NCBI GenBank assembly: GCA_001769385.1
Contig: MEPB01000048.1
Span: 21,548-85,547, forward strand
Direction of reading: 5' to 3'
Source: Bacteroidetes bacterium RIFCSPLOWO2_12_FULL_35_15
GTDB taxonomy: Bacteria > Bacteroidota > Bacteroidia > 2-12-FULL-35-15
Length of the DNA stretch: 64,000 bases
Shown here: positions 1-64,000 of the stretch, piece after piece
Layout of the letters: each line of letters starts with the position of its first letter
Numbering within the stretch: position 1 is the first letter of the stretch
Translations under genes and position numbers: made by a program
The notes under the pieces: model-generated
Database searches by the model: none
Seen by the model: the letters and a program-made list of their open reading frames with translations, nothing else
What the model was told of the DNA's origin: nothing

Positions 1-113
1 GTAATTTCAGTAGAAGAAATTTTTGCAATTCGATCATTTTCAATCAATACATTGCCATGAAAGATTTTTCCTTCATTGACAATGTTTGCGTTTTTAATTA
101 AAATAGTTTTCAT
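1..113 (-). CDS. Partial CDS (N-terminus only, gene continues beyond window start): dihydroorotase-like cyclic amidohydrolase
   Basis: Reverse complement of 1-113 translates as MKTILIKNANIVNEGKIFHGNVLIENDRIAKISSTEI with no stop codon before the window edge. This is a typical dihydroorotase/amidohydrolase N-terminus. Confidence 0.45.
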   Translation of the reverse strand, partial: MKTILIKNANIVNEGKIFHGNVLIENDRIAKISSTEI

Positions 114-225
114 TTTAAAATTTTAATTTTTTGTCAATTGGGAGGGACGAAGCAATCTCCAATTAAAGCTTTGTTTATGAATTAAATGTCTGCTTCAACG
201 TAGAATGTTCCTCGCAATGATGTTA

Positions 226-1467
226 TCAGAAAGTAACATTTAATTTAATTTCTTTACCATTCCTAAGGATAGTTACTTCTACCGTGTCGCCAATTTTATA
301 GGCAGATAATCCTTTCATATAATCCATGGTACTCTCTACCTTAATTTCTCCAAACTGAATCACCACATCTCCTTTTTGTATTCCGGCTCTGGAAGCAGGT
401 TTCCCATCGGTAACACCATCAATTCTCATTCCTTTCCCTTCGTAGGTATAATCGGGCATTACCCCCATTGTGATTTTAAATTTTCGTGTACCGGCATCCG
501 GATTTTTTGTTTTCAGAAATTGAAATTTTGGAAGTTTTTCTGTTTCTTCTTCAATTTTAATAATGTATTCCAATACTTTTTTTTCACCTTTAAAATTTAT
601 TTTTATAAAATCATCACTCGGTTTATGATAATCCGAATGTTGCCCGGTAAAAAAATGTAATACCGGAATATCTTTTAAATAAAAAGAAGTTTGATCGGAA
701 GCTCCAATTCCGGCACTGTCTTTTTTGATACTGAAATCGGTATTTGTTTTATCTATCAGAGAGACCCAATCAGGTGCAGTGCCTACACCATATATAATTA
801 ATTTTTTTGTTGTATCGTTCAATCGACCGATCATGTCCATGTTGATCATGTAATTTACTTTGGAAAAATCGATTGTAGGATTTTCGCAAAATTTCTTTGA
901 ACCAAATAGCCCAAGTTCTTCTCCAGAAAAGCAGATAAACAGAAAATTAAATTTTTCTCTGCGTTGGTTTTGTGAAAAGTAACGTGCGAGTTCAATCACC
1001 CCGGCTACTCCGGAAGCATTATCATCAGCTCCATTGTGTATTTTCCCAACAGAATTTGGATCAAGTGAATTATTATCCAACCCCATTCCTAAATGATCGA
1101 AATGAGCGCCAATAACCACCGTGTTTTCGGCTCCATTATCGAGATATCCTGCAACATCAATTGCTGAAACCGATTCCCCACCAATGGTATCGTGAGCATC
1201 TTTTGGTTTTTTAAAAGTATAAGAAAAATAATAACTGTTTATATTTCCTTTTGGTTCAAGTTTTAGATTGCTGAAGTTAGTCCGGATATAATTAGCTGCT
1301 GTTAGCTCATCTTGAGTACCTGTTCCTCTTCCTTTTAGTTTATCACTTGCAAGAAATTTTATATGTTTTTTTAATTGCGCTACATTTATCTCCTGGGCGG
1401 AAATTGTAGAGAGAACAACAACTAAAAAAAAAGAGAACAAAAAATATTTTTTCATTGGAACATGCAA
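226..1467 (-). CDS. M28 family zinc aminopeptidase with C-terminal PDZ domain, signal peptide
   Basis: Motifs HFDHLGMG, DDNASGVAGVIELARYF, FSGEELGLFGS and MDMIGR are M28 metal ligands. The C-terminus GKPASRAGIQKGDVVIQFGEIKV... is PDZ-like. An N-terminal hydrophobic signal is present. Confidence 0.75.
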   Translation of the reverse strand: MHVPMKKYFLFSFFLVVVLSTISAQEINVAQLKKHIKFLASDKLKGRGTGTQDELTAANYIRTNFSNLKLEPKGNINSYYFSYTFKKPKDAHDTIGGESVSAIDVAGYLDNGAENTVVIGAHFDHLGMGLDNNSLDPNSVGKIHNGADDNASGVAGVIELARYFSQNQRREKFNFLFICFSGEELGLFGSKKFCENPTIDFSKVNYMINMDMIGRLNDTTKKLIIYGVGTAPDWVSLIDKTNTDFSIKKDSAGIGASDQTSFYLKDIPVLHFFTGQHSDYHKPSDDFIKINFKGEKKVLEYIIKIEEETEKLPKFQFLKTKNPDAGTRKFKITMGVMPDYTYEGKGMRIDGVTDGKPASRAGIQKGDVVIQFGEIKVESTMDYMKGLSAYKIGDTVEVTILRNGKEIKLNVTF

Positions 1468-1470
1468 TTT

Positions 1471-2514
1471 TTAATCAACCCAATCGGCAATAAAAACATT
1501 CGTATCGCGGGTGCCGTGGTTGTTTCGGTTTGATGAAAAGACTACCCTTTTTTTATCGGGTGAAAACATGGCAAATGCATTGAAAACACTTTCAGTTGTA
1601 ATTTGTTCCAATCCTGTTCCATCTTCGTTTATCATGTATAACTGAAAATTAAATCCATTTTCTGTTTTACAATTAGAAGAAAAAATTATTTTCTTTCCAT
1701 CAGGAGAAAAAAATGGCGCCCAGTTAGCTTTCCCTAGATGAGTGACCTGTTTTAAGTCAGAACCATCTATATTACAAACAAAAATTTCCATATCGCTGGG
1801 AGCGACTAAACCTTGAGCTAATAGATCTTTATAATTTTTTATTTCTGATTCTGTTTTTGGCCGGGAGGCACGAAATACTAATTTGCTCCCATCAGGAGAA
1901 AAAAATGCACCACCATCGTATCCTAATCCGGTTGTGATTTGTTTAAGGTTAGAGCCATCAATATTCATGGTCCATAATTCCAGATCGCCTGAACGGTTTG
2001 ATGTAAAAACAATTTTATTTCCTTTTGGAGAAACTGTTGCTTCGGCATCATAGCCGGGAGAGTCGGTAAGTTGTTTGGTAATGTTTCCTTTAAGGTCGGC
2101 AATAAAAATATCATACGAATCGAATATGTTCCATAAATATTTTCCGTTTTTCCTAAGATCTCCTGTTTCCGGACAATTATCTCCGGACTTGTGTGTGGAC
2201 GCATACAAGACGTGATTGCCATTGGGTAAAAAATAAGCACATGTTGTTCTGCCTTTTCCTGTACTGATCTTGAAAGGTTTGTATAAAGAGTCTTTCGAAG
2301 CATCAGCAATATTCATCATAAAGATCTGGTCACAATTTACGCCCCATTTTTTATTGTTTGATTGAAAAGAAAGGTTTTTGCTATCGAAGCTGAAATACGC
2401 TTCCGCATTATCACCTCCAAAAGTAAGTTGTGTGATATTTTTTAAATGTTTTTCATTTTGAGAAAATGAAATTTGATGAATAAAAAAAACAATAATTAAA
2501 AATATTTTTTTCAT
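1471..2514 (-). CDS. TolB-like periplasmic beta-propeller protein (PD40/WD40-like repeats)
   Basis: Repeated FSPDG(S/K)K(L/I)VF...SNRSG motifs are PD40 repeats. A signal peptide is present. Confidence 0.7.
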   Translation of the reverse strand: MKKIFLIIVFFIHQISFSQNEKHLKNITQLTFGGDNAEAYFSFDSKNLSFQSNNKKWGVNCDQIFMMNIADASKDSLYKPFKISTGKGRTTCAYFLPNGNHVLYASTHKSGDNCPETGDLRKNGKYLWNIFDSYDIFIADLKGNITKQLTDSPGYDAEATVSPKGNKIVFTSNRSGDLELWTMNIDGSNLKQITTGLGYDGGAFFSPDGSKLVFRASRPKTESEIKNYKDLLAQGLVAPSDMEIFVCNIDGSDLKQVTHLGKANWAPFFSPDGKKIIFSSNCKTENGFNFQLYMINEDGTGLEQITTESVFNAFAMFSPDKKRVVFSSNRNNHGTRDTNVFIADWVD

Positions 2515-2572
2515 GCGTAGATTTTTTTTATCTCTATAACGATCGGGAGCAGTATAGAACCGGCTAACAAAT

Positions 2573-3340
2573 TTAGTGTGACAATTTTTTAGAAATTTTT
2601 TTGAAACGCATTTGTAACACCCCCCAAAAAGCTTCTTTGAAAATTCCTTTGCTCATTTTTGATGAGCCTTCAACTCTGTCGGTAAATGTTATGGGAACCT
2701 CCACTAGTTTGAATCCGAGTTTGTAGGCAGTATATTTCATTTCAATTTGAAAGGCATAGCCTACAAATTTAATTTCGTCAAAATCGATTTGTTCAAGTAC
2801 TTTACGTTTATAACATTTAAATCCTGCTGTAGTGTCATAAATGGGTACCCATAATACCATTCGAACATAAACGGATGCGTAATAGGACATCAAAACGCGA
2901 CCTTTGGGCCAATTTTCGATCTTGCCATCTTTTACATAGCGCGATCCGATCGCAACATCGGCACCATTTACACAAGCTTCACGTAAACGAATTAAATCAT
3001 TTGGGTTGTGTGAAAAATCGCAGTCCATTTCAAAAATATACTCATAGCTGCGTTGTAATGCCCATTTAAAACCATGAATATAGGCCGTTCCCAATCCTAA
3101 TTTGCCTTTACGTTCTTCAATAAATAATTTACCCGGAAACTCCTGCATCAAATTTTTTACAATCACGGCAGTGCCATCCGGAGAACCATCATCTATAATT
3201 AACAGGTGAAAGGGATGAGACAAAGAAAATACTTTGCGAACCATTCGCTCTATATTTTCTTTTTCGTTGTAGGTTGGTATAATGACTAAACTATCGCTCA
3301 CAAACTGTTTTTTGAAAAACGAAGATAACGCTCTATTCAA
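2573..3340 (-). CDS. GT2 glycosyltransferase, polyprenyl-phosphate mannosyltransferase-like
   Basis: IIPTYNEKENIERMV...LLIIDDGSPDGT is a GT2 DXD-type signature. Size is ~255 aa. Confidence 0.75.
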   Translation of the reverse strand: MNRALSSFFKKQFVSDSLVIIPTYNEKENIERMVRKVFSLSHPFHLLIIDDGSPDGTAVIVKNLMQEFPGKLFIEERKGKLGLGTAYIHGFKWALQRSYEYIFEMDCDFSHNPNDLIRLREACVNGADVAIGSRYVKDGKIENWPKGRVLMSYYASVYVRMVLWVPIYDTTAGFKCYKRKVLEQIDFDEIKFVGYAFQIEMKYTAYKLGFKLVEVPITFTDRVEGSSKMSKGIFKEAFWGVLQMRFKKISKKLSH

Positions 3341-3492
3341 TAATTACCAAAGTTTTTAGGTTTTTTGGCGAATTTTCTGCACTAATTAGGTATTGTTATA
3401 AATTAAGCGGTATTAACTATACAGTTTGATGAGTAATAAAATTTCATTTTATACCATTCTTTATTTTTAAGTTTGTATTAAACTCCATTCAA

Positions 3493-5598
3493 ATGAAAAA
3501 AATAGTACTCCTGTTTTTTGTGACTTTTTGCGCACAAAAATTCATTGCACAAGAAAATTTAAAATATTGTGGTGCAGATGAATTACGCATTGCTACGTTA
3601 AAAAAAAATCCAAAAATCGCACAAGCTGTTATCAAGCGAGATGAAGAACTAGAAGCGTTTACACAAAAATATGTTGCCGATTTTTATAATAAAAAGACAC
3701 TATCAGCAACGTATATTATTCCTGTGGTTTTTCATGTCATTCACAACTGGGGAATTGAAAATATTTCGGATGCACAAATTTTAGATGGATTGGATATATT
3801 AAATAAAACGTTTCGTAAACAGTTAGCCGACACAGCTTCCATTGTTTCGGCTTTTAAACCTCTGCATGCCGACTGTGATATTGAATTCAGAGTAGCTCAG
3901 CTGGATCCGAACGGAAATTGTACGAACGGGATCAATCGTATTGCTTCGTCACTGACTACTATTGGCGATCATTCTGTAAAATCAATCATACATTGGCCTC
4001 CGACTAAATATTTGAATGTCTATATTGTTTCAAATGCTGCCGGACTCGCGGGGCATTGTGTTTGGCCGGCTGATGCCGATTCGATCCCTTTGTGGGATGG
4101 AATTGTTATCGGGTATAATTATATAGGAAGCATTGGTACCTCTAACTATACCCAATCTGTAGCATTTGCGCATGAATGCGGACATTATTTGAATTTGCAA
4201 CACATTTGGGGTGGTAATAATGTTCCGAACTTTTATTATTATCCTTGTGCCAATCCCAATAAAGATTGTAATGTGGATGATCTTGTTGCTGATACTCCGC
4301 CTACCATTGGCTGGCAAAGTTGCAATTTATCAGGAGCATCCTGCGGAAATGCAGTTGATAATGTTCAGAATACAATGGATTATTCGTATTGCAATCGAAT
4401 GTTTACTTATGGACAAAAAGCAAGAATGCAAGCTTGTTTAAATTCACCCATTGCAGGAAGAAATAATTTATGGCAAACTGCAAATCTTATTGCAACGGGT
4501 GTTTTAAACCCACCGGGAGGATTGTGTAAAGCCGATTTTACAAGCAATATAAATGTTGTTTGTCAAGGTTCAGGTACTCCAATAGTTTTTACGAATACAT
4601 CCTATAACGGAACATTCACAGACGTTTTGTGGAATTTCCCCGGTGGAACTCCTTCCACATCTGTTTCTAGTAATCCAAATGTTTCGTACGCCACTCCCGG
4701 TACTTATGATGTGACGTTGAAAGTAAAAAATGGAACTGATTCTGTGGAGGTCACAAAAGTAAATTTCATTTCGGTTTTGCCAGCTACAAGTACTGTATAT
4801 CCATTTACCGAAGGATTTGAAACCACAAGCTCATTAAATGGTTTGGAATGGTTCTCGAATAGTTTTGATACGATCAACAACTGGCAACTTAATACAAGTG
4901 CATCTTATAGCGGAACAAGCTCCGTAATGCTTAACAATTATACGAGTCCTGCCGGAACGAAAGACGAATTATTTAGTAAAATGTTAAATTTAACAGGTGG
5001 TTCAGGACTTTACGTCAGTTTTAAATATGCGTATGCAAAAAAAGACAGCACAAGTAATGATCGTCTGCAATTATATATTACAAACAATTGTAATAACAAT
5101 TGGTTGCAACGAATAAATTTAACCGGCACAGCCTTGGAAACAGCGCCAATGCAATCAACACCTTTTGTTCCTGCTTCAACAAACGAATGGAAACAGGCAT
5201 CTGTAATTATTCCTCCGACATGGCTGACCGCAAATTTCAGATTTAAGTTTGTATATACCTCTTCCGCGGGAAACAATGTATATATCGATGACATTAATTT
5301 GAATGTGAATACCGGAATAAGCGATCTGGATGAAATGAGTTCCACCTTTCAATTGTTCCCAAATCCGGCAACTTCAATTGTTACCTTGGGGTTTAAATTA
5401 ACGGAGTCAAAAAAATTAAATATAGCGATACTAAATTTACTTGGACAAACAATTTATTCTTCCGGAAAAGAAAATTATTCTGATGGAGAACATACAATCA
5501 AACTATCTCTCAGGGATATTTCACCCGGGATGTATTTTATAAATGTTGCTGATGACAACAATGACTTTAAAAAACCTTTAGTTATAATTTCAAATTAG
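3493..5598 (+). CDS. Secreted zinc metalloprotease (metzincin, M43/pappalysin-like) with T9SS type-A C-terminal sorting domain
   Basis: HECGHYLNLQH is an HExxHxxxxxH zinc site. There is a signal peptide and a PKD-like segment (WNFPGGTPS). The C-terminus LFPNPATSIVTLGF...GMYFINV is Por-secretion-tail-like. Confidence 0.6.
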   Translation: MKKIVLLFFVTFCAQKFIAQENLKYCGADELRIATLKKNPKIAQAVIKRDEELEAFTQKYVADFYNKKTLSATYIIPVVFHVIHNWGIENISDAQILDGLDILNKTFRKQLADTASIVSAFKPLHADCDIEFRVAQLDPNGNCTNGINRIASSLTTIGDHSVKSIIHWPPTKYLNVYIVSNAAGLAGHCVWPADADSIPLWDGIVIGYNYIGSIGTSNYTQSVAFAHECGHYLNLQHIWGGNNVPNFYYYPCANPNKDCNVDDLVADTPPTIGWQSCNLSGASCGNAVDNVQNTMDYSYCNRMFTYGQKARMQACLNSPIAGRNNLWQTANLIATGVLNPPGGLCKADFTSNINVVCQGSGTPIVFTNTSYNGTFTDVLWNFPGGTPSTSVSSNPNVSYATPGTYDVTLKVKNGTDSVEVTKVNFISVLPATSTVYPFTEGFETTSSLNGLEWFSNSFDTINNWQLNTSASYSGTSSVMLNNYTSPAGTKDELFSKMLNLTGGSGLYVSFKYAYAKKDSTSNDRLQLYITNNCNNNWLQRINLTGTALETAPMQSTPFVPASTNEWKQASVIIPPTWLTANFRFKFVYTSSAGNNVYIDDINLNVNTGISDLDEMSSTFQLFPNPATSIVTLGFKLTESKKLNIAILNLLGQTIYSSGKENYSDGEHTIKLSLRDISPGMYFINVADDNNDFKKPLVIISN

Positions 5599-5636
5599 TG
5601 CTTTTAATACAAGCAAACTTCTTTTTCGTTTACAAT

Positions 5637-7529
5637 TTAATGAGCTCCTTTTTTTATTTCTTCCACAATTGAAGGGTCCAGCAAAGTAGAGGTATCGCCC
5701 AGATTTGATAAATCGCCTTCAGCTATTTTGCGCAGGATACGTCTCATGATTTTTCCGCTTCGTGTTTTTGGGAGGCCTTGTACTACTTGAATTTTATCAG
5801 GTTTTGCAATTGCTCCCATGTTTTTTGTTACGGTTTCAATTATTTCTTTTTTTAAGGCATCAGCATCTTTTCGTTCATGTTCACAAATGACAAACGCATA
5901 AATGCCCCAGCCTTTTATTTCATGAGGGAATCCAACCACTGCAGATTCAACAATATCAGGATGCTGATCAATTGCATTTTCTATTTCTGAGGTTCCTAAT
6001 AAATGTCCTGAAACTTTTATTACATCGTCAACCCGACCTGATATATGGTAATATCCCTCTTCATCGCGTTTGCATGCATCACCTGTGAAATAATATCCTT
6101 TAAATGTTTCAAAATAAGTTTCTTTGCAACGTTTATGATTTTGATAAGTTGTACGAATGATACCCGGCCATGGAAATTTAAAACACAATCTTCCTTCCAC
6201 ATTATTTCCCTGTAATTCTTTTCCCTGTTCATCAAGCAAAATAGGTTGTACTCCCGGTAAAGGAAGTGTTGCAAAACCAGGTTTTGTTTTAGTGATTCCG
6301 GCTAATGGAGAGATCATGATTCCACCGGTTTCTGTTTGCCACCATGTATCCACGATCGGACATTTCTTTTTTCCAATATTTTCGTTATACCAGTTCCATG
6401 CAAATTCATTTATTGGTTCGCCAACAGTTCCCAAAACCTTTAGCGAATCTAATTTATAAGGCTTTACAAAATCCAGACCAAGCGCTTCAAGGGATCTTAT
6501 TGCAGTTGGAGCGGTATAAAAAATAGCTACCTGATGTTTATCAATAACTTGCCAGAATCTTCCAGCATCAGGATAAGTGGGGATTCCTTCAAACATTAAT
6601 GTGGTGCCTCCTGCCAGAAGTGGTCCGTAAACTAAATAGGAGTGACCGGTGATCCAGCCCACATCAGCCGTACACCAAAATATATCGCCATCATTGTATT
6701 GAAAAACATTACGGAATGTATAATCAACAAAAGTCATATAGCCCGCTATTGTATGCACAACTCCTTTTGGTTTTCCGGTGGAGCCGGAAGTGTATAATAT
6801 GAAAAGCATATCTTCTGCATCCATTATTTCGGCAGGACAATCAGCGGAACTGTTTTTAATTTCATCCTGCCACCAAACATCACGTCCGCTTTCCATCTTT
6901 ACTTCGGTATTTATATGTTTATATACAATCACTTTTTTAACCGAAGGACAAGTTAATAAGGCTTCATCAATAACATTTTTCAATGGAATTTCTTTTGCTC
7001 CACGATACGCACCATCTGAAGTAATGACCACGTTACAATCGGCATCATGAATTCTATCAGAAAGTGATTTAAAAGAAAAACCACCAAATACCACTGAGTG
7101 AATAGCTCCGATTCTCGCACATGCCAAAACCGCTATTGTTAATTCAGGAATCATGGGCATATAAATACAAATGCGGTCGCCTTTTTTTGCACCATTTTTT
7201 TTCAGCACATTTGCAAATCGACATACTTCTGAATGAAGTTCTTTATACGTGAATTTTCGTACTTCATCTTCTGGATTATTAGGTTCCCAAATGAGTGCAG
7301 TTTGATTTCCTCTTTTTTCAAGATGGCGATCAAGGCAGTTTTCGGTGATATTGAGTTGTCCGCCAATGAACCATTTTATACTTGGCTCATCAAAATTCCA
7401 CTCCAACACGTTATCCCATTTTTTATGCCAGGTAAATTGTTCAGCTTGCTCTGCCCAAAAGGCTTCAGGAGTTTCAACACTACGTTTGTATTCCTGCTGA
7501 TATTGCTCAAAAGATGTAATACGGTTCAT
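5637..7529 (-). CDS. acs: Acetyl-CoA synthetase (acetate--CoA ligase)
   Basis: Full-length 630 aa product. Motifs YTSGSTGKPKGV, WWQTETGG and a C-terminal PKTRSGKIMRR are canonical Acs. Confidence 0.95.
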   Translation of the reverse strand: MNRITSFEQYQQEYKRSVETPEAFWAEQAEQFTWHKKWDNVLEWNFDEPSIKWFIGGQLNITENCLDRHLEKRGNQTALIWEPNNPEDEVRKFTYKELHSEVCRFANVLKKNGAKKGDRICIYMPMIPELTIAVLACARIGAIHSVVFGGFSFKSLSDRIHDADCNVVITSDGAYRGAKEIPLKNVIDEALLTCPSVKKVIVYKHINTEVKMESGRDVWWQDEIKNSSADCPAEIMDAEDMLFILYTSGSTGKPKGVVHTIAGYMTFVDYTFRNVFQYNDGDIFWCTADVGWITGHSYLVYGPLLAGGTTLMFEGIPTYPDAGRFWQVIDKHQVAIFYTAPTAIRSLEALGLDFVKPYKLDSLKVLGTVGEPINEFAWNWYNENIGKKKCPIVDTWWQTETGGIMISPLAGITKTKPGFATLPLPGVQPILLDEQGKELQGNNVEGRLCFKFPWPGIIRTTYQNHKRCKETYFETFKGYYFTGDACKRDEEGYYHISGRVDDVIKVSGHLLGTSEIENAIDQHPDIVESAVVGFPHEIKGWGIYAFVICEHERKDADALKKEIIETVTKNMGAIAKPDKIQVVQGLPKTRSGKIMRRILRKIAEGDLSNLGDTSTLLDPSIVEEIKKGAH

Positions 7530-7649
7530 AAAATTGAAAGATTAAATTATGTAGGTTGATAAAGATATGAATTCAAAAATAAGAAAAGAAAATGGCTTTA
7601 AAAATTAGCAGTGATCACAATCAAGAAAACAAATGATTTGAAAATGGGA

Positions 7650-8540
7650 GTTGTAGTATGGTACGCAGATTTAGCGGATTGTTTAAGATTTAAAATGATT
7701 TTTTGTAGGTGATTGTATAAGGATATTCTGTGTTGAAGCACTTTGTAGTATGGTACGCAGATTTAGGGGAGAGTTTAAGATTTAAAAATGATTTTTGTTG
7801 CTGATTATTATAGGATATTCCGTGTTGAAGTACTTTGTGGTATGGTACGCAGATTTAGCGGATTGTTTAAGATTTAAAAATGATTTTTGTTGCTGATTGT
7901 TCTAGGATATTCCGTGTTGAAGTACTTTGTAGTGTGGAACGCAGATTTAGGGGAGAGTTTAAGATTTAAAATGATTTTTTGTAGGTGATTGTATAAGGAT
8001 ATTCTGTGTTGAAGTACTTTGTAGTATGGTACGCAGATTTAGCGGAGAGTTTAAGATTTAAAAATGATTTTTGTTGCTGATTATTATAGGATATTCCGTG
8101 TTGTACTTTGTGGTATGGTACGCAGATTTCGCGGATAGTTTAGGATTTTAAAATGATTTTTGTTGATGATTGTTATATGATTTCTGTATTGAAGATTGTT
8201 ATAAGATATTCCGTGTTGAAATACTTTGTAGTATGGTACGCAGATTTCGCGGATAGTTTAAGATTTAAAAATGATTTCTGTATTGAAGATTGTTATAAGA
8301 TATTCCGTGTTGAAATACTTTGTAGTATGGTACGGAGATTTCGCGGATAGTTTAAGATTTAAAAATGATTTTTGTTGCTGATTGTTATATGATATTATGT
8401 GTTGAAGATTGTTATAGGATATACGTTATTGAAATTCGCATTTTGAATGATCTTAATTTATTATAAAGTCCTAACTAACATTTAAATCTTATCATTTTTT
8501 TATCATAAAAATCTTAATAAATCTGCGTCCGATCGAATCA
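7650..8540. repeat. Tandem array of ~8 direct repeats (unit ~92 bp, one 118-bp variant) with a terminal inverted partial copy
   Basis: Copies of the unit containing tatggtacgcagattt start near 7657, 7749, 7841, 7934, 8025, 8114, 8232 and 8326. An inverted partial copy aaaaatcttaataaatctgcgtcc lies at ~8505-8530. The 65-aa ORF at 8153-8350 is repeat-derived. Confidence 0.85.
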
Positions 8541-8554
8541 AGAATTTTTAAAAT

Positions 8555-9355
8555 CTATTTCGATAATTCACTTGCTCTGTCTCTGGCTTTAACAATGCCT
8601 TTCTGAAGATTTTCTCCAACATGATCTGATTCGAAAGAACTGAGTGCCGTTTCAGTAGTTCCTCCTTTTGAAGCAACTGCTTTTATCAATTCATCCAGTG
8701 ATTTATTGGTGGTATTCATCAAGTGAAATGAGCCCAACATGGTTTGTTTAACAAGCATGGAAGAAGTAGCTTCATCAAATCCCATTTGTTTTCCTGCTTC
8801 GATCATTTGTTTTACAATGTAGAAAAAATAGGCTGGTCCGCTGCCACTCAATGCTGTAACAGCATCTAACAGATCCTCATTCTCAAAAAACACGGTACGT
8901 CCGGTTGTTGCCAATAAATTTTCGGCCTTACGAATTTGTTCCAGCGAAAGGGATTTGCTTGCTGTAAAGGCAGTAACTCCCATGCCTAATTCTGCAGGAG
9001 AATTTGGCATAGCACGTATGATGTTTGGATTATTTAGTGCACTTTCAATACGTTGAATTTTTACTCCTGCCATTATGGAAATAATACATTTGGCGGGTTC
9101 TAAAATATGTTTCAGTTCTTTTGCTAATTCTTCAAAATCCTGTGGCTTTACTGCAATAATTACAATATCACTTGCTGCGATTTTTGCATCATTTATCACA
9201 GTTACCTCAGCAACATTCAGTTTAATCAGTTCCTGTTTGCGTGTTTCATTTTTTTCGGCAAGTATTAAATTTTCTTTTGAAACAATATTGTATTTTAAAA
9301 AAGCGCGGGCGTATATTAAACCCATGTTGCCACATCCAACAATTGTAATTTTCAT
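8555..9355 (-). CDS. proC: Pyrroline-5-carboxylate reductase
   Basis: N-terminal Rossmann motif IVGCGNMG, a ~266 aa product and a conserved ProC C-terminal dimerisation region. Confidence 0.9.
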   Translation of the reverse strand: MKITIVGCGNMGLIYARAFLKYNIVSKENLILAEKNETRKQELIKLNVAEVTVINDAKIAASDIVIIAVKPQDFEELAKELKHILEPAKCIISIMAGVKIQRIESALNNPNIIRAMPNSPAELGMGVTAFTASKSLSLEQIRKAENLLATTGRTVFFENEDLLDAVTALSGSGPAYFFYIVKQMIEAGKQMGFDEATSSMLVKQTMLGSFHLMNTTNKSLDELIKAVASKGGTTETALSSFESDHVGENLQKGIVKARDRASELSK

Positions 9356-9417
9356 TTTGTTTTATTTTTTAATGAGTTTTCTCTTTCTGCAAAATAGATT
9401 TATTTTTAATAGATTTT

Positions 9418-9897
9418 TTAATGCGCCCTCTTTTCTTTTATTTCTATTTGTCTTTTAATGCTTTCTTCTAAAGAAATAAATGTTTCTGTACGCTGCACCC
9501 CTTTTATTGTTTGGATATGTTCATTTAACACTTCTCTCAAATGCTGGGTATCCCGACAAATTATTTTTGCAAACATACTATAAACTCCGGTTGTATAATG
9601 CAATTCGACAACTTCCGGGATCTTTTTCAATCGACTGACGGCATCATGGTATTCAGATCCTTTATCTAAAAATATTCCTAAAAATGCACAAACATCATAA
9701 CCAACTTTTGCCGGATTAATTTCTAAGTGAGAGCCCCGTACAACTCCGGTGTCAATTAATTTTTTCATTCGAACATGGACTGTTCCTGCTGATACAACTA
9801 ATTCTTTTGCAATTTCTGTGTAAGGAATTGTGGAGTCCTTCATCAGCATAGAAAGAATTTGTCTGTCTAATTTATCAAGTTGAAAATTTTGCGCCAT
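9418..9897 (-). CDS. asnC: Lrp/AsnC family transcriptional regulator
   Basis: N-terminal HTH (LDRQILSMLMKDSTIPYTEIAKEL) plus a RAM domain. It is divergent from the asnA-like gene. Confidence 0.8.
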   Translation of the reverse strand: MAQNFQLDKLDRQILSMLMKDSTIPYTEIAKELVVSAGTVHVRMKKLIDTGVVRGSHLEINPAKVGYDVCAFLGIFLDKGSEYHDAVSRLKKIPEVVELHYTTGVYSMFAKIICRDTQHLREVLNEHIQTIKGVQRTETFISLEESIKRQIEIKEKRAH

Positions 9898-10042
9898 TTA
9901 AGGATGTGTATTTTACGACAAATGTAAAAAAAATATTGTTATATTATTATATTACTAATAATATGTTCAATTTGTTGAATATTTAATAATGTAAGGTTAT
10001 ACCATTTATCTTTGCCAAAGAAATTAAATAGAAAAAATAAAA

Positions 10043-10996
10043 ATGGAAACAACAATTTTAGAAAAAACGACCATGTTATCAGAAACATTAAAAAAAATCA
10101 AACGCCCTGAATTAAAGGATATCCTTAAAATTCAACAAGGCATTATCAGAGCAACGCATGAATTCATGCATAAAAAAGATGTAGTACAGCTTATGCCTAT
10201 AATGTTATCTGCAATTACCGACCCTTTGAATCATAGTGTTGTTGACGCTTCAATTAACTATGCAGACCAAAAATGGAGCTTAACAAAATCAATGATCTTT
10301 CATAAGCAATTAGCTTTAATAAACCCTTCGCTTGATGCCATTTATATTGTTTCTCCAAATGTTAGGTTAGAGTCGAAAGACCGTGCCGGTACCGGAAGAC
10401 ATTTATTTGAATTTACCCAGGTAGATTTTGAATTTAAACGAAAAGATAAAGAATTTGTAATGGCTTTTATGGAAGAACTGATTGCTTTTGTTTTTGATTC
10501 TTTGAACAAGCAGCTTCCGGAAATCATTATTAAATTAAGAGGAGAGTTGCTTCCTGTTTTTAAGAAATTAATAACATACAGAACGGAGGAATTGGAAGCA
10601 GAATTGGGTGAAGATTATGAATTTAAAAAATCAAAAGAAAGTCTGGAACCTTTTTGGTTAGTAAATCATAAACGCGAATTTTACGACAAAGAAGATATGT
10701 CGAAACCAGGAACATTTTTAAACTATGATATTATTTGGCCGGAAGGTTATGGCGAAGGTTTATCCGGTGCAGAACGTGAATATGAATATACACAAATTTT
10801 AAAACGGATGGAAGAAACCGGAACTAATAAAGAAGTGTTTAAAGATTATTTATCTGTTGCAAAACAAGAGGGGTTTATTCCAACAGCCGGTGCAGGGTTT
10901 GGCGTAGAACGGATGACACGTTATATTTGCCAATTAAAAGATGTTGACGAAGTCACTGTGTTTTCAAGAAAACCATATAGTGAATTGATGTTTTAA
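10043..10996 (+). CDS. asnA: Aspartate--ammonia ligase (asparagine synthetase A, AsnRS-catalytic-domain-like)
   Basis: Class II aaRS-like motifs (HLFEFTQVDFE, GAGFGVERMTRYI) are present without an anticodon-binding domain. The product is ~317 aa. It is divergently paired with an AsnC regulator, as at the E. coli asnC-asnA locus. Confidence 0.5.
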   Translation: METTILEKTTMLSETLKKIKRPELKDILKIQQGIIRATHEFMHKKDVVQLMPIMLSAITDPLNHSVVDASINYADQKWSLTKSMIFHKQLALINPSLDAIYIVSPNVRLESKDRAGTGRHLFEFTQVDFEFKRKDKEFVMAFMEELIAFVFDSLNKQLPEIIIKLRGELLPVFKKLITYRTEELEAELGEDYEFKKSKESLEPFWLVNHKREFYDKEDMSKPGTFLNYDIIWPEGYGEGLSGAEREYEYTQILKRMEETGTNKEVFKDYLSVAKQEGFIPTAGAGFGVERMTRYICQLKDVDEVTVFSRKPYSELMF

Positions 10997-11059
10997 TATT
11001 TGTATGACCTGAAGTAAAAAGGAGTAGCGGAAGTGCAGTATCCCGCTTCTAATGTTGGC

Positions 11060-11095
11060 TATGTTGAAGGAGCGGCTTTCTCCGCTCCTTTTTTT
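11060..11095 (+). terminator. Rho-independent terminator downstream of asnA-like gene
   Basis: Stem ggagcggctttctccgctcc followed by a T-run. Confidence 0.5.
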
Positions 11096-11188
11096 GATAA
11101 AACAAGGTTGTAATGTTTTGATTATAAGGAAGCACTTTGTGATGCTATAAAAAAAAGAGTTATTAACTGAAAAGAAAGTTGCAATTAA

Positions 11189-11548
11189 TTATTGCTTTTT
11201 ATAATGATCCCTTATCACCACCTTTTGCAATTCGCGTTTGATGATCAGATCGGTAACAATTACCGAAAATGATTCTGAGGAATTTTCATTTACTGCTTTT
11301 TTAATTTGAACATCGCTCACATCAATACGATAAAGAATTCCCATAAATTTTTGTTGGTTGTTCTCTATTAAATTTTTTATGTGGGGTTCTATCTGTTCAA
11401 ACAATTCCTGGTATGCATTATAGGCGTTACCGGAAAATTTTATTTCCATCCCGAACATATCAAAATCCTTGATGATTTGATTGGCTGTGTCTTTTATCAG
11501 GTCAAGACGATTGAAATATTTTGTTAGATCGGTAAAGTTCATTTGCAA
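11189..11548 (-). CDS. Hypothetical protein (119 aa)
   Basis: Intact ORF whose start codon lies 1 bp downstream of the upstream gene's stop (11548/11550). No recognised motif. Confidence 0.4.
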   Translation of the reverse strand: MQMNFTDLTKYFNRLDLIKDTANQIIKDFDMFGMEIKFSGNAYNAYQELFEQIEPHIKNLIENNQQKFMGILYRIDVSDVQIKKAVNENSSESFSVIVTDLIIKRELQKVVIRDHYKKQ

Positions 11549-11549
11549 T

Positions 11550-12839
11550 TTATTTCAAATCGTATTTCTTTTTATACTTTTCGTAAAGCTTTTTTTGATC
11601 ATTGTTCAGATCAATACTAATTCCTTTTATAAAAGCAAGTTCCACATTATTTGTCCGCATATCCAACACATCACCGGTTGAAATAAAAAGTGTTGCATCT
11701 TTTCCTGCTTCTATACTTCCGGTTGAGTTATCTATCCCTAAAATTTTTGCAGTACTCAATGTAATTGCTTTTAAGGCTTGTTCTTTTGTTAGTCCGTATG
11801 CCGCAGCTGTACCGGCCATAAATGGCAAGTTGCGTGTTTCCATAGCTTCCATGTCTCCTGAGTTATCTAAACAAAAAAGTACTCCTGCTTGTTGTAATAA
11901 GTACGGAAGTTTATAAGGCAGATTAACATCATCTTCCGGATGTTCAGGCAAACTATGAACTCGTGCAACAATTACCGAAATATAATTCTCACGCAACAGA
12001 TCAGTTACCATCCAACTATCTTTGCCGCCAACAACAGTAGTTTTTTTAATTCCATTTTGTTTCGAAAAATTTACTGCCTCAATTATTTCTTTTGCATTAT
12101 CGGTATGTATAAATAATGTTTGTGTTCCATTGAAAAGACCTTTCATTGCTTCGAATCGAAGGTTTTTTTCTTCGACTACTTCTGTTTCATTATACGCTTT
12201 TGCATCGAAAAAAAGTTTTTTCAGATCAGCGGTTTGTTTAGTGTAATTTTTATTTTTTTCATACGGTCCAGGGTAAATATTGTCTTCGTCCAGATACTTA
12301 CGGATCTGCATTTTTGGCCAATTCAGATGTATGCCATCGTCAATTTTATAAGCGGCATCTTCCCAGTTCCAGCCATCTAACTTAACAATACTTGAAGTGC
12401 CGGAGATTATTCCTCCTCGAGGTGTTATCTGAGCTAATAAAACACCATTGGTTCTTACTGTTGAAATAATCTTTGAATCTGTATTGTATGCGATCAATGA
12501 ACGAACATTTGGTAAGGTGGAGCCAACTTCTTTAAAATCACTAGTTGCACGTATCGATTCCATTTCAATTAAACCTAAAGTAGAATTGGGAGAAATAATT
12601 CCCGGATAAATGTGCTTGCCTGTTGCATCTATTTTTTCATCATAGTTGCCGAGTTCGACTTTCGTTTTTGAAGCATCAATTACTTCGGTTATTTTACCGT
12701 TTTTTATTCCAATGTAGGAATTTTGAATAACACTGTCGGTTCCTAAATGAGCTATTCCATTCATGAGCAAAATGCTTTTTGTTTGAGCACTAGCGGTGAT
12801 GGTGATAAATGTGGTTAGGAGTAAAAAAAATTTTCTCAT
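11550..12839 (-). CDS. Amidohydrolase family protein (metal-dependent hydrolase), secreted
   Basis: Signal peptide and an amidohydrolase fold signature (IDATGKHIYPGIISPNSTLGL). 429 aa. Confidence 0.7.
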   Translation of the reverse strand: MRKFFLLLTTFITITASAQTKSILLMNGIAHLGTDSVIQNSYIGIKNGKITEVIDASKTKVELGNYDEKIDATGKHIYPGIISPNSTLGLIEMESIRATSDFKEVGSTLPNVRSLIAYNTDSKIISTVRTNGVLLAQITPRGGIISGTSSIVKLDGWNWEDAAYKIDDGIHLNWPKMQIRKYLDEDNIYPGPYEKNKNYTKQTADLKKLFFDAKAYNETEVVEEKNLRFEAMKGLFNGTQTLFIHTDNAKEIIEAVNFSKQNGIKKTTVVGGKDSWMVTDLLRENYISVIVARVHSLPEHPEDDVNLPYKLPYLLQQAGVLFCLDNSGDMEAMETRNLPFMAGTAAAYGLTKEQALKAITLSTAKILGIDNSTGSIEAGKDATLFISTGDVLDMRTNNVELAFIKGISIDLNNDQKKLYEKYKKKYDLK

Positions 12840-12859
12840 GGTTTGGTTTATATATACTG

Positions 12860-13310
12860 GATATTATGGTACGCAGATCTTTTAGGATTTTTAAGATTAA
12901 AAATGATTTTGTTTTATTCTATAATTATGATTTTAGGTTTTGACTGTTTTATATACTTGGTATTATGGTACGCAGATCTATATGAATTTTTATGATTTAA
13001 AATGATTTGGTTTTATGTTATAATTATGATTTTAGGTGTTGGCTGTTTTATTTAGTTGGTATTATGGTACGCAGATCTATATGAATTTTTATGATTTAAA
13101 ATGATTTGGTTTTATGTTATAATTATGATTTTAGGTGTTGACTGTTTTATATACTTGGTGTTATGGTATGCAGATCTTTTAAGATCTTTAAGATTAAAAA
13201 TGATTTTGTTTTATGCTATAATTATGATTATGATTTTATGTATTGACTGTTTTATATACTTGGTATTATGGTACGCAGATTTATTAAGATTTTTAAGATC
13301 AAAAAAGATT
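12860..13310. repeat. Tandem array of 5 direct repeats (~99 bp unit) of the tatggtacgcagat family
   Basis: Unit starts are near 12863, 12961, 13060, 13159 and 13264. The 82-aa ORF at 13101-13349 is a repeat artefact. Confidence 0.85.
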
Positions 13311-13311
13311 T

Positions 13312-13731
13312 TTATGTTGTTGAGGTTAAGATTATTTTATGTTTCTTGAATTCGTTGGAAAGAACCTTTCTTTTGTATTGTGGCTCTGTTCCAAAATTAA
13401 GAAGTAAGCCAACTTCCATCTCTGTTGCCCTTAAATAGTTGACTAACTGGATTTCATGTTCAATGATAATTTCTTCAACAGCCTTTAATTCAATCACTAT
13501 AAGATTTTCTACAACAATATCTGCAAAATAGGAACCCACAACTTCCCCTTCATAATAAACAGTTATTGGTTTTTGTTTTTCGCATTTTAGTTTCAACTTT
13601 TTTAACTCGATAGTTAATGCATTTTCATAAACTTTTTCATAGAATCCATAACCAATCGTGTTATAAACATTAAAAAATGCTTTTAATATTAGTCCTGTAA
13701 TTCCAGAATGTTTAAAGTTGTCATCCATCAT
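13312..13731 (-). CDS. GxxExxY family protein (PD-(D/E)XK nuclease-like)
   Basis: 139 aa. Contains G-F-Y-E-K-V-Y-E-N-A (GxxExxY) and the acidic/lysine residues IVVENLIVIELKA. It is flanked by the repeat array and its inverted copy. Confidence 0.7.
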   Translation of the reverse strand: MMDDNFKHSGITGLILKAFFNVYNTIGYGFYEKVYENALTIELKKLKLKCEKQKPITVYYEGEVVGSYFADIVVENLIVIELKAVEEIIIEHEIQLVNYLRATEMEVGLLLNFGTEPQYKRKVLSNEFKKHKIILTSTT

Positions 13732-13759
13732 AAAAAAAGCATAATCATTTTAAATCATA

Positions 13760-13790
13760 AAAATTCATATAGATCTGCGTACCAATAATT
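13760..13790. repeat. Inverted partial copy of the array repeat core
   Basis: atagatctgcgtacc is the reverse complement of ggtacgcagatctat. Confidence 0.6.
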
Positions 13791-16700
13791 TAATTCTCTC
13801 TCAAATATTCTTTTTCAATACTTTCGCATTCATACAATTTCTGTTTTTTTACGACAGGTTTTTGTGTTGCTGCTCCGGTCTTTTTTTCATCCAGCATTTT
13901 TTGAATGATACGTGCCCTCTCTTTCTGAATCTCTTGTCGCAATTTCAGATCTTCTTCCGTATCATAATAAATATGCCCATCAATAATTGTCTTTTCAACT
14001 TTTGCATAGATCGACAATGGATTATCGGACCATAAAACCACATCCGCATCTTTACCCACTTTAATACTTCCTACTTTTTTATCGATGTGTAACAATTTTG
14101 CCGGATTGAGTGTAACCATTTTCAAAGCATCTTCTTCGCTCATTCCACCATATTTCACTGATTTTGCAGCTTCCTGATTTAATCTGCGACCCATTTCAGC
14201 ATCATCTGAATTGATTGCTGTTGTAATTCCCATTTGTGTTAAAAGTGCTGCATTGTATGGAATGGCATCTTGCACTTCCATTTTATAAGCCCACCAATCA
14301 CTGAAAGAAGAAGCGCCTGCACCATGCGATTTCATTTTATCTGCTACTTTATATCCTTCTAAAATATGTGTGAACGTATTTACTTTAAATCCCATTGAAT
14401 CGGCAACATGCATCAGCATATTTAATTCAGATTGAACATAGGAATGACAAGTAATAAAACGTTTTTGGTTTAAAATTTCTGCCAATGCTTCTAGTTCCAG
14501 ATTCCTGCGAAATGGAGTTGTTGTAGCTTTTACTTTTTCTGATAAAGCTTCAAAGGATTTTTGTTTTGCATCGTATTCTTTCGCTCTGGTAAAATAATCG
14601 TAATACACTTGCTCCACACCCATACGCGTTTGCGGAAAACGCAGGGTGCTGAAATCACCGGCATTACTTTGTTTCACATTTTCACCCAATGCAAATTTGA
14701 TGAAGCCATCTGCTTTGGCAAATTTCATTTCTTCGGGTGATTTTCCCCAGCGTAATTTTATAAGAGCTGATTGTCCGCCAATCGGATTTGATGATCCGTG
14801 AAGTAATTGAGAAGTGGTAACTCCACCGGAAAGTTGTCTGTAGATATTAATATCCTCCGGATTAATTACATCACCTATTCGAACTTCTGAACTGGATGCT
14901 TGTGTGCTTTCATTAACACCGTTTGCAATTGCAATGTGTGAATGTTCATCAATAATTCCTGCAGTAAGATGTTTTCCTGTTCCATCAATTACCTTTGCAA
15001 AAGCAAGTTTGGGTGCACCAATATCATCCGCAATACGAACAATGCGTCCTTCAGTAATATATACATCCTGATTTTTTAAAACACCTTCTGATTCATTTGT
15101 CCAAACAGTAACATGTTTAATTAAGATGGCATCATAACGCGTTTTTAGATCATAAATAATTTTATTGAATCCATCACGGTCGTTAAGTGGTTTACCATAA
15201 GCACAAAACGGATAAATGACTTGTCCGTATTTCAGAACATCTTTTTTTACAGAATCTTTTTTCACAGATTCTTTTTTTATTTCTGTTATTAATTTAAATG
15301 TTGCACTCCAGTCGAGCCATTCGCCATCCGGAGTTTGCCCTTTCCCATTCATTGTTAATGATTCCGTATTAATAGTTCCGCTCAAACGAATGGTGCCTTT
15401 CATATCTTTAGGGTTAAAATTCAGGGAAACCGAATTGCCGAATACTATAACATTTACAGGTGTTTTAGCAGTGTCAATTAAAATATAGCCTTTTAGTTTG
15501 TCTGGTTCTCCTTCAATTTTTAATTGGTACAATCGTTTATTTCCATAAGCAAAATCATAATTGCCTCTTACATCAATAGTGCTGTAATCATTTATTTTAT
15601 AAGGATTTCCCTGAATCCAGTTTTCATAAATGATCGTTTTCTCATCAAATAAATTACCGGAAGTGATGATGAAATTTGCGATCATTCCGCTTTTTAATTT
15701 GCCTAGTTTATCTGAGATGTTTAATAATTCAGCAGGTGTGGAGGTGAGTGATCTCAATGCTTGTTTTTCTGATAAACCATAACTGATCGCTTTGCGTAAA
15801 TTTTTCCAGAAATCTTTTTTATCTTTCAGGTCAGCGGTTGTTAGTGCAAACGGAATAAAATATTTTTCCATCGCAACAGGATTTGCAGGAGCCATTTCCC
15901 AATGTTTTAATTCTGTTAATGAAACATTGATTGCATCGTAAGGGTCTTCAACATCGTATGCAATGGGGAAATTAAGAGGGATAATGAATTTACAATTCGT
16001 TGCTTTTATATCATCTAAACTTTGATATTCGGTTCCGCTTCCTTTGATGATGTAATTAATTTTAAATTCTTTTCCGATCTTATCGGCACGTAACACATTG
16101 AATTTGTCGGTTGTTTCGAAAATCTGCGGAAGCATTTGTAAATTATTAAATGCTTCAAGTGAAATATTAACCTCTCCCCCTGTCTCTCTCCTGGAGGCGA
16201 GAGGAGTTTGGTTTTTATACCAATCGGCATCCAGATAGGTCTGGCGAATTAATGCTATAGTACCCATTAAGGAGGAGGGATAATCTTGTGTGGAACATCC
16301 TTTGTCAAATGAAAATAGTGCTGCTGCTTTGTCGCTTAGGATCAATAAATTTTCTTTCCCATCGGCCAAAGAAACGATTGTGCCTGAACCTCTTACTATT
16401 CCATCTTTCTGAAAAGTTAAAACAGCACCAAATCCTAATTTCCGAAACTCATCTGCCGACAGGTTATTACCGGCAAAAATTTTAAATGCTTCTGTTTCTG
16501 CTTTCACAGCTTGATTCCATCCATAGGCACCTTTTGTATTGCTACCCATTTGTGGCAGCATCCCTTTGTAAATAGTTTTATTTTCGGGCATACCATAATT
16601 GGTATATGCATCGATCAGTGCCGGATAAATTGACTTTCCTTTCAAGTCAAATATTACAGAACCTTTTGGTATTGAAACTTTTGTTCCAACTTGTATAATG

Positions 16701-16885
16701 ATCCCGTCCTTTATTAATAGAGTTGCATTGTCGATAGTTTCATCGGCATCCACAATAATCTTAGCATTTGTAAATGCATAAACAGTGTGATTTGGGTTTG
16801 TTGTTCCGTTAACAGGAAAGGTTTCCTGTGCTAAGGAGAAACATCCAATTAATAAGGTGAATACGAGTGTAACTAAATTTTTCAT
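13790..16885 (-). CDS. Large secreted amidohydrolase family protein (two amidohydrolase-like regions)
   Basis: 1031 aa with a signal peptide. N- and C-terminal amidohydrolase signatures (HSHIAIANGVNE; HVADSMGFKVNTFTHILEG). It is the neighbour of the smaller amidohydrolase. Confidence 0.7.
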   Translation of the reverse strand: MKNLVTLVFTLLIGCFSLAQETFPVNGTTNPNHTVYAFTNAKIIVDADETIDNATLLIKDGIIIQVGTKVSIPKGSVIFDLKGKSIYPALIDAYTNYGMPENKTIYKGMLPQMGSNTKGAYGWNQAVKAETEAFKIFAGNNLSADEFRKLGFGAVLTFQKDGIVRGSGTIVSLADGKENLLILSDKAAALFSFDKGCSTQDYPSSLMGTIALIRQTYLDADWYKNQTPLASRRETGGEVNISLEAFNNLQMLPQIFETTDKFNVLRADKIGKEFKINYIIKGSGTEYQSLDDIKATNCKFIIPLNFPIAYDVEDPYDAINVSLTELKHWEMAPANPVAMEKYFIPFALTTADLKDKKDFWKNLRKAISYGLSEKQALRSLTSTPAELLNISDKLGKLKSGMIANFIITSGNLFDEKTIIYENWIQGNPYKINDYSTIDVRGNYDFAYGNKRLYQLKIEGEPDKLKGYILIDTAKTPVNVIVFGNSVSLNFNPKDMKGTIRLSGTINTESLTMNGKGQTPDGEWLDWSATFKLITEIKKESVKKDSVKKDVLKYGQVIYPFCAYGKPLNDRDGFNKIIYDLKTRYDAILIKHVTVWTNESEGVLKNQDVYITEGRIVRIADDIGAPKLAFAKVIDGTGKHLTAGIIDEHSHIAIANGVNESTQASSSEVRIGDVINPEDINIYRQLSGGVTTSQLLHGSSNPIGGQSALIKLRWGKSPEEMKFAKADGFIKFALGENVKQSNAGDFSTLRFPQTRMGVEQVYYDYFTRAKEYDAKQKSFEALSEKVKATTTPFRRNLELEALAEILNQKRFITCHSYVQSELNMLMHVADSMGFKVNTFTHILEGYKVADKMKSHGAGASSFSDWWAYKMEVQDAIPYNAALLTQMGITTAINSDDAEMGRRLNQEAAKSVKYGGMSEEDALKMVTLNPAKLLHIDKKVGSIKVGKDADVVLWSDNPLSIYAKVEKTIIDGHIYYDTEEDLKLRQEIQKERARIIQKMLDEKKTGAATQKPVVKKQKLYECESIEKEYLREN

Positions 16886-16951
16886 TTTTGTATTTTTGCG
16901 CTTTATGAAGGAATAAAAACAAAAATAGTATTTAATCCGATAGCTATCGGA

Positions 16952-17662
16952 TTGATTTTATCTTCTATACGGACAAACAGTTTTATAGAAGGATTTTTAT
17001 TACTTTTACCTGAACAAAAATCTATATACATGTTAAAAGGATTATTACATACACACTTACTTTCGGTAATTTTATTTTTACTGATCTACCTCGTTAAAAC
17101 TTTTTTATTACTTGCCAATAAAAAGGAAGGCTTAGAAAAATTTACAAAAATGGTAAAGGTTCCCGAAATGATAATCAGCGTTTTATTTTTGGGTACAGGA
17201 ATTTATCTGTTAATGCAGTTTGGACTTACAAAACTTTTGTTAATTAAAATTATTGCTGTGTTTTTATCAATTCCATTGGCAATAATTGGCTTCAAAAAGA
17301 AAAACAAAGTTCTGGCATCCTTAGCTTTTTTATTAATTGTTGCTTCTTACGGACTTGCGGAAGTAAATAAAAAAAGAATAGAACGACAGATCGTTAATCC
17401 TAAACTTGCTGATATCACCAATCCGGATTATAATTTAGTAAAACACGGAGAAGCTGTTTATGTAGCGTATTGTCAGCGATGCCATGGTAAAGGAGGAACG
17501 AATGGACCCGGTGGTTTAGATTTAACAGTTTCAATAACAGATCGTGATACAAAAATAAACCGTGTGGTAATCGGTACCGATCTGATGGCCGGATTTAAAG
17601 ATGTGTTAAATTCTCAGGAAGTTGAAGCGGTGGTTGCCTATGTTGAAACTTTAAAAAAATAG
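16952..17662 (+). CDS. Membrane-anchored c-type cytochrome
   Basis: Several TM helices followed by a CQRCHG heme-binding motif. Confidence 0.6.
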   Translation: MILSSIRTNSFIEGFLLLLPEQKSIYMLKGLLHTHLLSVILFLLIYLVKTFLLLANKKEGLEKFTKMVKVPEMIISVLFLGTGIYLLMQFGLTKLLLIKIIAVFLSIPLAIIGFKKKNKVLASLAFLLIVASYGLAEVNKKRIERQIVNPKLADITNPDYNLVKHGEAVYVAYCQRCHGKGGTNGPGGLDLTVSITDRDTKINRVVIGTDLMAGFKDVLNSQEVEAVVAYVETLKK

Positions 17663-17717
17663 TTAGTGGTTAGGAATTGTTTAAATTTCTTAAAAATAAT
17701 TTATTAGTATCAAAAGT

Positions 17718-17805
17718 GTCATTCCCACCCTAGCGGAGGAATCTTTATATTTTTAAGCACAATGGTAATCAAGTAAAAAGATTTCTCGACTTCGCTCGAA
17801 ATGAC
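17718..17805. repeat. REP/MITE-like hairpin element (gtcattYcgaNcg...gagaaatc family)
   Basis: Inverted arms gtcattcccaccctagcggaggaatcttt and aaagatttctcgacttcgctcgaaatgac. Confidence 0.7.
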
Positions 17806-17911
17806 AATGTCCTTAAAAGAGAATGTTTTACTAAAATTTATAACAGCGTCTTAATAGAGGTAAGTTTGGGAAAGCACAGAACAATCAATAACTATAACTG
17901 GCAACTGAAAG

Positions 17912-19114
17912 ATGTACGATACCTCAAAGAAAAAAGAAACAGCCATTTTGGTTGGATTGATCAATAAAAGTCAGGATGAAGAAACGGTTGTTGAATATCT
18001 TGATGAGTTAGCTTTTTTGACTGAAACAGCCGGTGCGGATGTTGTGAAGCGTTTTACACAACGATTGGAACATCCTGATTCCCGTACATTTATTGGTTCC
18101 GGAAAATTAAATGAGGTCCGTAATTTTGTTCTTGAAAACAAAATTGATATTGTAATATTCGATGATGAACTTTCTCCTGCTCAACAACGGAATCTGGAGA
18201 AAGAAATAAATTTAGAGAAAGAAATTAAAATAAAAGTAGTTGATCGTACCCGGTTGATCCTCGATATTTTCGCTTCCCGTGCTCGTACTGCACATGCAAA
18301 AACACAAGTTGAATTAGCACAATCTATTTATTTATTACCGCGCCTCACCAAAATGTGGGACCACTTGGATCGTATCAAAGGTGGTATCGGGATGAAAGGA
18401 GCAGGGGAATCCGAAATTGAAACCGACAGACGTATTGTTCGTGATCGGATATCTTTACTGAAAGATCGCTTGAAGACCATCGACAGACAGATGGAAACAC
18501 AACGCAAAAGTCGTGGTGAAATGATACGCATTGCGTTGGTTGGTTATACCAATGTTGGTAAATCTACCATCATGAATATGTTGAGCAAAAGTGATGTGTT
18601 TGCCGAAAATAAATTGTTCGCCACATTAGATACAACAGTAAGAAAAGTAGTAATTGAAAATTTACCTTTCTTGCTTTCAGATACCGTTGGGTTTATCCGT
18701 AAATTGCCTACAACACTTGTAGAATCATTCAAATCAACCTTAGATGAAGTACGTGAGGCGGATATTTTAATTCATGTGGTGGATATTTCCCATCCGGGTT
18801 TCGAAGATCAAATTAATGTGGTAAATCAAACCTTAAGTGATATTGGTGCCGGGGATAAACCTATAATTCTGGTGTTTAATAAAATTGATGCCTTTACTTT
18901 TGAAGAAAAAGAAGCAGATGATCTGACCCCTATTACAAAAAGTAATTTAAGTTTAAATGATCTGAAAAAAACATGGATGAATAAATTGCAATCCGAGTGT
19001 TTGTTTATTTCTGCTACTAACAAACTGAATATTGATGAATTCAAAAAAGTGGTGTACGAAAAAGCAAAAGAGCTTCATCTGAAACGTTATCCATATAATA
19101 ACTTTTTGTATTGA
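17912..19114 (+). CDS. hflX: GTPase HflX
   Basis: HflX N-domain, G1 motif GYTNVGKST and DTVGF. 400 aa. Confidence 0.9.
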   Translation: MYDTSKKKETAILVGLINKSQDEETVVEYLDELAFLTETAGADVVKRFTQRLEHPDSRTFIGSGKLNEVRNFVLENKIDIVIFDDELSPAQQRNLEKEINLEKEIKIKVVDRTRLILDIFASRARTAHAKTQVELAQSIYLLPRLTKMWDHLDRIKGGIGMKGAGESEIETDRRIVRDRISLLKDRLKTIDRQMETQRKSRGEMIRIALVGYTNVGKSTIMNMLSKSDVFAENKLFATLDTTVRKVVIENLPFLLSDTVGFIRKLPTTLVESFKSTLDEVREADILIHVVDISHPGFEDQINVVNQTLSDIGAGDKPIILVFNKIDAFTFEEKEADDLTPITKSNLSLNDLKKTWMNKLQSECLFISATNKLNIDEFKKVVYEKAKELHLKRYPYNNFLY

Positions 19115-19143
19115 TTGGAGTTTGTGATGATTTGTTTCGGGAT

Positions 19144-19270
19144 GTCATTCCGACCGAAGTGGAGGAATCTTTATATTTATTCGCATAATTGTAAAAAGTA
19201 AAAAGATTTCTCCACTTCGGTCGAAATGACATTTAGGAACTGTCATTTCGACTGTAAGGAGAAATCTCAT
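19144..19270. repeat. REP/MITE-like hairpin element (1.5 units)
   Basis: Arms gtcattccgaccgaagtggaggaatcttt and aagatttctccacttcggtcgaaatgac, plus gtcatttcgactgtaaggagaaatctcat. Confidence 0.75.
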
Positions 19271-19431
19271 ATTGAATTCTATAATCATAAAAGCGCGTGG
19301 TCACTTCGAGTTCGACCGGAGGGAGAGTATCGAGAAGAAGAGGGAAAAAAATGAATCCAAACATGTTCTTAATACACTTTCCTGAAAAAGAAAGGTTAAC
19401 GAACCCAAAACCTGGATTATGAATAAATAAA

Positions 19432-20274
19432 TTGAACCAAATTTATGCTGAATCTATTTTGAGAAACATTAAAATTCAAGATATTTATATTTATCCGATA
19501 AAATCCCTGGGAGGTATTCGTTTGGAGCAGGCATTGCTTGAACAACGCGGCTTGCAGCATGATAGAAGATGGATGTTGGTAGATGAAAACAATCGGTTTT
19601 TAAGTCAGCGGGAAATGGCACAGCTCACTTTATTTACTCTTTCACAACATAATTCCGGTTTCAAAATTAAAGCTCGTTTCGGAAACGAAGAAGAGTTCGA
19701 ACTCCCTTTTCAAATTCAGCAAGGTGAAACAATTCAGGCAACTGTTTGGGATGATATGTGTCCGGCAATTGAATATGCGAAAGGAAGTATTTGGTTTACG
19801 AAACAGATCAAACAGAAATGCAAATTGGTTTATATGCCTGACAATACCATGCGTTTTGTTGATAAGGAATATGCTCATAAAAATGAAATTGTATCGTTTA
19901 GTGATGGTTATCCAATGTTATTGATCGGACAAGAATCATTGGATGATCTGAACAAAAGATTACAACATCCAATTGGTATGGAACGATTTCGCCCAAACCT
20001 TGTTACTCACGGCAGTAATGCCTTTGAAGAAGATGATTGGAAACAAATCAGAATCAACACGGTTGAAATAAAAATTGCAAAATCCTGTGCGCGTTGTGTC
20101 ATTCCTTCTATAAATCCGTTAACCGCTCAAATAGAAAAAGAACCTAATGCAAGCCTTTCTAAATATCGTATGCGGGATAATAAAATTTACTTCGGACAAA
20201 ATTTACTTCACAAAAATGGCGGATTGATTTCTTGTGGAGATGAGGTGAAAATTACCGAAATGTTAAAATTTTAA
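19432..20274 (+). CDS. MOSC domain-containing protein (MOSC N-terminal beta-barrel + MOSC)
   Basis: YIYPIKSLGG, RFRPNLV and a conserved Cys (SCARC). Confidence 0.8.
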   Translation: MNQIYAESILRNIKIQDIYIYPIKSLGGIRLEQALLEQRGLQHDRRWMLVDENNRFLSQREMAQLTLFTLSQHNSGFKIKARFGNEEEFELPFQIQQGETIQATVWDDMCPAIEYAKGSIWFTKQIKQKCKLVYMPDNTMRFVDKEYAHKNEIVSFSDGYPMLLIGQESLDDLNKRLQHPIGMERFRPNLVTHGSNAFEEDDWKQIRINTVEIKIAKSCARCVIPSINPLTAQIEKEPNASLSKYRMRDNKIYFGQNLLHKNGGLISCGDEVKITEMLKF

Positions 20275-20372
20275 TTTTGTGTGAAATACATTTATAACTT
20301 TGACACTTATCATTTTTTACTTTTTTATTAAAATTAAATTATCTGAATTAATTATTTATTAAAATAAAGAAC

Positions 20373-21281
20373 ATGCAAGCTAAAAAGAGATTTATTACAA
20401 GGATTATGTTTGCCGGAATCATTTGTGTTGGATTAACACAATGTGCTAAAGATGGTGCCGAAGGTCCTGCCGGAACAAATGGAACAAATGGAGTGGATGC
20501 CAATGCAATTTCTGCTGCTGATCAAGCTGCTTATAATGCTGCAAATGGTTTAAAAGGAGGTTTAGCCTATAATGAATTTTATATTTCCGAAACAGATTTT
20601 CCTCAACCTGCAGATACCATGATCACTAACAATCCTGATTTTTTCCGTTGTGCATCTTGTCATGGAATGGATCTGTTAGGTAGTAATGGTGCTGCTATTG
20701 CGGATGTGCCAACAGCAAGTGCGCCAACTGTTTCTTCCATAAATTTAAATACGTATGCTGCATCTCATAACATTAAACAAGTATATGATGCGGTGAAGCA
20801 TACGGGTGGTCGTTTACGTAAGCCAATTTCGTATAACAGTTTTACTTCCTTAAACAGTAATATGCCTGATTATGGTTTGATCATGAGTGATGGAATGATC
20901 TGGAATATTGTAAAATATCTGAAAGAAAAAGCTGTGAATACCGATAAGCTATATGACCTGACTACTTCCGGAACGTATCCCGGTGGAACAGCCACTTTTA
21001 CAAATTTTGGAAAAGATGGAATTGCAGCGAAAGGGATCATTTATTATAATGCAAATTGTACTACTGCAGGTTGCCATAATTCTACAGGATCTATACCTAG
21101 TTCTACTGAAACAGTTGGAGGCATTTTACGTTCAGAGCCGTATGCTGCTTATCACCTCATAAAATTTGGATTCCCCGGAACAGCTATGATCAATCTTCCT
21201 TTTCAATTAACAACAATGCCTGATACAACACTTCAAAATTTATACAAAGCAATTTCTGATACAACAGCTTTTCCGAATTAG
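20373..21281 (+). CDS. Lipoprotein with c-type heme-binding motif
   Basis: Lipobox LTQC and a CASCHG CxxCH motif. Confidence 0.5.
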   Translation: MQAKKRFITRIMFAGIICVGLTQCAKDGAEGPAGTNGTNGVDANAISAADQAAYNAANGLKGGLAYNEFYISETDFPQPADTMITNNPDFFRCASCHGMDLLGSNGAAIADVPTASAPTVSSINLNTYAASHNIKQVYDAVKHTGGRLRKPISYNSFTSLNSNMPDYGLIMSDGMIWNIVKYLKEKAVNTDKLYDLTTSGTYPGGTATFTNFGKDGIAAKGIIYYNANCTTAGCHNSTGSIPSSTETVGGILRSEPYAAYHLIKFGFPGTAMINLPFQLTTMPDTTLQNLYKAISDTTAFPN

Positions 21282-21295
21282 AAAATCTAATTCAT

Positions 21296-21345
21296 AAAAA
21301 AAGCCAATTGAAAATTTTTTCAATTGGCTTTTTTTATTCCCCTTT
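21296..21345 (+). terminator. Rho-independent terminator
   Basis: gccaattgaaaattttttcaattggc stem followed by a T-run. Confidence 0.55.
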
Positions 21346-21603
21346 AAAGAGATGTTCTGCCTATGCTTGCATGAAATTCTGAATGCACATTTATTTCCTG
21401 CCTCGCTTTTAATTCGCTGCGCATTTTTTATTTCAAAGATAAAATATTTCTAATGAAAAGACCTGTCAGGTTTTCAAAACCTGACAGGTCTGGTATCACA
21501 ATGCTTTAGTTCTTCTCTCTGCGTGGAGAGCCTAAGTGGATGGGCTACTCAAAGATAAATTCCGTTTTCTAAAGTTTGAAGATTTAACTCAGTTGGTTGA
21601 TTA

Positions 21604-22038
21604 TTATTTTTTTATGAATTTTTGTTCTGCTTCATATATTATTGTATCAGGTAAATTACCTAAATCAATTTCGATATAATGAAAATGAAGGGAAGTTGGA
21701 GTTATTAAGGTTGTCCATCTAGTTGTATCAGCACCTAATATCATTGATAATGAGTCATTATTAAAGGTGTAAGTACCTGTGTCTTTTGCAACCATATTAT
21801 CAAATTCAATAAAAGTGTTATTACTGTTGAACCTAATCCAATATGTGTTGGAAGGTACATTTATTGTATCTGCGTTTCCCAGAATACCATTTGTATAATT
21901 GTAAGAAATATTCTTCTGTAATTCCCACAAATTAATTAGACTAATAGCTACCGCAGATGCTGTTGGACTTGGGCTTTGTTTGTCTTTTGTGCAACTCAAA
22001 AGAAAGAGGAATGATAAAAATAAATAATAAATTTTCAT
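21604..22038 (-). CDS. Hypothetical lipoprotein
   Basis: Signal peptide with Cys lipobox (LLSCTKD). Confidence 0.45.
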   Translation of the reverse strand: MKIYYLFLSFLFLLSCTKDKQSPSPTASAVAISLINLWELQKNISYNYTNGILGNADTINVPSNTYWIRFNSNNTFIEFDNMVAKDTGTYTFNNDSLSMILGADTTRWTTLITPTSLHFHYIEIDLGNLPDTIIYEAEQKFIKK

Positions 22039-22083
22039 GGAAATATATGTGTTAGATTACCTTTTGATACATTGATTAGTTCT

Positions 22084-22848
22084 TTATTTTTTCTTGCCGA
22101 AACCAAAACCAATACCAAACTCTACTCCGTAAGAATAAAGATAGAGTTTATGATACCAAGCATCATCACCCAGTGCACTGTCACGATGTGAAGTTAGAAA
22201 ACCAGTAAATGTTGGTTTAAGACTTAGAATCACATTCTGCTTTGTATAATAATTTAATCCTATACTACCATTGCCACTGAGATAATTGGAAAAACTAAAA
22301 GCTTCTCTTTCGTAAGTCGAAACAACTCCTATATGTTTTATCACACTTCTTGAAATATTGTAATAATTAATGCCTAAGGCGAAAGTGGCATAAAGCCTTT
22401 TTGATAATTCAAACTCTCCATTCATTAGTAATGGAATTCCAATTAAATAATAATTCATTTTATATGTACGATAGTCATAATAATTTATTTGACCATATTT
22501 ATCATACGAAATGTAATATAAAAACCTTTTTGTATAATATCCTTTGTTTTCAAGTATTAAACCAGTCTGAATGAAAAAATGTTTGGCACACTTATATGAT
22601 AATAGTGTTGAAGCGTGCCAACCTATTTTTGGAATTTGATCAGATGTTTTATAACCAACACCAGAACTGTTGATTGGCGGTTCTGCAATTTTATGACTTA
22701 TTCTATAGTTATAGTCTGGTGAAAATAAAAAATTTAAAGCCCATTTTGATTCCTTGGTCACTTGCATATTTGTCGAATCTTGCGCCAACAATGAATGCCA
22801 AATAAAAATACAATAAACTAAAATTAAGAATTTTTTCATCATCGCCAT
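22084..22848 (-). CDS. Outer-membrane beta-barrel (porin-family-like) protein
   Basis: Signal peptide and alternating aromatic beta-strand pattern with a C-terminal F/G-rich strand. The start codon overlaps the upstream ORF's stop (ATGA). Confidence 0.5.
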   Translation of the reverse strand: MAMMKKFLILVYCIFIWHSLLAQDSTNMQVTKESKWALNFLFSPDYNYRISHKIAEPPINSSGVGYKTSDQIPKIGWHASTLLSYKCAKHFFIQTGLILENKGYYTKRFLYYISYDKYGQINYYDYRTYKMNYYLIGIPLLMNGEFELSKRLYATFALGINYYNISRSVIKHIGVVSTYEREAFSFSNYLSGNGSIGLNYYTKQNVILSLKPTFTGFLTSHRDSALGDDAWYHKLYLYSYGVEFGIGFGFGKKK

Positions 22849-24056
22849 TAATTTAATATGAGTTTGCCAATGTGGGTAATGCCTTTACAATTAACTACTT
22901 TGATTATATATATTCCCTTTGGATGATCTGTAAGATCAATTGAAATATTTTGATTTTCAGAAGCAATAACCTGTTTTTTCCAAATACAATTTCCTAAAGT
23001 ACCATATACATAAATTCCAGAATCTAATTTATCGCTGAATTGCAAAGTAAATATTCCTGTGGTTGGATTAGGATAAATTTTAAACACCCCATCTTCCTTT
23101 TCTTCAATATTAATAGCATTTAACAGTGTTACTTTACGGTTATCGGAGCTGTCGCAATTGAGAACCACAATTTGTTCGGTAAGGGTATCTGTAATTCCAT
23201 TATTATCATTTATTATTAATGTTGTCATGTAGGTACCGGGGGTATTGAAAAATACTTTTGGATGTGCAAGTTGGGATGTTGTGCCATTTCCAAAATCCCA
23301 ATGATAACTATACAGCGTACCTAAAGTATCATCGCCAAATAATCCATCAAAACTTAGTGTATCATTGGGGCAATCCAACGTATCTGTATCTGTTTTTGTT
23401 TCAGATAATTCTTTTGCCCCATTGAGATAAATTTTATATGCGTAATCATCTGCATAGCTAAACATATCGTGAACATCTATCTTTAATTTTCCCGACAAGG
23501 TTGTCATGTAAGTATTAGAATGATAATTTGAAACTGCCCCGTACGAGCTAAGCTGACGCGTTTTGCTTTTTTGTGCGGCAGGGCTTAGGTTGTTTTTAAT
23601 TTCTGTTAAGCTTTGCTTACAAGATGTTTCAAATCGTTCATCAAGTTTTATTGGTCCGTTTTCATAAGCACTACTCATTCTCCATTCATTTGGTTGATTT
23701 ACAAAACCTGCTTCAACAGGATTAGAATGAATGTAATCGACTTTTTGTTGGATCATTTTATTGCTATATAAAAAGAAAGGATGGTTATCATGTTTCCAAA
23801 ATTGCATGCCTTGTTTTTGTGGACTATGCTTTCCATAAAATTCGAATTGATAAAGCATCCATTCTTTTCTGCTCTCTTGAGGATTTTCAGTAATTGCTTT
23901 CAATAATTTTTTTGCTGTAAAAGATTTCAAATCTCTTAAACTATTCGAAATTTCACCGTTTTCAGAATACGAAATAAAATGAACATGGCTTGGCATGATG
24001 CAATAACAATATATTTTCAGATTTTTTATTTTTCTGGCAGTACTGAATACTTTCAA
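22848..24056 (-). CDS. Chimeric ORF: IS200-like/RAYT HUH tyrosine-transposase domain read through into PKD domain + T9SS type-A CTD
   Basis: N-terminal YCIMPSHVHFI (HuH) ... YIHSNPVEAGFVNQPNEWRMSS is RAYT-like. Downstream are YHWDFGNGTTS (PKD) and KIYPNPTTGIFTLQF...GIYIIKVV (CTD). Confidence 0.55.
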   Translation of the reverse strand: MKVFSTARKIKNLKIYCYCIMPSHVHFISYSENGEISNSLRDLKSFTAKKLLKAITENPQESRKEWMLYQFEFYGKHSPQKQGMQFWKHDNHPFFLYSNKMIQQKVDYIHSNPVEAGFVNQPNEWRMSSAYENGPIKLDERFETSCKQSLTEIKNNLSPAAQKSKTRQLSSYGAVSNYHSNTYMTTLSGKLKIDVHDMFSYADDYAYKIYLNGAKELSETKTDTDTLDCPNDTLSFDGLFGDDTLGTLYSYHWDFGNGTTSQLAHPKVFFNTPGTYMTTLIINDNNGITDTLTEQIVVLNCDSSDNRKVTLLNAINIEEKEDGVFKIYPNPTTGIFTLQFSDKLDSGIYVYGTLGNCIWKKQVIASENQNISIDLTDHPKGIYIIKVVNCKGITHIGKLILN

Positions 24057-24171
24057 TTAAAATTTCCTGATATTCTCTTCTTGTAAAAACATCAATCCAT
24101 CCAGCAACACTAAAACTTACAAAATATAAACCCGTGCTATCTGTTTTGTATTTCTCTGACATAGAAAACAA
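23600..24171 (-). mobile_element. IS200/IS605-family Y1 (REP-associated tyrosine transposase-like) gene, frameshifted
   Basis: The N-terminal 69-aa ORF 23962-24171 (GLYFVSFSVAGWIDVFTRREY...) and the rest in another frame overlap at 23962-24056. T-homopolymer runs lie at ~24010-24030. Confidence 0.6.
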
Positions 24172-24321
24172 ATTTAGTAAAAATGAAATTTAAACTTTTA
24201 CTTCAACCATTTTCTTTCGTAAGCAGCGCTTACAGACAACAAAAAACACGAAGTAGCTATACACGAGCTTGCACTCGAACTTCGCGCTTACTGTTTTTCT
24301 ATACCTTAATGGCCTATGGGG

Positions 24322-24915
24322 TTAATAATTCGAACTGCCTAAAGTAATGGAGTTAAAAAATGTATTTTTATTTGCTGTTAAATTTGTTAAATCATCTTGA
24401 AAGCCTGCAATCATAAATGTAAGAAGTGATTTTGGTTTATAATAAATGCGTGTATATGATAATACGATTCTACCAGTATAAAGATCATTATATGTTAAAT
24501 TCATCTCCAATCCTTTATATCCGCTTGATAAGGCAAGTGTGTTCATTTCTGTTTGTGACGAATTTGTACTTCCAATAAAACTATTTACAATTGCGCTTAA
24601 AGTATCGCCCTGTGTAAGTTGTAAGGCATTAGTAAATGTAGTGTTTGAAGAATCCAGATTCGCACCGGTAAATTTTAGTATGTGAAAAAATAAAGAGGAG
24701 TCTTTCACCATTGAATAATGTTTAATATTTAGTGTATCCATAACTGTTGGATTATCTGGCAAGGAAAAGTTAAATCGTACTGTATCATTAATCACAGAGT
24801 CTTCCGAAAGCCTAATGACAGGCGTTTTGTCAACTACTATAGGCCATGGAGGAGTTTGACAAAACAGATTAGTAATTTGTATTGAACAAATAATTGCAAG
24901 TATGTAATTTTTCAT
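24322..24915 (-). CDS. Hypothetical secreted protein
   Basis: Signal peptide, S/T/N-rich, 197 aa. Confidence 0.4.
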   Translation of the reverse strand: MKNYILAIICSIQITNLFCQTPPWPIVVDKTPVIRLSEDSVINDTVRFNFSLPDNPTVMDTLNIKHYSMVKDSSLFFHILKFTGANLDSSNTTFTNALQLTQGDTLSAIVNSFIGSTNSSQTEMNTLALSSGYKGLEMNLTYNDLYTGRIVLSYTRIYYKPKSLLTFMIAGFQDDLTNLTANKNTFFNSITLGSSNY

Positions 24916-25011
24916 GGTTTATATTTTTTTGTCCTGTTTTTTAAATTCATCATAGAGCCAGAAATAATCTAAATTCTTAATTTATTCCTTCACAAACTTT
25001 TTATCACTATT

Positions 25012-27342
25012 TTATTGTTTAATTAATTTTTTTATTTCCATTTCTTCCAATTCATTAATGCTGCGTACATAATAAATACCTGCTGAATAAGCAGAAATAT
25101 CAATACTAAATACCGTATTAGATGAAGCATCGCTTGACCAAATAGCTTTGCCCATCATATCAAAAACTTTTAAATCTTTTATCCCAATGGGTTGGTTGTT
25201 ATGAGTTACAACAATTTGAAAAGTGCCGTTGTTTGGATTTGGTATAATGCTGATTCCAGAAACCGTTTGTGTTTTTGAAACAGTACCTTGTGTATTAACT
25301 AATGCAGACGAATTCGTATTTTGTACAATAGGGTTATTATCGCTATTACTTGCAGATTCAATATTATCGGTTTCTTTTGGATAGTTTACAAAAGTTGTTT
25401 GTCCTGTATAGGCTACTAAATTTTCTGTTGGTGATTGATTATTTGAGTCTGTTGAAGCTATTGGTTTCCTGTATTCTCCATCCGTTGCACAATGAAATCG
25501 TTGAACTGTGGCAGCAAATTCTGAACCTGCCTGAGCTTGGAAACCAGGTAATAATGCGATTTCTTCCCCTGCATGATAGGTTACATCAGCATTATTATTA
25601 ACAGTATTGCTTGCTGTGATAGTATTAAAGGCTTCAACAGTTGTTGGATTACCTGAGTTACCAAAAGTTATTCCACCAACAACTGAAGGGTAAGGGATTG
25701 TAATTACCCTGTCCATATAATTAACTGTTGCAACGGTGTTGCCTTGAATAATATGATACAAATTATAATACAGCATATAGTCCAAACCATTGTATTCTCC
25801 ATCAGGTGAACCAATATTATCGCCATTCATTTTATGATACCCATATGGTGGTCTTGGAATTCTACATTCTTCGTCATAAACTCGGCTGTCGGCAGACCAT
25901 TCAAATGTCGCACAATTACCACCTGTATAATGATAACAATAAGGTCCATTACAAGGTGCACTATTGATCAAATCTGTATATTTACTATCAGGTATTGGGT
26001 TTATTCCACCATGCAATACCTGACGAAGTAATGGCATATGCCAGTTCTGAAGTGCAAGACCTGGTATGCCATAATCTAAAGTTGCAGCATATTGCCTTCC
26101 AGCAAGGCTAATAGCTGTTATATTATGCGGTGGTTGAGGTAATAAGGAAGTCAATAAAAGTGCTAATTCAGCTGCATGATTTGGATTTGCGTAATAAATT
26201 GGATGTGAAATGATCTGTTCCATTATTGGAACAGGATTAGGATATGTTAAGGATACATTATCATACCAACAATTACCAATTGCTGCCAACTGTTCAACCT
26301 TATAATCTTCATGAACTGGCCCCAATCCATAACCTTGAAAAAGAACAATATTACTTAATACTTTTGGTTCGTACTGATAAGTATTACAAGAATGAACAAA
26401 AGGAAAGCATTCAGCATAAGTAGGCTGAGCAGGGGCAGGCAAAAAGTCAGGATCTGATAGTACATTATTAATATAGCAAGTTGCTTCGCTTGCCCCATAA
26501 AGAAGGTACCAAGGATTTGGACCATTAACTACAAGATTTCCATCAGGTTGTTTTACTTTCCAATCATTATTTTGTAAATAAGTCATAATTCTATTGGTGA
26601 TATTTAGAGCTTCTTGTCGGATATTAGTATTGCCATCATAATTATTCAATGATTGCGCAACCCATTGCCCGGAAGAATTTTTTATTTTATATTCAATTGG
26701 TGAATAAATTGGTAGGCAGCGTGCCATTAATGCAAAGCCACTAAACAAATGCCATATCTGGTCATGACTCATCCATGTACCGGGTTGAAATCCTTGAGCA
26801 ACAGCATCATAATAATCCGAGTAAACGGTATTAATTGATGTGGATGAGGCGATACCATTTTTCAATTTGGGATGATCATCTAAAAACGTACTATATACAT
26901 CATCCCTCATAAAAAAGCCATTTAAATTAGCGGATGATTGTGTTAAAGGAGGTGTTGCATTAATGTTATAAAAGAATGTTTCAGCTTCTTCATCCAAGCG
27001 GTTAAAAGCTTTTAAAGCGTAATATAATTCTTGAACAGTTGTATCTGTTAGTTGATTATTATCACGTAATAATTTATATTCAGTAGCCAAAACGGCAATA
27101 TAGTTGCCAAGGCAAATTATTTGGTCACCCCATTTTGCTCCTGAAATTGTATTAGTAATGTTATACCCTCTTTCGCCCATTGGAGATGAACATCCCTGGC
27201 AATCACCTTTTGCCAAAAAATCGTTTACCAAACGGTAATGATACCACCAATATTTTTTCAAATTTAGTTGGTCGGTTTGGGCATTTACATGAATCGAATG
27301 GATAAATGTAAGTACAAATAAAATTTTATATAATCTTTTCAT
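25012..27342 (-). CDS. Large secreted protein with T9SS C-terminal sorting domain
   Basis: Signal peptide. The C-terminus VSGISIIPNPNNGTFQIVV...GIYYVRS is Por-secretion-tail-like. 776 aa. Confidence 0.6.
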   Translation of the reverse strand: MKRLYKILFVLTFIHSIHVNAQTDQLNLKKYWWYHYRLVNDFLAKGDCQGCSSPMGERGYNITNTISGAKWGDQIICLGNYIAVLATEYKLLRDNNQLTDTTVQELYYALKAFNRLDEEAETFFYNINATPPLTQSSANLNGFFMRDDVYSTFLDDHPKLKNGIASSTSINTVYSDYYDAVAQGFQPGTWMSHDQIWHLFSGFALMARCLPIYSPIEYKIKNSSGQWVAQSLNNYDGNTNIRQEALNITNRIMTYLQNNDWKVKQPDGNLVVNGPNPWYLLYGASEATCYINNVLSDPDFLPAPAQPTYAECFPFVHSCNTYQYEPKVLSNIVLFQGYGLGPVHEDYKVEQLAAIGNCWYDNVSLTYPNPVPIMEQIISHPIYYANPNHAAELALLLTSLLPQPPHNITAISLAGRQYAATLDYGIPGLALQNWHMPLLRQVLHGGINPIPDSKYTDLINSAPCNGPYCYHYTGGNCATFEWSADSRVYDEECRIPRPPYGYHKMNGDNIGSPDGEYNGLDYMLYYNLYHIIQGNTVATVNYMDRVITIPYPSVVGGITFGNSGNPTTVEAFNTITASNTVNNNADVTYHAGEEIALLPGFQAQAGSEFAATVQRFHCATDGEYRKPIASTDSNNQSPTENLVAYTGQTTFVNYPKETDNIESASNSDNNPIVQNTNSSALVNTQGTVSKTQTVSGISIIPNPNNGTFQIVVTHNNQPIGIKDLKVFDMMGKAIWSSDASSNTVFSIDISAYSAGIYYVRSINELEEMEIKKLIKQ

Positions 27343-27353
27343 TATTGAGTCCT

Positions 27354-27839
27354 TTAGCGTTTTAATTTCAAATAATATTCTTTTCCATTATAATTGCTTT
27401 TCAACCAAAAATCTTTCATTGTCAATCTTTGAATTGCCCAAATACATGGTTGATGTAATGTTATATTATTGGGAGGCATTAAACTATTATTGGGAGGGAA
27501 GGGAGTACTTGTACTAATTTCAATGTCCTTTTTATTATTAGTAAATGCCCAATGTCCACTAAATCCTTCATTGGGGTTTACAATCAAATTATTACATCTA
27601 AATTCATAGGTTGGATCGTTATCACCATGTGCCTGATGAAACCTGTATTTCCCATAATAAGGATCTTTAAAATAAGCAGAGGAATCGTTACCGTTTATTG
27701 AAAAATAATCAACAATCCAGTCGCCATTCACTATCCTGTGTTCTTTTGTAAAGATTGATAATAATGGTCCATCTGGATATTTTTTGCAACTTGTAATTAC
27801 TATGACTACAAGTATTGTATACAGTAATTTTTTTTTCAT
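27354..27839 (-). CDS. Hypothetical lipoprotein
   Basis: Lipobox ITSCKK. Its start overlaps the upstream gene's stop. Confidence 0.45.
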   Translation of the reverse strand: MKKKLLYTILVVIVITSCKKYPDGPLLSIFTKEHRIVNGDWIVDYFSINGNDSSAYFKDPYYGKYRFHQAHGDNDPTYEFRCNNLIVNPNEGFSGHWAFTNNKKDIEISTSTPFPPNNSLMPPNNITLHQPCIWAIQRLTMKDFWLKSNYNGKEYYLKLKR

Positions 27840-29439
27840 TTTTTTTGTACTTTTTCGAGTTTTTCAATACGTTTATTTTGTTCTACAACATACAGGGTTA
27901 GTTCCTCAATTTTTTTCAATAAAAGTTTATTCATTTCTGCAAGGTCAACACCATTTTCAATTACTTCTTTTTCAGACGGTATGCCAGATAAGTGTTTATT
28001 AGTTTTGTAATAATTTTCTACTTCGTTTAATTTTGGAAGGATATAATTTTCATTGAATACATAATCTGCCCAGTTTGAAACAGTAGCAAATGCTGATTGC
28101 ATTACTACTTTGCCGCTTACTGTTAAAAGTGCATCCGCATAATGCAGGCTATTTGCCGTTAACTGTTGGGTACCAATTACCACCTTACCATGTAGAATGG
28201 AATTACCGTTTACATCTAATTTTGCGTTTGGGGTATCTGTGCCAATACCAACTAATCCAGCTTGTCCATTAAACCAGTACACATAATTACATTCCCTCCA
28301 TTATCACCAGCACTCATATAAATATTTCCTCCACTTGGTCCAGTACACATTAATACATCTTTACCGCAATAATAATTTACTAATAAACGTGGTGCTATAC
28401 CATCGCTATTCTCTCCAGCGATATCTATTATTCCATTTGCGCCATCCCAACCCATTGACATTAGATTGGAAAACCCATCGGAAGTATATCCTCCCGATGC
28501 TAATAAACCTTCAAAATAATTAAGAGGTACTGTGGGTGCAAAACAAAAACTTGGTGGAGGTATAGGGTCGACAGGGCCAAAACTTAAGACCTCAGAATGT
28601 CCGGCTGAAGCTGGTGTGAAGCTTATTTTTTTGTTCCCTGCAAAAGTAAGACTGCCGTTGGCGGTAAAATTCCCACTTACTTTAACATCTCCATTCACAT
28701 CCAATTTAGCCTGTGGAGCTTTTGTTCCAATACCAAAATTTCCGGTGGTGGTTTGTATAATGTCATTGTTGTTTACTTGTAAACCTGTAAAGGTTGAAAT
28801 TTCTTGCCAGACACCACTACTCGAAAGTACTTGGGTAAAACTATTGTTAAATTGAATGTGTTCAATTTTTCCATTTTGATCATGTTTGATAATCCCTTCA
28901 CCTTGCCCATTTAAATTATGAAGAATAAGATCACCGTCAATCCGCAAATTTCCGTTCACGTGTAATTTTTCCATTGGTGAAACGGTTCCAATCCCAACCT
29001 TCCCTGGAGCGGTTTGTATAATGTCAGTATTGTTTAATTGTAAACCGATGAGGGTTGAAATTTCACTCCAAACACCACTACTGCTTAATACCTGTGAAAA
29101 ATTTTGGTTAAAAGGGATACGTTCAATTTTTCCTAAATTATCATACCTGATAATTCCATTTCCTGTCCCGCTTAAATTCTTTAAGAACAAATCGGCATTC
29201 GGATCAATTTCCAATGCTTTTAAATTATTAGTCCTGAAAATTAAGGAGGTGGCATTGGTAGTGCCAATAAAATCTGTACTGGTAACACTATTTCCATTGG
29301 TGTTCCATTTTTGCTGATTCTGAGGCAAAGGAGTTGCCGGGCCCTGGGCAAGTACATTTACCACAGATAAAATAATTAAGTTAATTAAGAGTAGCGCTTT
29401 GTTGAAAAAAGCGTGCGTTGGCAAAAGCGTGCGTTTCAT
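27836..29439 (-). pseudogene. Tail-fibre-like repeat protein (GxGT...AKLDVNG repeats, C-terminal coiled-coil domain), split by a frameshift near 28250-28285
   Basis: ORFs 28252-29439 and 27836-28282 overlap. Both carry the same repeat: GIGTKAPQAKLDVNGD vs GIGTDTPNAKLDVNGN. Confidence 0.55.
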
Positions 29440-29774
29440 TTTTTCGGGTTTTAAGTTAGGGAAATTAGAGTATGCTTTGGCTAACCTAGTTCAAGTATTT
29501 ATGAAAAGCAAATTTCTTATTCAAATTTAGCCGGCATTTTTATCCAACGGTGGTTTTTTTGATCCTGCGGTAGTTTTCTGTCGCAAAAGGGTGATAAGGC
29601 TCATGTTTATTTGCTGCAGATTTACAGACTGACTCTTCTTTTTAAAAGTATTAAATACTATAATCATTGCCACTGCAATTAATCTTTTTTAAAATCAGCG
29701 AATCTGCGGCTGTATCCTTAAGCTCTTCAAAGGCACAATTTTAGAGAGCCAGACATAACCCTGCCCCAGGCATT

Positions 29775-31436
29775 TTATTTTCGATACAGCACCCTCAACA
29801 TTTTTTCATCTCTTTTATACACATCAATAAAAAAGTGCAACTCATTACAATCATCTGCTTCCACCGTAAAATAATTAATATAAATTGGGATCGGATGTTT
29901 GATGTAAACATATTTTTGTCTTTCAATACGAAGATCCTTTTTTAAGGAGTCAAAAGGATAATTGAGACTATCGTCACGGATCAGGAATTTTGCAAAATCC
30001 ATGAACTTTTCTAAACGCACACAACCGTGACTCATGGCTCGCATTTCGCGATTAAAAAGTCTTCGGTTATCCGTATCGTGCATATATACACCATATTTAT
30101 TTTCGAAATTAAATTTTAAAATTCCAAGTGAATTGTCGTCACCCATGCGTTGACGCAATTTCCAGGGGAAATAATTTTTAGTGTATTTTTTCCAGTTAAT
30201 AACTGTGTCAACAATATTATTATACCTGTCAAGCACATCAAAATTTTTCCTTCGCAAATAAGAAGTATCTCGTTTTAAAATGGGTAAAATTTCTTTTGTG
30301 GCAATACTAAGCGGAACGGTCCAGTATGGATAAATAATAAAATAACGAATCGTACTTTTCAGCAATGGCGTTGGATGATCAGGTGTCCCCGTAATCACCC
30401 GCGATTTCATCACCAGTGTATCTTCTTCTATCACCCGCATTTCATACTTAGGAATATTCACCCAAACAAATTGTTTTTCGGCAGGTGCATTTTTCCATCG
30501 CCAACGTTCCATATTTAGTTCTATCTGATGGATGTAATCTTGTTTGGTTCGTTGCAAAGCTTTAAATGTAAGTTTGCCGATCTTCCCATCTTCAGTTAAA
30601 TTATTTTTGCATTGAAAATTTTTGATCGCTTTTGCTAATTTGATCGAATCATTACCACTAACTTCTTTATAATAATCATGACTGGCTATCAAACGGTTTT
30701 TTAAACGTTCCTTAAATGTTAATGAATCTGATTCGCGACTTGCTAAACTATCCCAGTCTGAATCTTTAAATTCAAATTTGAAATTTTTTAATGCCTTTTT
30801 TAATTTCCGGTACTGCTCATTTTTGGGCTCCAGAGAATCGATTGCGGAGCGAATTGCATTTTTCGTTAATGCGGCATTTAAAATTACTACCAAATTGGTA
30901 TCCATTTGATCTGCTTTCCACTCACGGGTGAGACTATCCGCATTTAAGCGACCTTTATGAACGTTTATGGCAAAAGTAAAAAAGGCATCCGTTAATAACA
31001 GGTCGAGTTCTGAAACTTTTACAGCATCAAATTTTTTAGTTACACTATCTTTTTCTGTTTTTATTAAACTATCAATTTTTTCTATATGGTAATCCCTTGA
31101 GATCAAACCATATTCATCCGCATTTTTCAAGATTGTTAAAAGGGTATCACCTTGTTTATTAAGTTTTCCTTTATCGGTCCAGCTAACTTCAAAATCCTTT
31201 ATCTGATAAAATTCGATAATAGATTTGCTTGAAAAAAGACTGTCGTTCGCAATAATCAGTGTTTTTAAAGTGTCGGCATCTTCGAGTTGATCGGACAGCA
31301 GATCAGTTACTTCTTCATTGATAAGTTCGGGATCTTCCACCAATACAATTGGCTTCGGTTTTGGTTCCGAACATTTATTACAACCCAGAATAGTGAATAC
31401 AACAAATAGAAAGAAAAATGAAGTTTTGCGATACAA
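29775..31436 (-). CDS. L,D-transpeptidase family protein (YkuD/YcbB-like) with peptidoglycan-binding region
   Basis: Catalytic motif MSHGCVRLE (HxxxxxxxxSxGC) and an N-terminal lipobox. Confidence 0.8.
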   Translation of the reverse strand: MYRKTSFFFLFVVFTILGCNKCSEPKPKPIVLVEDPELINEEVTDLLSDQLEDADTLKTLIIANDSLFSSKSIIEFYQIKDFEVSWTDKGKLNKQGDTLLTILKNADEYGLISRDYHIEKIDSLIKTEKDSVTKKFDAVKVSELDLLLTDAFFTFAINVHKGRLNADSLTREWKADQMDTNLVVILNAALTKNAIRSAIDSLEPKNEQYRKLKKALKNFKFEFKDSDWDSLASRESDSLTFKERLKNRLIASHDYYKEVSGNDSIKLAKAIKNFQCKNNLTEDGKIGKLTFKALQRTKQDYIHQIELNMERWRWKNAPAEKQFVWVNIPKYEMRVIEEDTLVMKSRVITGTPDHPTPLLKSTIRYFIIYPYWTVPLSIATKEILPILKRDTSYLRRKNFDVLDRYNNIVDTVINWKKYTKNYFPWKLRQRMGDDNSLGILKFNFENKYGVYMHDTDNRRLFNREMRAMSHGCVRLEKFMDFAKFLIRDDSLNYPFDSLKKDLRIERQKYVYIKHPIPIYINYFTVEADDCNELHFFIDVYKRDEKMLRVLYRK

Positions 31437-31662
31437 GGGAAAAAAATTTGTTCTTCAAAGGTACAAAATTGCCCTACATGGCAGGAAGAAACTAATTATA
31501 TTAAAAGTATGCACCATAAATCCGCTTTAAAAGGATTTTGTGCTATTAACAAGTTGTTAACAATTGAGCAAAGTTTTTAACGACCTGTTTTTTATCATCT
31601 TTTTTAATGCTTAATTTGATTTTTAAATAAAATCATACTATTAACAGGACTAATTTTTACTA

Positions 31663-32232
31663 ATGAAAATAAAAAACATTTTCTCTATAACCTTAATTAT
31701 TGTGGCTATGGTTGTAGCTTTTAACTCAAGCGGGATTGCACAAGCAAGTTATTACAAAGGGTATGTCATATTATTAACCGGAGATACACTCAAAGGAGAG
31801 ATCAAAATGAACCCCAAACGCGAATTTGATAATTTTACCAAAGCTTCTTACCGAAAAAGTGAAGGGTCGGAAATAAAAACATTTAGTCCTAAAAAGATCA
31901 AAGAATACCATGTTAATGGAATAATTTATGTTTCGAGAAATATCGAAGGGGAACAAATTTTCATGAAACAACTTTCAGGTGGATGGGTTAACTTATACGA
32001 AGCACAAGTGGAAGTATATCAAATGAATGAACTGAAGATCAAATCGGATTATTACATGGAAAAAGTAGCTGAAGCCGGTCCAATAAAAATAAAATCAGGT
32101 AGGTTTAGAAAGCAGGTAGAAGAAGTAATGTCGGACAATCTGGAAATAGTAAAAGCCTTACAGGATAAAACGTACGACTACGAGAATATTGTTGAAGTAT
32201 TTAACAGCTATAATAAATCTGCAAAAAATTAA
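31663..32232 (+). CDS. Hypothetical secreted protein
   Basis: Signal peptide, 189 aa, no recognised motif. Confidence 0.4.
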   Translation: MKIKNIFSITLIIVAMVVAFNSSGIAQASYYKGYVILLTGDTLKGEIKMNPKREFDNFTKASYRKSEGSEIKTFSPKKIKEYHVNGIIYVSRNIEGEQIFMKQLSGGWVNLYEAQVEVYQMNELKIKSDYYMEKVAEAGPIKIKSGRFRKQVEEVMSDNLEIVKALQDKTYDYENIVEVFNSYNKSAKN

Positions 32233-32247
32233 CTATTGATATAGCAA

Positions 32248-32285
32248 AAAAAAGAGGCTGATGAACATCAGCCTCTTTTTTTTGT
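32248..32285 (+). terminator. Rho-independent terminator
   Basis: agaggctgatgaacatcagcctct stem followed by T8. Confidence 0.6.
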
Positions 32286-32330
32286 ATAAATTAAAATAAA
32301 TGAGGTAATTTGCCTCTTGCCTTATGAAAC

Positions 32331-33461
32331 GTGTCGATTAGGAAATACATACTTCTTTTTACAGTCCTCTTTTTTTTCTGTGATTTTTATCCATCACAAA
32401 AAAAAGTAGAATTGCTCGTGGCTGAATATGACGATAATGCCGCTATTAATCATTTACAATATCTGAACAATTATGTTTTTCTGGATGGTGTGATGGTTTC
32501 AAAAGAAACCATTTTAAGTGTTCCAACCGAAAAAATTGGTGTAAAAGGCAACTATGTAAGATTTGATATTGGTAAAAATAAGATCTATCGTAATCGTTAT
32601 GTTGTAACAGGTATTGGCAACATCATTGATTTCAGAAATAAAAAATTATTGCTTACCGAAAAAGATGAATTTGTGGCATTTCAAGGTGATAGTATTGTAT
32701 TTCATACCGATGATATTTTTAAAGGCAACTATTTTTCTGTATTCAACCTGAAAACTGAAAAATATCAAAAAGTAGAAAATGCAAACTTTAATCCCATCCC
32801 CAGACCGGATGTGGAGGTGGATGAAACAACCAAGCCGTTTAGCATTAACATGTATCGTGTAAACGGAAAAAAAGAAGTACTGGTGAAAGATGCCGGTTAT
32901 GGAGAATCTCAGCCGCTTATTGGAGAAGATGTAAAACGGAAGTTCCCTATCTTCTGGCTGAATAATACTTCGTTTTTATATGTCAATTTCAATAAGAATC
33001 AGCAAATAGCAAGTATTTATAAAGTAAATACGGACAATACCTCCGAAAAAATTGCTGATATAGAGGAAATCCCGGCAAGTGCGGAAAATACATTTTTTGA
33101 ATTTGGTGAAGGTGGTGCTGTAATTTATTCCTGTGGAAAAGGCCGTTTCCAAATAGATCTGGTAAAAAAGAAAGCGGATAAGATTTTATTTGAGACGATT
33201 GGAAATAATTTTTTTGTTGAATCAGAAGAAAATCCAAAATATGGAAGAATGATAAAATTTGATACCAAAGAAATAGGAAAAAAATGGTGTCGGTTTGATA
33301 ATGCGAAAACAATAAATGGTTTTGCAGCTTTTCAAAATGATATGGTAATTGGTACCGAACGTTATCCACAAGGAGTTGTCGTTTGGAATACAATAACAAA
33401 TAAATGGACCACACTGGAAATCTCCTCGCTGGCAGAAATTATTGGCTGGGTGGAGAACTAA
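32331..33461 (+). CDS. Hypothetical protein
   Basis: 376 aa with an N-terminal hydrophobic segment. No recognised motif. Confidence 0.4.
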   Translation: MSIRKYILLFTVLFFFCDFYPSQKKVELLVAEYDDNAAINHLQYLNNYVFLDGVMVSKETILSVPTEKIGVKGNYVRFDIGKNKIYRNRYVVTGIGNIIDFRNKKLLLTEKDEFVAFQGDSIVFHTDDIFKGNYFSVFNLKTEKYQKVENANFNPIPRPDVEVDETTKPFSINMYRVNGKKEVLVKDAGYGESQPLIGEDVKRKFPIFWLNNTSFLYVNFNKNQQIASIYKVNTDNTSEKIADIEEIPASAENTFFEFGEGGAVIYSCGKGRFQIDLVKKKADKILFETIGNNFFVESEENPKYGRMIKFDTKEIGKKWCRFDNAKTINGFAAFQNDMVIGTERYPQGVVVWNTITNKWTTLEISSLAEIIGWVEN

Positions 33462-33675
33462 GATAAAATAGTTTAAAGTTTGAAGGTTCTATTCTCATTA
33501 ACACTTTTTACTTAAGAACTTTAATTTTTTTAATTCGGGCAACAATTAAAAATTTACCTTTGCCCTCTCTTAAAATAAGAAATTTAGTTTTAGGATTCGT
33601 TTAACGAACTTTTTAAATTAAACTTTCGAACTTTAAACCTTGTCCTGATCAAATTCAGGATCTAATAAAAGTAAA

Positions 33676-34734
33676 ATGTCAGAAGAAAAAATAATTGTCG
33701 GGATTTCACAAGGCGATATTAATGGGATAGGGTTAGAAGTGATCATAAAAACATTTCTGGATCCACAAATGTTTGATATCTGTACTCCTGTTGTTTTTGG
33801 TTCAAACAAAACGGCTTCTTTTCATCGTAAGGCATTAAATATTGAAGACTTTAGTTTTAATCAGATCAAGGATGTTTCAGAAATAAATCATAAGCGCGCT
33901 AATATTATCAACGTGTATGAGGAAGAGGTGAATGTGGAGCTGGGCAAACAAACTGCTGATGGTGGAAAATACGCATTAAAATCTCTGGAAGCAGCAGCTT
34001 ATGCATTGGCTCAGGGGAAAATTCATGTATTGGTTACTGCACCAATTAATAAGGAGAATATTCAATCTCCCGATTTTAAGTTCCCTGGTCATACCGAGTA
34101 TCTGGATGAAAAATTTGCCGATGGGAAAAGCAGTTTAATGTTTTTAGTGAGTGATACTTTACGTGTAGCTGTTGCCACTGGTCATATTCCCGTAACACAG
34201 GTTGCCCAGGCACTAACTTCCGAAAAAATTCAAAGCAAGTTACAAGCATTGAACAAATCACTGATTCAGGATTTTGAGATCCGTAAACCTAAAATTGCCG
34301 TTTTAGGTTTAAATCCTCATGCCGGAGATAATGGCGTGATAGGAAACGAAGAACAAAACATCATTATTCCGGCAATTAACAAAATGAAGGAGGAAGGCAT
34401 GTTGGTTTATGGTCCTTACTCAGCAGATGGTTTTTTTGGAAATGGGGCATACAAAAATTTTGATGCAGTATTAGCCATGTATCACGATCAGGGATTGATA
34501 CCTTTTAAAACAATTGCATTTAATTCGGGAGTGAATTTTACAGCCGGATTACCAATTGTCCGCACCTCCCCGGATCATGGAACAGCTTATGATATTGCAG
34601 GAAAAAATGTGGCTTCCGAAGAATCTTTTCGAAGAGCAATATATACTGCAATTGATATTTATAAAAGACGTAAATTGTTTAAAGAGATAAGCATCAATCC
34701 CTTAAAGATTAACCCAATAAAACGGGAACGGTAA
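33676..34734 (+). CDS. pdxA: 4-hydroxythreonine-4-phosphate dehydrogenase
   Basis: GDINGIG, PGHTEYL, GLNPHAGD... and TSPDHGTAYDIAG are PdxA signatures. Confidence 0.9.
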   Translation: MSEEKIIVGISQGDINGIGLEVIIKTFLDPQMFDICTPVVFGSNKTASFHRKALNIEDFSFNQIKDVSEINHKRANIINVYEEEVNVELGKQTADGGKYALKSLEAAAYALAQGKIHVLVTAPINKENIQSPDFKFPGHTEYLDEKFADGKSSLMFLVSDTLRVAVATGHIPVTQVAQALTSEKIQSKLQALNKSLIQDFEIRKPKIAVLGLNPHAGDNGVIGNEEQNIIIPAINKMKEEGMLVYGPYSADGFFGNGAYKNFDAVLAMYHDQGLIPFKTIAFNSGVNFTAGLPIVRTSPDHGTAYDIAGKNVASEESFRRAIYTAIDIYKRRKLFKEISINPLKINPIKRER

Positions 34735-34909
34735 AGATCTCATCTGCCAAAAAACATATTTAATAGATAAAAATCGGTTAAAAAGCTTGTTTTTTATCCG
34801 ATTTTTCAATTTTTCAACACAAAACCACCCGAAATTATATTTTCATCAATATTTTGAAGTAAGGCAGAATTTTTTACCTTTGTGACCTTTCTTTAAAACT
34901 TAGGCAAAA

Positions 34910-35443
34910 ATGCAGACCAGAAAAGAATATATTATTCAGTTTGTAGGTTTGAGTGTTGGAGAGCATTTATTTGAATTTAATATCAGTGATTCGTTCTTTG
35001 AAGGCCTTGATTATTCTGAAATAAAACAAGGTAACATTAACGTTATTCTCAAATTATTAAAACAATCCAGTATGATGGTTTTTAGTTTTGAGATCAGCGG
35101 AACAGTAAGAATGAATTGCGATCGTTGTGCGGCAGAATTTGATTTGCCAATCAATGGAAACTATAAACTGATTGTGAAAGTAGGAGGGAATGATGCAAGT
35201 GGCGAAGATGATGATATTATTACCATTGCTGCCAATGAACATGAATTAGATCTGTCACAATATTTGTATGAATACATTACACTTTCTTTGCCGGGTAAAC
35301 GAGTTCATCCGGATGATAAAAAAGGGAAAAGTACATGCGATAAAGAAATGCTAAAAAAACTAGATCATTTTATTACTGAAGAAGAGAAAGAGGAGGAAAA
35401 CGATCCTCGTTGGAACGATCTGAAAAATATAAAATTAAATTAA
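34910..35443 (+). CDS. yceD: YceD/DUF177 family protein
   Basis: Lies immediately upstream of rpmF-plsX-fabH. Has the CDRC Cys pair and an acidic tail. Confidence 0.75.
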   Translation: MQTRKEYIIQFVGLSVGEHLFEFNISDSFFEGLDYSEIKQGNINVILKLLKQSSMMVFSFEISGTVRMNCDRCAAEFDLPINGNYKLIVKVGGNDASGEDDDIITIAANEHELDLSQYLYEYITLSLPGKRVHPDDKKGKSTCDKEMLKKLDHFITEEEKEEENDPRWNDLKNIKLN

Positions 35444-35478
35444 AAAGTAAATAATAACAATTAAATAAATACAGTAAA

Positions 35479-35664
35479 ATGCCACATCCTAAGCGAAAAT
35501 TATCGAGATCGAGAAGAGACAGCCGTAGAGGTCAAGACAAAGCAGTAGCGTCAACCCTTTCAACATGTTCAAATTGCGGAGCCCCAACATTGTACCACCG
35601 TGTTTGTGGTGAATGTGGTTTCTACAGAGGAAAACTAGCAGTTGAGAAAAAAGTTTCTGCTTAA
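35479..35664 (+). CDS. rpmF: 50S ribosomal protein L32
   Basis: 61 aa with KLSRSRRDSRR and C-x2-C...C-x2-C. The synteny is conserved. Confidence 0.85.
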   Translation: MPHPKRKLSRSRRDSRRGQDKAVASTLSTCSNCGAPTLYHRVCGECGFYRGKLAVEKKVSA

Positions 35665-35762
35665 TAAATTAAGTTAAATAAGTAATTGGTTAATCGGGTA
35701 TTTAAGCAATGTGTGCTTAGCCTTATTTTTCTGTTTACTCAATAACCATTAGCTTTTCATTT

Positions 35763-36701
35763 ATGAAGATAGGTATAGATATTATGGGCGGTGATTTTGC
35801 ACCCGAAGCAACAATTTTCGGGGCAATTTTAGCTAGTAATGAGTTACCAAAAAATATTCACCTTGTATTAATTGGTGATAAGGATCAGATAGTTGCTGGT
35901 ATCAAAAAGCATGAGGCTGATCCAAAGAATTTTGAAATCGTTCATACCACCGATATTGTTGGTATGGGGGAGCACCCTACTAAAGTCTTTTCACAAAAAC
36001 CCAACTCCTCAATGGCTGTTGGGTTTCGTCTTTTAAAAGAAGGGAAAATCGATGGCTTTGCCAGCAACGGAAATACAGGTGCTATGCTTGTTGGTTCTAT
36101 GTTTAGCATAAAAGTAGTTCCCGGTGTGATCCGTCCTTGCATCACTGTTATCTTACCCAAAGAAAATGGTGGCGTGGGTCTTTTATTAGATGTGGGTACC
36201 AATGCTGATTGTAAGCCGGATGTGTTATATCAGTTCGGTGTACTCGGATCTTTATATGCCGAACATGTTTATGGGATCAAAAATCCAAAAGTTGCTTTAT
36301 TAAATATTGGTGAAGAGCCGGAAAAAGGGAACCTGGTTGCGCAAGCAGCTCATTCGTTAATGAAGGATTCTAAAGATTTTAATTTCATCGGAAATGTGGA
36401 AGGTCGTGATATTTTTAATGACTTTGCAGATGTTATTGTATGCGATGGCTTCACTGGAAATGTGGTTTTAAAAGAAGCCGAAGCTTTTTATACGATGATC
36501 AAAAAGAGAGGATTGAGTGATCCCTACTTCGATCGGTTTAATTATGAAAATTATGGAGGAACACCCGTGTTAGGTGTTAATTCTACGGTCATGATCGGAC
36601 ACGGCATTTCAAATGAAATTGCAGTGAAAAATATGATATTACTTACAAAAGGTGTTGTTGAGGCTAAATTAGCCGACAAAATAAAAGACGTATTTCAATA
36701 A
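35763..36701 (+). CDS. plsX: Phosphate acyltransferase
   Basis: MKIGIDIMGGD start, 312 aa, upstream of fabH. Confidence 0.9.
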   Translation: MKIGIDIMGGDFAPEATIFGAILASNELPKNIHLVLIGDKDQIVAGIKKHEADPKNFEIVHTTDIVGMGEHPTKVFSQKPNSSMAVGFRLLKEGKIDGFASNGNTGAMLVGSMFSIKVVPGVIRPCITVILPKENGGVGLLLDVGTNADCKPDVLYQFGVLGSLYAEHVYGIKNPKVALLNIGEEPEKGNLVAQAAHSLMKDSKDFNFIGNVEGRDIFNDFADVIVCDGFTGNVVLKEAEAFYTMIKKRGLSDPYFDRFNYENYGGTPVLGVNSTVMIGHGISNEIAVKNMILLTKGVVEAKLADKIKDVFQ

Positions 36702-37696
36702 TGACAAAAACTACCGCTTCTATCACTGCTGTTGCAGGATATGTTCCTGATTACATTCTTTCAAATGAGGAATTAGTAAAAATGGTTTCTACTGATGCGA
36801 ACTGGATCGAAACACGTACAGGAATCAAAGAACGAAGAATATTAAAAGGAGAAGGCTTAGGAACATCTGATATGGCAGTGATCGCTATCGAACGATTGTT
36901 AAAAAAACGTGGCATTACCCCATTGGATATCGATATGATCATTGTGGCTTCTGTTACTCCTGATTTGATTTTTCCTTCAACTTCCAATATTATCTGTGAT
37001 AAAATAGGAGCAACCAATGCCTGGGGATTCGACCTGGCAGCAGCTTGTTCAGGATTTATTTTTGCACTTACAACAGGAACTCAGTTTATTGAGACCGGTA
37101 AATGCAAAAAAGTAATAGTAGTTGGAGCAGATAAAATGTCCTCTATTTTAGATTATACCGATCGTTCCACGTGTATAATTTTTGGTGATGGTGCAGGAGC
37201 CGTATTACTGGAGCCAACTACAGACGGGCATGGAGTTATCGATTCCATATTAGGAGTTGATGGTTCGGGCAGGGCTCATTTACATCAAAAAGCAGGAGGT
37301 TCTGTAAAGCCTCCTTCACATGCCACTATTGATGCAAAAGAACATTTTGTATATCAGGAAGGACAAGCAGTCTTTAAAAGAGCTGTTGTAGGAATGGCAG
37401 AAGTTTCGGCAGAAATAATGGTAAAAAATAAGTTAACAGCTGATGATGTTGCATGGTTGGTGCCGCATCAGGCAAATAAACGGATCATCGATGCCACGGC
37501 TGAACGCATGGGTTTATCATCTGAAAAAGTGATGTTGAATATTCAAAAATATGGTAATACCACTGCAGCAACAATACCATTATGCTTATGGGATTATGAA
37601 AAACAATTAAAAAAGGGTGACAATATTATTTTGTCAACTTTTGGCGCAGGTTTTACCTGGGGAGCAATTTATGTTAAATGGGCATATAACTCTTAA
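36701..37696 (+). CDS. fabH: 3-oxoacyl-ACP synthase III
   Basis: Active-site AACSGF and His/Asn (HQANKRI), GNTTAAT. 331 aa. Confidence 0.9.
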   Translation: MTKTTASITAVAGYVPDYILSNEELVKMVSTDANWIETRTGIKERRILKGEGLGTSDMAVIAIERLLKKRGITPLDIDMIIVASVTPDLIFPSTSNIICDKIGATNAWGFDLAAACSGFIFALTTGTQFIETGKCKKVIVVGADKMSSILDYTDRSTCIIFGDGAGAVLLEPTTDGHGVIDSILGVDGSGRAHLHQKAGGSVKPPSHATIDAKEHFVYQEGQAVFKRAVVGMAEVSAEIMVKNKLTADDVAWLVPHQANKRIIDATAERMGLSSEKVMLNIQKYGNTTAATIPLCLWDYEKQLKKGDNIILSTFGAGFTWGAIYVKWAYNS

Positions 37697-37754
37697 TTTA
37701 CTTGGAATGAAAATTTATTTTTTATAGAGTACTAATTTTAAAAAATTAAATCAA

Positions 37755-38243
37755 ATGAAATTAAACGAAATACAGGATTTAATAAAGTTTGTTGCAAAAT
37801 CTGGCGTTAGCGAGGTTGAACTAGAGACTAAAGATGTGAAAATTATCATCAAAACTCCTGCAGGAAGAGGAAAAGAACAGGTTTTTGTTCAGCCTGTTAC
37901 ACAACCTGTTGCTCAAGTTGCAGCGCCTGTAACTCAACAAGTAGTTACAACATCTCAGGAAATAAAAACTGCTGAACCAGTTGTAACTTCAGAAGAAGCA
38001 AAATACATTACCGTAAAATCTCCGATGATAGGAACCTTTTATCGTTCTTCTTCACCTGATAAGCCTTCCTTTGTAAATGTAGGTGATGATATTGATACCG
38101 GTAAAGTAATTTGCATTATTGAAGCAATGAAGCTGTTCAATGAAATAGAGTCAGAAGTTAAAGGGAAAATTGTAAAAGTATTGGTAAATGATGCAACTCC
38201 GGTTGAATACGATCAACCATTATTTTTAGTAGATCCAAGTTAA
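37755..38243 (+). CDS. accB: Acetyl-CoA carboxylase biotin carboxyl carrier protein
   Basis: Biotinyl-lysine motif EAMKLFNEIE and an A/P/Q/V-rich linker. Confidence 0.9.
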   Translation: MKLNEIQDLIKFVAKSGVSEVELETKDVKIIIKTPAGRGKEQVFVQPVTQPVAQVAAPVTQQVVTTSQEIKTAEPVVTSEEAKYITVKSPMIGTFYRSSSPDKPSFVNVGDDIDTGKVICIIEAMKLFNEIESEVKGKIVKVLVNDATPVEYDQPLFLVDPS

Positions 38244-38331
38244 GTTAGAGAATTAGTTAATTAGAGAAATGGAGATTCTGGATCATTAAATCTCCAATTC
38301 TCTATTTCAACAAATCATCAATTCAAAAACC

Positions 38332-39672
38332 ATGTTCAAAAAGATATTAATAGCAAACAGAGGCGAAATAGCATTACGTATTATTCGTACCTGTAAGGAA
38401 ATGGGAATAAAAACGGTAGCTGTCTATTCTACTGCCGATAAAGATTCATTGCATGTAAAATTTGCCGATGAGGCAGTGTGCATTGGTCCTCCGCCAAGTA
38501 AAGATTCCTACTTAAATATACAAAGTATTATTTCAGCTGCTGAAATTACCAATGCTGATGCGATTCATCCGGGTTATGGTTTTTTATCAGAGAATGCAAA
38601 GTTTTCAAAAATTTGTCAGGAGCATAATATAAAATTTATTGGGGCTACACCCGAAATGATCAATTCCATGGGCGACAAAGCTTCTGCAAAAGCAACCATG
38701 ATCGAAGCCGGTGTTCCTTGTGTTCCGGGTTCAGAAGGTTTATTGGAAAGTGCAGCGCAAGCAATAGAATTAGCCCCGAAGGTTGGTTATCCTGTGATCA
38801 TCAAAGCTACTGCAGGTGGCGGTGGTAGAGGAATGCGTATTGTCTGGAAAGAAGAAGAAATGGAAGCCCTGTATGATTCCGCATTTAAAGAAGCAGAAGC
38901 TGCATTTGGAAATGGCGCCATGTATATGGAAAAATATATTGAAGAACCACGCCATATCGAAATTCAAATTGTTGGTGATCAATATGGAAAAGCGTGTCAT
39001 TTATCAGAAAGAGATTGTTCCATTCAAAGACGTCATCAAAAATTGGTAGAGGAAACTCCATCCCCTTTTATGACCACTGAATTGCGTGATGCAATGGGTG
39101 CTGCTGCTGTTAAAGCTGCAACAGCCGTTAGGTACGAAGGCGTTGGAACTGTTGAGTTTTTGGTTGATAAGCACCGCAATTTTTATTTTATGGAAATGAA
39201 TACACGTATTCAGGTGGAGCATCCGATAACTGAAGAGGTAATCAACTATGATTTGGTACGTGAACAAATATTGGTTGCAGCAGGTGTTCCTATTTCCGGA
39301 AAAAATTATTTTCCTCAATTATGTGCAATTGAATGTCGGATCAATGCTGAAGATCCATTTAATAATTTCCGTCCTTCACCGGGTAAAATTACTACGTTAC
39401 ATACACCGGGCGGACATGGCATTCGTGTAGATTCTCATATTTATGCAGGTTATACGATTCCTCCGAATTATGACAGCATGGTTGCAAAACTTATAACCGT
39501 TGCTCAGACACGTGAGGAAGCCATTGCAAAAATGCACCGTGCTTTAAGTGAGTACGTTATTGAAGGTGTAAAAACAACCATCCCTTTTCATTTAAAATTA
39601 ATGAAAGACGAAAATTTTATTAAAGGAAATTATACAACAAAGTTTTTGGAAGATTTTGATCTTACTGAATAA
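38332..39672 (+). CDS. accC: Acetyl-CoA carboxylase biotin carboxylase subunit
   Basis: ATP-grasp ([23 protein letters not shown]). 446 aa. Confidence 0.95.
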
Positions 39673-39693
39673 ATCCTATTATTTCTTATACAA

Positions 39694-39728
39694 AAAAGGA
39701 GCTTCAATTTTTGAAGCTCTTTTTTTTG
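39694..39728 (+). terminator. Rho-independent terminator after accC
   Basis: ggagcttcaatttttgaagctc stem followed by T8. Confidence 0.6.
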
Positions 39729-39874
39729 CACTAACTTTTTCAATTAGAAATTCCAATTAGAAATTCCAATTTGAAGGAGCTATTTCATCAGCTGTCTTTG
39801 CTAAAAACCTGAGTTCGATAACTTGATATAAATATCATTAAATATTAATAGACGGAGGATATTATTTCGGAACT

Positions 39875-40105
39875 GTCATTTCGAACGAAATGAAATGAAG
39901 AGAGAAATATCATTTTGCGAAGAAGAGATTTCTCCCTCTGGTCGAAATGACATTTAGGAAAGTCATTTCGAACGAAATGAAGAGAGAAATCTCATTTTGC
40001 GAAGAAGAGATTTCTCCCTCTGGTCGAAATGACTTTAGGAAAGTCATTTCGAACGAAATGAAATGAAGAGAGAAATCTCATTTTTGCAAAGAAGAGATTT
40101 CTCCC
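39875..40105. repeat. Tandem cluster (~3 units, ~75 bp each) of the REP/MITE-like hairpin family
   Basis: The unit gtcatttcgaacgaaatgaa(atgaa)gagagaaatctcattttgcgaagaagagatttctccctctggtcgaaatgac is repeated. The 72-aa ORF 40063-40281 is repeat-derived. Confidence 0.8.
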
Positions 40106-40162
40106 GGAGTTTCTTCCCGCATTATTTCCAAAAAGGAAAAATAGTTTTTAAATTTGATGGAT

Positions 40163-41761
40163 TTATTTCACAGGCATCAATGACAATTTTCCGTAAGATT
40201 GTTTATTACCCGCCTTTACAATATAAATATATGATCCATTTGCTATTTTCCTTCCGGCATCATCTCTTCCATCCCAAATGATTTCATGTGTTCCGGACAT
40301 TTCCTGATTGCTTTGAAGCGTTTTTAATTTAGTTCCGAGAATAGAATAAATTTCAATAGTGACTTTCGAAGTTTCGCTAATGAAATAGCCGATATTCACC
40401 TTGTTTTCGAAAGGATTAGGATACGCATACGTTCTCAGGTCAGATGAAACCCGACTAATGTGTTCGTTGATCCCATTCACAACGTATTCTTGTGACAACA
40501 TTGAATCGATGTTGTATAGTTCATCCCCCGGTTCATAAATTAACCATTGGAACGAATCGAACAGCATTTCATTTGTGGTGCTGGTTCCTGCAATAACAGT
40601 AACAGGCGGACTGCTTGGGTTATTTGGGTTTGAAGTTGTATTGTCAAATATATGCCTGGAATATAGCTTATAGCCATTCGGAACTTTTACCAGCTGCTTA
40701 AATGTATAATATCCTTGCCAATCGAAATTCCAGTTATTTATTCGAATCAATGGAATAGTATCAGTAGCCGCATAGGCATAGTTTACCATAAATGTAGCCA
40801 GTTTATGCGAATGAGGAAATGCTGAGAACATCGAAATACTATAAGGTAGTGTTCCTGATGCAGGATATTGTGCTGTAAACGTTTTAACAGTGTTTGCCGG
40901 AATATATAATGACCAGTTTTGTAAAGGAGTAGTCACATATACCGGACGAACACCTGTTGTTCCCGGAGGATAAAAATAGATCCTGATTTTTGTGCTGTCC
41001 TGAACTCCCGCAGTTCCTGCAGGATAATGAATCTGAAGTACAATTTTCGAACCTGATTTTATAGAAATCCCCATTTTTAAAGGTCCGGAGCTTGGAAAAA
41101 CGGTTGGAGAAGCCCCTGGAGCATAACCACCAATACTAAAATCTCCGGAAATGTTGTAACAAGCCCCCGTTAGATCGCTTGTCGTTGTCCCAAGTGTATC
41201 TATGTTTGCAATAACGTGATGCACAATCGTTGCATTTCCTGCAACTATTTCATAAGCCCGGATAATGCGATTTTGAGTGAGCCCGGTCGGAATAGAAAAA
41301 CAGACATAACTATCATTCGTAGAAGCATTGCTTGTAAATGTTGGTATTTTTAGCTCAAGGTCAGGTGCCCCATATAATTGGTACTGAGGATAAACAGGCG
41401 GAGCCGGTGCAAGTGTTGTATCACCGGCAGGTGTTCCATTAGCGATCCAGTTCAGGATAGCATTTTTTTCAGGAGTAGAAATAAGATGTTCATGTGAAAA
41501 ACGTGAATAAGTTGTGTCAGGTGACCAGGGAGGCATATAATTGGAATTTAAATATGCAGTGATCGTTGATGCATGTGAAATCACCTGAGAGTAGGTAATG
41601 AAAGATGGCGCGTGTTGATTTTCATGATGACAACCATCACATCTGTTGATAAATATTGGTGCAACATCACTGTAAACCAGTTGAGCAAATGTAGGTCCTG
41701 AAAAGAAGGAAATAAAGATAACAAGGGATAGCTTTTTCATAAGAATGTAGTTTTTTGTCAT
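40163..41761 (-). CDS. Secreted protein with N-terminal c-type cytochrome-like heme motif and T9SS type-A C-terminal sorting domain
   Basis: Signal peptide. APIFINRCDGCHHENQHAP is a CxxCH motif. The C-terminus YAYPNPFENKVNIGYF...GSYIYIVKAG is a CTD. Confidence 0.55.
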   Translation of the reverse strand: MTKNYILMKKLSLVIFISFFSGPTFAQLVYSDVAPIFINRCDGCHHENQHAPSFITYSQVISHASTITAYLNSNYMPPWSPDTTYSRFSHEHLISTPEKNAILNWIANGTPAGDTTLAPAPPVYPQYQLYGAPDLELKIPTFTSNASTNDSYVCFSIPTGLTQNRIIRAYEIVAGNATIVHHVIANIDTLGTTTSDLTGACYNISGDFSIGGYAPGASPTVFPSSGPLKMGISIKSGSKIVLQIHYPAGTAGVQDSTKIRIYFYPPGTTGVRPVYVTTPLQNWSLYIPANTVKTFTAQYPASGTLPYSISMFSAFPHSHKLATFMVNYAYAATDTIPLIRINNWNFDWQGYYTFKQLVKVPNGYKLYSRHIFDNTTSNPNNPSSPPVTVIAGTSTTNEMLFDSFQWLIYEPGDELYNIDSMLSQEYVVNGINEHISRVSSDLRTYAYPNPFENKVNIGYFISETSKVTIEIYSILGTKLKTLQSNQEMSGTHEIIWDGRDDAGRKIANGSYIYIVKAGNKQSYGKLSLMPVK

Positions 41762-42074
41762 GTTTAAATATGATATTAATCATGTTTTACAGATAACAAG
41801 TATAAAAATACATTTTATTAAAAGCAAATTTTTGCTTATTAAAAAATTTTTAAGTAAAAAAGCAGACAGGGTAAGTAATTCTTTTTCGTGTATTTATTTT
41901 TAATAAATAATTAATCGAACTCTTTTTAAATGTGTTAATTTTTGTAAAACTGATTTAACATTTTCTGTTTGCTATAATATCAATACGTATCTTAATTTCT
42001 ATTTTAAATTTGGGTATTTAAAATTTCTTTGTATTTTTCCACATAAATTCAGTAGTTCAATAAATAATTTAAAA

Positions 42075-42404
42075 TTGATTTCTATGAAAAATAAATTTAT
42101 TCTAAGCTTAATCTGTGTATTATTCAGTGTAATGTCCTATAGCCAGGGGGCTGTTGTTCAGGGACAACCTTCAACTGCTGATAAAAAAGAAAAAACCTTG
42201 GAACAAAAAATGGAAGGCACATATATGATTATTCATACCGGCAATAAAGTTACTGAGCTTTTAACTACTGATATCCTTTTAGAAATTGAAAAAAGAAGAG
42301 AAGAAACAAAGGAAATCTATTATGTTTACAGTCAGTATATAACGATAAAAATTCTTCCAAGAAGTGTTATTACAGCTCCTGACTTTGACCCTAAAAAATA
42401 CTAA
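42075..42404 (+). CDS. Small hypothetical secreted protein
   Basis: Signal peptide, 109 aa, upstream of the giant adhesin gene. Confidence 0.35.
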   Translation: MISMKNKFILSLICVLFSVMSYSQGAVVQGQPSTADKKEKTLEQKMEGTYMIIHTGNKVTELLTTDILLEIEKRREETKEIYYVYSQYITIKILPRSVITAPDFDPKKY

Positions 42405-42455
42405 CATTTTTTTTCATCTTAATTATCCACATTTTAATTTTTAATTACATTAATT

Positions 42456-45400
42456 ATGAAAAAAATAATACTAATTAACTGTCTTATATTCTTAAGTATT
42501 ATAAAAGCATTTGCACAACCCGCTAATGACGGTTGTGCCGGAGCTCAATCTGTTACACCTGATGGAACCTGTGTTGCAGGGACTACTGTAGATGCTACTG
42601 ATGGCTGGACGGGAAGTGTCGGTTGTCAATCCGGAGCTAGTCATCCGGAGGTTTGGTACTCTTTTGTTTCCACTGGAACGCAAGCAAGTTTCACAATTAC
42701 AAATGGTACAATGACTGGAAATATTGAGTTGGTTTTAGTTGAATCCTCTGGTCCTTGTGCCGGGCTGGCTTTAACAGGATCCTCTTGCGGAGCTTCTCCT
42801 TTAAGTGCTTCGTTTAATGGTTTGGTGATCGGTACAACCTATTATTATACCATTTCTTCTTCTACTTCTTCGCTTGGAACTTTTACAACTTGTGTAACCA
42901 CATCCAATCCTCCTCCGGTCTCCGGACAAGATTGTGGAAATGCTGCAATATTATGTAATAACAATCCTTTTTCACAGGGTACCTCAAGTGCTGGTGCAGG
43001 AGCTGTTTTTGGAAATGCTTCTAATGAAAATTTATCTGCATTGGGTTGTTTGGCATCTGATGAGCGTCAATCAAAATGGTATAAATTTACCATAGGTTGT
43101 ACAGGTACCATAGAGTTTTTAGTGGATCCTAATGATAATGCAAATGACTATGATTGGGCTGTTTATGATATTACTACTTCCGGTTGTGCATTAACTCCAG
43201 GTGGCGCAGCTGCAGGAGGAGCAACCCAGGTAGCTTGTAATTACAGTGGTTGTCCTGGAAATACAGGGATTCTGAATCCTTTAACGGATCCATGTACGAT
43301 AACTAATTATACAACATGCGAAGCGGCCGGAGGGCCCGGTAATTGCAGTGGTGCTGATATTGGTCAGTTTAGTATTGCACCTCCGACTCTTACTGCTGGC
43401 CATACGTATGCATTAATTATTGATAACTTTTCTCTTTCAAATGCAGGATTCGCATTCTCTTGGTTAAGTGGTGGAACAGCAACTATTGGACCTGATGCAA
43501 ATTATACGTATGCAAATCCATCCTGTGGCGTGTTTAATTTTACTAAATCGTGTGCTACAATTAATTCAACTTTTCTTTGGACCTTTGGTGATGGAGGAAC
43601 TTCAACTTTACAAAATCCTTCACATACTTATGTAACCGGTGGAACTTACATAATTTCTTTACAAGTTACGGACGCTCTTGGTTGTATTAATACAAGCAGC
43701 CAAACAGTTGCTTTTTTAACACCGCTAGCAACAGCTACTCCGGCATCACAAAGTATTTGTTCGGGTACATCTACTTCTATTGCATTAAGTAGTACTGTAA
43801 TCGGAACAACTTATGCCTGGACTGTTAGCGAAACTGGTGTTTCAGGAGCCAGTGCCGGAAGCGGTTCTTCTATTGCCCAGACATTGACTTTAACAGGAGC
43901 TGTTGCCGGAACTGCAACATATACGATTACTCCTACAGCTGCCGGTTGTGTTGGTGCAACAATCACGGTTACAATTACTGTCAACCCTAGTGCTACCATC
44001 GTACTTTCTTCTGCTGTTGGTACAAATGCGCAAACAGTTTGTGCATTAGCAGCAATTGCAAATATTACTTATACTGTTGGCGGAGCTGGAACTGGTGCAG
44101 GTGTTACCGGTTTGCCTGCTGGCGTTACCGGAGCATTTGCAGGAACGACATTCACTATCAGCGGTACACCAACAGCAACCGGAACTTTTAACTATGTTGT
44201 TACAACTACCGGAACCTGTACTCAGGCAACAGCAACCGGAACTATTATCGTGAATCCCAATGCGACAATTACACTAACTTCAGCTGCAGCTACAACAGCT
44301 CAGACGCTTTGTGTAAGTACAGCAATTACAAATATTACATACACAGTTGGTGGAGGTGGAACAGGTGCAGGGGTAACAGGTTTACCGGCTGGCGTAACAG
44401 GTTCTTTTGCAGGCGGTGTTTTCACAATCAGCGGCACTCCTACTGCAACAGGCACGTTTAATTACACGGTAACAACAACAGGAAGTTGCACGCAGGCAAC
44501 AGCACTCGGAACAATAACGGTAAACCCGAATGCCAGCATAACTTTAACATCCGCAGTAGGTTCTAATGCACAAACTATTTGCTTAACATCACCTGTCACA
44601 ACTATTACCTATACAGTTGGTGGTGGTGGAACCGGAGCTGGTGTAACAGGTTTGCCGGCAGGTGTATCAGGTTCTTTTGCAGGAAGTACATTTACGATCA
44701 GCGGAACTCCAACTGCAACAGGTACATTTAACTATGTAGTAACAACTACCGGAACCTGTACACAGGTTACCGCATTAGGGACTATCATTGTTAATCCGAA
44801 TGCGACAATTACCTTAACGTCTGCAATAGCTACTACAGCACAGACTCTTTGTGTAAGTACAGCAATTACAAATATTACATATACCATTGGTGGAGGTGGA
44901 ACAGGTGCAGGGGTAACAGGTTTGCCGGCCGGGGTAACAGGTTCTTATGCAGGTGGAATTTTCACAATCAGCGGCACTCCTACCGCAACAGGCACTTTTA
45001 ATTATACAGTAACAACAACGGGAACCTGTACCCAGGCAACAGCGCTGGGAACAATAACGGTAACCCCGAATGCAACCATAACTTTAACATCCGCAGTAGG
45101 TACCAATGCACAAACTATTTGCTTAACATCACCTGTCACAACGATTACCTATACGGTTGGTGGTGGTGGAACCGGTGCAGGTGTGACAGGTTTACCTGCA
45201 GGTGTAACGGGTTCTTTTGCCGGAAGTACATTCACGATCAGCGGAACACCAACAGCAACAGGTACATTTAACTATGTAGTTACAACTACCGGAACCTGTA
45301 CGCAGGTTACCGCATTAGGGACTATCATTGTTAATCCGAATGCGACAATTACCTTAACGTCTGCAATAGCTACTACAGCGCAGACTCTTTGTGTAAGTAC

Positions 45401-48400
45401 AGCAATTACAACTATTACTTACTCCATTGGTGGAAGCGGAACAGGGGCAGGTGTAACAGGTTTACCCGCGGGCGTAACAGGTTCTTTTGCCGGAGGAGTA
45501 TTTACAATAAGTGGAACTCCAACAGCATCAGGCACATTTAATTACACCGTAACAACAACGGGTACTTGCACACAAGCAACTGCTACAGGCAGCATAACAG
45601 TTAATCCATTACCTGCCATAACTTCAATCCCTTTTACAAATGAAACTACTTGTGGTGCTAGTGATGGAACAATAACAATTAATGCAACAGGTACCGGACT
45701 GACATATTCTATTAATGGTGGAACTTCATTTGTTGGAACTAATCTTTTTACAGGATTAGCAGCAGGAAGTTACACGATTGTTGTTGAAAATGCAGCAGGT
45801 TGTACAGTCAATGGTGGTGTAATATCTATCAGCAGCGCTGGTGCTCCTGCAACGCCTGCCGCTAATGCAGCCCCAAATCCTCTGTGTGAAGGTTCAGCTT
45901 TAACATTAACAGTTGTCGCCCCGGTTGGAGGCGTAACTTATAACTGGTCAGGTCCGGGAGGATATTCAGCAACAGGATCATCTGTTTCTATTCCAGGTGT
46001 TACAACCGCTATGACCGGTGTTTATACTGTAACCGGGAGTATTGGCTCTTGTGTGAGTCCGGGAGGATCAGTAACAGTAACTGTGGATCCAAATGCTGCC
46101 ATTGCTTTAACTTCAGCAGTAGGAACAGATATACAAACATGGTGTCTAACAAATACCATCACTACCATTAGTTATACAATTACCGATGGCGGCACGGGAG
46201 CTGGCGTAACAGGATTGCCAATAGGAGTAACAGGCTCTTATGCAGGAGGCATATTTACGATCAGTGGCACACCAACAGAAACCGGAACATTTAATTATAC
46301 AGTGACTACAACCGGAACTTGTACGCAAGCAGTGGCAAGCGGAACAATAACTATCAATCCCAATGCAATTATTACGTTGACATCTGCAGCCGGAACAGAT
46401 TCACAAATTGAATGTATCAACACTGCAATTACCGCCATAACCTATTCCGTAACCGGTGGTGGAGCAGGTGCCGGAGTTACAGGTTTACCGACAGGTGTAA
46501 CAGGTTCTTTTGCAGGAAGCATATTCACTATCAGCGGAATACCAACAGCTACCGGTACGTTTAATTATACAGTCACCACAACAGGAACCTGTACACAAAC
46601 AACAGCAACTGGAAGTATCATTGTAAACCCGGATGCAGCTATCACTTTAACATCAGCTGTTGGAACAGATGCACAAACATGGTGTCTTACTGATGCAGTA
46701 ACTACTATAACCTATTCTATAACAGGTGGTGGAACTGGTGCTGGTATAACTGGTTTGCCGGCAGGGGTGACTGGTTCTTTTTCAGGAGGGGTTTTTACAA
46801 TTAGCGGAACACCAACAGTAACCGGTGTTTTTAATTATCTGGTAACAACAACCGGATCCTGCACTCAAGCAAGTGCAACCGGAAGCATCACCATAAATTC
46901 AAATGCCATAATTACATTAACATCAGTAGCGGGAAGTGATATACAAACGTCCTGTATCAATGTCGCGATCACTCCAATAACATACTCTGTTTCAGGTGGT
47001 GGTGCCGGTGCCGGAGTAACAGGTTTACCAGCAGGTGTGGCAGGTTCTTTTTCAGGAGGGATATTCACTATCAGCGGAACTCCAACAGCAACAGGCATAT
47101 TTAACTACACGGTAACTACTACCGGTACTTGCACTCAGACAACAGCAACCGGTACCATAAATGTAAATCCGGATGCCATTATTGCTTTAACCTCAGCGGT
47201 TGGAACAGAAGCACAAACAGTATGTATTAATATACCAATCACTACTATTACATATTCAGTAACAGGAGGCGGAACAGGAGCCGGTGTAACAGGTTTGCCT
47301 ATAGGCATAACCGGATCATTTGCTGGGGGTGTGTTTACTATTTTTGGGACACCAACAGCATCAGGCACATTTAATTATAGCGTAACAACAACCGGTACGT
47401 GTAGCCAAGCAACTGCACTTGGAACAATAATAGTGGACAGTGATGCAGCTATTGCTTTAACATCTGTTGCAGGAACTGACGCACAAACAGCATGTATAAA
47501 TACAGCCATCACTTCAATCACATATTCTATAACAGGGAGTGGAACAAATGCCGGAGTAACCGGATTACCTGCAGGAGTAACAGGTTCATTGGCTGCAGGG
47601 GTCTTTACTATAAATGGAACACCTACTGCAACCGGTACATTTAATTATACCATAACAACAACAGGAACCTGTATCCAAACTACAGTATTGGGAAGTATGG
47701 TCATTAATCCGGATGCTGTTATTGCTTTAACATCGGCAGCCGGAACCAATTCACAAACGCTATGTATCAATACAGCGATTTCTGTAATTACATATTCCAT
47801 AACAGACGGTGGAACAGGAGCTGGTGTAACTGGTTTGCCGGCAGGTGTAACAGGATCATTTGCTGCAGGTGTGTTTACAATTTCCGGAACACCATCCACA
47901 TCAGGAACATTTAATTATACGGTAACAACAACAGGTACTTGTCTCCAAGCAACAGCAACCGGAAGCATTATTATTAATGCATTACCGATCATCGATACTA
48001 CTAACATTGTAATTACTCCGGCTACCTGTGGACTATCGGATGGATCTATAACCGGCATCACCGCTTCAGGTGCAACAGTATTAGCCTACACATGGAATGG
48101 AGCAGCAAGCGCTACAACTGATCTGATTAATGTTCCGGTTGGTGCATACACATTGGTGGCGATGGATATAAATAATTGCTCATCTTCAATGGGGCCGGTT
48201 CAAATAATAAACCCCGGAGCCCCTGCTGCTCCAGCCGCTCCGAGTCCTGCGGCTTATTGCCAAGGCGCTGCAATTGCCGATTTAACGGCAACGGGCACAG
48301 GAGGAACATTAACATGGTATGCAGATGCAGGCTTAATAGCTCAGGTAGGTACAGGTAGTCCTTTTACAACAGGCGTTACAAGTACCAGCACTTTTTATGT

Positions 48401-50168
48401 TACAGAAACGGTAAGTGGCTGCCAGAGTTCAGCAACAGTGGTAACTATTACGGTTAATCCTCCGCCATCCGCTCCAACAGCTCCAAGCCCGGCATCTTAT
48501 TGTCAGGGTGATACTATTGCTGATTTGACGGCAACAGGTACAGGTGGAACATTCACCTGGTATTCAGATGCCGGTTTAATAACTCAAGTAGGTACGGGTA
48601 GCCCTTTTGCATCAGGAGCTACAAGTACCGGTACTTTTTATGTAACAGAAACGGTAAGTGGTTGTCAGAGTGCGGCAACAACGGTAACTATTACAGTTAA
48701 TCCTCCTCCATCAGCACCAACTGCTCCAAGTCCTTCTGCTTATTGCCAAGGTACTGCCATTGCTGATTTAACAGCCTCCGGAACAGGGGGAACATTTACA
48801 TGGTATTCGAATCCAGGCTTAACAACTCAGGTAGGAACAGGTAGTCCTTTTGCATCCGGAGCAACAAATACAACTACTTTTTATGTAACAGAAACTTTAG
48901 GTGGATGTCAGGGTCCTGCAACAGCAGTAACTGTTACGTTTACTCCTGCCCCATTGGCTCCAACAGCTCCAAGCCCTGCAGCGTATTGCCAGGGTGCAGC
49001 TATTGCAGATTTAACAGCAACAGGTACAGGAGGCACATTCACCTGGTATTCAGATTCCGGTCTAACCACACAAGTGGGAACAGGAAGCCCTTTTGCCTCC
49101 GGAGCCACAAGTACCGGCACTTTTTATGTAACAGAAACAATAACCGGGTGTCAGAGCTTAGCAACAGCAGTAACCATTACCGTTAATTCGCCTCCATCAT
49201 CACCAACTGCTCCAAGTCCTGCAGCGTATTGTCAGGGTGATGCTATTGCGAATTTAACAGCGACAGGAACAGGCGGAACATTCACATGGTATTCAAATCC
49301 CGGCTTGACCACTCAAGTAGGGACAGGAAGTTCTTTTGCATCCGGAGCCACCAGTACCAGCATTTTTTATGTTACACAAACCATATCAGGATGTCCGAGT
49401 TCAGCAACTGCAGTGACTATTACAATTAATAATATACCAACTACTCCAACCGCAGGAAGCAACAGCCCAATATGCGAGGGTTCTGCATTAAATTTAACTT
49501 CTGATACAGTAACAGGAGCAACCTATAGCTGGACAGGTCCAAACGGATTCAATTCTCCTGCTGAGGATCCGGTTGTTAGTACTAGCGCTACTGTGGCGAT
49601 GTCTGGAACATATTCAGTTACTGTAACAGTAGCAGGTTGTACCAGTCTGGCAGGAACAACTTCCGTAATTGTGAATCCGCTACCTATTGCCAGTGCAGGA
49701 GTTGATGCAATGATCCTATCCGGTAGTTCCATAACATTAACGGCCAGCGGTGGCGGGTCGTATTTATGGAGTACAGGTGATACTGACACAACTATTACAG
49801 TTTCACCTACTGTTACTACAGATTATTGCGTAACGGTGATGGATGTAAATTCCTGTTCAGATAGTGATTGTGTTCGGGTAATTGTTGAAATACCTTGCGG
49901 AACATTATTTGTACCGCTTGCATTTTCACCAAATGGTGATAATGAAAATGATGTGTTGTCTGTTTATGGAGATTGTATTACGTATCTTGAATTTGTAATT
50001 TTTGATCGTTGGGGAGAAAAAGTATTTGAAACAAGCGACCAAACAATAAGTTGGGACGGTACCTACAAAGGAAAAAAATTGGATACTGCTGTTTTTGTTT
50101 ATTATTTGAAGGCAACAGTAAAAGGGGAATCAATAAACAAACACGGTAATATTACATTAACGAAATAA
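42456..50168 (+). CDS. Giant SprB-like cell-surface repeat adhesin with gliding-motility-associated (T9SS type-B) C-terminal domain
   Basis: 2570 aa with a signal peptide. SprB repeats (TCGASDGTITINATG; TCGLSDGSITGITASG). About 20 tandem ~90-aa T/G-rich Ig-like repeats and 5 x ~82-aa repeats. The C-terminus FSPNGDNENDVLSVYG...FDRWGEKVF is a type-B CTD. It is followed by sprF/porP. Confidence 0.8.
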   Translation: MKKIILINCLIFLSIIKAFAQPANDGCAGAQSVTPDGTCVAGTTVDATDGWTGSVGCQSGASHPEVWYSFVSTGTQASFTITNGTMTGNIELVLVESSGPCAGLALTGSSCGASPLSASFNGLVIGTTYYYTISSSTSSLGTFTTCVTTSNPPPVSGQDCGNAAILCNNNPFSQGTSSAGAGAVFGNASNENLSALGCLASDERQSKWYKFTIGCTGTIEFLVDPNDNANDYDWAVYDITTSGCALTPGGAAAGGATQVACNYSGCPGNTGILNPLTDPCTITNYTTCEAAGGPGNCSGADIGQFSIAPPTLTAGHTYALIIDNFSLSNAGFAFSWLSGGTATIGPDANYTYANPSCGVFNFTKSCATINSTFLWTFGDGGTSTLQNPSHTYVTGGTYIISLQVTDALGCINTSSQTVAFLTPLATATPASQSICSGTSTSIALSSTVIGTTYAWTVSETGVSGASAGSGSSIAQTLTLTGAVAGTATYTITPTAAGCVGATITVTITVNPSATIVLSSAVGTNAQTVCALAAIANITYTVGGAGTGAGVTGLPAGVTGAFAGTTFTISGTPTATGTFNYVVTTTGTCTQATATGTIIVNPNATITLTSAAATTAQTLCVSTAITNITYTVGGGGTGAGVTGLPAGVTGSFAGGVFTISGTPTATGTFNYTVTTTGSCTQATALGTITVNPNASITLTSAVGSNAQTICLTSPVTTITYTVGGGGTGAGVTGLPAGVSGSFAGSTFTISGTPTATGTFNYVVTTTGTCTQVTALGTIIVNPNATITLTSAIATTAQTLCVSTAITNITYTIGGGGTGAGVTGLPAGVTGSYAGGIFTISGTPTATGTFNYTVTTTGTCTQATALGTITVTPNATITLTSAVGTNAQTICLTSPVTTITYTVGGGGTGAGVTGLPAGVTGSFAGSTFTISGTPTATGTFNYVVTTTGTCTQVTALGTIIVNPNATITLTSAIATTAQTLCVSTAITTITYSIGGSGTGAGVTGLPAGVTGSFAGGVFTISGTPTASGTFNYTVTTTGTCTQATATGSITVNPLPAITSIPFTNETTCGASDGTITINATGTGLTYSINGGTSFVGTNLFTGLAAGSYTIVVENAAGCTVNGGVISISSAGAPATPAANAAPNPLCEGSALTLTVVAPVGGVTYNWSGPGGYSATGSSVSIPGVTTAMTGVYTVTGSIGSCVSPGGSVTVTVDPNAAIALTSAVGTDIQTWCLTNTITTISYTITDGGTGAGVTGLPIGVTGSYAGGIFTISGTPTETGTFNYTVTTTGTCTQAVASGTITINPNAIITLTSAAGTDSQIECINTAITAITYSVTGGGAGAGVTGLPTGVTGSFAGSIFTISGIPTATGTFNYTVTTTGTCTQTTATGSIIVNPDAAITLTSAVGTDAQTWCLTDAVTTITYSITGGGTGAGITGLPAGVTGSFSGGVFTISGTPTVTGVFNYLVTTTGSCTQASATGSITINSNAIITLTSVAGSDIQTSCINVAITPITYSVSGGGAGAGVTGLPAGVAGSFSGGIFTISGTPTATGIFNYTVTTTGTCTQTTATGTINVNPDAIIALTSAVGTEAQTVCINIPITTITYSVTGGGTGAGVTGLPIGITGSFAGGVFTIFGTPTASGTFNYSVTTTGTCSQATALGTIIVDSDAAIALTSVAGTDAQTACINTAITSITYSITGSGTNAGVTGLPAGVTGSLAAGVFTINGTPTATGTFNYTITTTGTCIQTTVLGSMVINPDAVIALTSAAGTNSQTLCINTAISVITYSITDGGTGAGVTGLPAGVTGSFAAGVFTISGTPSTSGTFNYTVTTTGTCLQATATGSIIINALPIIDTTNIVITPATCGLSDGSITGITASGATVLAYTWNGAASATTDLINVPVGAYTLVAMDINNCSSSMGPVQIINPGAPAAPAAPSPAAYCQGAAIADLTATGTGGTLTWYADAGLIAQVGTGSPFTTGVTSTSTFYVTETVSGCQSSATVVTITVNPPPSAPTAPSPASYCQGDTIADLTATGTGGTFTWYSDAGLITQVGTGSPFASGATSTGTFYVTETVSGCQSAATTVTITVNPPPSAPTAPSPSAYCQGTAIADLTASGTGGTFTWYSNPGLTTQVGTGSPFASGATNTTTFYVTETLGGCQGPATAVTVTFTPAPLAPTAPSPAAYCQGAAIADLTATGTGGTFTWYSDSGLTTQVGTGSPFASGATSTGTFYVTETITGCQSLATAVTITVNSPPSSPTAPSPAAYCQGDAIANLTATGTGGTFTWYSNPGLTTQVGTGSSFASGATSTSIFYVTQTISGCPSSATAVTITINNIPTTPTAGSNSPICEGSALNLTSDTVTGATYSWTGPNGFNSPAEDPVVSTSATVAMSGTYSVTVTVAGCTSLAGTTSVIVNPLPIASAGVDAMILSGSSITLTASGGGSYLWSTGDTDTTITVSPTVTTDYCVTVMDVNSCSDSDCVRVIVEIPCGTLFVPLAFSPNGDNENDVLSVYGDCITYLEFVIFDRWGEKVFETSDQTISWDGTYKGKKLDTAVFVYYLKATVKGESINKHGNITLTK

Positions 50169-50305
50169 AACAGGTTACGAATAAACAAATAAAAACGAAT
50201 TTACAAAACGAATCAAAAATGAAGATGTGTAGCAAATTAGTAAACATTTTTTTATTGCCGACTTGTAAGTTCTTAGCAAAAACTGAACATTAAAACAATA
50301 ACGAG

Positions 50306-51373
50306 ATGAAAACAAAAAACGAAATGGCTGTCCTGACAATTAAAAAGGCATTTTTTATTGCTGTATTAGTAGGATTAGTTAATTATGTTCCTGCAATAGC
50401 ACAGGATATTCACTTTTCGCAATTTGATGAAACCCCATTGCAATTGAATCCTGCAAATGCAGCTGTGCGGCACGAAATATCTGTAATTGCCAATTATAAA
50501 AATCAGTGGCAAAGTGTTGGGGCGCCTTATAAAACATTTGCATTTTCAGGAGAAGTTAAATTATTAAAAAAGAAAAAACAAAACCTTGGATTAGGAATTG
50601 ATTTTTTTAATGATAAAGCCGGTGATTCACAAATGGGAACTACTCAGGCAAATTTATCTCTTTCAGGAATTATTCCGCTTAATTCTAAAAGTCTTATTTC
50701 CGGTGGATTAATGTGTGGCTTTGCACAACGTACCATGACAAGCGGAAAACTTAGTTGGGGAAAACAATATAACGGAATGGACTATGATGCAAGTTTGCCA
50801 ACCGGTGAAATAAGTTCTGTTAGTAATTATACCTTTCTTGATCTTGGTGCCGGAGTACAATATAGCTATGGTACACATGAAATGTATATCTCTGCCAATG
50901 ATGCAAGAAAGATAAATATTGGAGTGTCTGTTTTTCACCCGCATCAACCGGCCTATTCCTATTATGGAGATAAGTCGCAAAGATTGCACATGAAACTAAT
51001 ATTTCATGGTGATGCAGCATTGGGAATAAAAAACACAAACCTGATATTAAAACCTTCTTATATTATTTTCATACAAGGAGCAACAAAAGAAATAACACCC
51101 GGTATGACCTTCCAGTATGTTTTACAGGAGTCCTCAAAATATACGGGCATCAAAAAAGCTTCTGCTGTTTCTCTTGGTGCTTATTATCGAACACAAGATG
51201 CATTTATAGCAATAGTAAAGTATGAATATTCAAATTATGCAGTCGGATTTAGTTACGATATTAATCTTTCAAAATTAAAAACAGTTTCTTCTGCTCGTGG
51301 CGGATTCGAAATTTCTTTACGATTTATTGCCCCTGCTGCTTTTGGTAAAAGCACTTCAAGAGCAAGGCTATAA
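50306..51373 (+). CDS. sprF: PorP/SprF family type IX secretion system membrane protein
   Basis: N-terminus AQDIHFSQFDETPLQLNPANA is the PorP/SprF signature. ~355 aa beta-barrel. Positioned directly after the type-B CTD adhesin. Confidence 0.8.
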   Translation: MKTKNEMAVLTIKKAFFIAVLVGLVNYVPAIAQDIHFSQFDETPLQLNPANAAVRHEISVIANYKNQWQSVGAPYKTFAFSGEVKLLKKKKQNLGLGIDFFNDKAGDSQMGTTQANLSLSGIIPLNSKSLISGGLMCGFAQRTMTSGKLSWGKQYNGMDYDASLPTGEISSVSNYTFLDLGAGVQYSYGTHEMYISANDARKINIGVSVFHPHQPAYSYYGDKSQRLHMKLIFHGDAALGIKNTNLILKPSYIIFIQGATKEITPGMTFQYVLQESSKYTGIKKASAVSLGAYYRTQDAFIAIVKYEYSNYAVGFSYDINLSKLKTVSSARGGFEISLRFIAPAAFGKSTSRARL

Positions 51374-51880
51374 ATTAGTAATAGTGTGACTATTTTATTG
51401 ATTTCTTTTTGAAATGAAGTTCGGCAGGATGCCGGTTAATAAAAGCGGAGCGGGACGCTCTGCTTAACAGAGAGCATAAAAAAAGCTTCTGCTGTTTCTC
51501 TTGGTGCTTATTATCGAACACAAGATGCATTTATAGCAATAGTCAAGTATGAATATTCAAATTATGCAGTCGGATTTAGTTATGATATTAATCTTTCAAA
51601 ATTAAAAACAGTTTCTTCTGCTCGTGGCGGATTCGAAGTTTCTTTACGATTTATTGCCCCCGCTGCTTTTGGTAAAAGCACTTCAAGAGCAAGGCTATAA
51701 ATTAGTAATTGTGAACTGTTTTATTGATTTCTTTTTGAAATGAAGTTTAGCAGGATGCCGGTTAACAGAGCAAGGCTATAAATTAGTAATAGTGTGAACT
51801 GTTTTATTGATTCTTTTTGAAATGAAGTTCGGCAGGATGCCGGTTAATAAAAGCGGAGCGGGACGCTCTGCTTAACAGAG
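51152..51880 (+). repeat. Direct tandem duplication (2.3 copies) of the sprF 3' end plus downstream hairpin region
   Basis: Copy A is 51152-51476, copy B is 51477-51770 (~97% identical with a 25-bp internal deletion) and partial copy C is 51771-51880. All junctions are at ttaacagag. Confidence 0.85.
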
Positions 51881-52004
51881 GATTCTCCACTTAACATGTT
51901 TTTCAGCTTGATCTTTCCGAATAAATCATGTATTTTCTTTTACAAAAAAAGTGCTGAAATTAGTTTCAGCACTTTTTTTATTTAACCAGTTTTTTAGCAT
52001 TGTA

Positions 52005-55000
52005 TCATTTCAGCAAAGTAACAATGCCTTTATAATAATGTACATTCTTTTTGATGTCAGTAACATTAATTGAATAAACATATACATCTACCTCTGCCAT
52101 TTCGCTTCCTCCTTTTGTTTTACCGGTCCAGGGTTTATTGATATCATCGGTTTTATAAACGAGATTTCCCCAGCGATCATAGATGCTCATCTCATATTTC
52201 TCAATAAAAATACCTCTTCCTGAAAAACTATCATTCAACCCGTTTCCATTGGGTGTAAATGCACTGGGAATGTAAAACATAAAATCAGGTTCGATAGTGA
52301 TGTTTTGATAGGCCGTATCCCAACAATTGTATTGGGTGGAGGTGATCAATGTAATGATATAGGTTCCGGTATCCGCATACGTATGAGGTGTTGGATCAGC
52401 ATTGGAAAATGTTGTCAGATCTCCCAGATCCCAGGACCAAAAATTTGCTCCGGTCGATAAATTTGTGAACGTAATGATCGGAGTAAGAATGGTCGTACTT
52501 GTTGGCTGAACATTAAAATCTGCAACCGGATTCGGATATACCACGATGTAATTATTTTGTGTGAAGGTGCTTATACAGCCTTTATCAGAGGTAACTGTTA
52601 AAGTCACACCGGATGCTATCGGTACAAAAACAGAATCATTGGTATAACAATTTGTTGGAGACGGAGAATTACTGCTTGCGGCCTGTCAGCAATGTAACGG
52701 TATATATTCCTGCCGCAGCAAAGTTATGCGAAGGGCTTTGAGTGGTATTGACAGGTGTGCCATCACCGAAATCCCAATTCCAGGAAGTGATCGTTCCTGA
52801 AACGCTGCTTGAGTTGTCGGTAAATTGGGTGGCATTACCGGCGCAAACACTTGTATTTGTGAAATCAGCAACCGGCATGGAATAGATTGTAATTGTAGCC
52901 ACCGTGGTATCGGGGCAACCCAGCGATGTGGAATGAGTAATAAGCGTGACCGTATAATTTCCTGCTGTTGCATATAAATGTGCCGGACTCCAGCTTGTTG
53001 TATTGATGGCTGTACCATCACCAAAATCCCATGACCAATTTGCCATACTCCCCATTGCAGGATCGGTAGATGTGTTTGTAAATAGTGCAGAATCAAGTAA
53101 GCAGGTATTACTGAACGTGAATGTTGATGTAGGAGCATCAAAAGAAGTTACAGAAATAGTCGCAACATTGGAACATCCGTCACTGGTTGTGGCCAACAAA
53201 GTAACAGTATAAATACCTGCACTGGAATAATAATTAGTAGGATCTTGTGCAGTACTTGTTGCTCCGCTACCGCCAAATGTCCATAAATAGCCGGCTAGCG
53301 AAGTAGAAGCATCCACCGAAGAGGTATTGATAAAAGGCATGGTGTCGCCTGCGCATACATTTCCAAAGGTAAAGTTTGCAGTAGGAATATAATACACCTG
53401 AACAGGTTTGCTGATTGTAGTGGTGCAACCAAAACTATTACCTGCTATCAACGTAGCATTATACATTCCTGCTGCAGCATAGGTATGCGAAGGATTTTGA
53501 GTATTATCTAAAGGTGTGATATCACCGAAATCCCAATTCCAGGAAGTGATCGTTCCGGAGCTAGTGCTTGAATTGTCGGTAAATTGGGTGATATTGCCTG
53601 CACAAACACTTGTGCTGTTAAAATCCGCAAGAGGAGCAGGGTTAACAGTCACGGTTATCTGATCAGTTGCCGTACATCCATTTGCATCGGTAATGGTTAC
53701 CGTATAAGTTCCTGTTGCAGCAGCGGTAATGGATTGACTTGTTTCAGTGGTGTTCCAACTGTAAGAGCTGGAATTATTGGCTGTAAGAAGTACGTTACCT
53801 CCCGGACAAAATGCAAGGGGACCATTTGGAGTGATGGAGGCGCTGGCAACATTTACGGTAATGGTAATACTGTTTTGTGAGGTGCAACCATATCGGTCTG
53901 TTTCGGTAACACTATATACGGTAGTCACCAAAGGAGAAGTAGTAAAAGTTGCTGCGCTTGAGGTAAATCCCGCAGGGACCGATGTCCAGCTGTATGTATA
54001 AGGTTGGGATCCTAAAATCGTAGTTGCCGAAACCGTTACACTTTGTCCTAAGCAGATTGCTGTTGCAGATGGTGTAATAGTAGTTACAGGGCAAAGATTA
54101 ACTTCAATAACAGAAAGAGAATTATAACTGTTGCAATCCAGGTCGTTCCATGTTCCGGCAGGATAAATTTGTGTACATTCTTCATCTCCGGAATTATTAG
54201 GCTCACCAGCGGCCCAGTTTTCGTAACCTAAGGGACTACCATCATACCATGAGAAGGGACCACCGGGGAATGATCGTCCATAGCCGATCCATATAACCTG
54301 ACTTGCATAGCCCTGATTATTTAAAGCATTCATCAGATCCGTATTTTCAGTACCTGATTGAACAGAGATCAGATCGGCACCGAATGTTTGGGCATACGTT
54401 TCTGCTGCAGGACCCGACATAAACTGAGGATTAATAAAATATAAACTACAGGAATTGTCCATGTTCACCAGTTCTGTATTACCCGCACCTATTAATGTAG
54501 AACGAATAAGCGAAAGATTACAATTATTAGGAGGAGGTAAAGGAGAGCATCCAACAGCATCAGTACCTGCAACGCAAGGGCACAGATCATTGTAATTAGG
54601 TACCCCATCGCCATCGCTATCTGCTGTTCCATTTGCCGTAACATTGGCCACTAACAATAAACCATAAGGACCACCTCCGTTATAAACCAATACATCCACA
54701 TAATTAATTCCCGGAACCCAGGGACCAACTAAGGTCATGTTTAGTTGTGTTCCTGCTGCAAAGCCTCCTCCGCTAAAGCCGGTACTATTGCCATTTATAA
54801 ATACATCTGATATGGTATTGTCAACATATCCCGATAAGTTCAAAGTAAAACTACCGGGAGTGGATACACTATTGCCATTGCAATCGGGTGGCAAGTTGAT
54901 TGTTAATCTGAAATAGCGATATCCCAGCTGGGCGTCAGGATCCGTGCAAGGTACATTGGATTCAGAGATCCAGTTCCCATTATTGATCGGAGGAGGTAAG

Positions 55001-55293
55001 GTGGCAGGGTCTATCCATGCTCCTACCGCACAAGCGTTTGAAATTAAAGCAGATCCATACGTTTGAGTCAATGGTCCGGGTGGCACACCAAATATTACAG
55101 GTGATACCAACCAAAGCGGATCGATGGATCCTTGTGGTCCTTGCCCGGTAGCTAAAGTTATAGGATTAGGAAATGTTTGCGCCTGACCATTAACGAAGAA
55201 AGTTAATGCAAACACATTCATTAAAAGAAAAACCTTTTTTAATTTTAAATACCTTAGGCCATTCAGTTTAGTGATAGACATTTTATTTGTCAA
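52005..55293 (-). pseudogene. C-type-lectin/PKD/TSP3-repeat protein with gliding-motility-associated (type-B) C-terminal domain, interrupted by a frameshift near 52665-52685
   Basis: ORF 52669-55293 (signal peptide; DSDGDGVPNYND; C-type lectin GEPNNSGDEECTQIYPAGTWNDLDCN; multiple PKD WNWDFGDG) continues in another frame (..ASSNSPSPTNC..VTLTVTSDKGCIST) into ORF 52005-52607, which holds a PKD and the type-B CTD FTPNGNGLNDSF...YDRWGNLVY. Confidence 0.6.
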
Positions 55294-55594
55294 TTTTTAT
55301 TTAGTAAAAATTCAAGGCTGAGGGTTTGAAATGAAAAATTTCAAACCCTTATAGATGCGTTTCATATGCAATTTACAAACAAATTTGAATTACATCGAAA
55401 TTATGTTCTCAAAAATCAAAAAATTAATCCTGGTTGATTCATTTAAAATTTTCCTTAATAATTTTTTTAGATTAGTGTTATTGATTTAATTATTTAAAAA
55501 TAGCTTAAATTTGATAATATATATAAATCTAGATTACATTGAGTTTGTAAATAAAGCATCGTCCTAATCTCTCACAGTTAATAATCAAACAATA

Positions 55595-57358
55595 ATGAAA
55601 AGTAAACTATTTATTGTTTTAGTTTTTCTGGGGGAGATTTTGATCGGACAAGAAAAAGTTGAGAAACTTAAAAAGCAAATCACTACCTACACCTATCTCA
55701 ACCACTACGATTCCGCACAAACAATAGTGCTTGACTATCTTGACCAAAAAGAGCTTTCACCTTTAGAAATATTTTACGGACATTTTTTGTTTGCCGATAT
55801 TTTAAAATCTTCGAACAAACCAATTGAGGCAATTGAAAAGTTTAAGGAATGTAAAAAATATCTCGATGCAATTGCAGAAAATAAAAACTACTTGTCACTT
55901 ATTGATGGCGACATTGCTGAATGTTATTTCAATATGTCACAGTATGAAGATGCGAAAAGATATGCCTTGTTGTCGCTGCAAACCAGTCCTGATTCTAGCC
56001 TTAGAGGAAGCGGGCATGCTGTAAATTATATGATATTGGGTTATGCCAATTACATTTCAAAAAATTATTCGTTGGCACTGGAAAATTATAACAATGCGAT
56101 GAAACGATATAACGCTTATGGTGCGTCATGCGAATTGCCCTTGTGCTATATGAAAATTGCCAAGGTGTATAATTCGATGGGAAATGAAAAACTTGCAGAA
56201 GAAAACATAAACAAAGCTATTTCAATAAGTGATTCCTGTGAGATTGAAAATTATAAACTGCTTTCAAAACGGACCTTGTTTGATATTTATAAAGAAAATA
56301 AAAATTACGAAAAAGCATTAATGCAATTGGAGGAAATAAATAACCTGGTTGCTAAACTGGAATACGCGAAACAAGGCAAGGTAATGAGTGAAATGGAGGT
56401 GAAATACAAAACTTTACTTTCTCAAAAAGAAATAGAAAATCTTAAAAAAATAAATGAGGCAAATAAAAAAACACTTGCAGAACAAGAGAGGGTACTTTTC
56501 ATTGTAATAGTTGCAATATTAATTTTATGTGTTTTCCTTTTTTTTCTGGTACGAATTTCCAATCAACGAAAAAAAGCAAAGCAGGAACTCGAATTGCTGA
56601 ATGTCTCACTTGAGCAAAAAGTAATTAAAAGAACGAAAGAGTTAGCTGAAGACATACTTGTTCGTAGAGAATTAGAAAAGCAATTGAGCGAAAAAATAAA
56701 TGAAATGGAAACGCTCATTTCAAAGCTTTCTCATGATCTGCGCTCTCCGCTTTTAAGTGTTCTTGGATTGATCAATGTTGCTGAAAATGATCCTGAATCC
56801 GACAAGTCAATATATTTAGATAAAATAAAAGAATCGATAAAAAGACTCGATCATATTATCATTGACATAACCAATACGATATATGTTTCTACTATGGAGC
56901 AGAATCCGGAAGTGATTCAGTTTGAAAAGATGATCAACGAAACAATAGCGGTTTTGCAATTTAGAGAAAATTTTGAAAAAATAAAGATCAGCATCCTCAT
57001 TAATCAGACAAAGGATTTTTATTCCGATCCGAAATTTTTACAATCTATCATTCAGAATCTGCTTGAAAATGCAGTAAAATATAGCAACTGCCTCATTGAG
57101 CCGTGCATTGAAATAGTAGTTCAGGAAGATGCCAAAGGAGTACTACTAAAAATAACAGATAATGGAACGGGGATCAGTCCTGAATTTCATGATAAAATAT
57201 TCGACATGTTTTTCCGTGGAACAGAGATTTCGAAAGGTACGGGACTTGGATTATACATTGTAAAAAAAGCTGTTGAGAAGCTCCATGGAAAAATTGAATT
57301 GCAAAGCGAAAAAGGAAAAGGAACTATCTTTACAATTCATCTTCCAAATCTGATTTAG
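55595..57358 (+). CDS. Sensor histidine kinase with N-terminal TPR repeats and one TM helix
   Basis: H-box LSHDLRSPL, N/G boxes NLLENAVKYS, DNGTGI and GTGLGLYIV. TPR-like N-terminal half. Confidence 0.8.
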   Translation: MKSKLFIVLVFLGEILIGQEKVEKLKKQITTYTYLNHYDSAQTIVLDYLDQKELSPLEIFYGHFLFADILKSSNKPIEAIEKFKECKKYLDAIAENKNYLSLIDGDIAECYFNMSQYEDAKRYALLSLQTSPDSSLRGSGHAVNYMILGYANYISKNYSLALENYNNAMKRYNAYGASCELPLCYMKIAKVYNSMGNEKLAEENINKAISISDSCEIENYKLLSKRTLFDIYKENKNYEKALMQLEEINNLVAKLEYAKQGKVMSEMEVKYKTLLSQKEIENLKKINEANKKTLAEQERVLFIVIVAILILCVFLFFLVRISNQRKKAKQELELLNVSLEQKVIKRTKELAEDILVRRELEKQLSEKINEMETLISKLSHDLRSPLLSVLGLINVAENDPESDKSIYLDKIKESIKRLDHIIIDITNTIYVSTMEQNPEVIQFEKMINETIAVLQFRENFEKIKISILINQTKDFYSDPKFLQSIIQNLLENAVKYSNCLIEPCIEIVVQEDAKGVLLKITDNGTGISPEFHDKIFDMFFRGTEISKGTGLGLYIVKKAVEKLHGKIELQSEKGKGTIFTIHLPNLI

Positions 57359-57427
57359 AGATTGTTTAAATTTTATTCAAATGTATTATATGTCACTCCT
57401 TCGACTTTGCTCAGAATAAATTCCAGA

Positions 57428-57483
57428 AGAAATCTCATTTCTAGCTTAATTTTATTGAGATTTCTCCCTCTGGTCGAAATGAC
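57428..57483. repeat. REP/MITE-like hairpin element
   Basis: gaaatctcatttc...gagatttctccctctggtcgaaatgac. Confidence 0.6.
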
Positions 57484-57581
57484 AGAATGGTTAAAAATAT
57501 TGTAATTAGATTCTTTTATTAAATTTTAACAGGCTCTTAATTTCAAATTTAATTGTGCCTTTTCATTTTCATATAGTGGAC

Positions 57582-57604
57582 GAGCGTCCAGTTTTTTGAA
57601 GATT
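57582..57604 (+). terminator. Possible terminator hairpin
   Basis: gtggacgagcgtccag palindrome followed by T6. Confidence 0.4.
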
Positions 57605-57659
57605 TATTATTCATACGATCAGATTCTATTGCAACCATTGTCTTTTTCATTTTCAAATA

Positions 57660-58679
57660 TCACCCTGTTGCTTTCAGCACCATTTTTTTTAATGCTTCGA
57701 TCCATTTAGGCGAATCGTTCAAACTTTCTACCAATTGAATTTTTTCTCCACCATTAGCTTTGAAAATTTCATTGTATTCGGTGCCGATCTCATAAATGGT
57801 TTCTAAGCAATCAGCAACAAAAGCCGGGGAGAAAACAAGCATTTTCTTTTTGCCTTCTTTCGCTTTTTGTGCAATTACTTTATCGCTGTATGGCTTTATC
57901 CACATGTCATCCAAACGTGATTGAAATGAAGTTTCATATTTCCCTTCGGGAATATTCAAACGTTTTACTAATTGCCGCGTGGTTTCAAAACAATTTGCCC
58001 GGTAACAGTATTGATTATTTTCTGTGATGGAATTACAACAATCACCAAAATTACAGGTATTGTCACCGTAATGAGCTGCTCCTTTGTTTATATGTCGTTC
58101 GGGTAAACCGTGATAACTGAAAATAAAATAATCATACTCCGTTTGATCGTATTTTTTTGCAACTTCTACACAAGCATCTATAAAATCAGGGTTGTCGTAA
58201 AATTTAGAAATTACTTCAAATGATGGCGTTACTTCCCATTTGCTGATAATTCGTAATGCCTCTGCTACAGATGAACCGGTACTGGAGGAAGCATATTGTG
58301 GATACAAAGGGATCATAATTATTTTTTCAACCTTTGCTTCGCGTAAATTAGATAATGCGGATTCCATATCCGGACTTTGATAACGCATTCCTAATTCAAC
58401 AACAAATCCATCACCCAATTCTTTTTGTAATAATGCTTTTACTTTATTTCCATACATCAACAATGGAGAACCCACTTTTGTCCAGATATGCTTATACAAT
58501 TTTGCAGATTTTGGCGAACGAAAGGGAACAATAATTCCATTTACCAATAAAAAACGTCCTAGGGGATTTATGTCAATGACACGGGGATCATTTAAAAATT
58601 GTGATAAATATTTTCTGACATCTGATGTTTTCGGACTGTCGGGAGTTCCTAAATTAATTAATAGTACGCCTGTTTTCAT
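57660..58679 (-). CDS. hemH: Ferrochelatase
   Basis: 339 aa with LINLGTPDSP start and conserved His/Glu regions (FSYHGLPER). Confidence 0.9.
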   Translation of the reverse strand: MKTGVLLINLGTPDSPKTSDVRKYLSQFLNDPRVIDINPLGRFLLVNGIIVPFRSPKSAKLYKHIWTKVGSPLLMYGNKVKALLQKELGDGFVVELGMRYQSPDMESALSNLREAKVEKIIMIPLYPQYASSSTGSSVAEALRIISKWEVTPSFEVISKFYDNPDFIDACVEVAKKYDQTEYDYFIFSYHGLPERHINKGAAHYGDNTCNFGDCCNSITENNQYCYRANCFETTRQLVKRLNIPEGKYETSFQSRLDDMWIKPYSDKVIAQKAKEGKKKMLVFSPAFVADCLETIYEIGTEYNEIFKANGGEKIQLVESLNDSPKWIEALKKMVLKATG

Positions 58680-58722
58680 TTAATGTGATAGTTTTAATTC
58701 ATATGGTTTGAAGAATAAATTT

Positions 58723-58931
58723 AACCACATAGAAACATAGTTTTTACTTGGTTGTTAAGTTATTCATAGCATTCTGACACAAAGGCTAAACAAATGTGTA
58801 CAACACATTTGATCCCTATTTAAAATTATTGCAGTTCATAAAATTAAGTTTATATCTATGTTGAAAATTCATTTTCTATGTAACAAATAATTATTCACTT
58901 TTTTAATGGTGAACTATGTTTCTATGTGGTT
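58723..58931. repeat. ~18-bp terminal inverted repeats bracketing a ~170-bp AT-rich segment (MITE-like)
   Basis: aaccacatagaaacatag (58723-58740) and ctatgtttctatgtggtt (58914-58931). Confidence 0.5.
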
Positions 58932-58947
58932 CAATAATTCAATAGTT

Positions 58948-60564
58948 TCATTTTTTTATAATCTTAAAGCGAATCATCATCGAAAAGATAATTAAGAGTA
59001 ACGATACATACATTGCATATCTTCCAAAATAATCTCCGTAACGTGTATAAAAAGTAATCTCATTGCTTAACTGAATCCGTTGACTGATAACAGCAGGGGT
59101 CCACCATCCGGTTGCTTGTTGTATCTCCCCCAGGGGATTGATAAAACAGGACGTGCCAGTGTTAGCAGAACGAACAACCCATCTTCTGTTTTCGATAGCC
59201 CGTAATGTTCCATATTTTAAATGTTGTTTATAGCCCGGTGTGTCGCCCCACCAGCCATCATTGGTGATGATAGCAATAAATTGTGCACCATTCTGAACAT
59301 ACTTACTTACAAACTCACCAAATAAACTTTCATAACAAATAACAGGAGCCGATTTTATTGAATCGTCTGAAGAAGTGAAAACGGTGCGTTCTGTTTGAGT
59401 ACCCAAACTTCCAATAGTGCCGCCCATATCGAGCGCAAATTTTTCAAGTGGTTTGAACAAAGCCGGGAATGGCATCCGCTCCACACCGGCCACTAATTGT
59501 GATTTGTGATAAATTTGTATGCGACCACTGTTATCCAGTTGCAATGCCGTGTTGTAAGCATCGTAATAGGTATTTGAGCCTGAAAATTTACGTGCAGTTG
59601 CCGATAATTTTTCATCCACCTGAAACGCTTTTGCAGTAGAAGCCCCGGTTATGATCTTTAATTTTGGAAACTGTTTTAAGAATTGTTGTATAGTGAGTAT
59701 GCTACTGCTTTGCTTCAGTTGATTCTCCCATAGTTCTTCTGTAAGTGCGGTTTCCGGGAAAACCAGAAAATCAGTTGTTGAATCTGTTTTTTGCGCAGCG
59801 AGCTGCAACATTTTAGTTAATTGCTCTTCATAAGATCCGGTAAATTTTTCATTGTAAGGGTCAATATTCGGCTGAACAATGACAACTTGTATTCCCCCTT
59901 TTAAAAATTTATTTTGAAAAAAAGAAATAACAGTTGATGCTGCAACAGGAATAATAAGAACAGCAGCCAATGCAACTAACTGATACCTGATACCCGATAC
60001 CTGATGTCCGATACCTGATACCTGGTATTTTTTATAGATCTCAAATACCAATGCATTAATAACCAAGATCCATAAACTTCCGCCAAGCATTCCGGTATAT
60101 TCATACCATTGAATTAAATTGGGTGTATCTGCAAAAGCATTACCAAGAGTAAGCCAGGGCCAGGACAGTTCGCCATCCAGGTGCCAGTATTCAAATGCCA
60201 GAAAAAAACAGACAAATGCGAAGCTTCCCCATTTTTCGCCAATACGTTTTTTTACCTGATGAAAAAATAAAAATGGAATCGACATTAAAATGGAATTGCC
60301 AATAAAAGCCAATACTGCACCACCAAAAGATGCATTTTTTATCCACCAGGTCGCAACAAGGTTCCAGGTGAGAAATGTAAGGAAAGCACAAACAAAAATA
60401 GTAAGAGATTTGTTTTTCAAGGGGTTTTTGAAAACCGATTGTTCAACTATTAACAAAGGAACAAAAGCTATAAATAACAGAGGAGCCAAACCTGTTGGAA
60501 TCCACGAAAGGCCTAAAAGCAGACCGCTTACTAATGAAAGGGATAAAAGTTGAAGTGTTTTCAC
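58948..60564 (-). CDS. lnt: Apolipoprotein N-acyltransferase
   Basis: N-terminal multi-TM domain plus a C-terminal CN-hydrolase domain (catalytic Cys in VICYESLF). 538 aa. Confidence 0.85.
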   Translation of the reverse strand: MKTLQLLSLSLVSGLLLGLSWIPTGLAPLLFIAFVPLLIVEQSVFKNPLKNKSLTIFVCAFLTFLTWNLVATWWIKNASFGGAVLAFIGNSILMSIPFLFFHQVKKRIGEKWGSFAFVCFFLAFEYWHLDGELSWPWLTLGNAFADTPNLIQWYEYTGMLGGSLWILVINALVFEIYKKYQVSGIGHQVSGIRYQLVALAAVLIIPVAASTVISFFQNKFLKGGIQVVIVQPNIDPYNEKFTGSYEEQLTKMLQLAAQKTDSTTDFLVFPETALTEELWENQLKQSSSILTIQQFLKQFPKLKIITGASTAKAFQVDEKLSATARKFSGSNTYYDAYNTALQLDNSGRIQIYHKSQLVAGVERMPFPALFKPLEKFALDMGGTIGSLGTQTERTVFTSSDDSIKSAPVICYESLFGEFVSKYVQNGAQFIAIITNDGWWGDTPGYKQHLKYGTLRAIENRRWVVRSANTGTSCFINPLGEIQQATGWWTPAVISQRIQLSNEITFYTRYGDYFGRYAMYVSLLLIIFSMMIRFKIIKK

Positions 60565-60594
60565 ATTAAAAAATTACGGACAAAGATAATAAAA

Positions 60595-61212
60595 TCACTG
60601 TTCGTTTGAGGGAACTAAATATTTTGGAATACCCCATTTGCCAACCCATTCATTCATCAGAATTTTTTTTCCATCATTTCTGAGAAAATTTCCTTCCTCA
60701 TCTTTTTTTATAATATATAACTTTCCTTCTTTCAGAGCTGTTAACACCTCATTTTGAATTATCGGTGGAGGTGTTTTTTTGCAATTATCAAGTAATGAAA
60801 TTCCGACCTCATTGTTTTTCTTATCCATTTCGGAACTTACTGAATCAGGTAATATGCTATCTTCCAATTCCTGTTTTTTATATTGTAAAAAATTTCCTCT
60901 CTCATGTGCGATCCCAAGTTTTCTTGCTTTTCTTTTACCTATTTCAGAACTTAAGAAAGCCATCCAATAGGCGTGTTTAAATGCATCCAGCTTCCCTCCA
61001 TTGTTGTCGATACCTATTATTTTTACTTGTTTGATGGAGTCAACAATTTTTTGAACATCCTGTGTAATGTGAAATGCTTTTTTTGCAACAAAGGGATGTG
61101 CGAATACCCAGACTTTTTCCGGGCACGACAGTTTTGAAAATTTAGATTGAGCAAATATCGTATTTGTCAGTCCGAAACAAATTAGTAATATAGTAGAAGT
61201 TAAGCCTTTCAC
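60595..61212 (-). CDS. Hypothetical secreted protein
   Basis: Signal peptide, 205 aa. Conserved-looking DAFKHAYWMAFL...GIAHERG segment of unknown function. Confidence 0.4.
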   Translation of the reverse strand: MKGLTSTILLICFGLTNTIFAQSKFSKLSCPEKVWVFAHPFVAKKAFHITQDVQKIVDSIKQVKIIGIDNNGGKLDAFKHAYWMAFLSSEIGKRKARKLGIAHERGNFLQYKKQELEDSILPDSVSSEMDKKNNEVGISLLDNCKKTPPPIIQNEVLTALKEGKLYIIKKDEEGNFLRNDGKKILMNEWVGKWGIPKYLVPSNEQ

Positions 61213-61257
61213 ATAAATAGATTTAAGCTAAATTTATAAAATATTAATTTCATATTA

Positions 61258-62721
61258 ATGAAACAATTTTTATTAAAAGAAAAAATTCCTGCCATTACCT
61301 GGATCATTTATCTGATCATCACATTTATTGCGGTTTTTTTTCATGAAGCAAATAGGGATGAGGCACAGGCCTGGCTTATTGTAAGGGATCTGAACATTGG
61401 AGAAATATTTTCGCAACTCAATGTAAAAGGACATCCGGGTTTATGGTATCTGATCCTGCTTCCATTTGCAAAATTAGGATTTCCATACATTACAATGCAC
61501 CTGATCCATTGGTTAATTATGTCAATTGCAGTTGGAATATTTTTATATAAAGCACCATTAAATTTTTATACAAAACTGTGCTTTGTTTTCTCGTATTATA
61601 TAGTATTTGAATATACTATTATTGCCAGAAACTATGGATTAACTGTTTTAATTTTATTCCTGATCGCAGCTTTTTATAAATACCGATTTACTTCTCCCTA
61701 TAAATATGCGCTATTAGTTTTATTATTATTGAATTGTAATGTTCATTCCATTGGTGCGGGTATCGCTTTGTTAATAGTATATATAGCCGAAGTAAAAAAA
61801 GAAGGTCTGATAAGTAAATTAAAATTCCCGATCATAATTATAGTTGCAGGTTTCTTCGCAGCAATTATTCAATTGATCCCATCAGCACATTTATCACATG
61901 ATGTAACTATACATGCTGATTATCTCCCTCTTCTGAATATAAATTCCATTTGGGTCACAACCACCGGTATTCAAAATGCATTTATTCCAATAACACCTGA
62001 ATACGAGGAATTAAAAGTTGCTTTGTTTTTTACTTTTGTTTTCGTTCTCTTCTTATTTAATTTCTATAAAACAAAACAGATTTTTACCTTTTTACTTATT
62101 TCCAGTTTGTGGTTGTTTTACATATTCTCTACAAAGCTGTCCGGCTCCTGGAGACATGAAGGACTATTACTCATTTTTATTGTTTTTTCAATATGGATCA
62201 ATTCCTATTATCAGAACAATAATAAGCCGGAAGAGATACGATCTAAAATAGATAATTTTTTAAAAATATTTTTAACATTGGCTCTTTGTATCAATACCAT
62301 ATTTGGCTTAAGTACTATAAAAAAAGAAATTCAGAATAATTTTTCCGGAACAAAAGAACTCTCCGAATTCATTATTCAAAATCACCTGGAAAATAATGAT
62401 ATTGCTTGTTATCGTTCCTGGAGAGCATCAGGCATATCTCCTTATTTACCTAAAACTCATTTATGGTTTATCGACAGGCAGGAGTATGGAACCTATTTTA
62501 TTTTGGATTCGATATTCCAAAAAAAAGGCGATGCATTAACGGAGGAAGAGGTCTTATCAATCACAAAAAGTAAATATAAGGAAGTGTTACTATTATTGAA
62601 TGAACCATTATTAAAGGGGAACGACAATAGTTTTAATTCTGTTTTATTATTTAATACTAAAAAAATGAATTGGGGAACTGACGATGAGATCTTTTATTTA
62701 TACAAAATAAAGTTCGACTAA
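61258..62721 (+). CDS. Polytopic membrane protein, possibly ArnT/PMT-like (GT-C) glycosyltransferase
   Basis: 487 aa with ~11 predicted TM helices and an N-terminal acidic loop (HEANRDEAQAW). Weak family assignment. Confidence 0.35.
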   Translation: MKQFLLKEKIPAITWIIYLIITFIAVFFHEANRDEAQAWLIVRDLNIGEIFSQLNVKGHPGLWYLILLPFAKLGFPYITMHLIHWLIMSIAVGIFLYKAPLNFYTKLCFVFSYYIVFEYTIIARNYGLTVLILFLIAAFYKYRFTSPYKYALLVLLLLNCNVHSIGAGIALLIVYIAEVKKEGLISKLKFPIIIIVAGFFAAIIQLIPSAHLSHDVTIHADYLPLLNINSIWVTTTGIQNAFIPITPEYEELKVALFFTFVFVLFLFNFYKTKQIFTFLLISSLWLFYIFSTKLSGSWRHEGLLLIFIVFSIWINSYYQNNNKPEEIRSKIDNFLKIFLTLALCINTIFGLSTIKKEIQNNFSGTKELSEFIIQNHLENNDIACYRSWRASGISPYLPKTHLWFIDRQEYGTYFILDSIFQKKGDALTEEEVLSITKSKYKEVLLLLNEPLLKGNDNSFNSVLLFNTKKMNWGTDDEIFYLYKIKFD

Positions 62722-62761
62722 GGGGCTGTTTAATATTTCAATTGCATAAATTGTATGATCT

Positions 62762-62790
62762 GTCATTTCGAACGTAGAGAGAAATCTCAT
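62762..62790. repeat. REP/MITE-like half-element
   Basis: gtcatttcgaacgtagagagaaatctcat. Confidence 0.6.
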
Positions 62791-62973
62791 TTTATGATAA
62801 TTACATTGAGAATCTTTCGGACTTTATCCTGAGCAAAGTTGAAGGGTTCAACATGACAGGATGGTTACAATAAACTTGATATAGATCTTGCTTCTTATTC
62901 AAATGGATTTTATTTGTATAAAATATTTGTAATACCATTTGCCATTATAAAATGGTCTAATTTGAATTGCCGG

Positions 62974-63041
62974 GCACGTTTCTCGACTCCGTTCGAAATG
63001 ACTAGCGCGCAGTCATTTCGAGCGGAGTCGAGAAAGTGTGC
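62974..63041. repeat. REP/MITE-like hairpin element (near-perfect palindrome)
   Basis: gcacgtttctcgactccgttcgaaatgact, then the spacer agcgcgc, then agtcatttcgagcggagtcgagaaagtgtgc. Confidence 0.7.
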
Positions 63042-63201
63042 AGGAGAAAATTTTGGACTATAATATATTTAGAATTAGTATAAATGGAGAACTCACAGAT
63101 TATAAAAAATTGGTTATTAGTAAATAGGTTTAATTACAAGGCGCTTTAAAAATCTAAAAATGGAAAGTTTTACTAAAATATTAAAAAGCTTCTAAAACAT
63201 A

Positions 63202-64000
63202 TTATCTCATCAGATACATTTTGCCCCAGCCTTTTTTGAAATATTGATCCGCATCTGTCTGGCGCTTCTCAATGTCTTCACCATTCAATTTTGTAATTAC
63301 CCGGTAAAGGTAAACACCATTGGCTAGCCGATCTCCAAACTCATCTCTTCCATCCCAGGCGTAATCTGTAATATTTCTACCCACATGTATGGCACCAATT
63401 TCATCCTGAAAAATTTCACGAACTACTTTTCCGGTGATGGTCATAATTTGTATCTTAAAATTGCTTGGCTGTTCCGAGCCTGTTAATGTAAATACAAAAT
63501 GGGTAGCTGTTGAAAACGGATTAGGATAATTCATCACCTCGGTAATGCTTGCTTTATTTATTATTTCGAAACTGATCTTATAATCTATAGCTCCTGATTG
63601 ATTACCTGATTTATCCTTCGCCTGAACAATTAATTGATACGTTCCATCTTGTGAATAGGCAGGAGTATAATTTATTTTACAACTGTTATTAGGTAATACC
63701 GCAGGGATGAACGTTAAGATAGTACTAAAATAAATACGTTGTGCAACGCTATTTGAAGGAGTTTGTATAAAAAGTTTAAAATCGCTGGTGTCGTTCAATG
63801 CTAAAAATTGATTTTCATCTTTTAGCTTTATTAAAATATTTGGTTTTGCAGATACGATATCATTATTCAAAATATGTACTCCGTCAAAGGTAACATCTAA
63901 CAAAGGATTGATCTTATCAGCGGCAACATTAAATGGAATCCGGATAATGTTATTAAAATGATATTGTTCCAGTTGCGAACGTGTTTGATTGATTGGATTT
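63202..64000 (-). CDS. Partial CDS (C-terminal part, N-terminus beyond window end): secreted protein with T9SS type-A C-terminal sorting domain
   Basis: The C-terminus YPNPFSTATHFVFTL...GVYLYRVIT is Por-secretion-tail-like. The reading frame stays open to the window edge. Confidence 0.55.
   Translation of the reverse strand, partial: NPINQTRSQLEQYHFNNIIRIPFNVAADKINPLLDVTFDGVHILNNDIVSAKPNILIKLKDENQFLALNDTSDFKLFIQTPSNSVAQRIYFSTILTFIPAVLPNNSCKINYTPAYSQDGTYQLIVQAKDKSGNQSGAIDYKISFEIINKASITEVMNYPNPFSTATHFVFTLTGSEQPSNFKIQIMTITGKVVREIFQDEIGAIHVGRNITDYAWDGRDEFGDRLANGVYLYRVITKLNGEDIEKRQTDADQYFKKGWGKMYLMR

Follow-up and report, generated by a model that had tools for sequence, protein, structure and literature searches.

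Directly behind a gene for an outer-membrane protein of the T9SS, the genome of Bacteroidetes bacterium RIFCSPLOWO2_12_FULL_35_15 repeats the end of that same gene, once nearly in full and once in part. This raises the question of whether the repetition is genuine, how it arose and whether it does anything for the genes around it. We examined it in a stretch of 64,000 nucleotides, referred to here as the window. An earlier note on this DNA had described a tandem duplication that multiplies a putative terminator and forms a potential hot spot affecting a downstream lectin-domain gene.

Results

The gene in question (50306–51373, plus strand) is intact and encodes a 355-aa protein identical to OFY85710.1 of Bacteroidetes bacterium RIFCSPLOWO2_12_FULL_35_15. 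Profile searches placed it in the PorP/SprF family of T9SS outer-membrane proteins, with 165.4 bits against TIGR03519 (cut-off 90.55) and 131.5 bits against PF11751 (cut-off 22.3). It adjoins a type-B CTD cargo gene, as the upstream ORF (42456–50168, plus strand) encodes 2570 aa with six Pfam Ig_7 domains, a PKD domain and a C-terminal CHU_C domain; such pairing of type-B CTD cargo with a porP-like gene has been described (PMC9143113). The name sprF used previously holds at the level of family membership only. The genome has at least three PorP/SprF paralogs, this gene included, and since only family-level homology and gene order bear on its role, the gene is not demonstrably SprF proper, the partner of the motile adhesin SprB on which secretion or anchoring of that adhesin and gliding depend. 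Two paralogous loci in the same genome contain a PD40/OmpA (porE-like) third gene, unlike the locus studied here. A remnant of such a gene was sought by blastn and tblastx of 51374–52004 against the paralogous loci and rejected, as only the SprF-derived part matched.

The repeat array consists of direct head-to-tail copies A, B and a partial C, with no foreign DNA between them, and takes up about 730 bp behind the gene (all on the plus strand). As delimited by alignments, copy A (51147–51472) is the full repeat unit and comprises 227 nt from the 3' end of the gene (51147–51373) followed by a 99-nt downstream spacer made up of D1 (51374–51439) and D2 (51440–51472). After a single base A at 51473, copy B (51474–51770) contains an orphan gene 3' end (51474–51700, ending in TAA), D1 (51701–51765) and the bases CAGAG, the last four of which (AGAG) overlap the start of copy C. 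Copy C (51767–51880) starts with 15 nt of gene sequence that end in the stop codon, and continues through D1 and D2. The ends of copies A and C have in common the longest exact repeat of the array, the 70-nt segment R (51811–51880, equal to 51403–51472). The tandem duplication of the gene end and downstream spacer, with its third partial copy, was thus correctly recognized before, while the unit, given as about 220 plus about 105 bp, has a gene part of 227 nt and a downstream part of 99 nt.

Alignment of copy A (51147–51439) with copy B (51474–51765) gave 283 identical columns out of 294 (96.3%); the first 240 nt are 98% identical, and the start-to-start spacing is 327 nt (109 codons). Copies A (51359–51472) and C (51767–51880) agree in 112 of 115 columns (97.4%), and TRF reported 51686–51847 as two copies with an 82-nt period. 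Where five substitutions had been noted earlier between A and B, there are five in the gene-derived 227 nt and, in addition, three substitutions and two small indels in the spacer. Overall, the copies diverge from each other by 2–7%. For a RecA-sensitive tandem repeat this implies a high age, as such repeats would be expected to disappear quickly unless they are retained or formed anew repeatedly; the observation runs against the reading we favor below.

The 9-bp string TTAACAGAG occurs at exactly three sites in the 64-kb window (51464, 51762, 51872; 0.55 expected by chance), while the spacer part and both of its hairpin sequences have no further site in the window. Nor was the D1–D2 module found in orthologous or paralogous loci or in any relative examined. 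Over this range of sequence the repeat is strictly local, whereas a dispersed REP/MITE-like element would be expected to place its module at several unrelated loci. Searches with the 16-mer GCAGGATGCCGGTTAA against collections of genome and metagenome contigs returned at least 120 stretches each, all chance matches because the pattern is too short, and none of the loci fetched from these matches contained flanking repeat sequence.

To describe how the copies are joined, we compared the junction-spanning sequences (A–B, AACAGAGAGCATAAAAAAAGC; B–C, GGTTAACAGAGCAAGGC; C–flank, TTAACAGAGGATTCTCC) with their parental flanks. At the A–B junction the flanks are TATACGG/GCATC and AACAGAG/GATTC, and the observed sequence is AACAGAG-A-GCATA. 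The homology here amounts to at most 1–2 nt (G), plus the base at 51473, for which an untemplated insertion or a G>A change within the 1–2-nt G microhomology could account. That this junction is essentially without microhomology and holds one unexplained base is a second observation against the favored reading. The B–C junction falls on a 4-nt AGAG microhomology common to CAAGAG/CAAGG and ACAGAG/GATTC. The proposal that each junction lies on a 9-bp microhomology is therefore not supported, as TTAACAGAG is the 3' end of the repeat unit rather than a recombination site common to the junctions, and the actual homologies are about 1–2 nt and 4 nt.

Two short hairpins are repeated with the unit. 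The D1 hairpin (CGGCA-GGA-TGCCG) is intact in copies A (51422–51434) and C (51830–51842) and weakened in copy B (TAGCA...TGCCG, 51748–51760), where its stem has changed from CG to TA. The D2 hairpin, with a 10-bp stem, one G.U pair and a GGA loop, is present in copies A (51443–51465) and C (51851–51873) and deleted from B. The hairpins are thus repeated as stated earlier in A and C, but not in B. In copy A the D2 hairpin is bracketed by TTAA at 51436–51439 and 51464–51467. The segment missing from B is not 25 bp, as had been given, but 28 nt (A coordinates 51440–51467), and it corresponds exactly to the 10-bp hairpin plus one of the two flanking TTAA repeats, that is, to one direct repeat together with the inverted repeat flanked by it. 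It agrees with a published model in which slippage occurs where a hairpin is enclosed by direct repeats (PMC4134008). The unit sizes of 327, 114 or 82, and 28 nt place all end points within the distance of a single replication fork, as slippage implies.

We then asked whether the array could be an assembly artefact in which strain variants or a collapsed repeat were mis-joined by a short-read assembler. All contigs showing the structure come from short-read MEGAHIT metagenome assemblies of samples that may not be independent, one assembly breaks inside the repeat, and a copy divergence of 2–4% falls within the range of strain variation. However, in the ENA assembly ERZ4903185 one contig (L002) runs across the A–B junction as far as 51543, and another (L015) begins at 51740 and includes the B–C junction together with the complete copy C; neither differs from the window at any position (100% identity). 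The step from the end of C to the unique flank is contained in a Logan contig (L016), and the whole repeat structure recurs in ERZ27254836. A second assembly thus has exactly the same bases at both junctions, which makes a random assembly chimera unlikely. Moreover, the junction homology of at most 4 nt is far below any usable k-mer overlap, so that reads must span the junctions, and the longest exact repeat (70 nt) is shorter than k = 141, which leaves a single-haplotype graph unbranched. Mis-assembly is accordingly a very unlikely explanation.

In simulations of the k = 141 graph, the contig ends at 51543 and 51740 appeared only after a C-to-B adjacency by way of the 70-nt repeat had been added. 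This suggests that some genomes in the second sample carry an extra B–C unit and that the copy number varies between populations; the predicted C-to-B junction would consist of C-type TTGATTCTTTTTG...TTAACAGAG followed by AGCATAAAAAAAGC. As the ends of A and C share 70 identical bases, the array can expand and contract by unequal recombination. Gene-call records for short ORFs inside the repeat were sought for contigs with alternative arrangements, and none was on record. The idea of a hot spot thus gains some support from the break points in ERZ4903185, which imply an extra B–C unit in another sample; the effect on the lectin-domain gene attached to this idea is considered with the terminators below.

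Copy B is in the reading frame of the gene and, as previously described, forms an orphan in-frame C-terminal fragment. Four stop codons separate the stop of copy A from it, and it contains no in-frame start codon. The five coding differences (A>B: C>A, A>C, C>T, A>G, T>C) comprise four synonymous changes and one conservative replacement (I>V), and the B-type variants read GTC, TAT, GTT and CCC. The resulting pS of 0.073 and pN of 0.006 give a pN/pS of 0.08, with p = 0.01–0.10 depending on the model, in a post hoc test on five differences for which the fairest orphan model gives p of about 0.08–0.10. The divergence of the spacer, at 3 substitutions in 66 nt, is of about the same size as pS. Copy B is derived at four of the five sites, and it is A that more nearly resembles the close outgroups (L011, L012), which would be expected of a conserved functional copy.

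The synonymous excess is suggestive only, but it would fit poorly with B as an orphan that was always untranslated. Copy B might instead be a functional allele of a sister strain, imported through illegitimate recombination facilitated by homology or through unequal recombination. Alternatively, the units of an array with changing copy number might have been swapped into the expressed position by repeated unequal recombination. On both accounts the gene-derived part of every unit would have been under coding constraint for some time. Besides the low pN and the match between spacer divergence and pS, the graph signature of an extra B–C unit in ERZ4903185 points to a recombinationally active array. 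However, this reading draws on five differences and a post hoc test; all polarizable changes are on B and none on A, which two equally constrained alleles would not predict; and the B-type valine is absent from the 90%-identity cluster of the protein, drawn from about 15 billion sequences. We therefore regard an active past of copy B as unlikely. Its furthest extension, a silent-cassette-like reservoir of variable copy number for the last beta-strands of the PorP/SprF protein, would have the 70-nt exact repeat and the 227 nt of gene-derived homology serve as sites of unequal recombination, which would cycle the cassettes in and out of expression and so keep them under coding constraint (pN/pS 0.08); we consider it highly improbable.

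Two other sources of the differences were rejected. Gene conversion from the paralogs does not account for B, as the B-specific bases do not match them. A diversity-generating retroelement was dismissed because the differences are not confined to adenines (adenine is found at only one or two sites, depending on which copy is assumed to be the template) and no RT domain was detected in ORFs of at least 180 aa from 17.9 to 64 kb of the window. The same scan of 17.9 to 64 kb yielded no integrase, transposase or reverse transcriptase.

Comparison with a relative (L012, 85% identical) showed that its ferrochelatase gene lies 52 nt behind the PorP/SprF gene, while the counterpart in the window starts at 57660. 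About 6.3 kb (51374–57658), containing the lectin/PKD/CHU_C gene and a histidine kinase, are absent from this relative, and the repeat forms the left edge of the indel. An element that targeted the 3' end of the gene and brought a replacement copy could have left att-like duplicates at such a border. Phages integrate at the 3' ends of E. coli icd or tRNA genes, and in the icd/e14 case the gene-end copies differ mostly synonymously, as they do here. However, there is no DNA between the copies, neither a copy nor a direct repeat was found at the right border of the indel, the 6.3 kb contain no integrase or other recombinase, and there is no compositional break. With flanking repeats, recombinase and compositional break all absent, an integration scar or island border was ruled out as exceedingly improbable.

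Finally, we analyzed the termination signals around the array. On the gene strand a U-tract is lacking behind both hairpins, as D1 is succeeded there by GUUAAUAAAAG and D2 by AACAGAG, and the terminator scan found no plus-strand site there. The real terminator is the inverted repeat at 51944–51979, a perfect 16-bp stem with A7/T7 flanks (-19.3 kcal/mol, z = -5.99), which has the features of a bidirectional intrinsic terminator and is common to both convergent genes. The earlier proposal that the array multiplies a putative terminator is therefore not supported; with the array in place, the strong terminator lies about 570 nt behind the stop codon instead of about 160 nt. The lectin_C/PKD/CHU_C gene (52005–55293, minus strand; two ORFs in different frames, 52669–55293 and 52005–52607) is convergent, and the repeat is consequently not upstream of it. 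The lectin gene points its 3' end (52005) towards the repeat, with the bidirectional terminator in between, and the suggested influence on its expression is not supported. No Bacteroidetes-type promoter (TTTG ... TAnnTTTG) was found within the repeat. A known RNA family was likewise rejected, as an Rfam search gave no match above noise and the sub-threshold ones were all centered on the generic terminator hairpin.

The array could still have been selected for a function, be it as backup terminators, as an insulator against antisense read-through from the convergent gene or as the source of a 3'UTR-derived small RNA. Read on the minus strand, both hairpins have T-rich tails, the consensus scan classes them as terminator-like (they make up four of its five sites, versus 1.3 expected), and they follow closely behind the main terminator of the convergent gene. 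However, the scan matches a loose consensus, the D2 stem includes an A.C mismatch on the minus strand, copy B lacks one hairpin and has the other damaged, and the duplicated DNA is mostly gene sequence rather than hairpin. Together with the missing Rfam match and the absence of the module from all relatives examined, this makes selected amplification a most improbable account.

Discussion

Taken together, our results suggest, with a probability of roughly 0.78, that the array is a genuine chromosomal structural variant that arose by two or three nested slippage or template-switching events and whose orphan copies are non-functional. Slippage at hairpins, one of the two routes named in the earlier note beside recombination, is the best mechanism, but it does not involve 9-bp junction microhomology. 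The ancestral state was probably gene, D1, D2, about 63 nt and the bidirectional terminator. A 327-nt segment reaching from codon 281 to 7 nt past the D2 hairpin would first have been duplicated in tandem with near-zero junction homology. Its 3' part would then have been duplicated again, either as 114 nt at the 4-nt AGAG with a later loss of 28 nt, or as 82 nt plus one untemplated C. The 28-nt loss from B would be a slippage deletion stimulated by the D2 hairpin, between the TTAA repeats on its two sides. The anatomy of the array, its junction sequences and their recurrence in a second assembly, the lack of a coding or RNA-family signal and the convergent layout are direct observations, from which the mechanism, the order of events and the copy-number variation are inferred.

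The duplication is real but ordinary, probably a replication-slippage scar of known mechanism, with no sign of purpose. It does not alter the expressed gene product and is in no position to regulate the lectin gene, and is accordingly not worth pursuing as a regulatory element. Its value lies mainly in quality control and as a worked example. It provides a natural illustration of hairpin-stimulated slippage, in which a hairpin and one flanking repeat were precisely excised from one copy, and it indicates that copy-number variation of repeats in metagenomes can be read from assembly break points. Should the bias towards synonymous changes and the variation in copy number both prove true, the array would be a small model for the concerted evolution of partial gene copies, of modest interest.

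Several known systems resemble the locus in part. With the att duplications of icd/e14 it has in common an orphan in-frame gene 3' end with mostly synonymous differences; there, however, the copies flank an integrase-bearing element, whereas here they are adjacent. In gene order it is like the sprB-sprF type loci of Flavobacterium johnsoniae, in which a giant CHU_C/type-B CTD cargo gene is directly followed by a porP-like (PorP/SprF-family) gene without a porE-like gene (PMC9143113), and no PD40/OmpA (porE-like) gene lies behind the PorP/SprF gene here either. Unlike at those loci, function is predicted here from sequence, and the duplication has no counterpart there.

As for mechanism, tandem duplications with microhomologies of 4–15 bp or shorter, sometimes with 1-bp insertions, are known as products of template switching (PMC1428787). 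Like the amplified regions of E. coli lac, the array consists of direct head-to-tail repeats with one novel junction per event, and the B–C junction resembles those of lac in its homology of a few bases, with at most 1–2 nt at A–B; some lac junctions also have a 1-bp insertion or point change (PMC1428787). In contrast to the lac amplicons of 7–32 kb, the units here measure 82–327 nt, short enough for slippage in a single replication fork, and three nested events lie within 730 bp with no evidence of dosage selection. The 28-nt loss from copy B is the product predicted by the model of Viguera, Canceill and Ehrlich (summarized in PMC4134008), although the deletion is deduced here from paralogous copies in a natural genome rather than from an experiment.

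A tandem repeat at the end of a PorP/SprF-family gene

The intact PorP/SprF-family gene (50306-51373, + strand, 355 aa) scores well over the curated cut-offs of TIGR03519 (165 bits) and PF11751 (131 bits), and the groundwater MAG 'Bacteroidetes bacterium RIFCSPLOWO2_12_FULL_35_15' encodes the identical protein (OFY85710.1). An earlier note had described a tandem repeat of its 3' end together with the following spacer, and sequence and alignments confirm this. Copy A (51147-51472, + strand) consists of the 227 nt at the 3' end of the gene and 99 nt downstream, rather than the ~105 first given. The spacer has two halves: D1 (51374-51439), which contains the small hairpin CGGCA-GGA-TGCCG, and D2 (51440-51472), which carries a 10-bp hairpin (stem 51443-51465) and the terminal TTAACAGAG. 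A single A (51473) separates copy A from copy B (51474-51770), in which the gene end and D1 are followed directly by CAGAG, and copy C (51767-51880) is limited to the final 15 nt of the gene, D1 and D2. Copies A and B are identical at 283 of 294 aligned positions and copies A and C at 112 of 115. The gene parts of A and B differ by five substitutions; the spacer adds three substitutions and two indels, and the deletion in copy B measures 28 nt instead of 25. No further copy of the spacer was found in the 64-kb window.

The same 7 kb including the repeat is found base for base in a 135-kb MEGAHIT contig of the ENA assembly ERZ27254836. A second assembly, ERZ4903185, carries both junctions on contigs 100% identical to the window: one runs from the gene across A|B and ends at 51543, and the other starts at 51740, crosses B|C and continues through the whole of copy C into the convergent gene. 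A Logan contig (SRR2090162) spans the end of copy C and its flank. The homology between a junction and its partner site never exceeds 4 nt, and no exact repeat is longer than 70 nt. As both lengths are well under k=141, such joins could not be an assembler's invention, and the reads must therefore contain A|B and B|C. Together with the agreement of the second assembly, this makes an assembly artefact very improbable.

Copy number of the repeat

The ends of copies A and C have a 70-nt exact repeat in common, R (51403-51472 and 51811-51880). The two ERZ4903185 contigs end at positions related to it, 51543 being the start of R plus 140 and 51740 the end of R in copy C minus 140. De Bruijn graphs (k=141) were constructed from the window haplotype by itself and from its mixtures with six candidate variants. 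The window haplotype alone gave one unbranched contig. Among the six variants, both contig ends were reproduced only by an adjacency of C to B through R, corresponding to an extra 407-nt B-C unit, in which case contigs 478 and 212 nt long would be expected between the two ends. A SNP at 51544 reproduced the left end only, and deletion variants gave other end coordinates. The modelled ends suggest that at least part of the population in this sample probably has the structure A-(B-C)n with n of at least 2; a circular excision product or chimeric reads would be a less likely source of the same ends. The idea that the locus is a hot spot thus gains some support, which we infer from contigs, and the copy number of the repeat probably varies.

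Coding and regulatory capacity of the copies

The gene-derived parts of copies A and B differ at five sites: four show synonymous changes at third codon positions and one an I>V replacement (pS 0.073, pN 0.006; Fisher test p = 0.013). The spacer has diverged to about the level of pS. For four sites out of the five, outgroups assign the derived state to copy B. An orphan that is never translated should gather nonsynonymous changes. The probability of at most one such change is 0.08-0.10 if the changes are divided over a neutral copy B and a copy A under constraint, and 0.011-0.015 if every change lies on copy B. Given the small number of sites (five) and the post hoc nature of the test, this synonymous bias is only suggestive. 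Copy B may stem from the functional allele of a sister strain, which would fit the four synonymous differences, but the B-type valine is absent from every allele in the 90% cluster of the protein. The same differences would also fit a dynamic array in which unequal recombination may bring one unit or another into the expressed position.

The A-B period of 327 nt equals 109 codons, which puts copy B in the reading frame of the gene; four stop codons separate the stop of copy A from copy B, and no in-frame ATG, GTG or TTG was found in copy B. Searches of the repeat yielded no Rfam match above noise and no Bacteroidetes-type promoter motif. The orphan copies accordingly appear, as far as their sequence indicates, to be non-functional.

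The repeat had also been thought to multiply a putative terminator and to affect a downstream lectin gene, and neither proposal is supported. No U-tract follows the D1 or D2 hairpin on the gene strand, and a consensus scan placed no + strand terminator there. A perfect 16-bp hairpin flanked by A7 and T7 (51944-51979, both strands, z = -6) is the predicted real terminator, common to both convergent genes. The lectin gene (52005-55293) lies on the minus strand with its 3' end facing the repeat. Not being upstream of that gene, the repeat is in no position to control it, and from this arrangement we see no regulatory link. On the minus strand, the scan found T-rich tails behind the repeat hairpins, which could in principle serve as weak backup terminators of the convergent gene. 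Selection for such a role is unlikely because copy B has lost one hairpin and the other is damaged. The sole clear consequence of the duplication is a longer distance from the PorP/SprF stop codon to the terminator, from ~160 to ~570 nt.

The lectin_C/PKD gene is itself split at ~52607-52669 into two ORFs in different frames, which sets an 874-aa lectin/PKD body apart from 200 aa with the last PKD and a CHU_C T9SS sorting domain. All assemblies seen have the identical split, which points either to a true frameshift (pseudogene) or to a consensus error that they have in common.

Gene neighbourhood and relatives

Directly upstream of the PorP/SprF gene lies a gene for a 2570-aa cargo protein with a CHU_C (type-B) T9SS sorting domain at its C-terminus. 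It contains 13 tandem 270-nt repeats (43971-48006) and five tandem 243-nt repeats (48228-49499) encoding Ig_7 domains, with DNA identities of 62-93%; the one pair at 93% hints at a recent duplication or conversion within the gene. At least three such cargo-PorP/SprF modules are present in the genome: the one in the window (42456-51373) and those at paralogous loci. Two of the latter have the order cargo - PorP/SprF - PD40/OmpA (porE-like), the third gene beginning 12-15 nt past the PorP/SprF stop codon in both. The window module is without this gene, as is sprB-sprF of F. johnsoniae, and the window and paralogous modules run parallel to the distinction between sprB-sprF and porE-linked modules (PMC9143113). 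Comparison with the paralogous loci ruled out that the repeat spacer is a remnant of a PD40/OmpA gene.

The closest sequences, two outgroup loci (L011 and L012), have ~85% DNA identity, and neither the duplication nor the D1/D2 spacer was found in these or the other relatives examined. In L012 (Logan SRR22387937), only 52 nt (1199-1250) lie between the PorP/SprF gene and a convergent ferrochelatase gene, which is found at 57660 in the window; 51374-57658 is therefore a 6.3-kb indel between the genomes. It contains the repeat at its left edge, the lectin/PKD/CHU_C gene and a TPR-histidine kinase gene. The repeat was rejected as an integration scar: there is no copy or direct repeat at the right border, no recombinase within or near the indel among ORFs of at least 180 aa scanned from 17.9 to 64 kb, no compositional break and no mobile-element signature.

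Other repeats occur in the window. Two intergenic tandem arrays with the common core motif TATGGTACGCAGAT, at 7651-8406 (period ~92-94 nt, ~8 copies) and 12846-13312 (period 99 nt, 4.6 copies), have internal matches of 87-93% and appear to form one family of repeat units specific to this genome. An identical 27-nt intergenic sequence, GAGATTTCTCCCTCTGGTCGAAATGAC, looks like a dispersed REP-like element; two copies are paired 82 nt apart (39925-39951 and 40007-40033), and the third (57457-57483) is in the stretch from the histidine kinase gene to the ferrochelatase gene, close to the indel's right border.

Junctions and mechanism

Each junction had been proposed to fall on a 9-bp string. The junction anatomy contradicts this: the three occurrences of TTAACAGAG in the 64 kb are all at the end of a repeat unit, and the string therefore marks the unit end (in copy B as a by-product of a TTAA-to-TTAA deletion) and not a recombination site. 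The A|B junction reads AACAGAG-A-GCATA, with the parents AACAGAG|GATTC and TATACGG|GCATC, that is, a microhomology of at most 1-2 nt (G) and one base that is untemplated or mutated. Template-switch duplications in E. coli have equally homology-poor junctions, at times with a 1-bp insertion (PMC1428787). The B|C junction reads GGTTAACAGAG|CAAGGCTATAA. Its parental sites are ACAGAG|GATTC, where the unit ends, and CAAGAG|CAAGG, within the gene; they have the 4-nt microhomology AGAG in common. Equally possibly, the B-C region would have arisen by a single 82-nt tandem duplication with one untemplated C; TRF reports a period of 82 at 51686-51847.

The 28-nt segment absent from copy B (A 51440-51467) is delimited by two TTAA repeats (51436-51439 and 51464-51467) and includes the entire D2 hairpin. 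Its loss would be explained by replication slippage from TTAA to TTAA across this hairpin, and the model of slippage between direct repeats that flank a hairpin (PMC4134008) predicts precisely this product. Taken together, the sequence features indicate that the repeat is a real, nested tandem duplication, local within the 64-kb window, that probably arose by the well-known mechanisms of slippage and template switching, and a new instance of an already known type of event.

Follow-up and report, generated by a model that had tools for sequence, protein, structure and literature searches.

The window, the 64,000-nt stretch of DNA analysed here, comes from an uncultured groundwater Bacteroidota bacterium of the Rifle aquifer and carries on its minus strand a lectin gene that is split into two fragments (Table 1). 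The upstream ORF (52669..55293) spans 874 aa when counted from its first TTG, while the deposited protein starts at the ATG at 55281; three-frame reading confirmed that this frame (frame 1) terminates at the premature TAA. The 3' fragment contains the annotated 200-aa ORF OFY85711.1 (52005..52607, minus strand), and the frame that encodes its C-terminal sorting domain (CTD) is open from 52686, the codon following a TGA, to the stop at 52005-52007. Both ORFs lie where an earlier note, made from the letters of this DNA, had placed them, and the peptides quoted there are present.

Table 1. Features of the split lectin gene and the neighbouring PorP/SprF-family gene, in window positions.
Feature	Position	Strand	Basis or remark
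5' fragment	52669..55281	-	870 aa, GenBank OFY85712.1, 'hypothetical protein'; premature TAA 52669-52671; ORF list
Predicted Sec signal peptide	55180..55281	-	MSITKLNGLRYLKLKKVFLLMNVFALTFFVNGQA then Q; by inspection
N-terminal domain specific to the family, a beta-sandwich (jelly-roll) of about 180 aa	54634..55179	-	no Pfam model
Single TSP type-3-like Ca-binding loop	54574..54621	-	DSDGDGVPNYNDLCPC; Pfam TSP_3 18 bits, gathering score 25
C-type lectin-like domain	54091..54528	-	Lectin_C (PF00059) 48.7 bits, gathering score 22.6
Two Ig-like domains (ILGSxPYTYxW...TDRYGC type)	53644..54090	-	weak Ig_7 (18.6 bits), weak K319L-like_PKD
PKD domains 1-3 (three-PKD unit)	52882..53643	-	boundaries from motif positions
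PKD domain 4	52681..52881	-	start of diverged second three-PKD unit; cut by deletion after ...AAGIYTVTLLTG
Deletion junction	52680..52681	-	1190 nt missing relative to L016 and L010; blastn and pairwise alignments
3' fragment	52005..52680	-	frame differs from that of the 5' fragment; three-frame translation
Last PKD domain	52290..52532	-	PKD_4 37 bits; residues 27-104 in the 200-aa ORF
Type B T9SS C-terminal sorting domain	52008..52289	-	CHU_C and TIGR04131
PorP/SprF-family gene	50306..51373	+	PorP_SprF 131.5 bits, TIGR03519 165 bits

By inspection, the predicted signal peptide has a basic n-region, a hydrophobic core and an A-x-A-like GQA, and the mature start QTFPNP lines up with an (A)Q-x-FPNP conserved in all relatives. 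The N-terminal domain that follows gave no sequence match in Pfam, NCBIfam or PDB. It has 29 invariant columns among 30 relatives, and its AF2 model is all-beta (pLDDT 87.7, pTM 0.87); Foldseek matched the model weakly to sugar-binding domains of CBM35 and GH2 (E~2e-4, TM 0.4-0.5). It was matched by only 88 clusters among 1.84 billion representatives, and at least 50 strong clusters (50% identity) have it in common. This conserved domain, missed in the earlier note, is the signature of the family. Between it and the lectin domain lies the TSP3-like loop, which includes the peptide DSDGDGVPNYND (aa 225-236, window 54586-54621). Its reading as thrombospondin type-3-like held in part: the motif DxDxDGxPxxxDxCPC is present, its D-x-D-x-D-G...D-x-C-x-C is nearly invariant in the family and phmmer aligned the loop with TSP3 repeats in 5wtl, an OmpA-family protein of Bacteroidota with a solved structure (E=8e-9), but the score falls short of membership in Pfam TSP_3 (PF02412).

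The CTLD (C-type lectin-like domain), previously proposed from the EPN and WND motifs in GEPNNSGDEECTQIYPAGTWNDLDCN (aa 363-388), is supported by the HMM search, in which Lectin_C matched aa 296-391 with E=1.5e-12. The predicted ligand set of calcium site 2 is complete, with E364-P365-N366 (54196-54204), W382-N383-D384 (54142-54150) and E371 (54181-54183), a Glu that precedes the loop Cys by two residues and that we take to correspond to E193 of MBP-A. P365, E371 and W382-N383-D384 are invariant in 30 relatives, where E364 and N366 reach a conservation of at least 90%, and a motif scan of 121 fetched relatives found EPN...WND in 130 of 131 CTLD copies. The best phmmer matches in PDB were CTLDs of the mannose receptor family (MRC1 CRD4, 1egg, 3e-15). 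The AF2 model (pLDDT 83, with the CTLD part mostly at 80-94) has two helices and the expected strand order, and Foldseek aligned it with animal CRDs at a TM (target) of 0.7-0.86, an rmsd of 1.6-2.7 Å and E~1e-10. On either side of the long loop stands the C2-C3 cysteine pair (EEC...LDC). The canonical alpha1/beta5 positions have no Cys, others being found at NNC (258), NSC (283) and NLC (401); AQTFGA stands where the Cys-bearing helix is expected, and the C-terminal Cys comes four residues later. By this inspection the CTLD is no exact replica of the animal domain. To judge from the sequence, the members of the family are most likely T9SS-exported surface adhesins that bind mannose-type glycans in a Ca-dependent manner.

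Two other origins of the domain were considered. Recent horizontal transfer from animals was rejected, given the breadth of the family and its identity of 22-29% to animal CRDs. The gene owes its raised G+C to codon position 2 (0.54), which reflects amino-acid composition, and its GC3 (0.34) is near that of the neighbouring genes. As for a DGR-type variable C-type lectin fold, the domain is a canonical PF00059 with invariant site residues, and Pfam and NCBIfam scans of the lectin gene, the PorP/SprF gene, the histidine kinase gene and the 2570-aa ORF found no reverse-transcriptase match.

The Ig-like domains, which are kept in the relatives, lead into the PKD stalk. The earlier note had counted at least four PKD domains with duplicated WNWDFGDG segments and a gliding-associated, type B CTD, and the profile searches bear this out. 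In the 5' ORF, PKD_4 matched four stretches above the gathering score (193.7 bits, E=4.6e-58; PKD, PF18911/PF00801), and the duplicated segments form a direct repeat (52682-52871 and 53441-53630) of 80% identity with a spacing of 759 nt. In the downstream ORF, CHU_C (PF13585) scored 58.8 bits against a gathering score of 27 (E=6e-16), and TIGR04131, the type B sorting domain model, 47.6 bits against a cut-off of 35. Type B CTDs require cognate or shared 'orphan' PorP/SprF shuttles and belong mostly to predicted adhesins (PMC12618676); cargo with such a CTD binds PorP-like proteins and is thereby anchored at the surface (PMC9143113). A porP/sprF-like gene directly downstream of the cargo gene is common but not obligatory (PMC12618676), and none lies on the same strand directly downstream of the lectin gene or of the family members at L017 and L018. 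The PorP/SprF gene of the window is convergent with the lectin gene and directly downstream of a gene for a 2570-aa protein with six Ig_7 domains and CHU_C (42456-50168), whose shuttle it probably encodes.

Two intact syntenic orthologues of 1468 and 1488 aa, at 91% nt identity (P0001 on L010 and P0122 on L016), supplied the comparison of frames that the earlier note had proposed. L016 has the same order of ferrochelatase, histidine kinase and lectin genes as the window, and P0122 has ten PKD stretches and a Lectin_C match of 48.5 bits in a profile search. In both orthologues the Sec signal peptide and the CTD lie together on one polypeptide; in the window gene the premature TAA puts them on separate ones. 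The last ~228 aa of both P0001 and P0122 align with the 3' fragment at 92% aa identity, and the second three-PKD unit, cut short in the window, runs on in the orthologues. The window aligns to L016 at 1546-6239 and then at 7440-8127, with about 1200 nt absent between the blocks. The missing 1190 nt correspond to L016 6250-7439 and L010 ~3260-4460 and represent, relative to the two intact orthologues, about five of ten PKD domains. The deletion is out of frame (1190 mod 3 = 2) and, its length not being a multiple of three, translation stops 11 nt past the junction. The frame switch that the earlier note had reported as a frameshift at ~52670 is thus real, although the lesion is a large deletion at 52680/52681 and not a small indel. 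Three-frame translation and comparison with the orthologues revealed no further stops or indels in either fragment. A single 1190-nt deletion and an in-frame deletion with a later 1-nt insertion would leave the same sequence. A scan of genome contigs with the 874-aa ORF returned no orthologue; its matches were all relatives in the PKD region, with an identity of 47% or less.

The 33-nt junction string ACATTGCTGACAGGCCGCAAGCAGTAATTCTCC is found unchanged in five further public assemblies, L011-L015 (ERZ4903125, ERZ28563641, ERZ27254836, ERZ4903185 and Logan SRR2090162). The record names of these five have at least three formats. Including the window's own, six assemblies, with underlying read sets that may overlap, show a single allelic state, the deletion. 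Because the identical junction occurs in five other assemblies, a one-off sequencing or assembly error, which the earlier note had offered as an option, is unlikely. A more general artefact would mean that the true genome has an intact gene of ~1480 aa whose PKD array was collapsed or mis-joined. In favour of this, PKD units with an identity of 77-80% recur through the region, the MAG was built from short reads (the Rifle data were assembled with IDBA-UD, PMC5701471), and contigs of other assemblies break or vary ~900 nt downstream, at a 327-nt duplication. However, repeats of this identity are not normally collapsed, and the joined ends are not equivalent positions in two repeats: a PKD mid-strand is fused to the loop after the FGDG of another PKD, and no common k-mer could have fused a de Bruijn graph there. 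Together with the recurrence of the exact junction, this makes an assembly artefact improbable. The population may include a minor intact allele, or assemblies of overlapping read sets may have a systematic artefact in common. Two scans of JGI metagenomes gave no match, the first with a strain-specific 29-mer from the left side of the breakpoint, the second with a 35-mer that all three orthologues share.

Phase variation often affects surface adhesins, and a reversible ON/OFF switch of the adhesin was another option of the earlier note. TRF over the gene found no tandem-repeat array, and the junction and its surroundings, when read, showed neither a homopolymer nor a short repeat tract. Phase variation is therefore unsupported; moreover, a loss of 1190 nt is unable to revert, and one state alone is present in the six assemblies, so that we consider such a switch extremely improbable.

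Relative to L010, dN/dS is 0.10 upstream of the break (843 codons) and 0.115 downstream (225 codons), at a dS of ~0.33. Values of about 0.1 on both sides mean that purifying selection acted on both halves during almost the whole divergence. This comparison suggests that the break is recent, and relaxed selection, sought through dN/dS on both fragments, was not found, which fits a very recent event. The absence of relaxation fits recency yet equally a gene that is still working. Were the split gene functional, the CTD-less 870-aa lectin would act in the periplasm or be released, or a +1 shift would produce a CTD-bearing adhesin with five PKD domains. The low dN/dS in both parts agrees with this, and an in-frame version of the deletion would merely shorten a stalk whose length varies widely in the family (800 to 1500 aa). 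Nevertheless, low dN/dS is expected after any recent lesion, and no other family member was seen split in this way. The two frames overlap just at 52686-52672 (CAG GCC GCA AGC AGT in the CTD frame), where inspection found no slippery or RF2-like motif and where CAG-UAA-U allows no +1 re-pairing. We hold continued function of the split gene to be very improbable. Programmed +1 frameshifting as such was rejected, as no slippery motif is present.

Very probably, then, a large surface lectin or adhesin was encoded here until recently, and a single 1190-nt deletion turned its gene into a null allele and young pseudogene. The frame is disrupted relative to intact positional orthologues and the disruption recurs in other assemblies, as in a pseudogene; the out-of-frame deletion thereby favours decay, the remaining option of the earlier note. 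The intact protein would comprise, in order, a Sec signal peptide, the N-terminal jelly-roll, the TSP3-like loop, the CTLD, two Ig-like domains, ten PKD domains and the type B CTD. It would be exported by Sec, pass through the T9SS translocon by means of its CTD and be retained there, on the outside of the cell, by a shuttle of PorP/SprF type whose gene lies elsewhere. A head of jelly-roll and CTLD, presented by the PKD/Ig stalk, would bind mannose-, GlcNAc-, glucose- or fucose-type glycans in a Ca-dependent manner. For the intact form we infer the binding of sugars, its dependence on Ca, the display at the surface and the part played by the N-terminal domain. The protein is likely to attach the cell to particles of polysaccharide, to exopolymers or to other cells, and may also take part in gliding. 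A single illegitimate deletion would have removed about five PKD domains from it. The resulting 870-aa product has a signal peptide and, as the earlier note had predicted, loses the secretion and anchoring domain to the premature TAA, and would therefore be neither secreted nor anchored; the CTD-coding remainder lacks a signal peptide. With both parts so affected, the allele would be null. OFY85712.1 and OFY85711.1 should accordingly be annotated as two parts of one deletion-inactivated adhesin gene, not as two hypothetical proteins.

About 100 of the best 120 database matches have Lectin_C together with CHU_C in their Pfam annotation. Given these matches and the EPN...WND motif of nearly all CTLD copies, the earlier description of such lectins as uncommon in bacteria was overstated for this clade. 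As far as these annotations indicate, the domain mix is normal for the clade, and the window gene is a new, broken member of a sizeable, unstudied family of uncultured Bacteroidota. The relatives are labelled as uncharacterised 'lectin-like / PKD domain-containing / gliding motility-associated-like' proteins, and a literature search on bacterial or T9SS C-type lectins found no paper on this family. An EPN-Glu-WND calcium and sugar site of animal type, nearly invariant in bacteria and mounted on T9SS cargo, offers a testable prediction on glycan recognition by environmental Bacteroidota, for which the intact P0122 and P0001 are ready constructs. Should biochemistry confirm Ca-dependent, mannose-type binding, these would be, to our knowledge, the first functionally defined canonical bacterial C-type lectins, with a bearing on whether the calcium-sugar site of animal CRDs is of ancient origin or has been transferred between kingdoms. 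The family could also be a dedicated class of T9SS type B adhesins, with a head made of a CBM-like jelly-roll, a calcium loop and a true EPN-type CTLD, a tentative proposal that we lean slightly against. Should it be true, the jelly-roll would be a previously undescribed domain, and the Rifle deletion allele could represent a selected loss, for example an escape from phages or grazers.

Among the relatives, MBI2281291.1 (P0007), P0001 and P0122 have the same module of jelly-roll, TSP3 loop and EPN-type CTLD as the window gene, with an identity of 50-67% between window and relatives over aa 36-400 and of 96% with the orthologue P0122. The Ig-like/PKD stalk and the CHU_C type B CTD are likewise shared, whereas the window copy has lost 1190 nt and is out of frame. 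In the subgroup of the window gene, GYGRSFPGGPF replaces the usual GFxDExxEGxF loop and two N-terminal cysteines are absent. The TSP3 repeats of 5wtl have the same D-x-D-x-D-G-x-P-x-x-D-x-C-P motif, although proteins of that type carry a repeat array and the window gene a single copy, which serves as a linker between two domains. Animal CRDs (mannose receptor CRD4, MBP, SP-D, DC-SIGN and CL-11) have in common with the window CTLD the Lectin_C match, the WIG motif, the EPN/Glu/WND ligand set, the loop Cys pair and the fold (TM ~0.8). They differ from it in sequence (22-29% identity), in the alpha1-beta5 disulfide, which is not at its usual positions in the window CTLD, and in context, the animal domains being part of a collectin or receptor and the window domain of a bacterial T9SS cargo. 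The lectin domain of the Flavobacterium johnsoniae adhesin RemA is of the rhamnose-binding SUEL type and not a CTLD. RemA is otherwise comparable to the intact form of the window protein as a large, T9SS-exported, lectin-bearing surface adhesin with a role in gliding, although its CTD is of type A (PMC12618676) and that of the window gene of type B. SprB and other type B cargo with PorP/SprF shuttles are likewise long repetitive adhesins with a TIGR04131/CHU_C CTD, and the lectin gene resembles in particular the 'orphan' type B substrates that depend on a distant, shared shuttle (PMC12618676).

The minus-strand lectin gene is broken into two ORFs, the first closed by a TAA at 52669-52671 and the second lying in another frame (frame translation). 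The 5' ORF contains GEPNNSGDEECTQIYPAGTWNDLDCN (aa 363-388), DSDGDGVPNYND (aa 225-236) and two WNWDFGDG segments, and in Pfam it matched Lectin_C (48.7 bits, gathering score 22.6), PKD_4 in four stretches (193.7 bits), Ig_7 weakly, and TSP_3 at 18 bits, short of its gathering score (25). The 3' ORF carries one PKD_4 and CHU_C (58.8 bits) and matches the T9SS type B sorting domain TIGR04131 in NCBIfam (47.6 bits, cut-off 35). The ORFs, peptides and domain architecture described in the earlier note were all found, and the Lectin_C search that it proposed supports a CTLD (C-type lectin-like domain). Both fragments are deposited as hypothetical proteins: OFY85711.1 is identical to the 200-aa ORF at every residue, and OFY85712.1 (870 aa, starting at ATG 55281), a member of the 5' ORF's cluster, shows 100% identity over aa 36-400, the stretch compared.

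Features of the lectin gene and its surroundings (window coordinates)
Feature	Position	Strand or orientation	Remarks
2570-aa ORF	42456-50168	convergent with lectin gene	Ig_7 x6, one PKD, CHU_C type B CTD; GC2 0.64
PorP/SprF gene	50306-51373	convergent with lectin gene	directly after the 2570-aa CHU_C gene
327-nt direct duplication	within 51147-51880		51147-51386 = 51474-51713, 98% identity
82-nt tandem repeat	51686-51847		two copies, after the 327-nt duplication
3' ORF, 200 aa	52005..52607	minus	ORF list
5' ORF, 874 aa	52669..55293	minus	ORF list
N-terminal domain, ~180 aa (aa 39-220)	54634-55179	minus	conserved; predicted beta-jelly-roll
TPR-HisKA-HATPase sensor kinase, 587 aa	55595-57358	divergent from lectin gene	

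The best database match to the lectin ORF, P0001 (93% identity), is 1468 aa long rather than about 1090 aa, and its cluster mate P0122 has 1488 aa; the frame is intact in both orthologues, the comparison that had been suggested. A genome-contig search with the 874-aa ORF found no orthologue. The contigs of the two proteins, L010 and L016 respectively, share 91% DNA identity with the window, and the order ferrochelatase, 587-aa TPR histidine kinase and lectin gene is common to L016 and the window. In alignment, the window matches L016 at 1546-6239 and then at 7440-8127, leaving about 1200 nt of L016 without a counterpart, and the L010 alignment shows the same missing stretch. When codons are read across the junction, the left homology ends at the GGC codon 52683-52681 (...TVTLLTG in the window, ...TVTLIAG in the orthologues) and the right homology begins at 52680. 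The simplest reading of these alignments would be a single 1190-nt deletion (L016 6250-7439); as 1190 leaves a remainder of 2 when divided by 3, such a loss shifts the frame, and a stop codon ends translation 11 nt later. The frame is therefore disrupted, as the earlier note had it, with a 1.19-kb out-of-frame deletion as the cause of what it called a frameshift. P0122 contains ten PKD_4 domains (Pfam); of these, the window retains the first three in full, part of the fourth, the end of the ninth, and the tenth. The duplicated WNWDFGDG marks the start of an old second copy, now diverged (77-80% identity), of a three-PKD unit, and the deletion starts about 190 nt into this copy.

The metagenomes of the Rifle aquifer consist of short reads (PMC5701471), and the junction might be a one-off sequencing or assembly artefact. 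This is unlikely, given that the 33-nt string across the junction recurs unchanged in five further public assemblies (ENA ERZ4903125, ERZ28563641, ERZ27254836 and ERZ4903185; Logan SRR2090162), one of whose contigs (L013) matches the window at 100% across 8 kb, and that the joined positions are not equivalent points of two repeats and share no sequence able to fuse the assembly graph. Phase variation of the adhesin gene, the other option raised earlier, is likewise unlikely, since no homopolymer or short repeat was found at the junction. Separate scans of JGI metagenomes with a strain-specific 29-mer left of the breakpoint and with a 35-mer conserved in all three orthologues gave no match. On the junction evidence, the deletion stands as apparently real in at least six assemblies, counted as records that may overlap in reads, and an artefact keeps a small probability.

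Relative to L010, dN/dS is 0.10 over 843 upstream codons and 0.115 over 225 downstream codons, with dS about 0.33, and frame translation revealed no further stops or indels in either fragment. Given the low dN/dS and the lack of any other lesion, the CTD part shows no sign of decay. By these measures the deletion appears young compared with the divergence from the sister lineage. The earlier pseudogene call holds, narrowed to a gene broken by a recent deletion.

The T9SS carries type B CTD cargo, the majority of it adhesins, over the outer membrane, and PorP/SprF-like shuttles collect this cargo and hold it on the surface (PMC9143113, PMC12618676). Beyond the observed domain order, secretion signal type and disruption, we infer the mechanism from established T9SS biology. 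The intact protein would display a head of jelly-roll and EPN-CTLD on an Ig/PKD stalk and would bind mannose-type glycans in a calcium-dependent manner. From the window allele, an 870-aa product would reach the periplasm without the CTD, and the CTD fragment would lack a signal peptide, so this allele should be null.

No porP/sprF gene lies downstream on the lectin gene's own strand, and two other family members (on contigs L017 and L018) are 'orphans' as well; a distant shuttle is common to the orphan type B substrates of F. johnsoniae (PMC12618676). The PorP/SprF gene in the window probably serves the 2570-aa CHU_C protein, whose gene it directly follows, and 42456-51373 forms a textbook type B cargo/shuttle pair. 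The 327-nt duplication is a second copy of the final ~227 nt of the PorP/SprF ORF with its 3' flank, and the 82-nt tandem repeat comes after it. Each repeat unit contains small, terminator-like GC hairpins (GAGCGTCCCGCTC and CGGCATCCTGCCG). Other assemblies break or differ in this region, so the repeat may reflect either a true duplication of part of the gene or ambiguous assembly. The divergent arrangement of kinase and lectin gene is kept in L016, and the kinase could regulate the adhesin.

The closest solved relatives of the CTLD by sequence are mannose-receptor-family CTLDs (MRC1 CRD4, 1egg, 3e-15). The AF2 model built for aa 36-400 (pLDDT 83) matched animal carbohydrate-recognition domains (CRDs) at TM ~0.8 and rmsd 1.6-2.7 A, among them those of the macrophage galactose lectin, CD23, CL-K1/CL-11, SP-D and MBP. 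Ca site 2 has its full set of five predicted side-chain ligands; by alignment with MBP-A, E371 would be the Glu that lies two residues ahead of the loop Cys. By inspection, the canonical alpha1-beta5 disulfide is absent from its usual positions. The CTLD is a divergent bacterial branch rather than a recent copy of an animal gene. Recent transfer is made less likely by the gene's GC3 (0.34), which is near that of its neighbours, the excess G+C lying at codon position 2 (0.54). The lectin gene (52669-55281) and the 2570-aa gene both have a G+C of 0.44 against 0.357 for the window. In both adhesin genes the excess falls at codon position 2 (0.54-0.64), owing to a Thr/Ser/Ala/Gly/Pro-rich composition, and GC3 is not raised, so that their G+C is no evidence of foreign origin.

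Searches of Pfam, NCBIfam and PDB sequences with residues 39-220 gave no match. This N-terminal domain has 29 invariant columns across the family and matches only 88 clusters (50% identity) among 1.84 billion representatives, 50 of them below 1e-30. Its AF2 model, confident (pLDDT 87.7, pTM 0.87) and all-beta, found no more than weak Foldseek matches (E ~2e-4, TM 0.4-0.5), to CBM35 modules and to the jelly-roll with which GH2 and GH35 enzymes bind sugar, making a carbohydrate-binding-module-like role plausible; the domain qualifies as a candidate for a new domain family or CBM. The TSP3-like loop resembles repeats of the solved OmpA-family protein 5wtl (E=8e-9) and is best described as a putative bacterial calcium-loop linker joining the two head domains.

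Such lectins had been called uncommon in bacteria, which fails for this clade: among the 120 best database matches listed, about 100 combine Lectin_C and CHU_C by their Pfam annotation, mostly with PKD or Ig_7 repeats, and the lectin, PKD and type B CTD architecture is the norm. Every named one of these matches derives from a MAG of an uncultured Bacteroidota member and bears the label 'PKD domain-containing', 'lectin-like' or 'gliding motility-associated-like' protein. Over its full length, the N-terminal module (aa 36-400) aligned with 79 of the other fetched sequences, mostly at 50-62% identity. A motif scan found one to three CTLDs in 101 of 121 fetched sequences (two in 28 relatives, three in one) and EPN...WND in 130 of 131 CTLD copies. 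Across 30 aligned sequences, P365, E371 and W382-N383-D384 never vary, and E364 and N366 show at least 90% conservation. Tandem modules of CTLD and Ig-like domain, in two or three copies, occur in many relatives, P0003, P0006, P0010 and P0011 among them, and some relatives have SprB repeats (PF13573) or Ig_7 arrays instead of the PKD stalk. The exception to EPN is the first CTLD of P0096, with QPD (SPSQPDNSGNEDC). In animal CRDs, QPD in place of EPN classically turns mannose-type into galactose-type specificity, and by analogy P0096 suggests an evolution of specificity inside the family. Literature searches on the family found no paper; the window copy is a broken member of an existing, unstudied family, which is worth biochemical study.

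The closest known systems are this family itself, animal EPN-type CRDs, RemA and SprB-like type B cargo. The animal CRDs resemble the window CTLD in fold and site (22-29% identity) but differ in disulfide pattern and context. RemA of F. johnsoniae also has a lectin domain and is a T9SS adhesin, though its CTD is type A.
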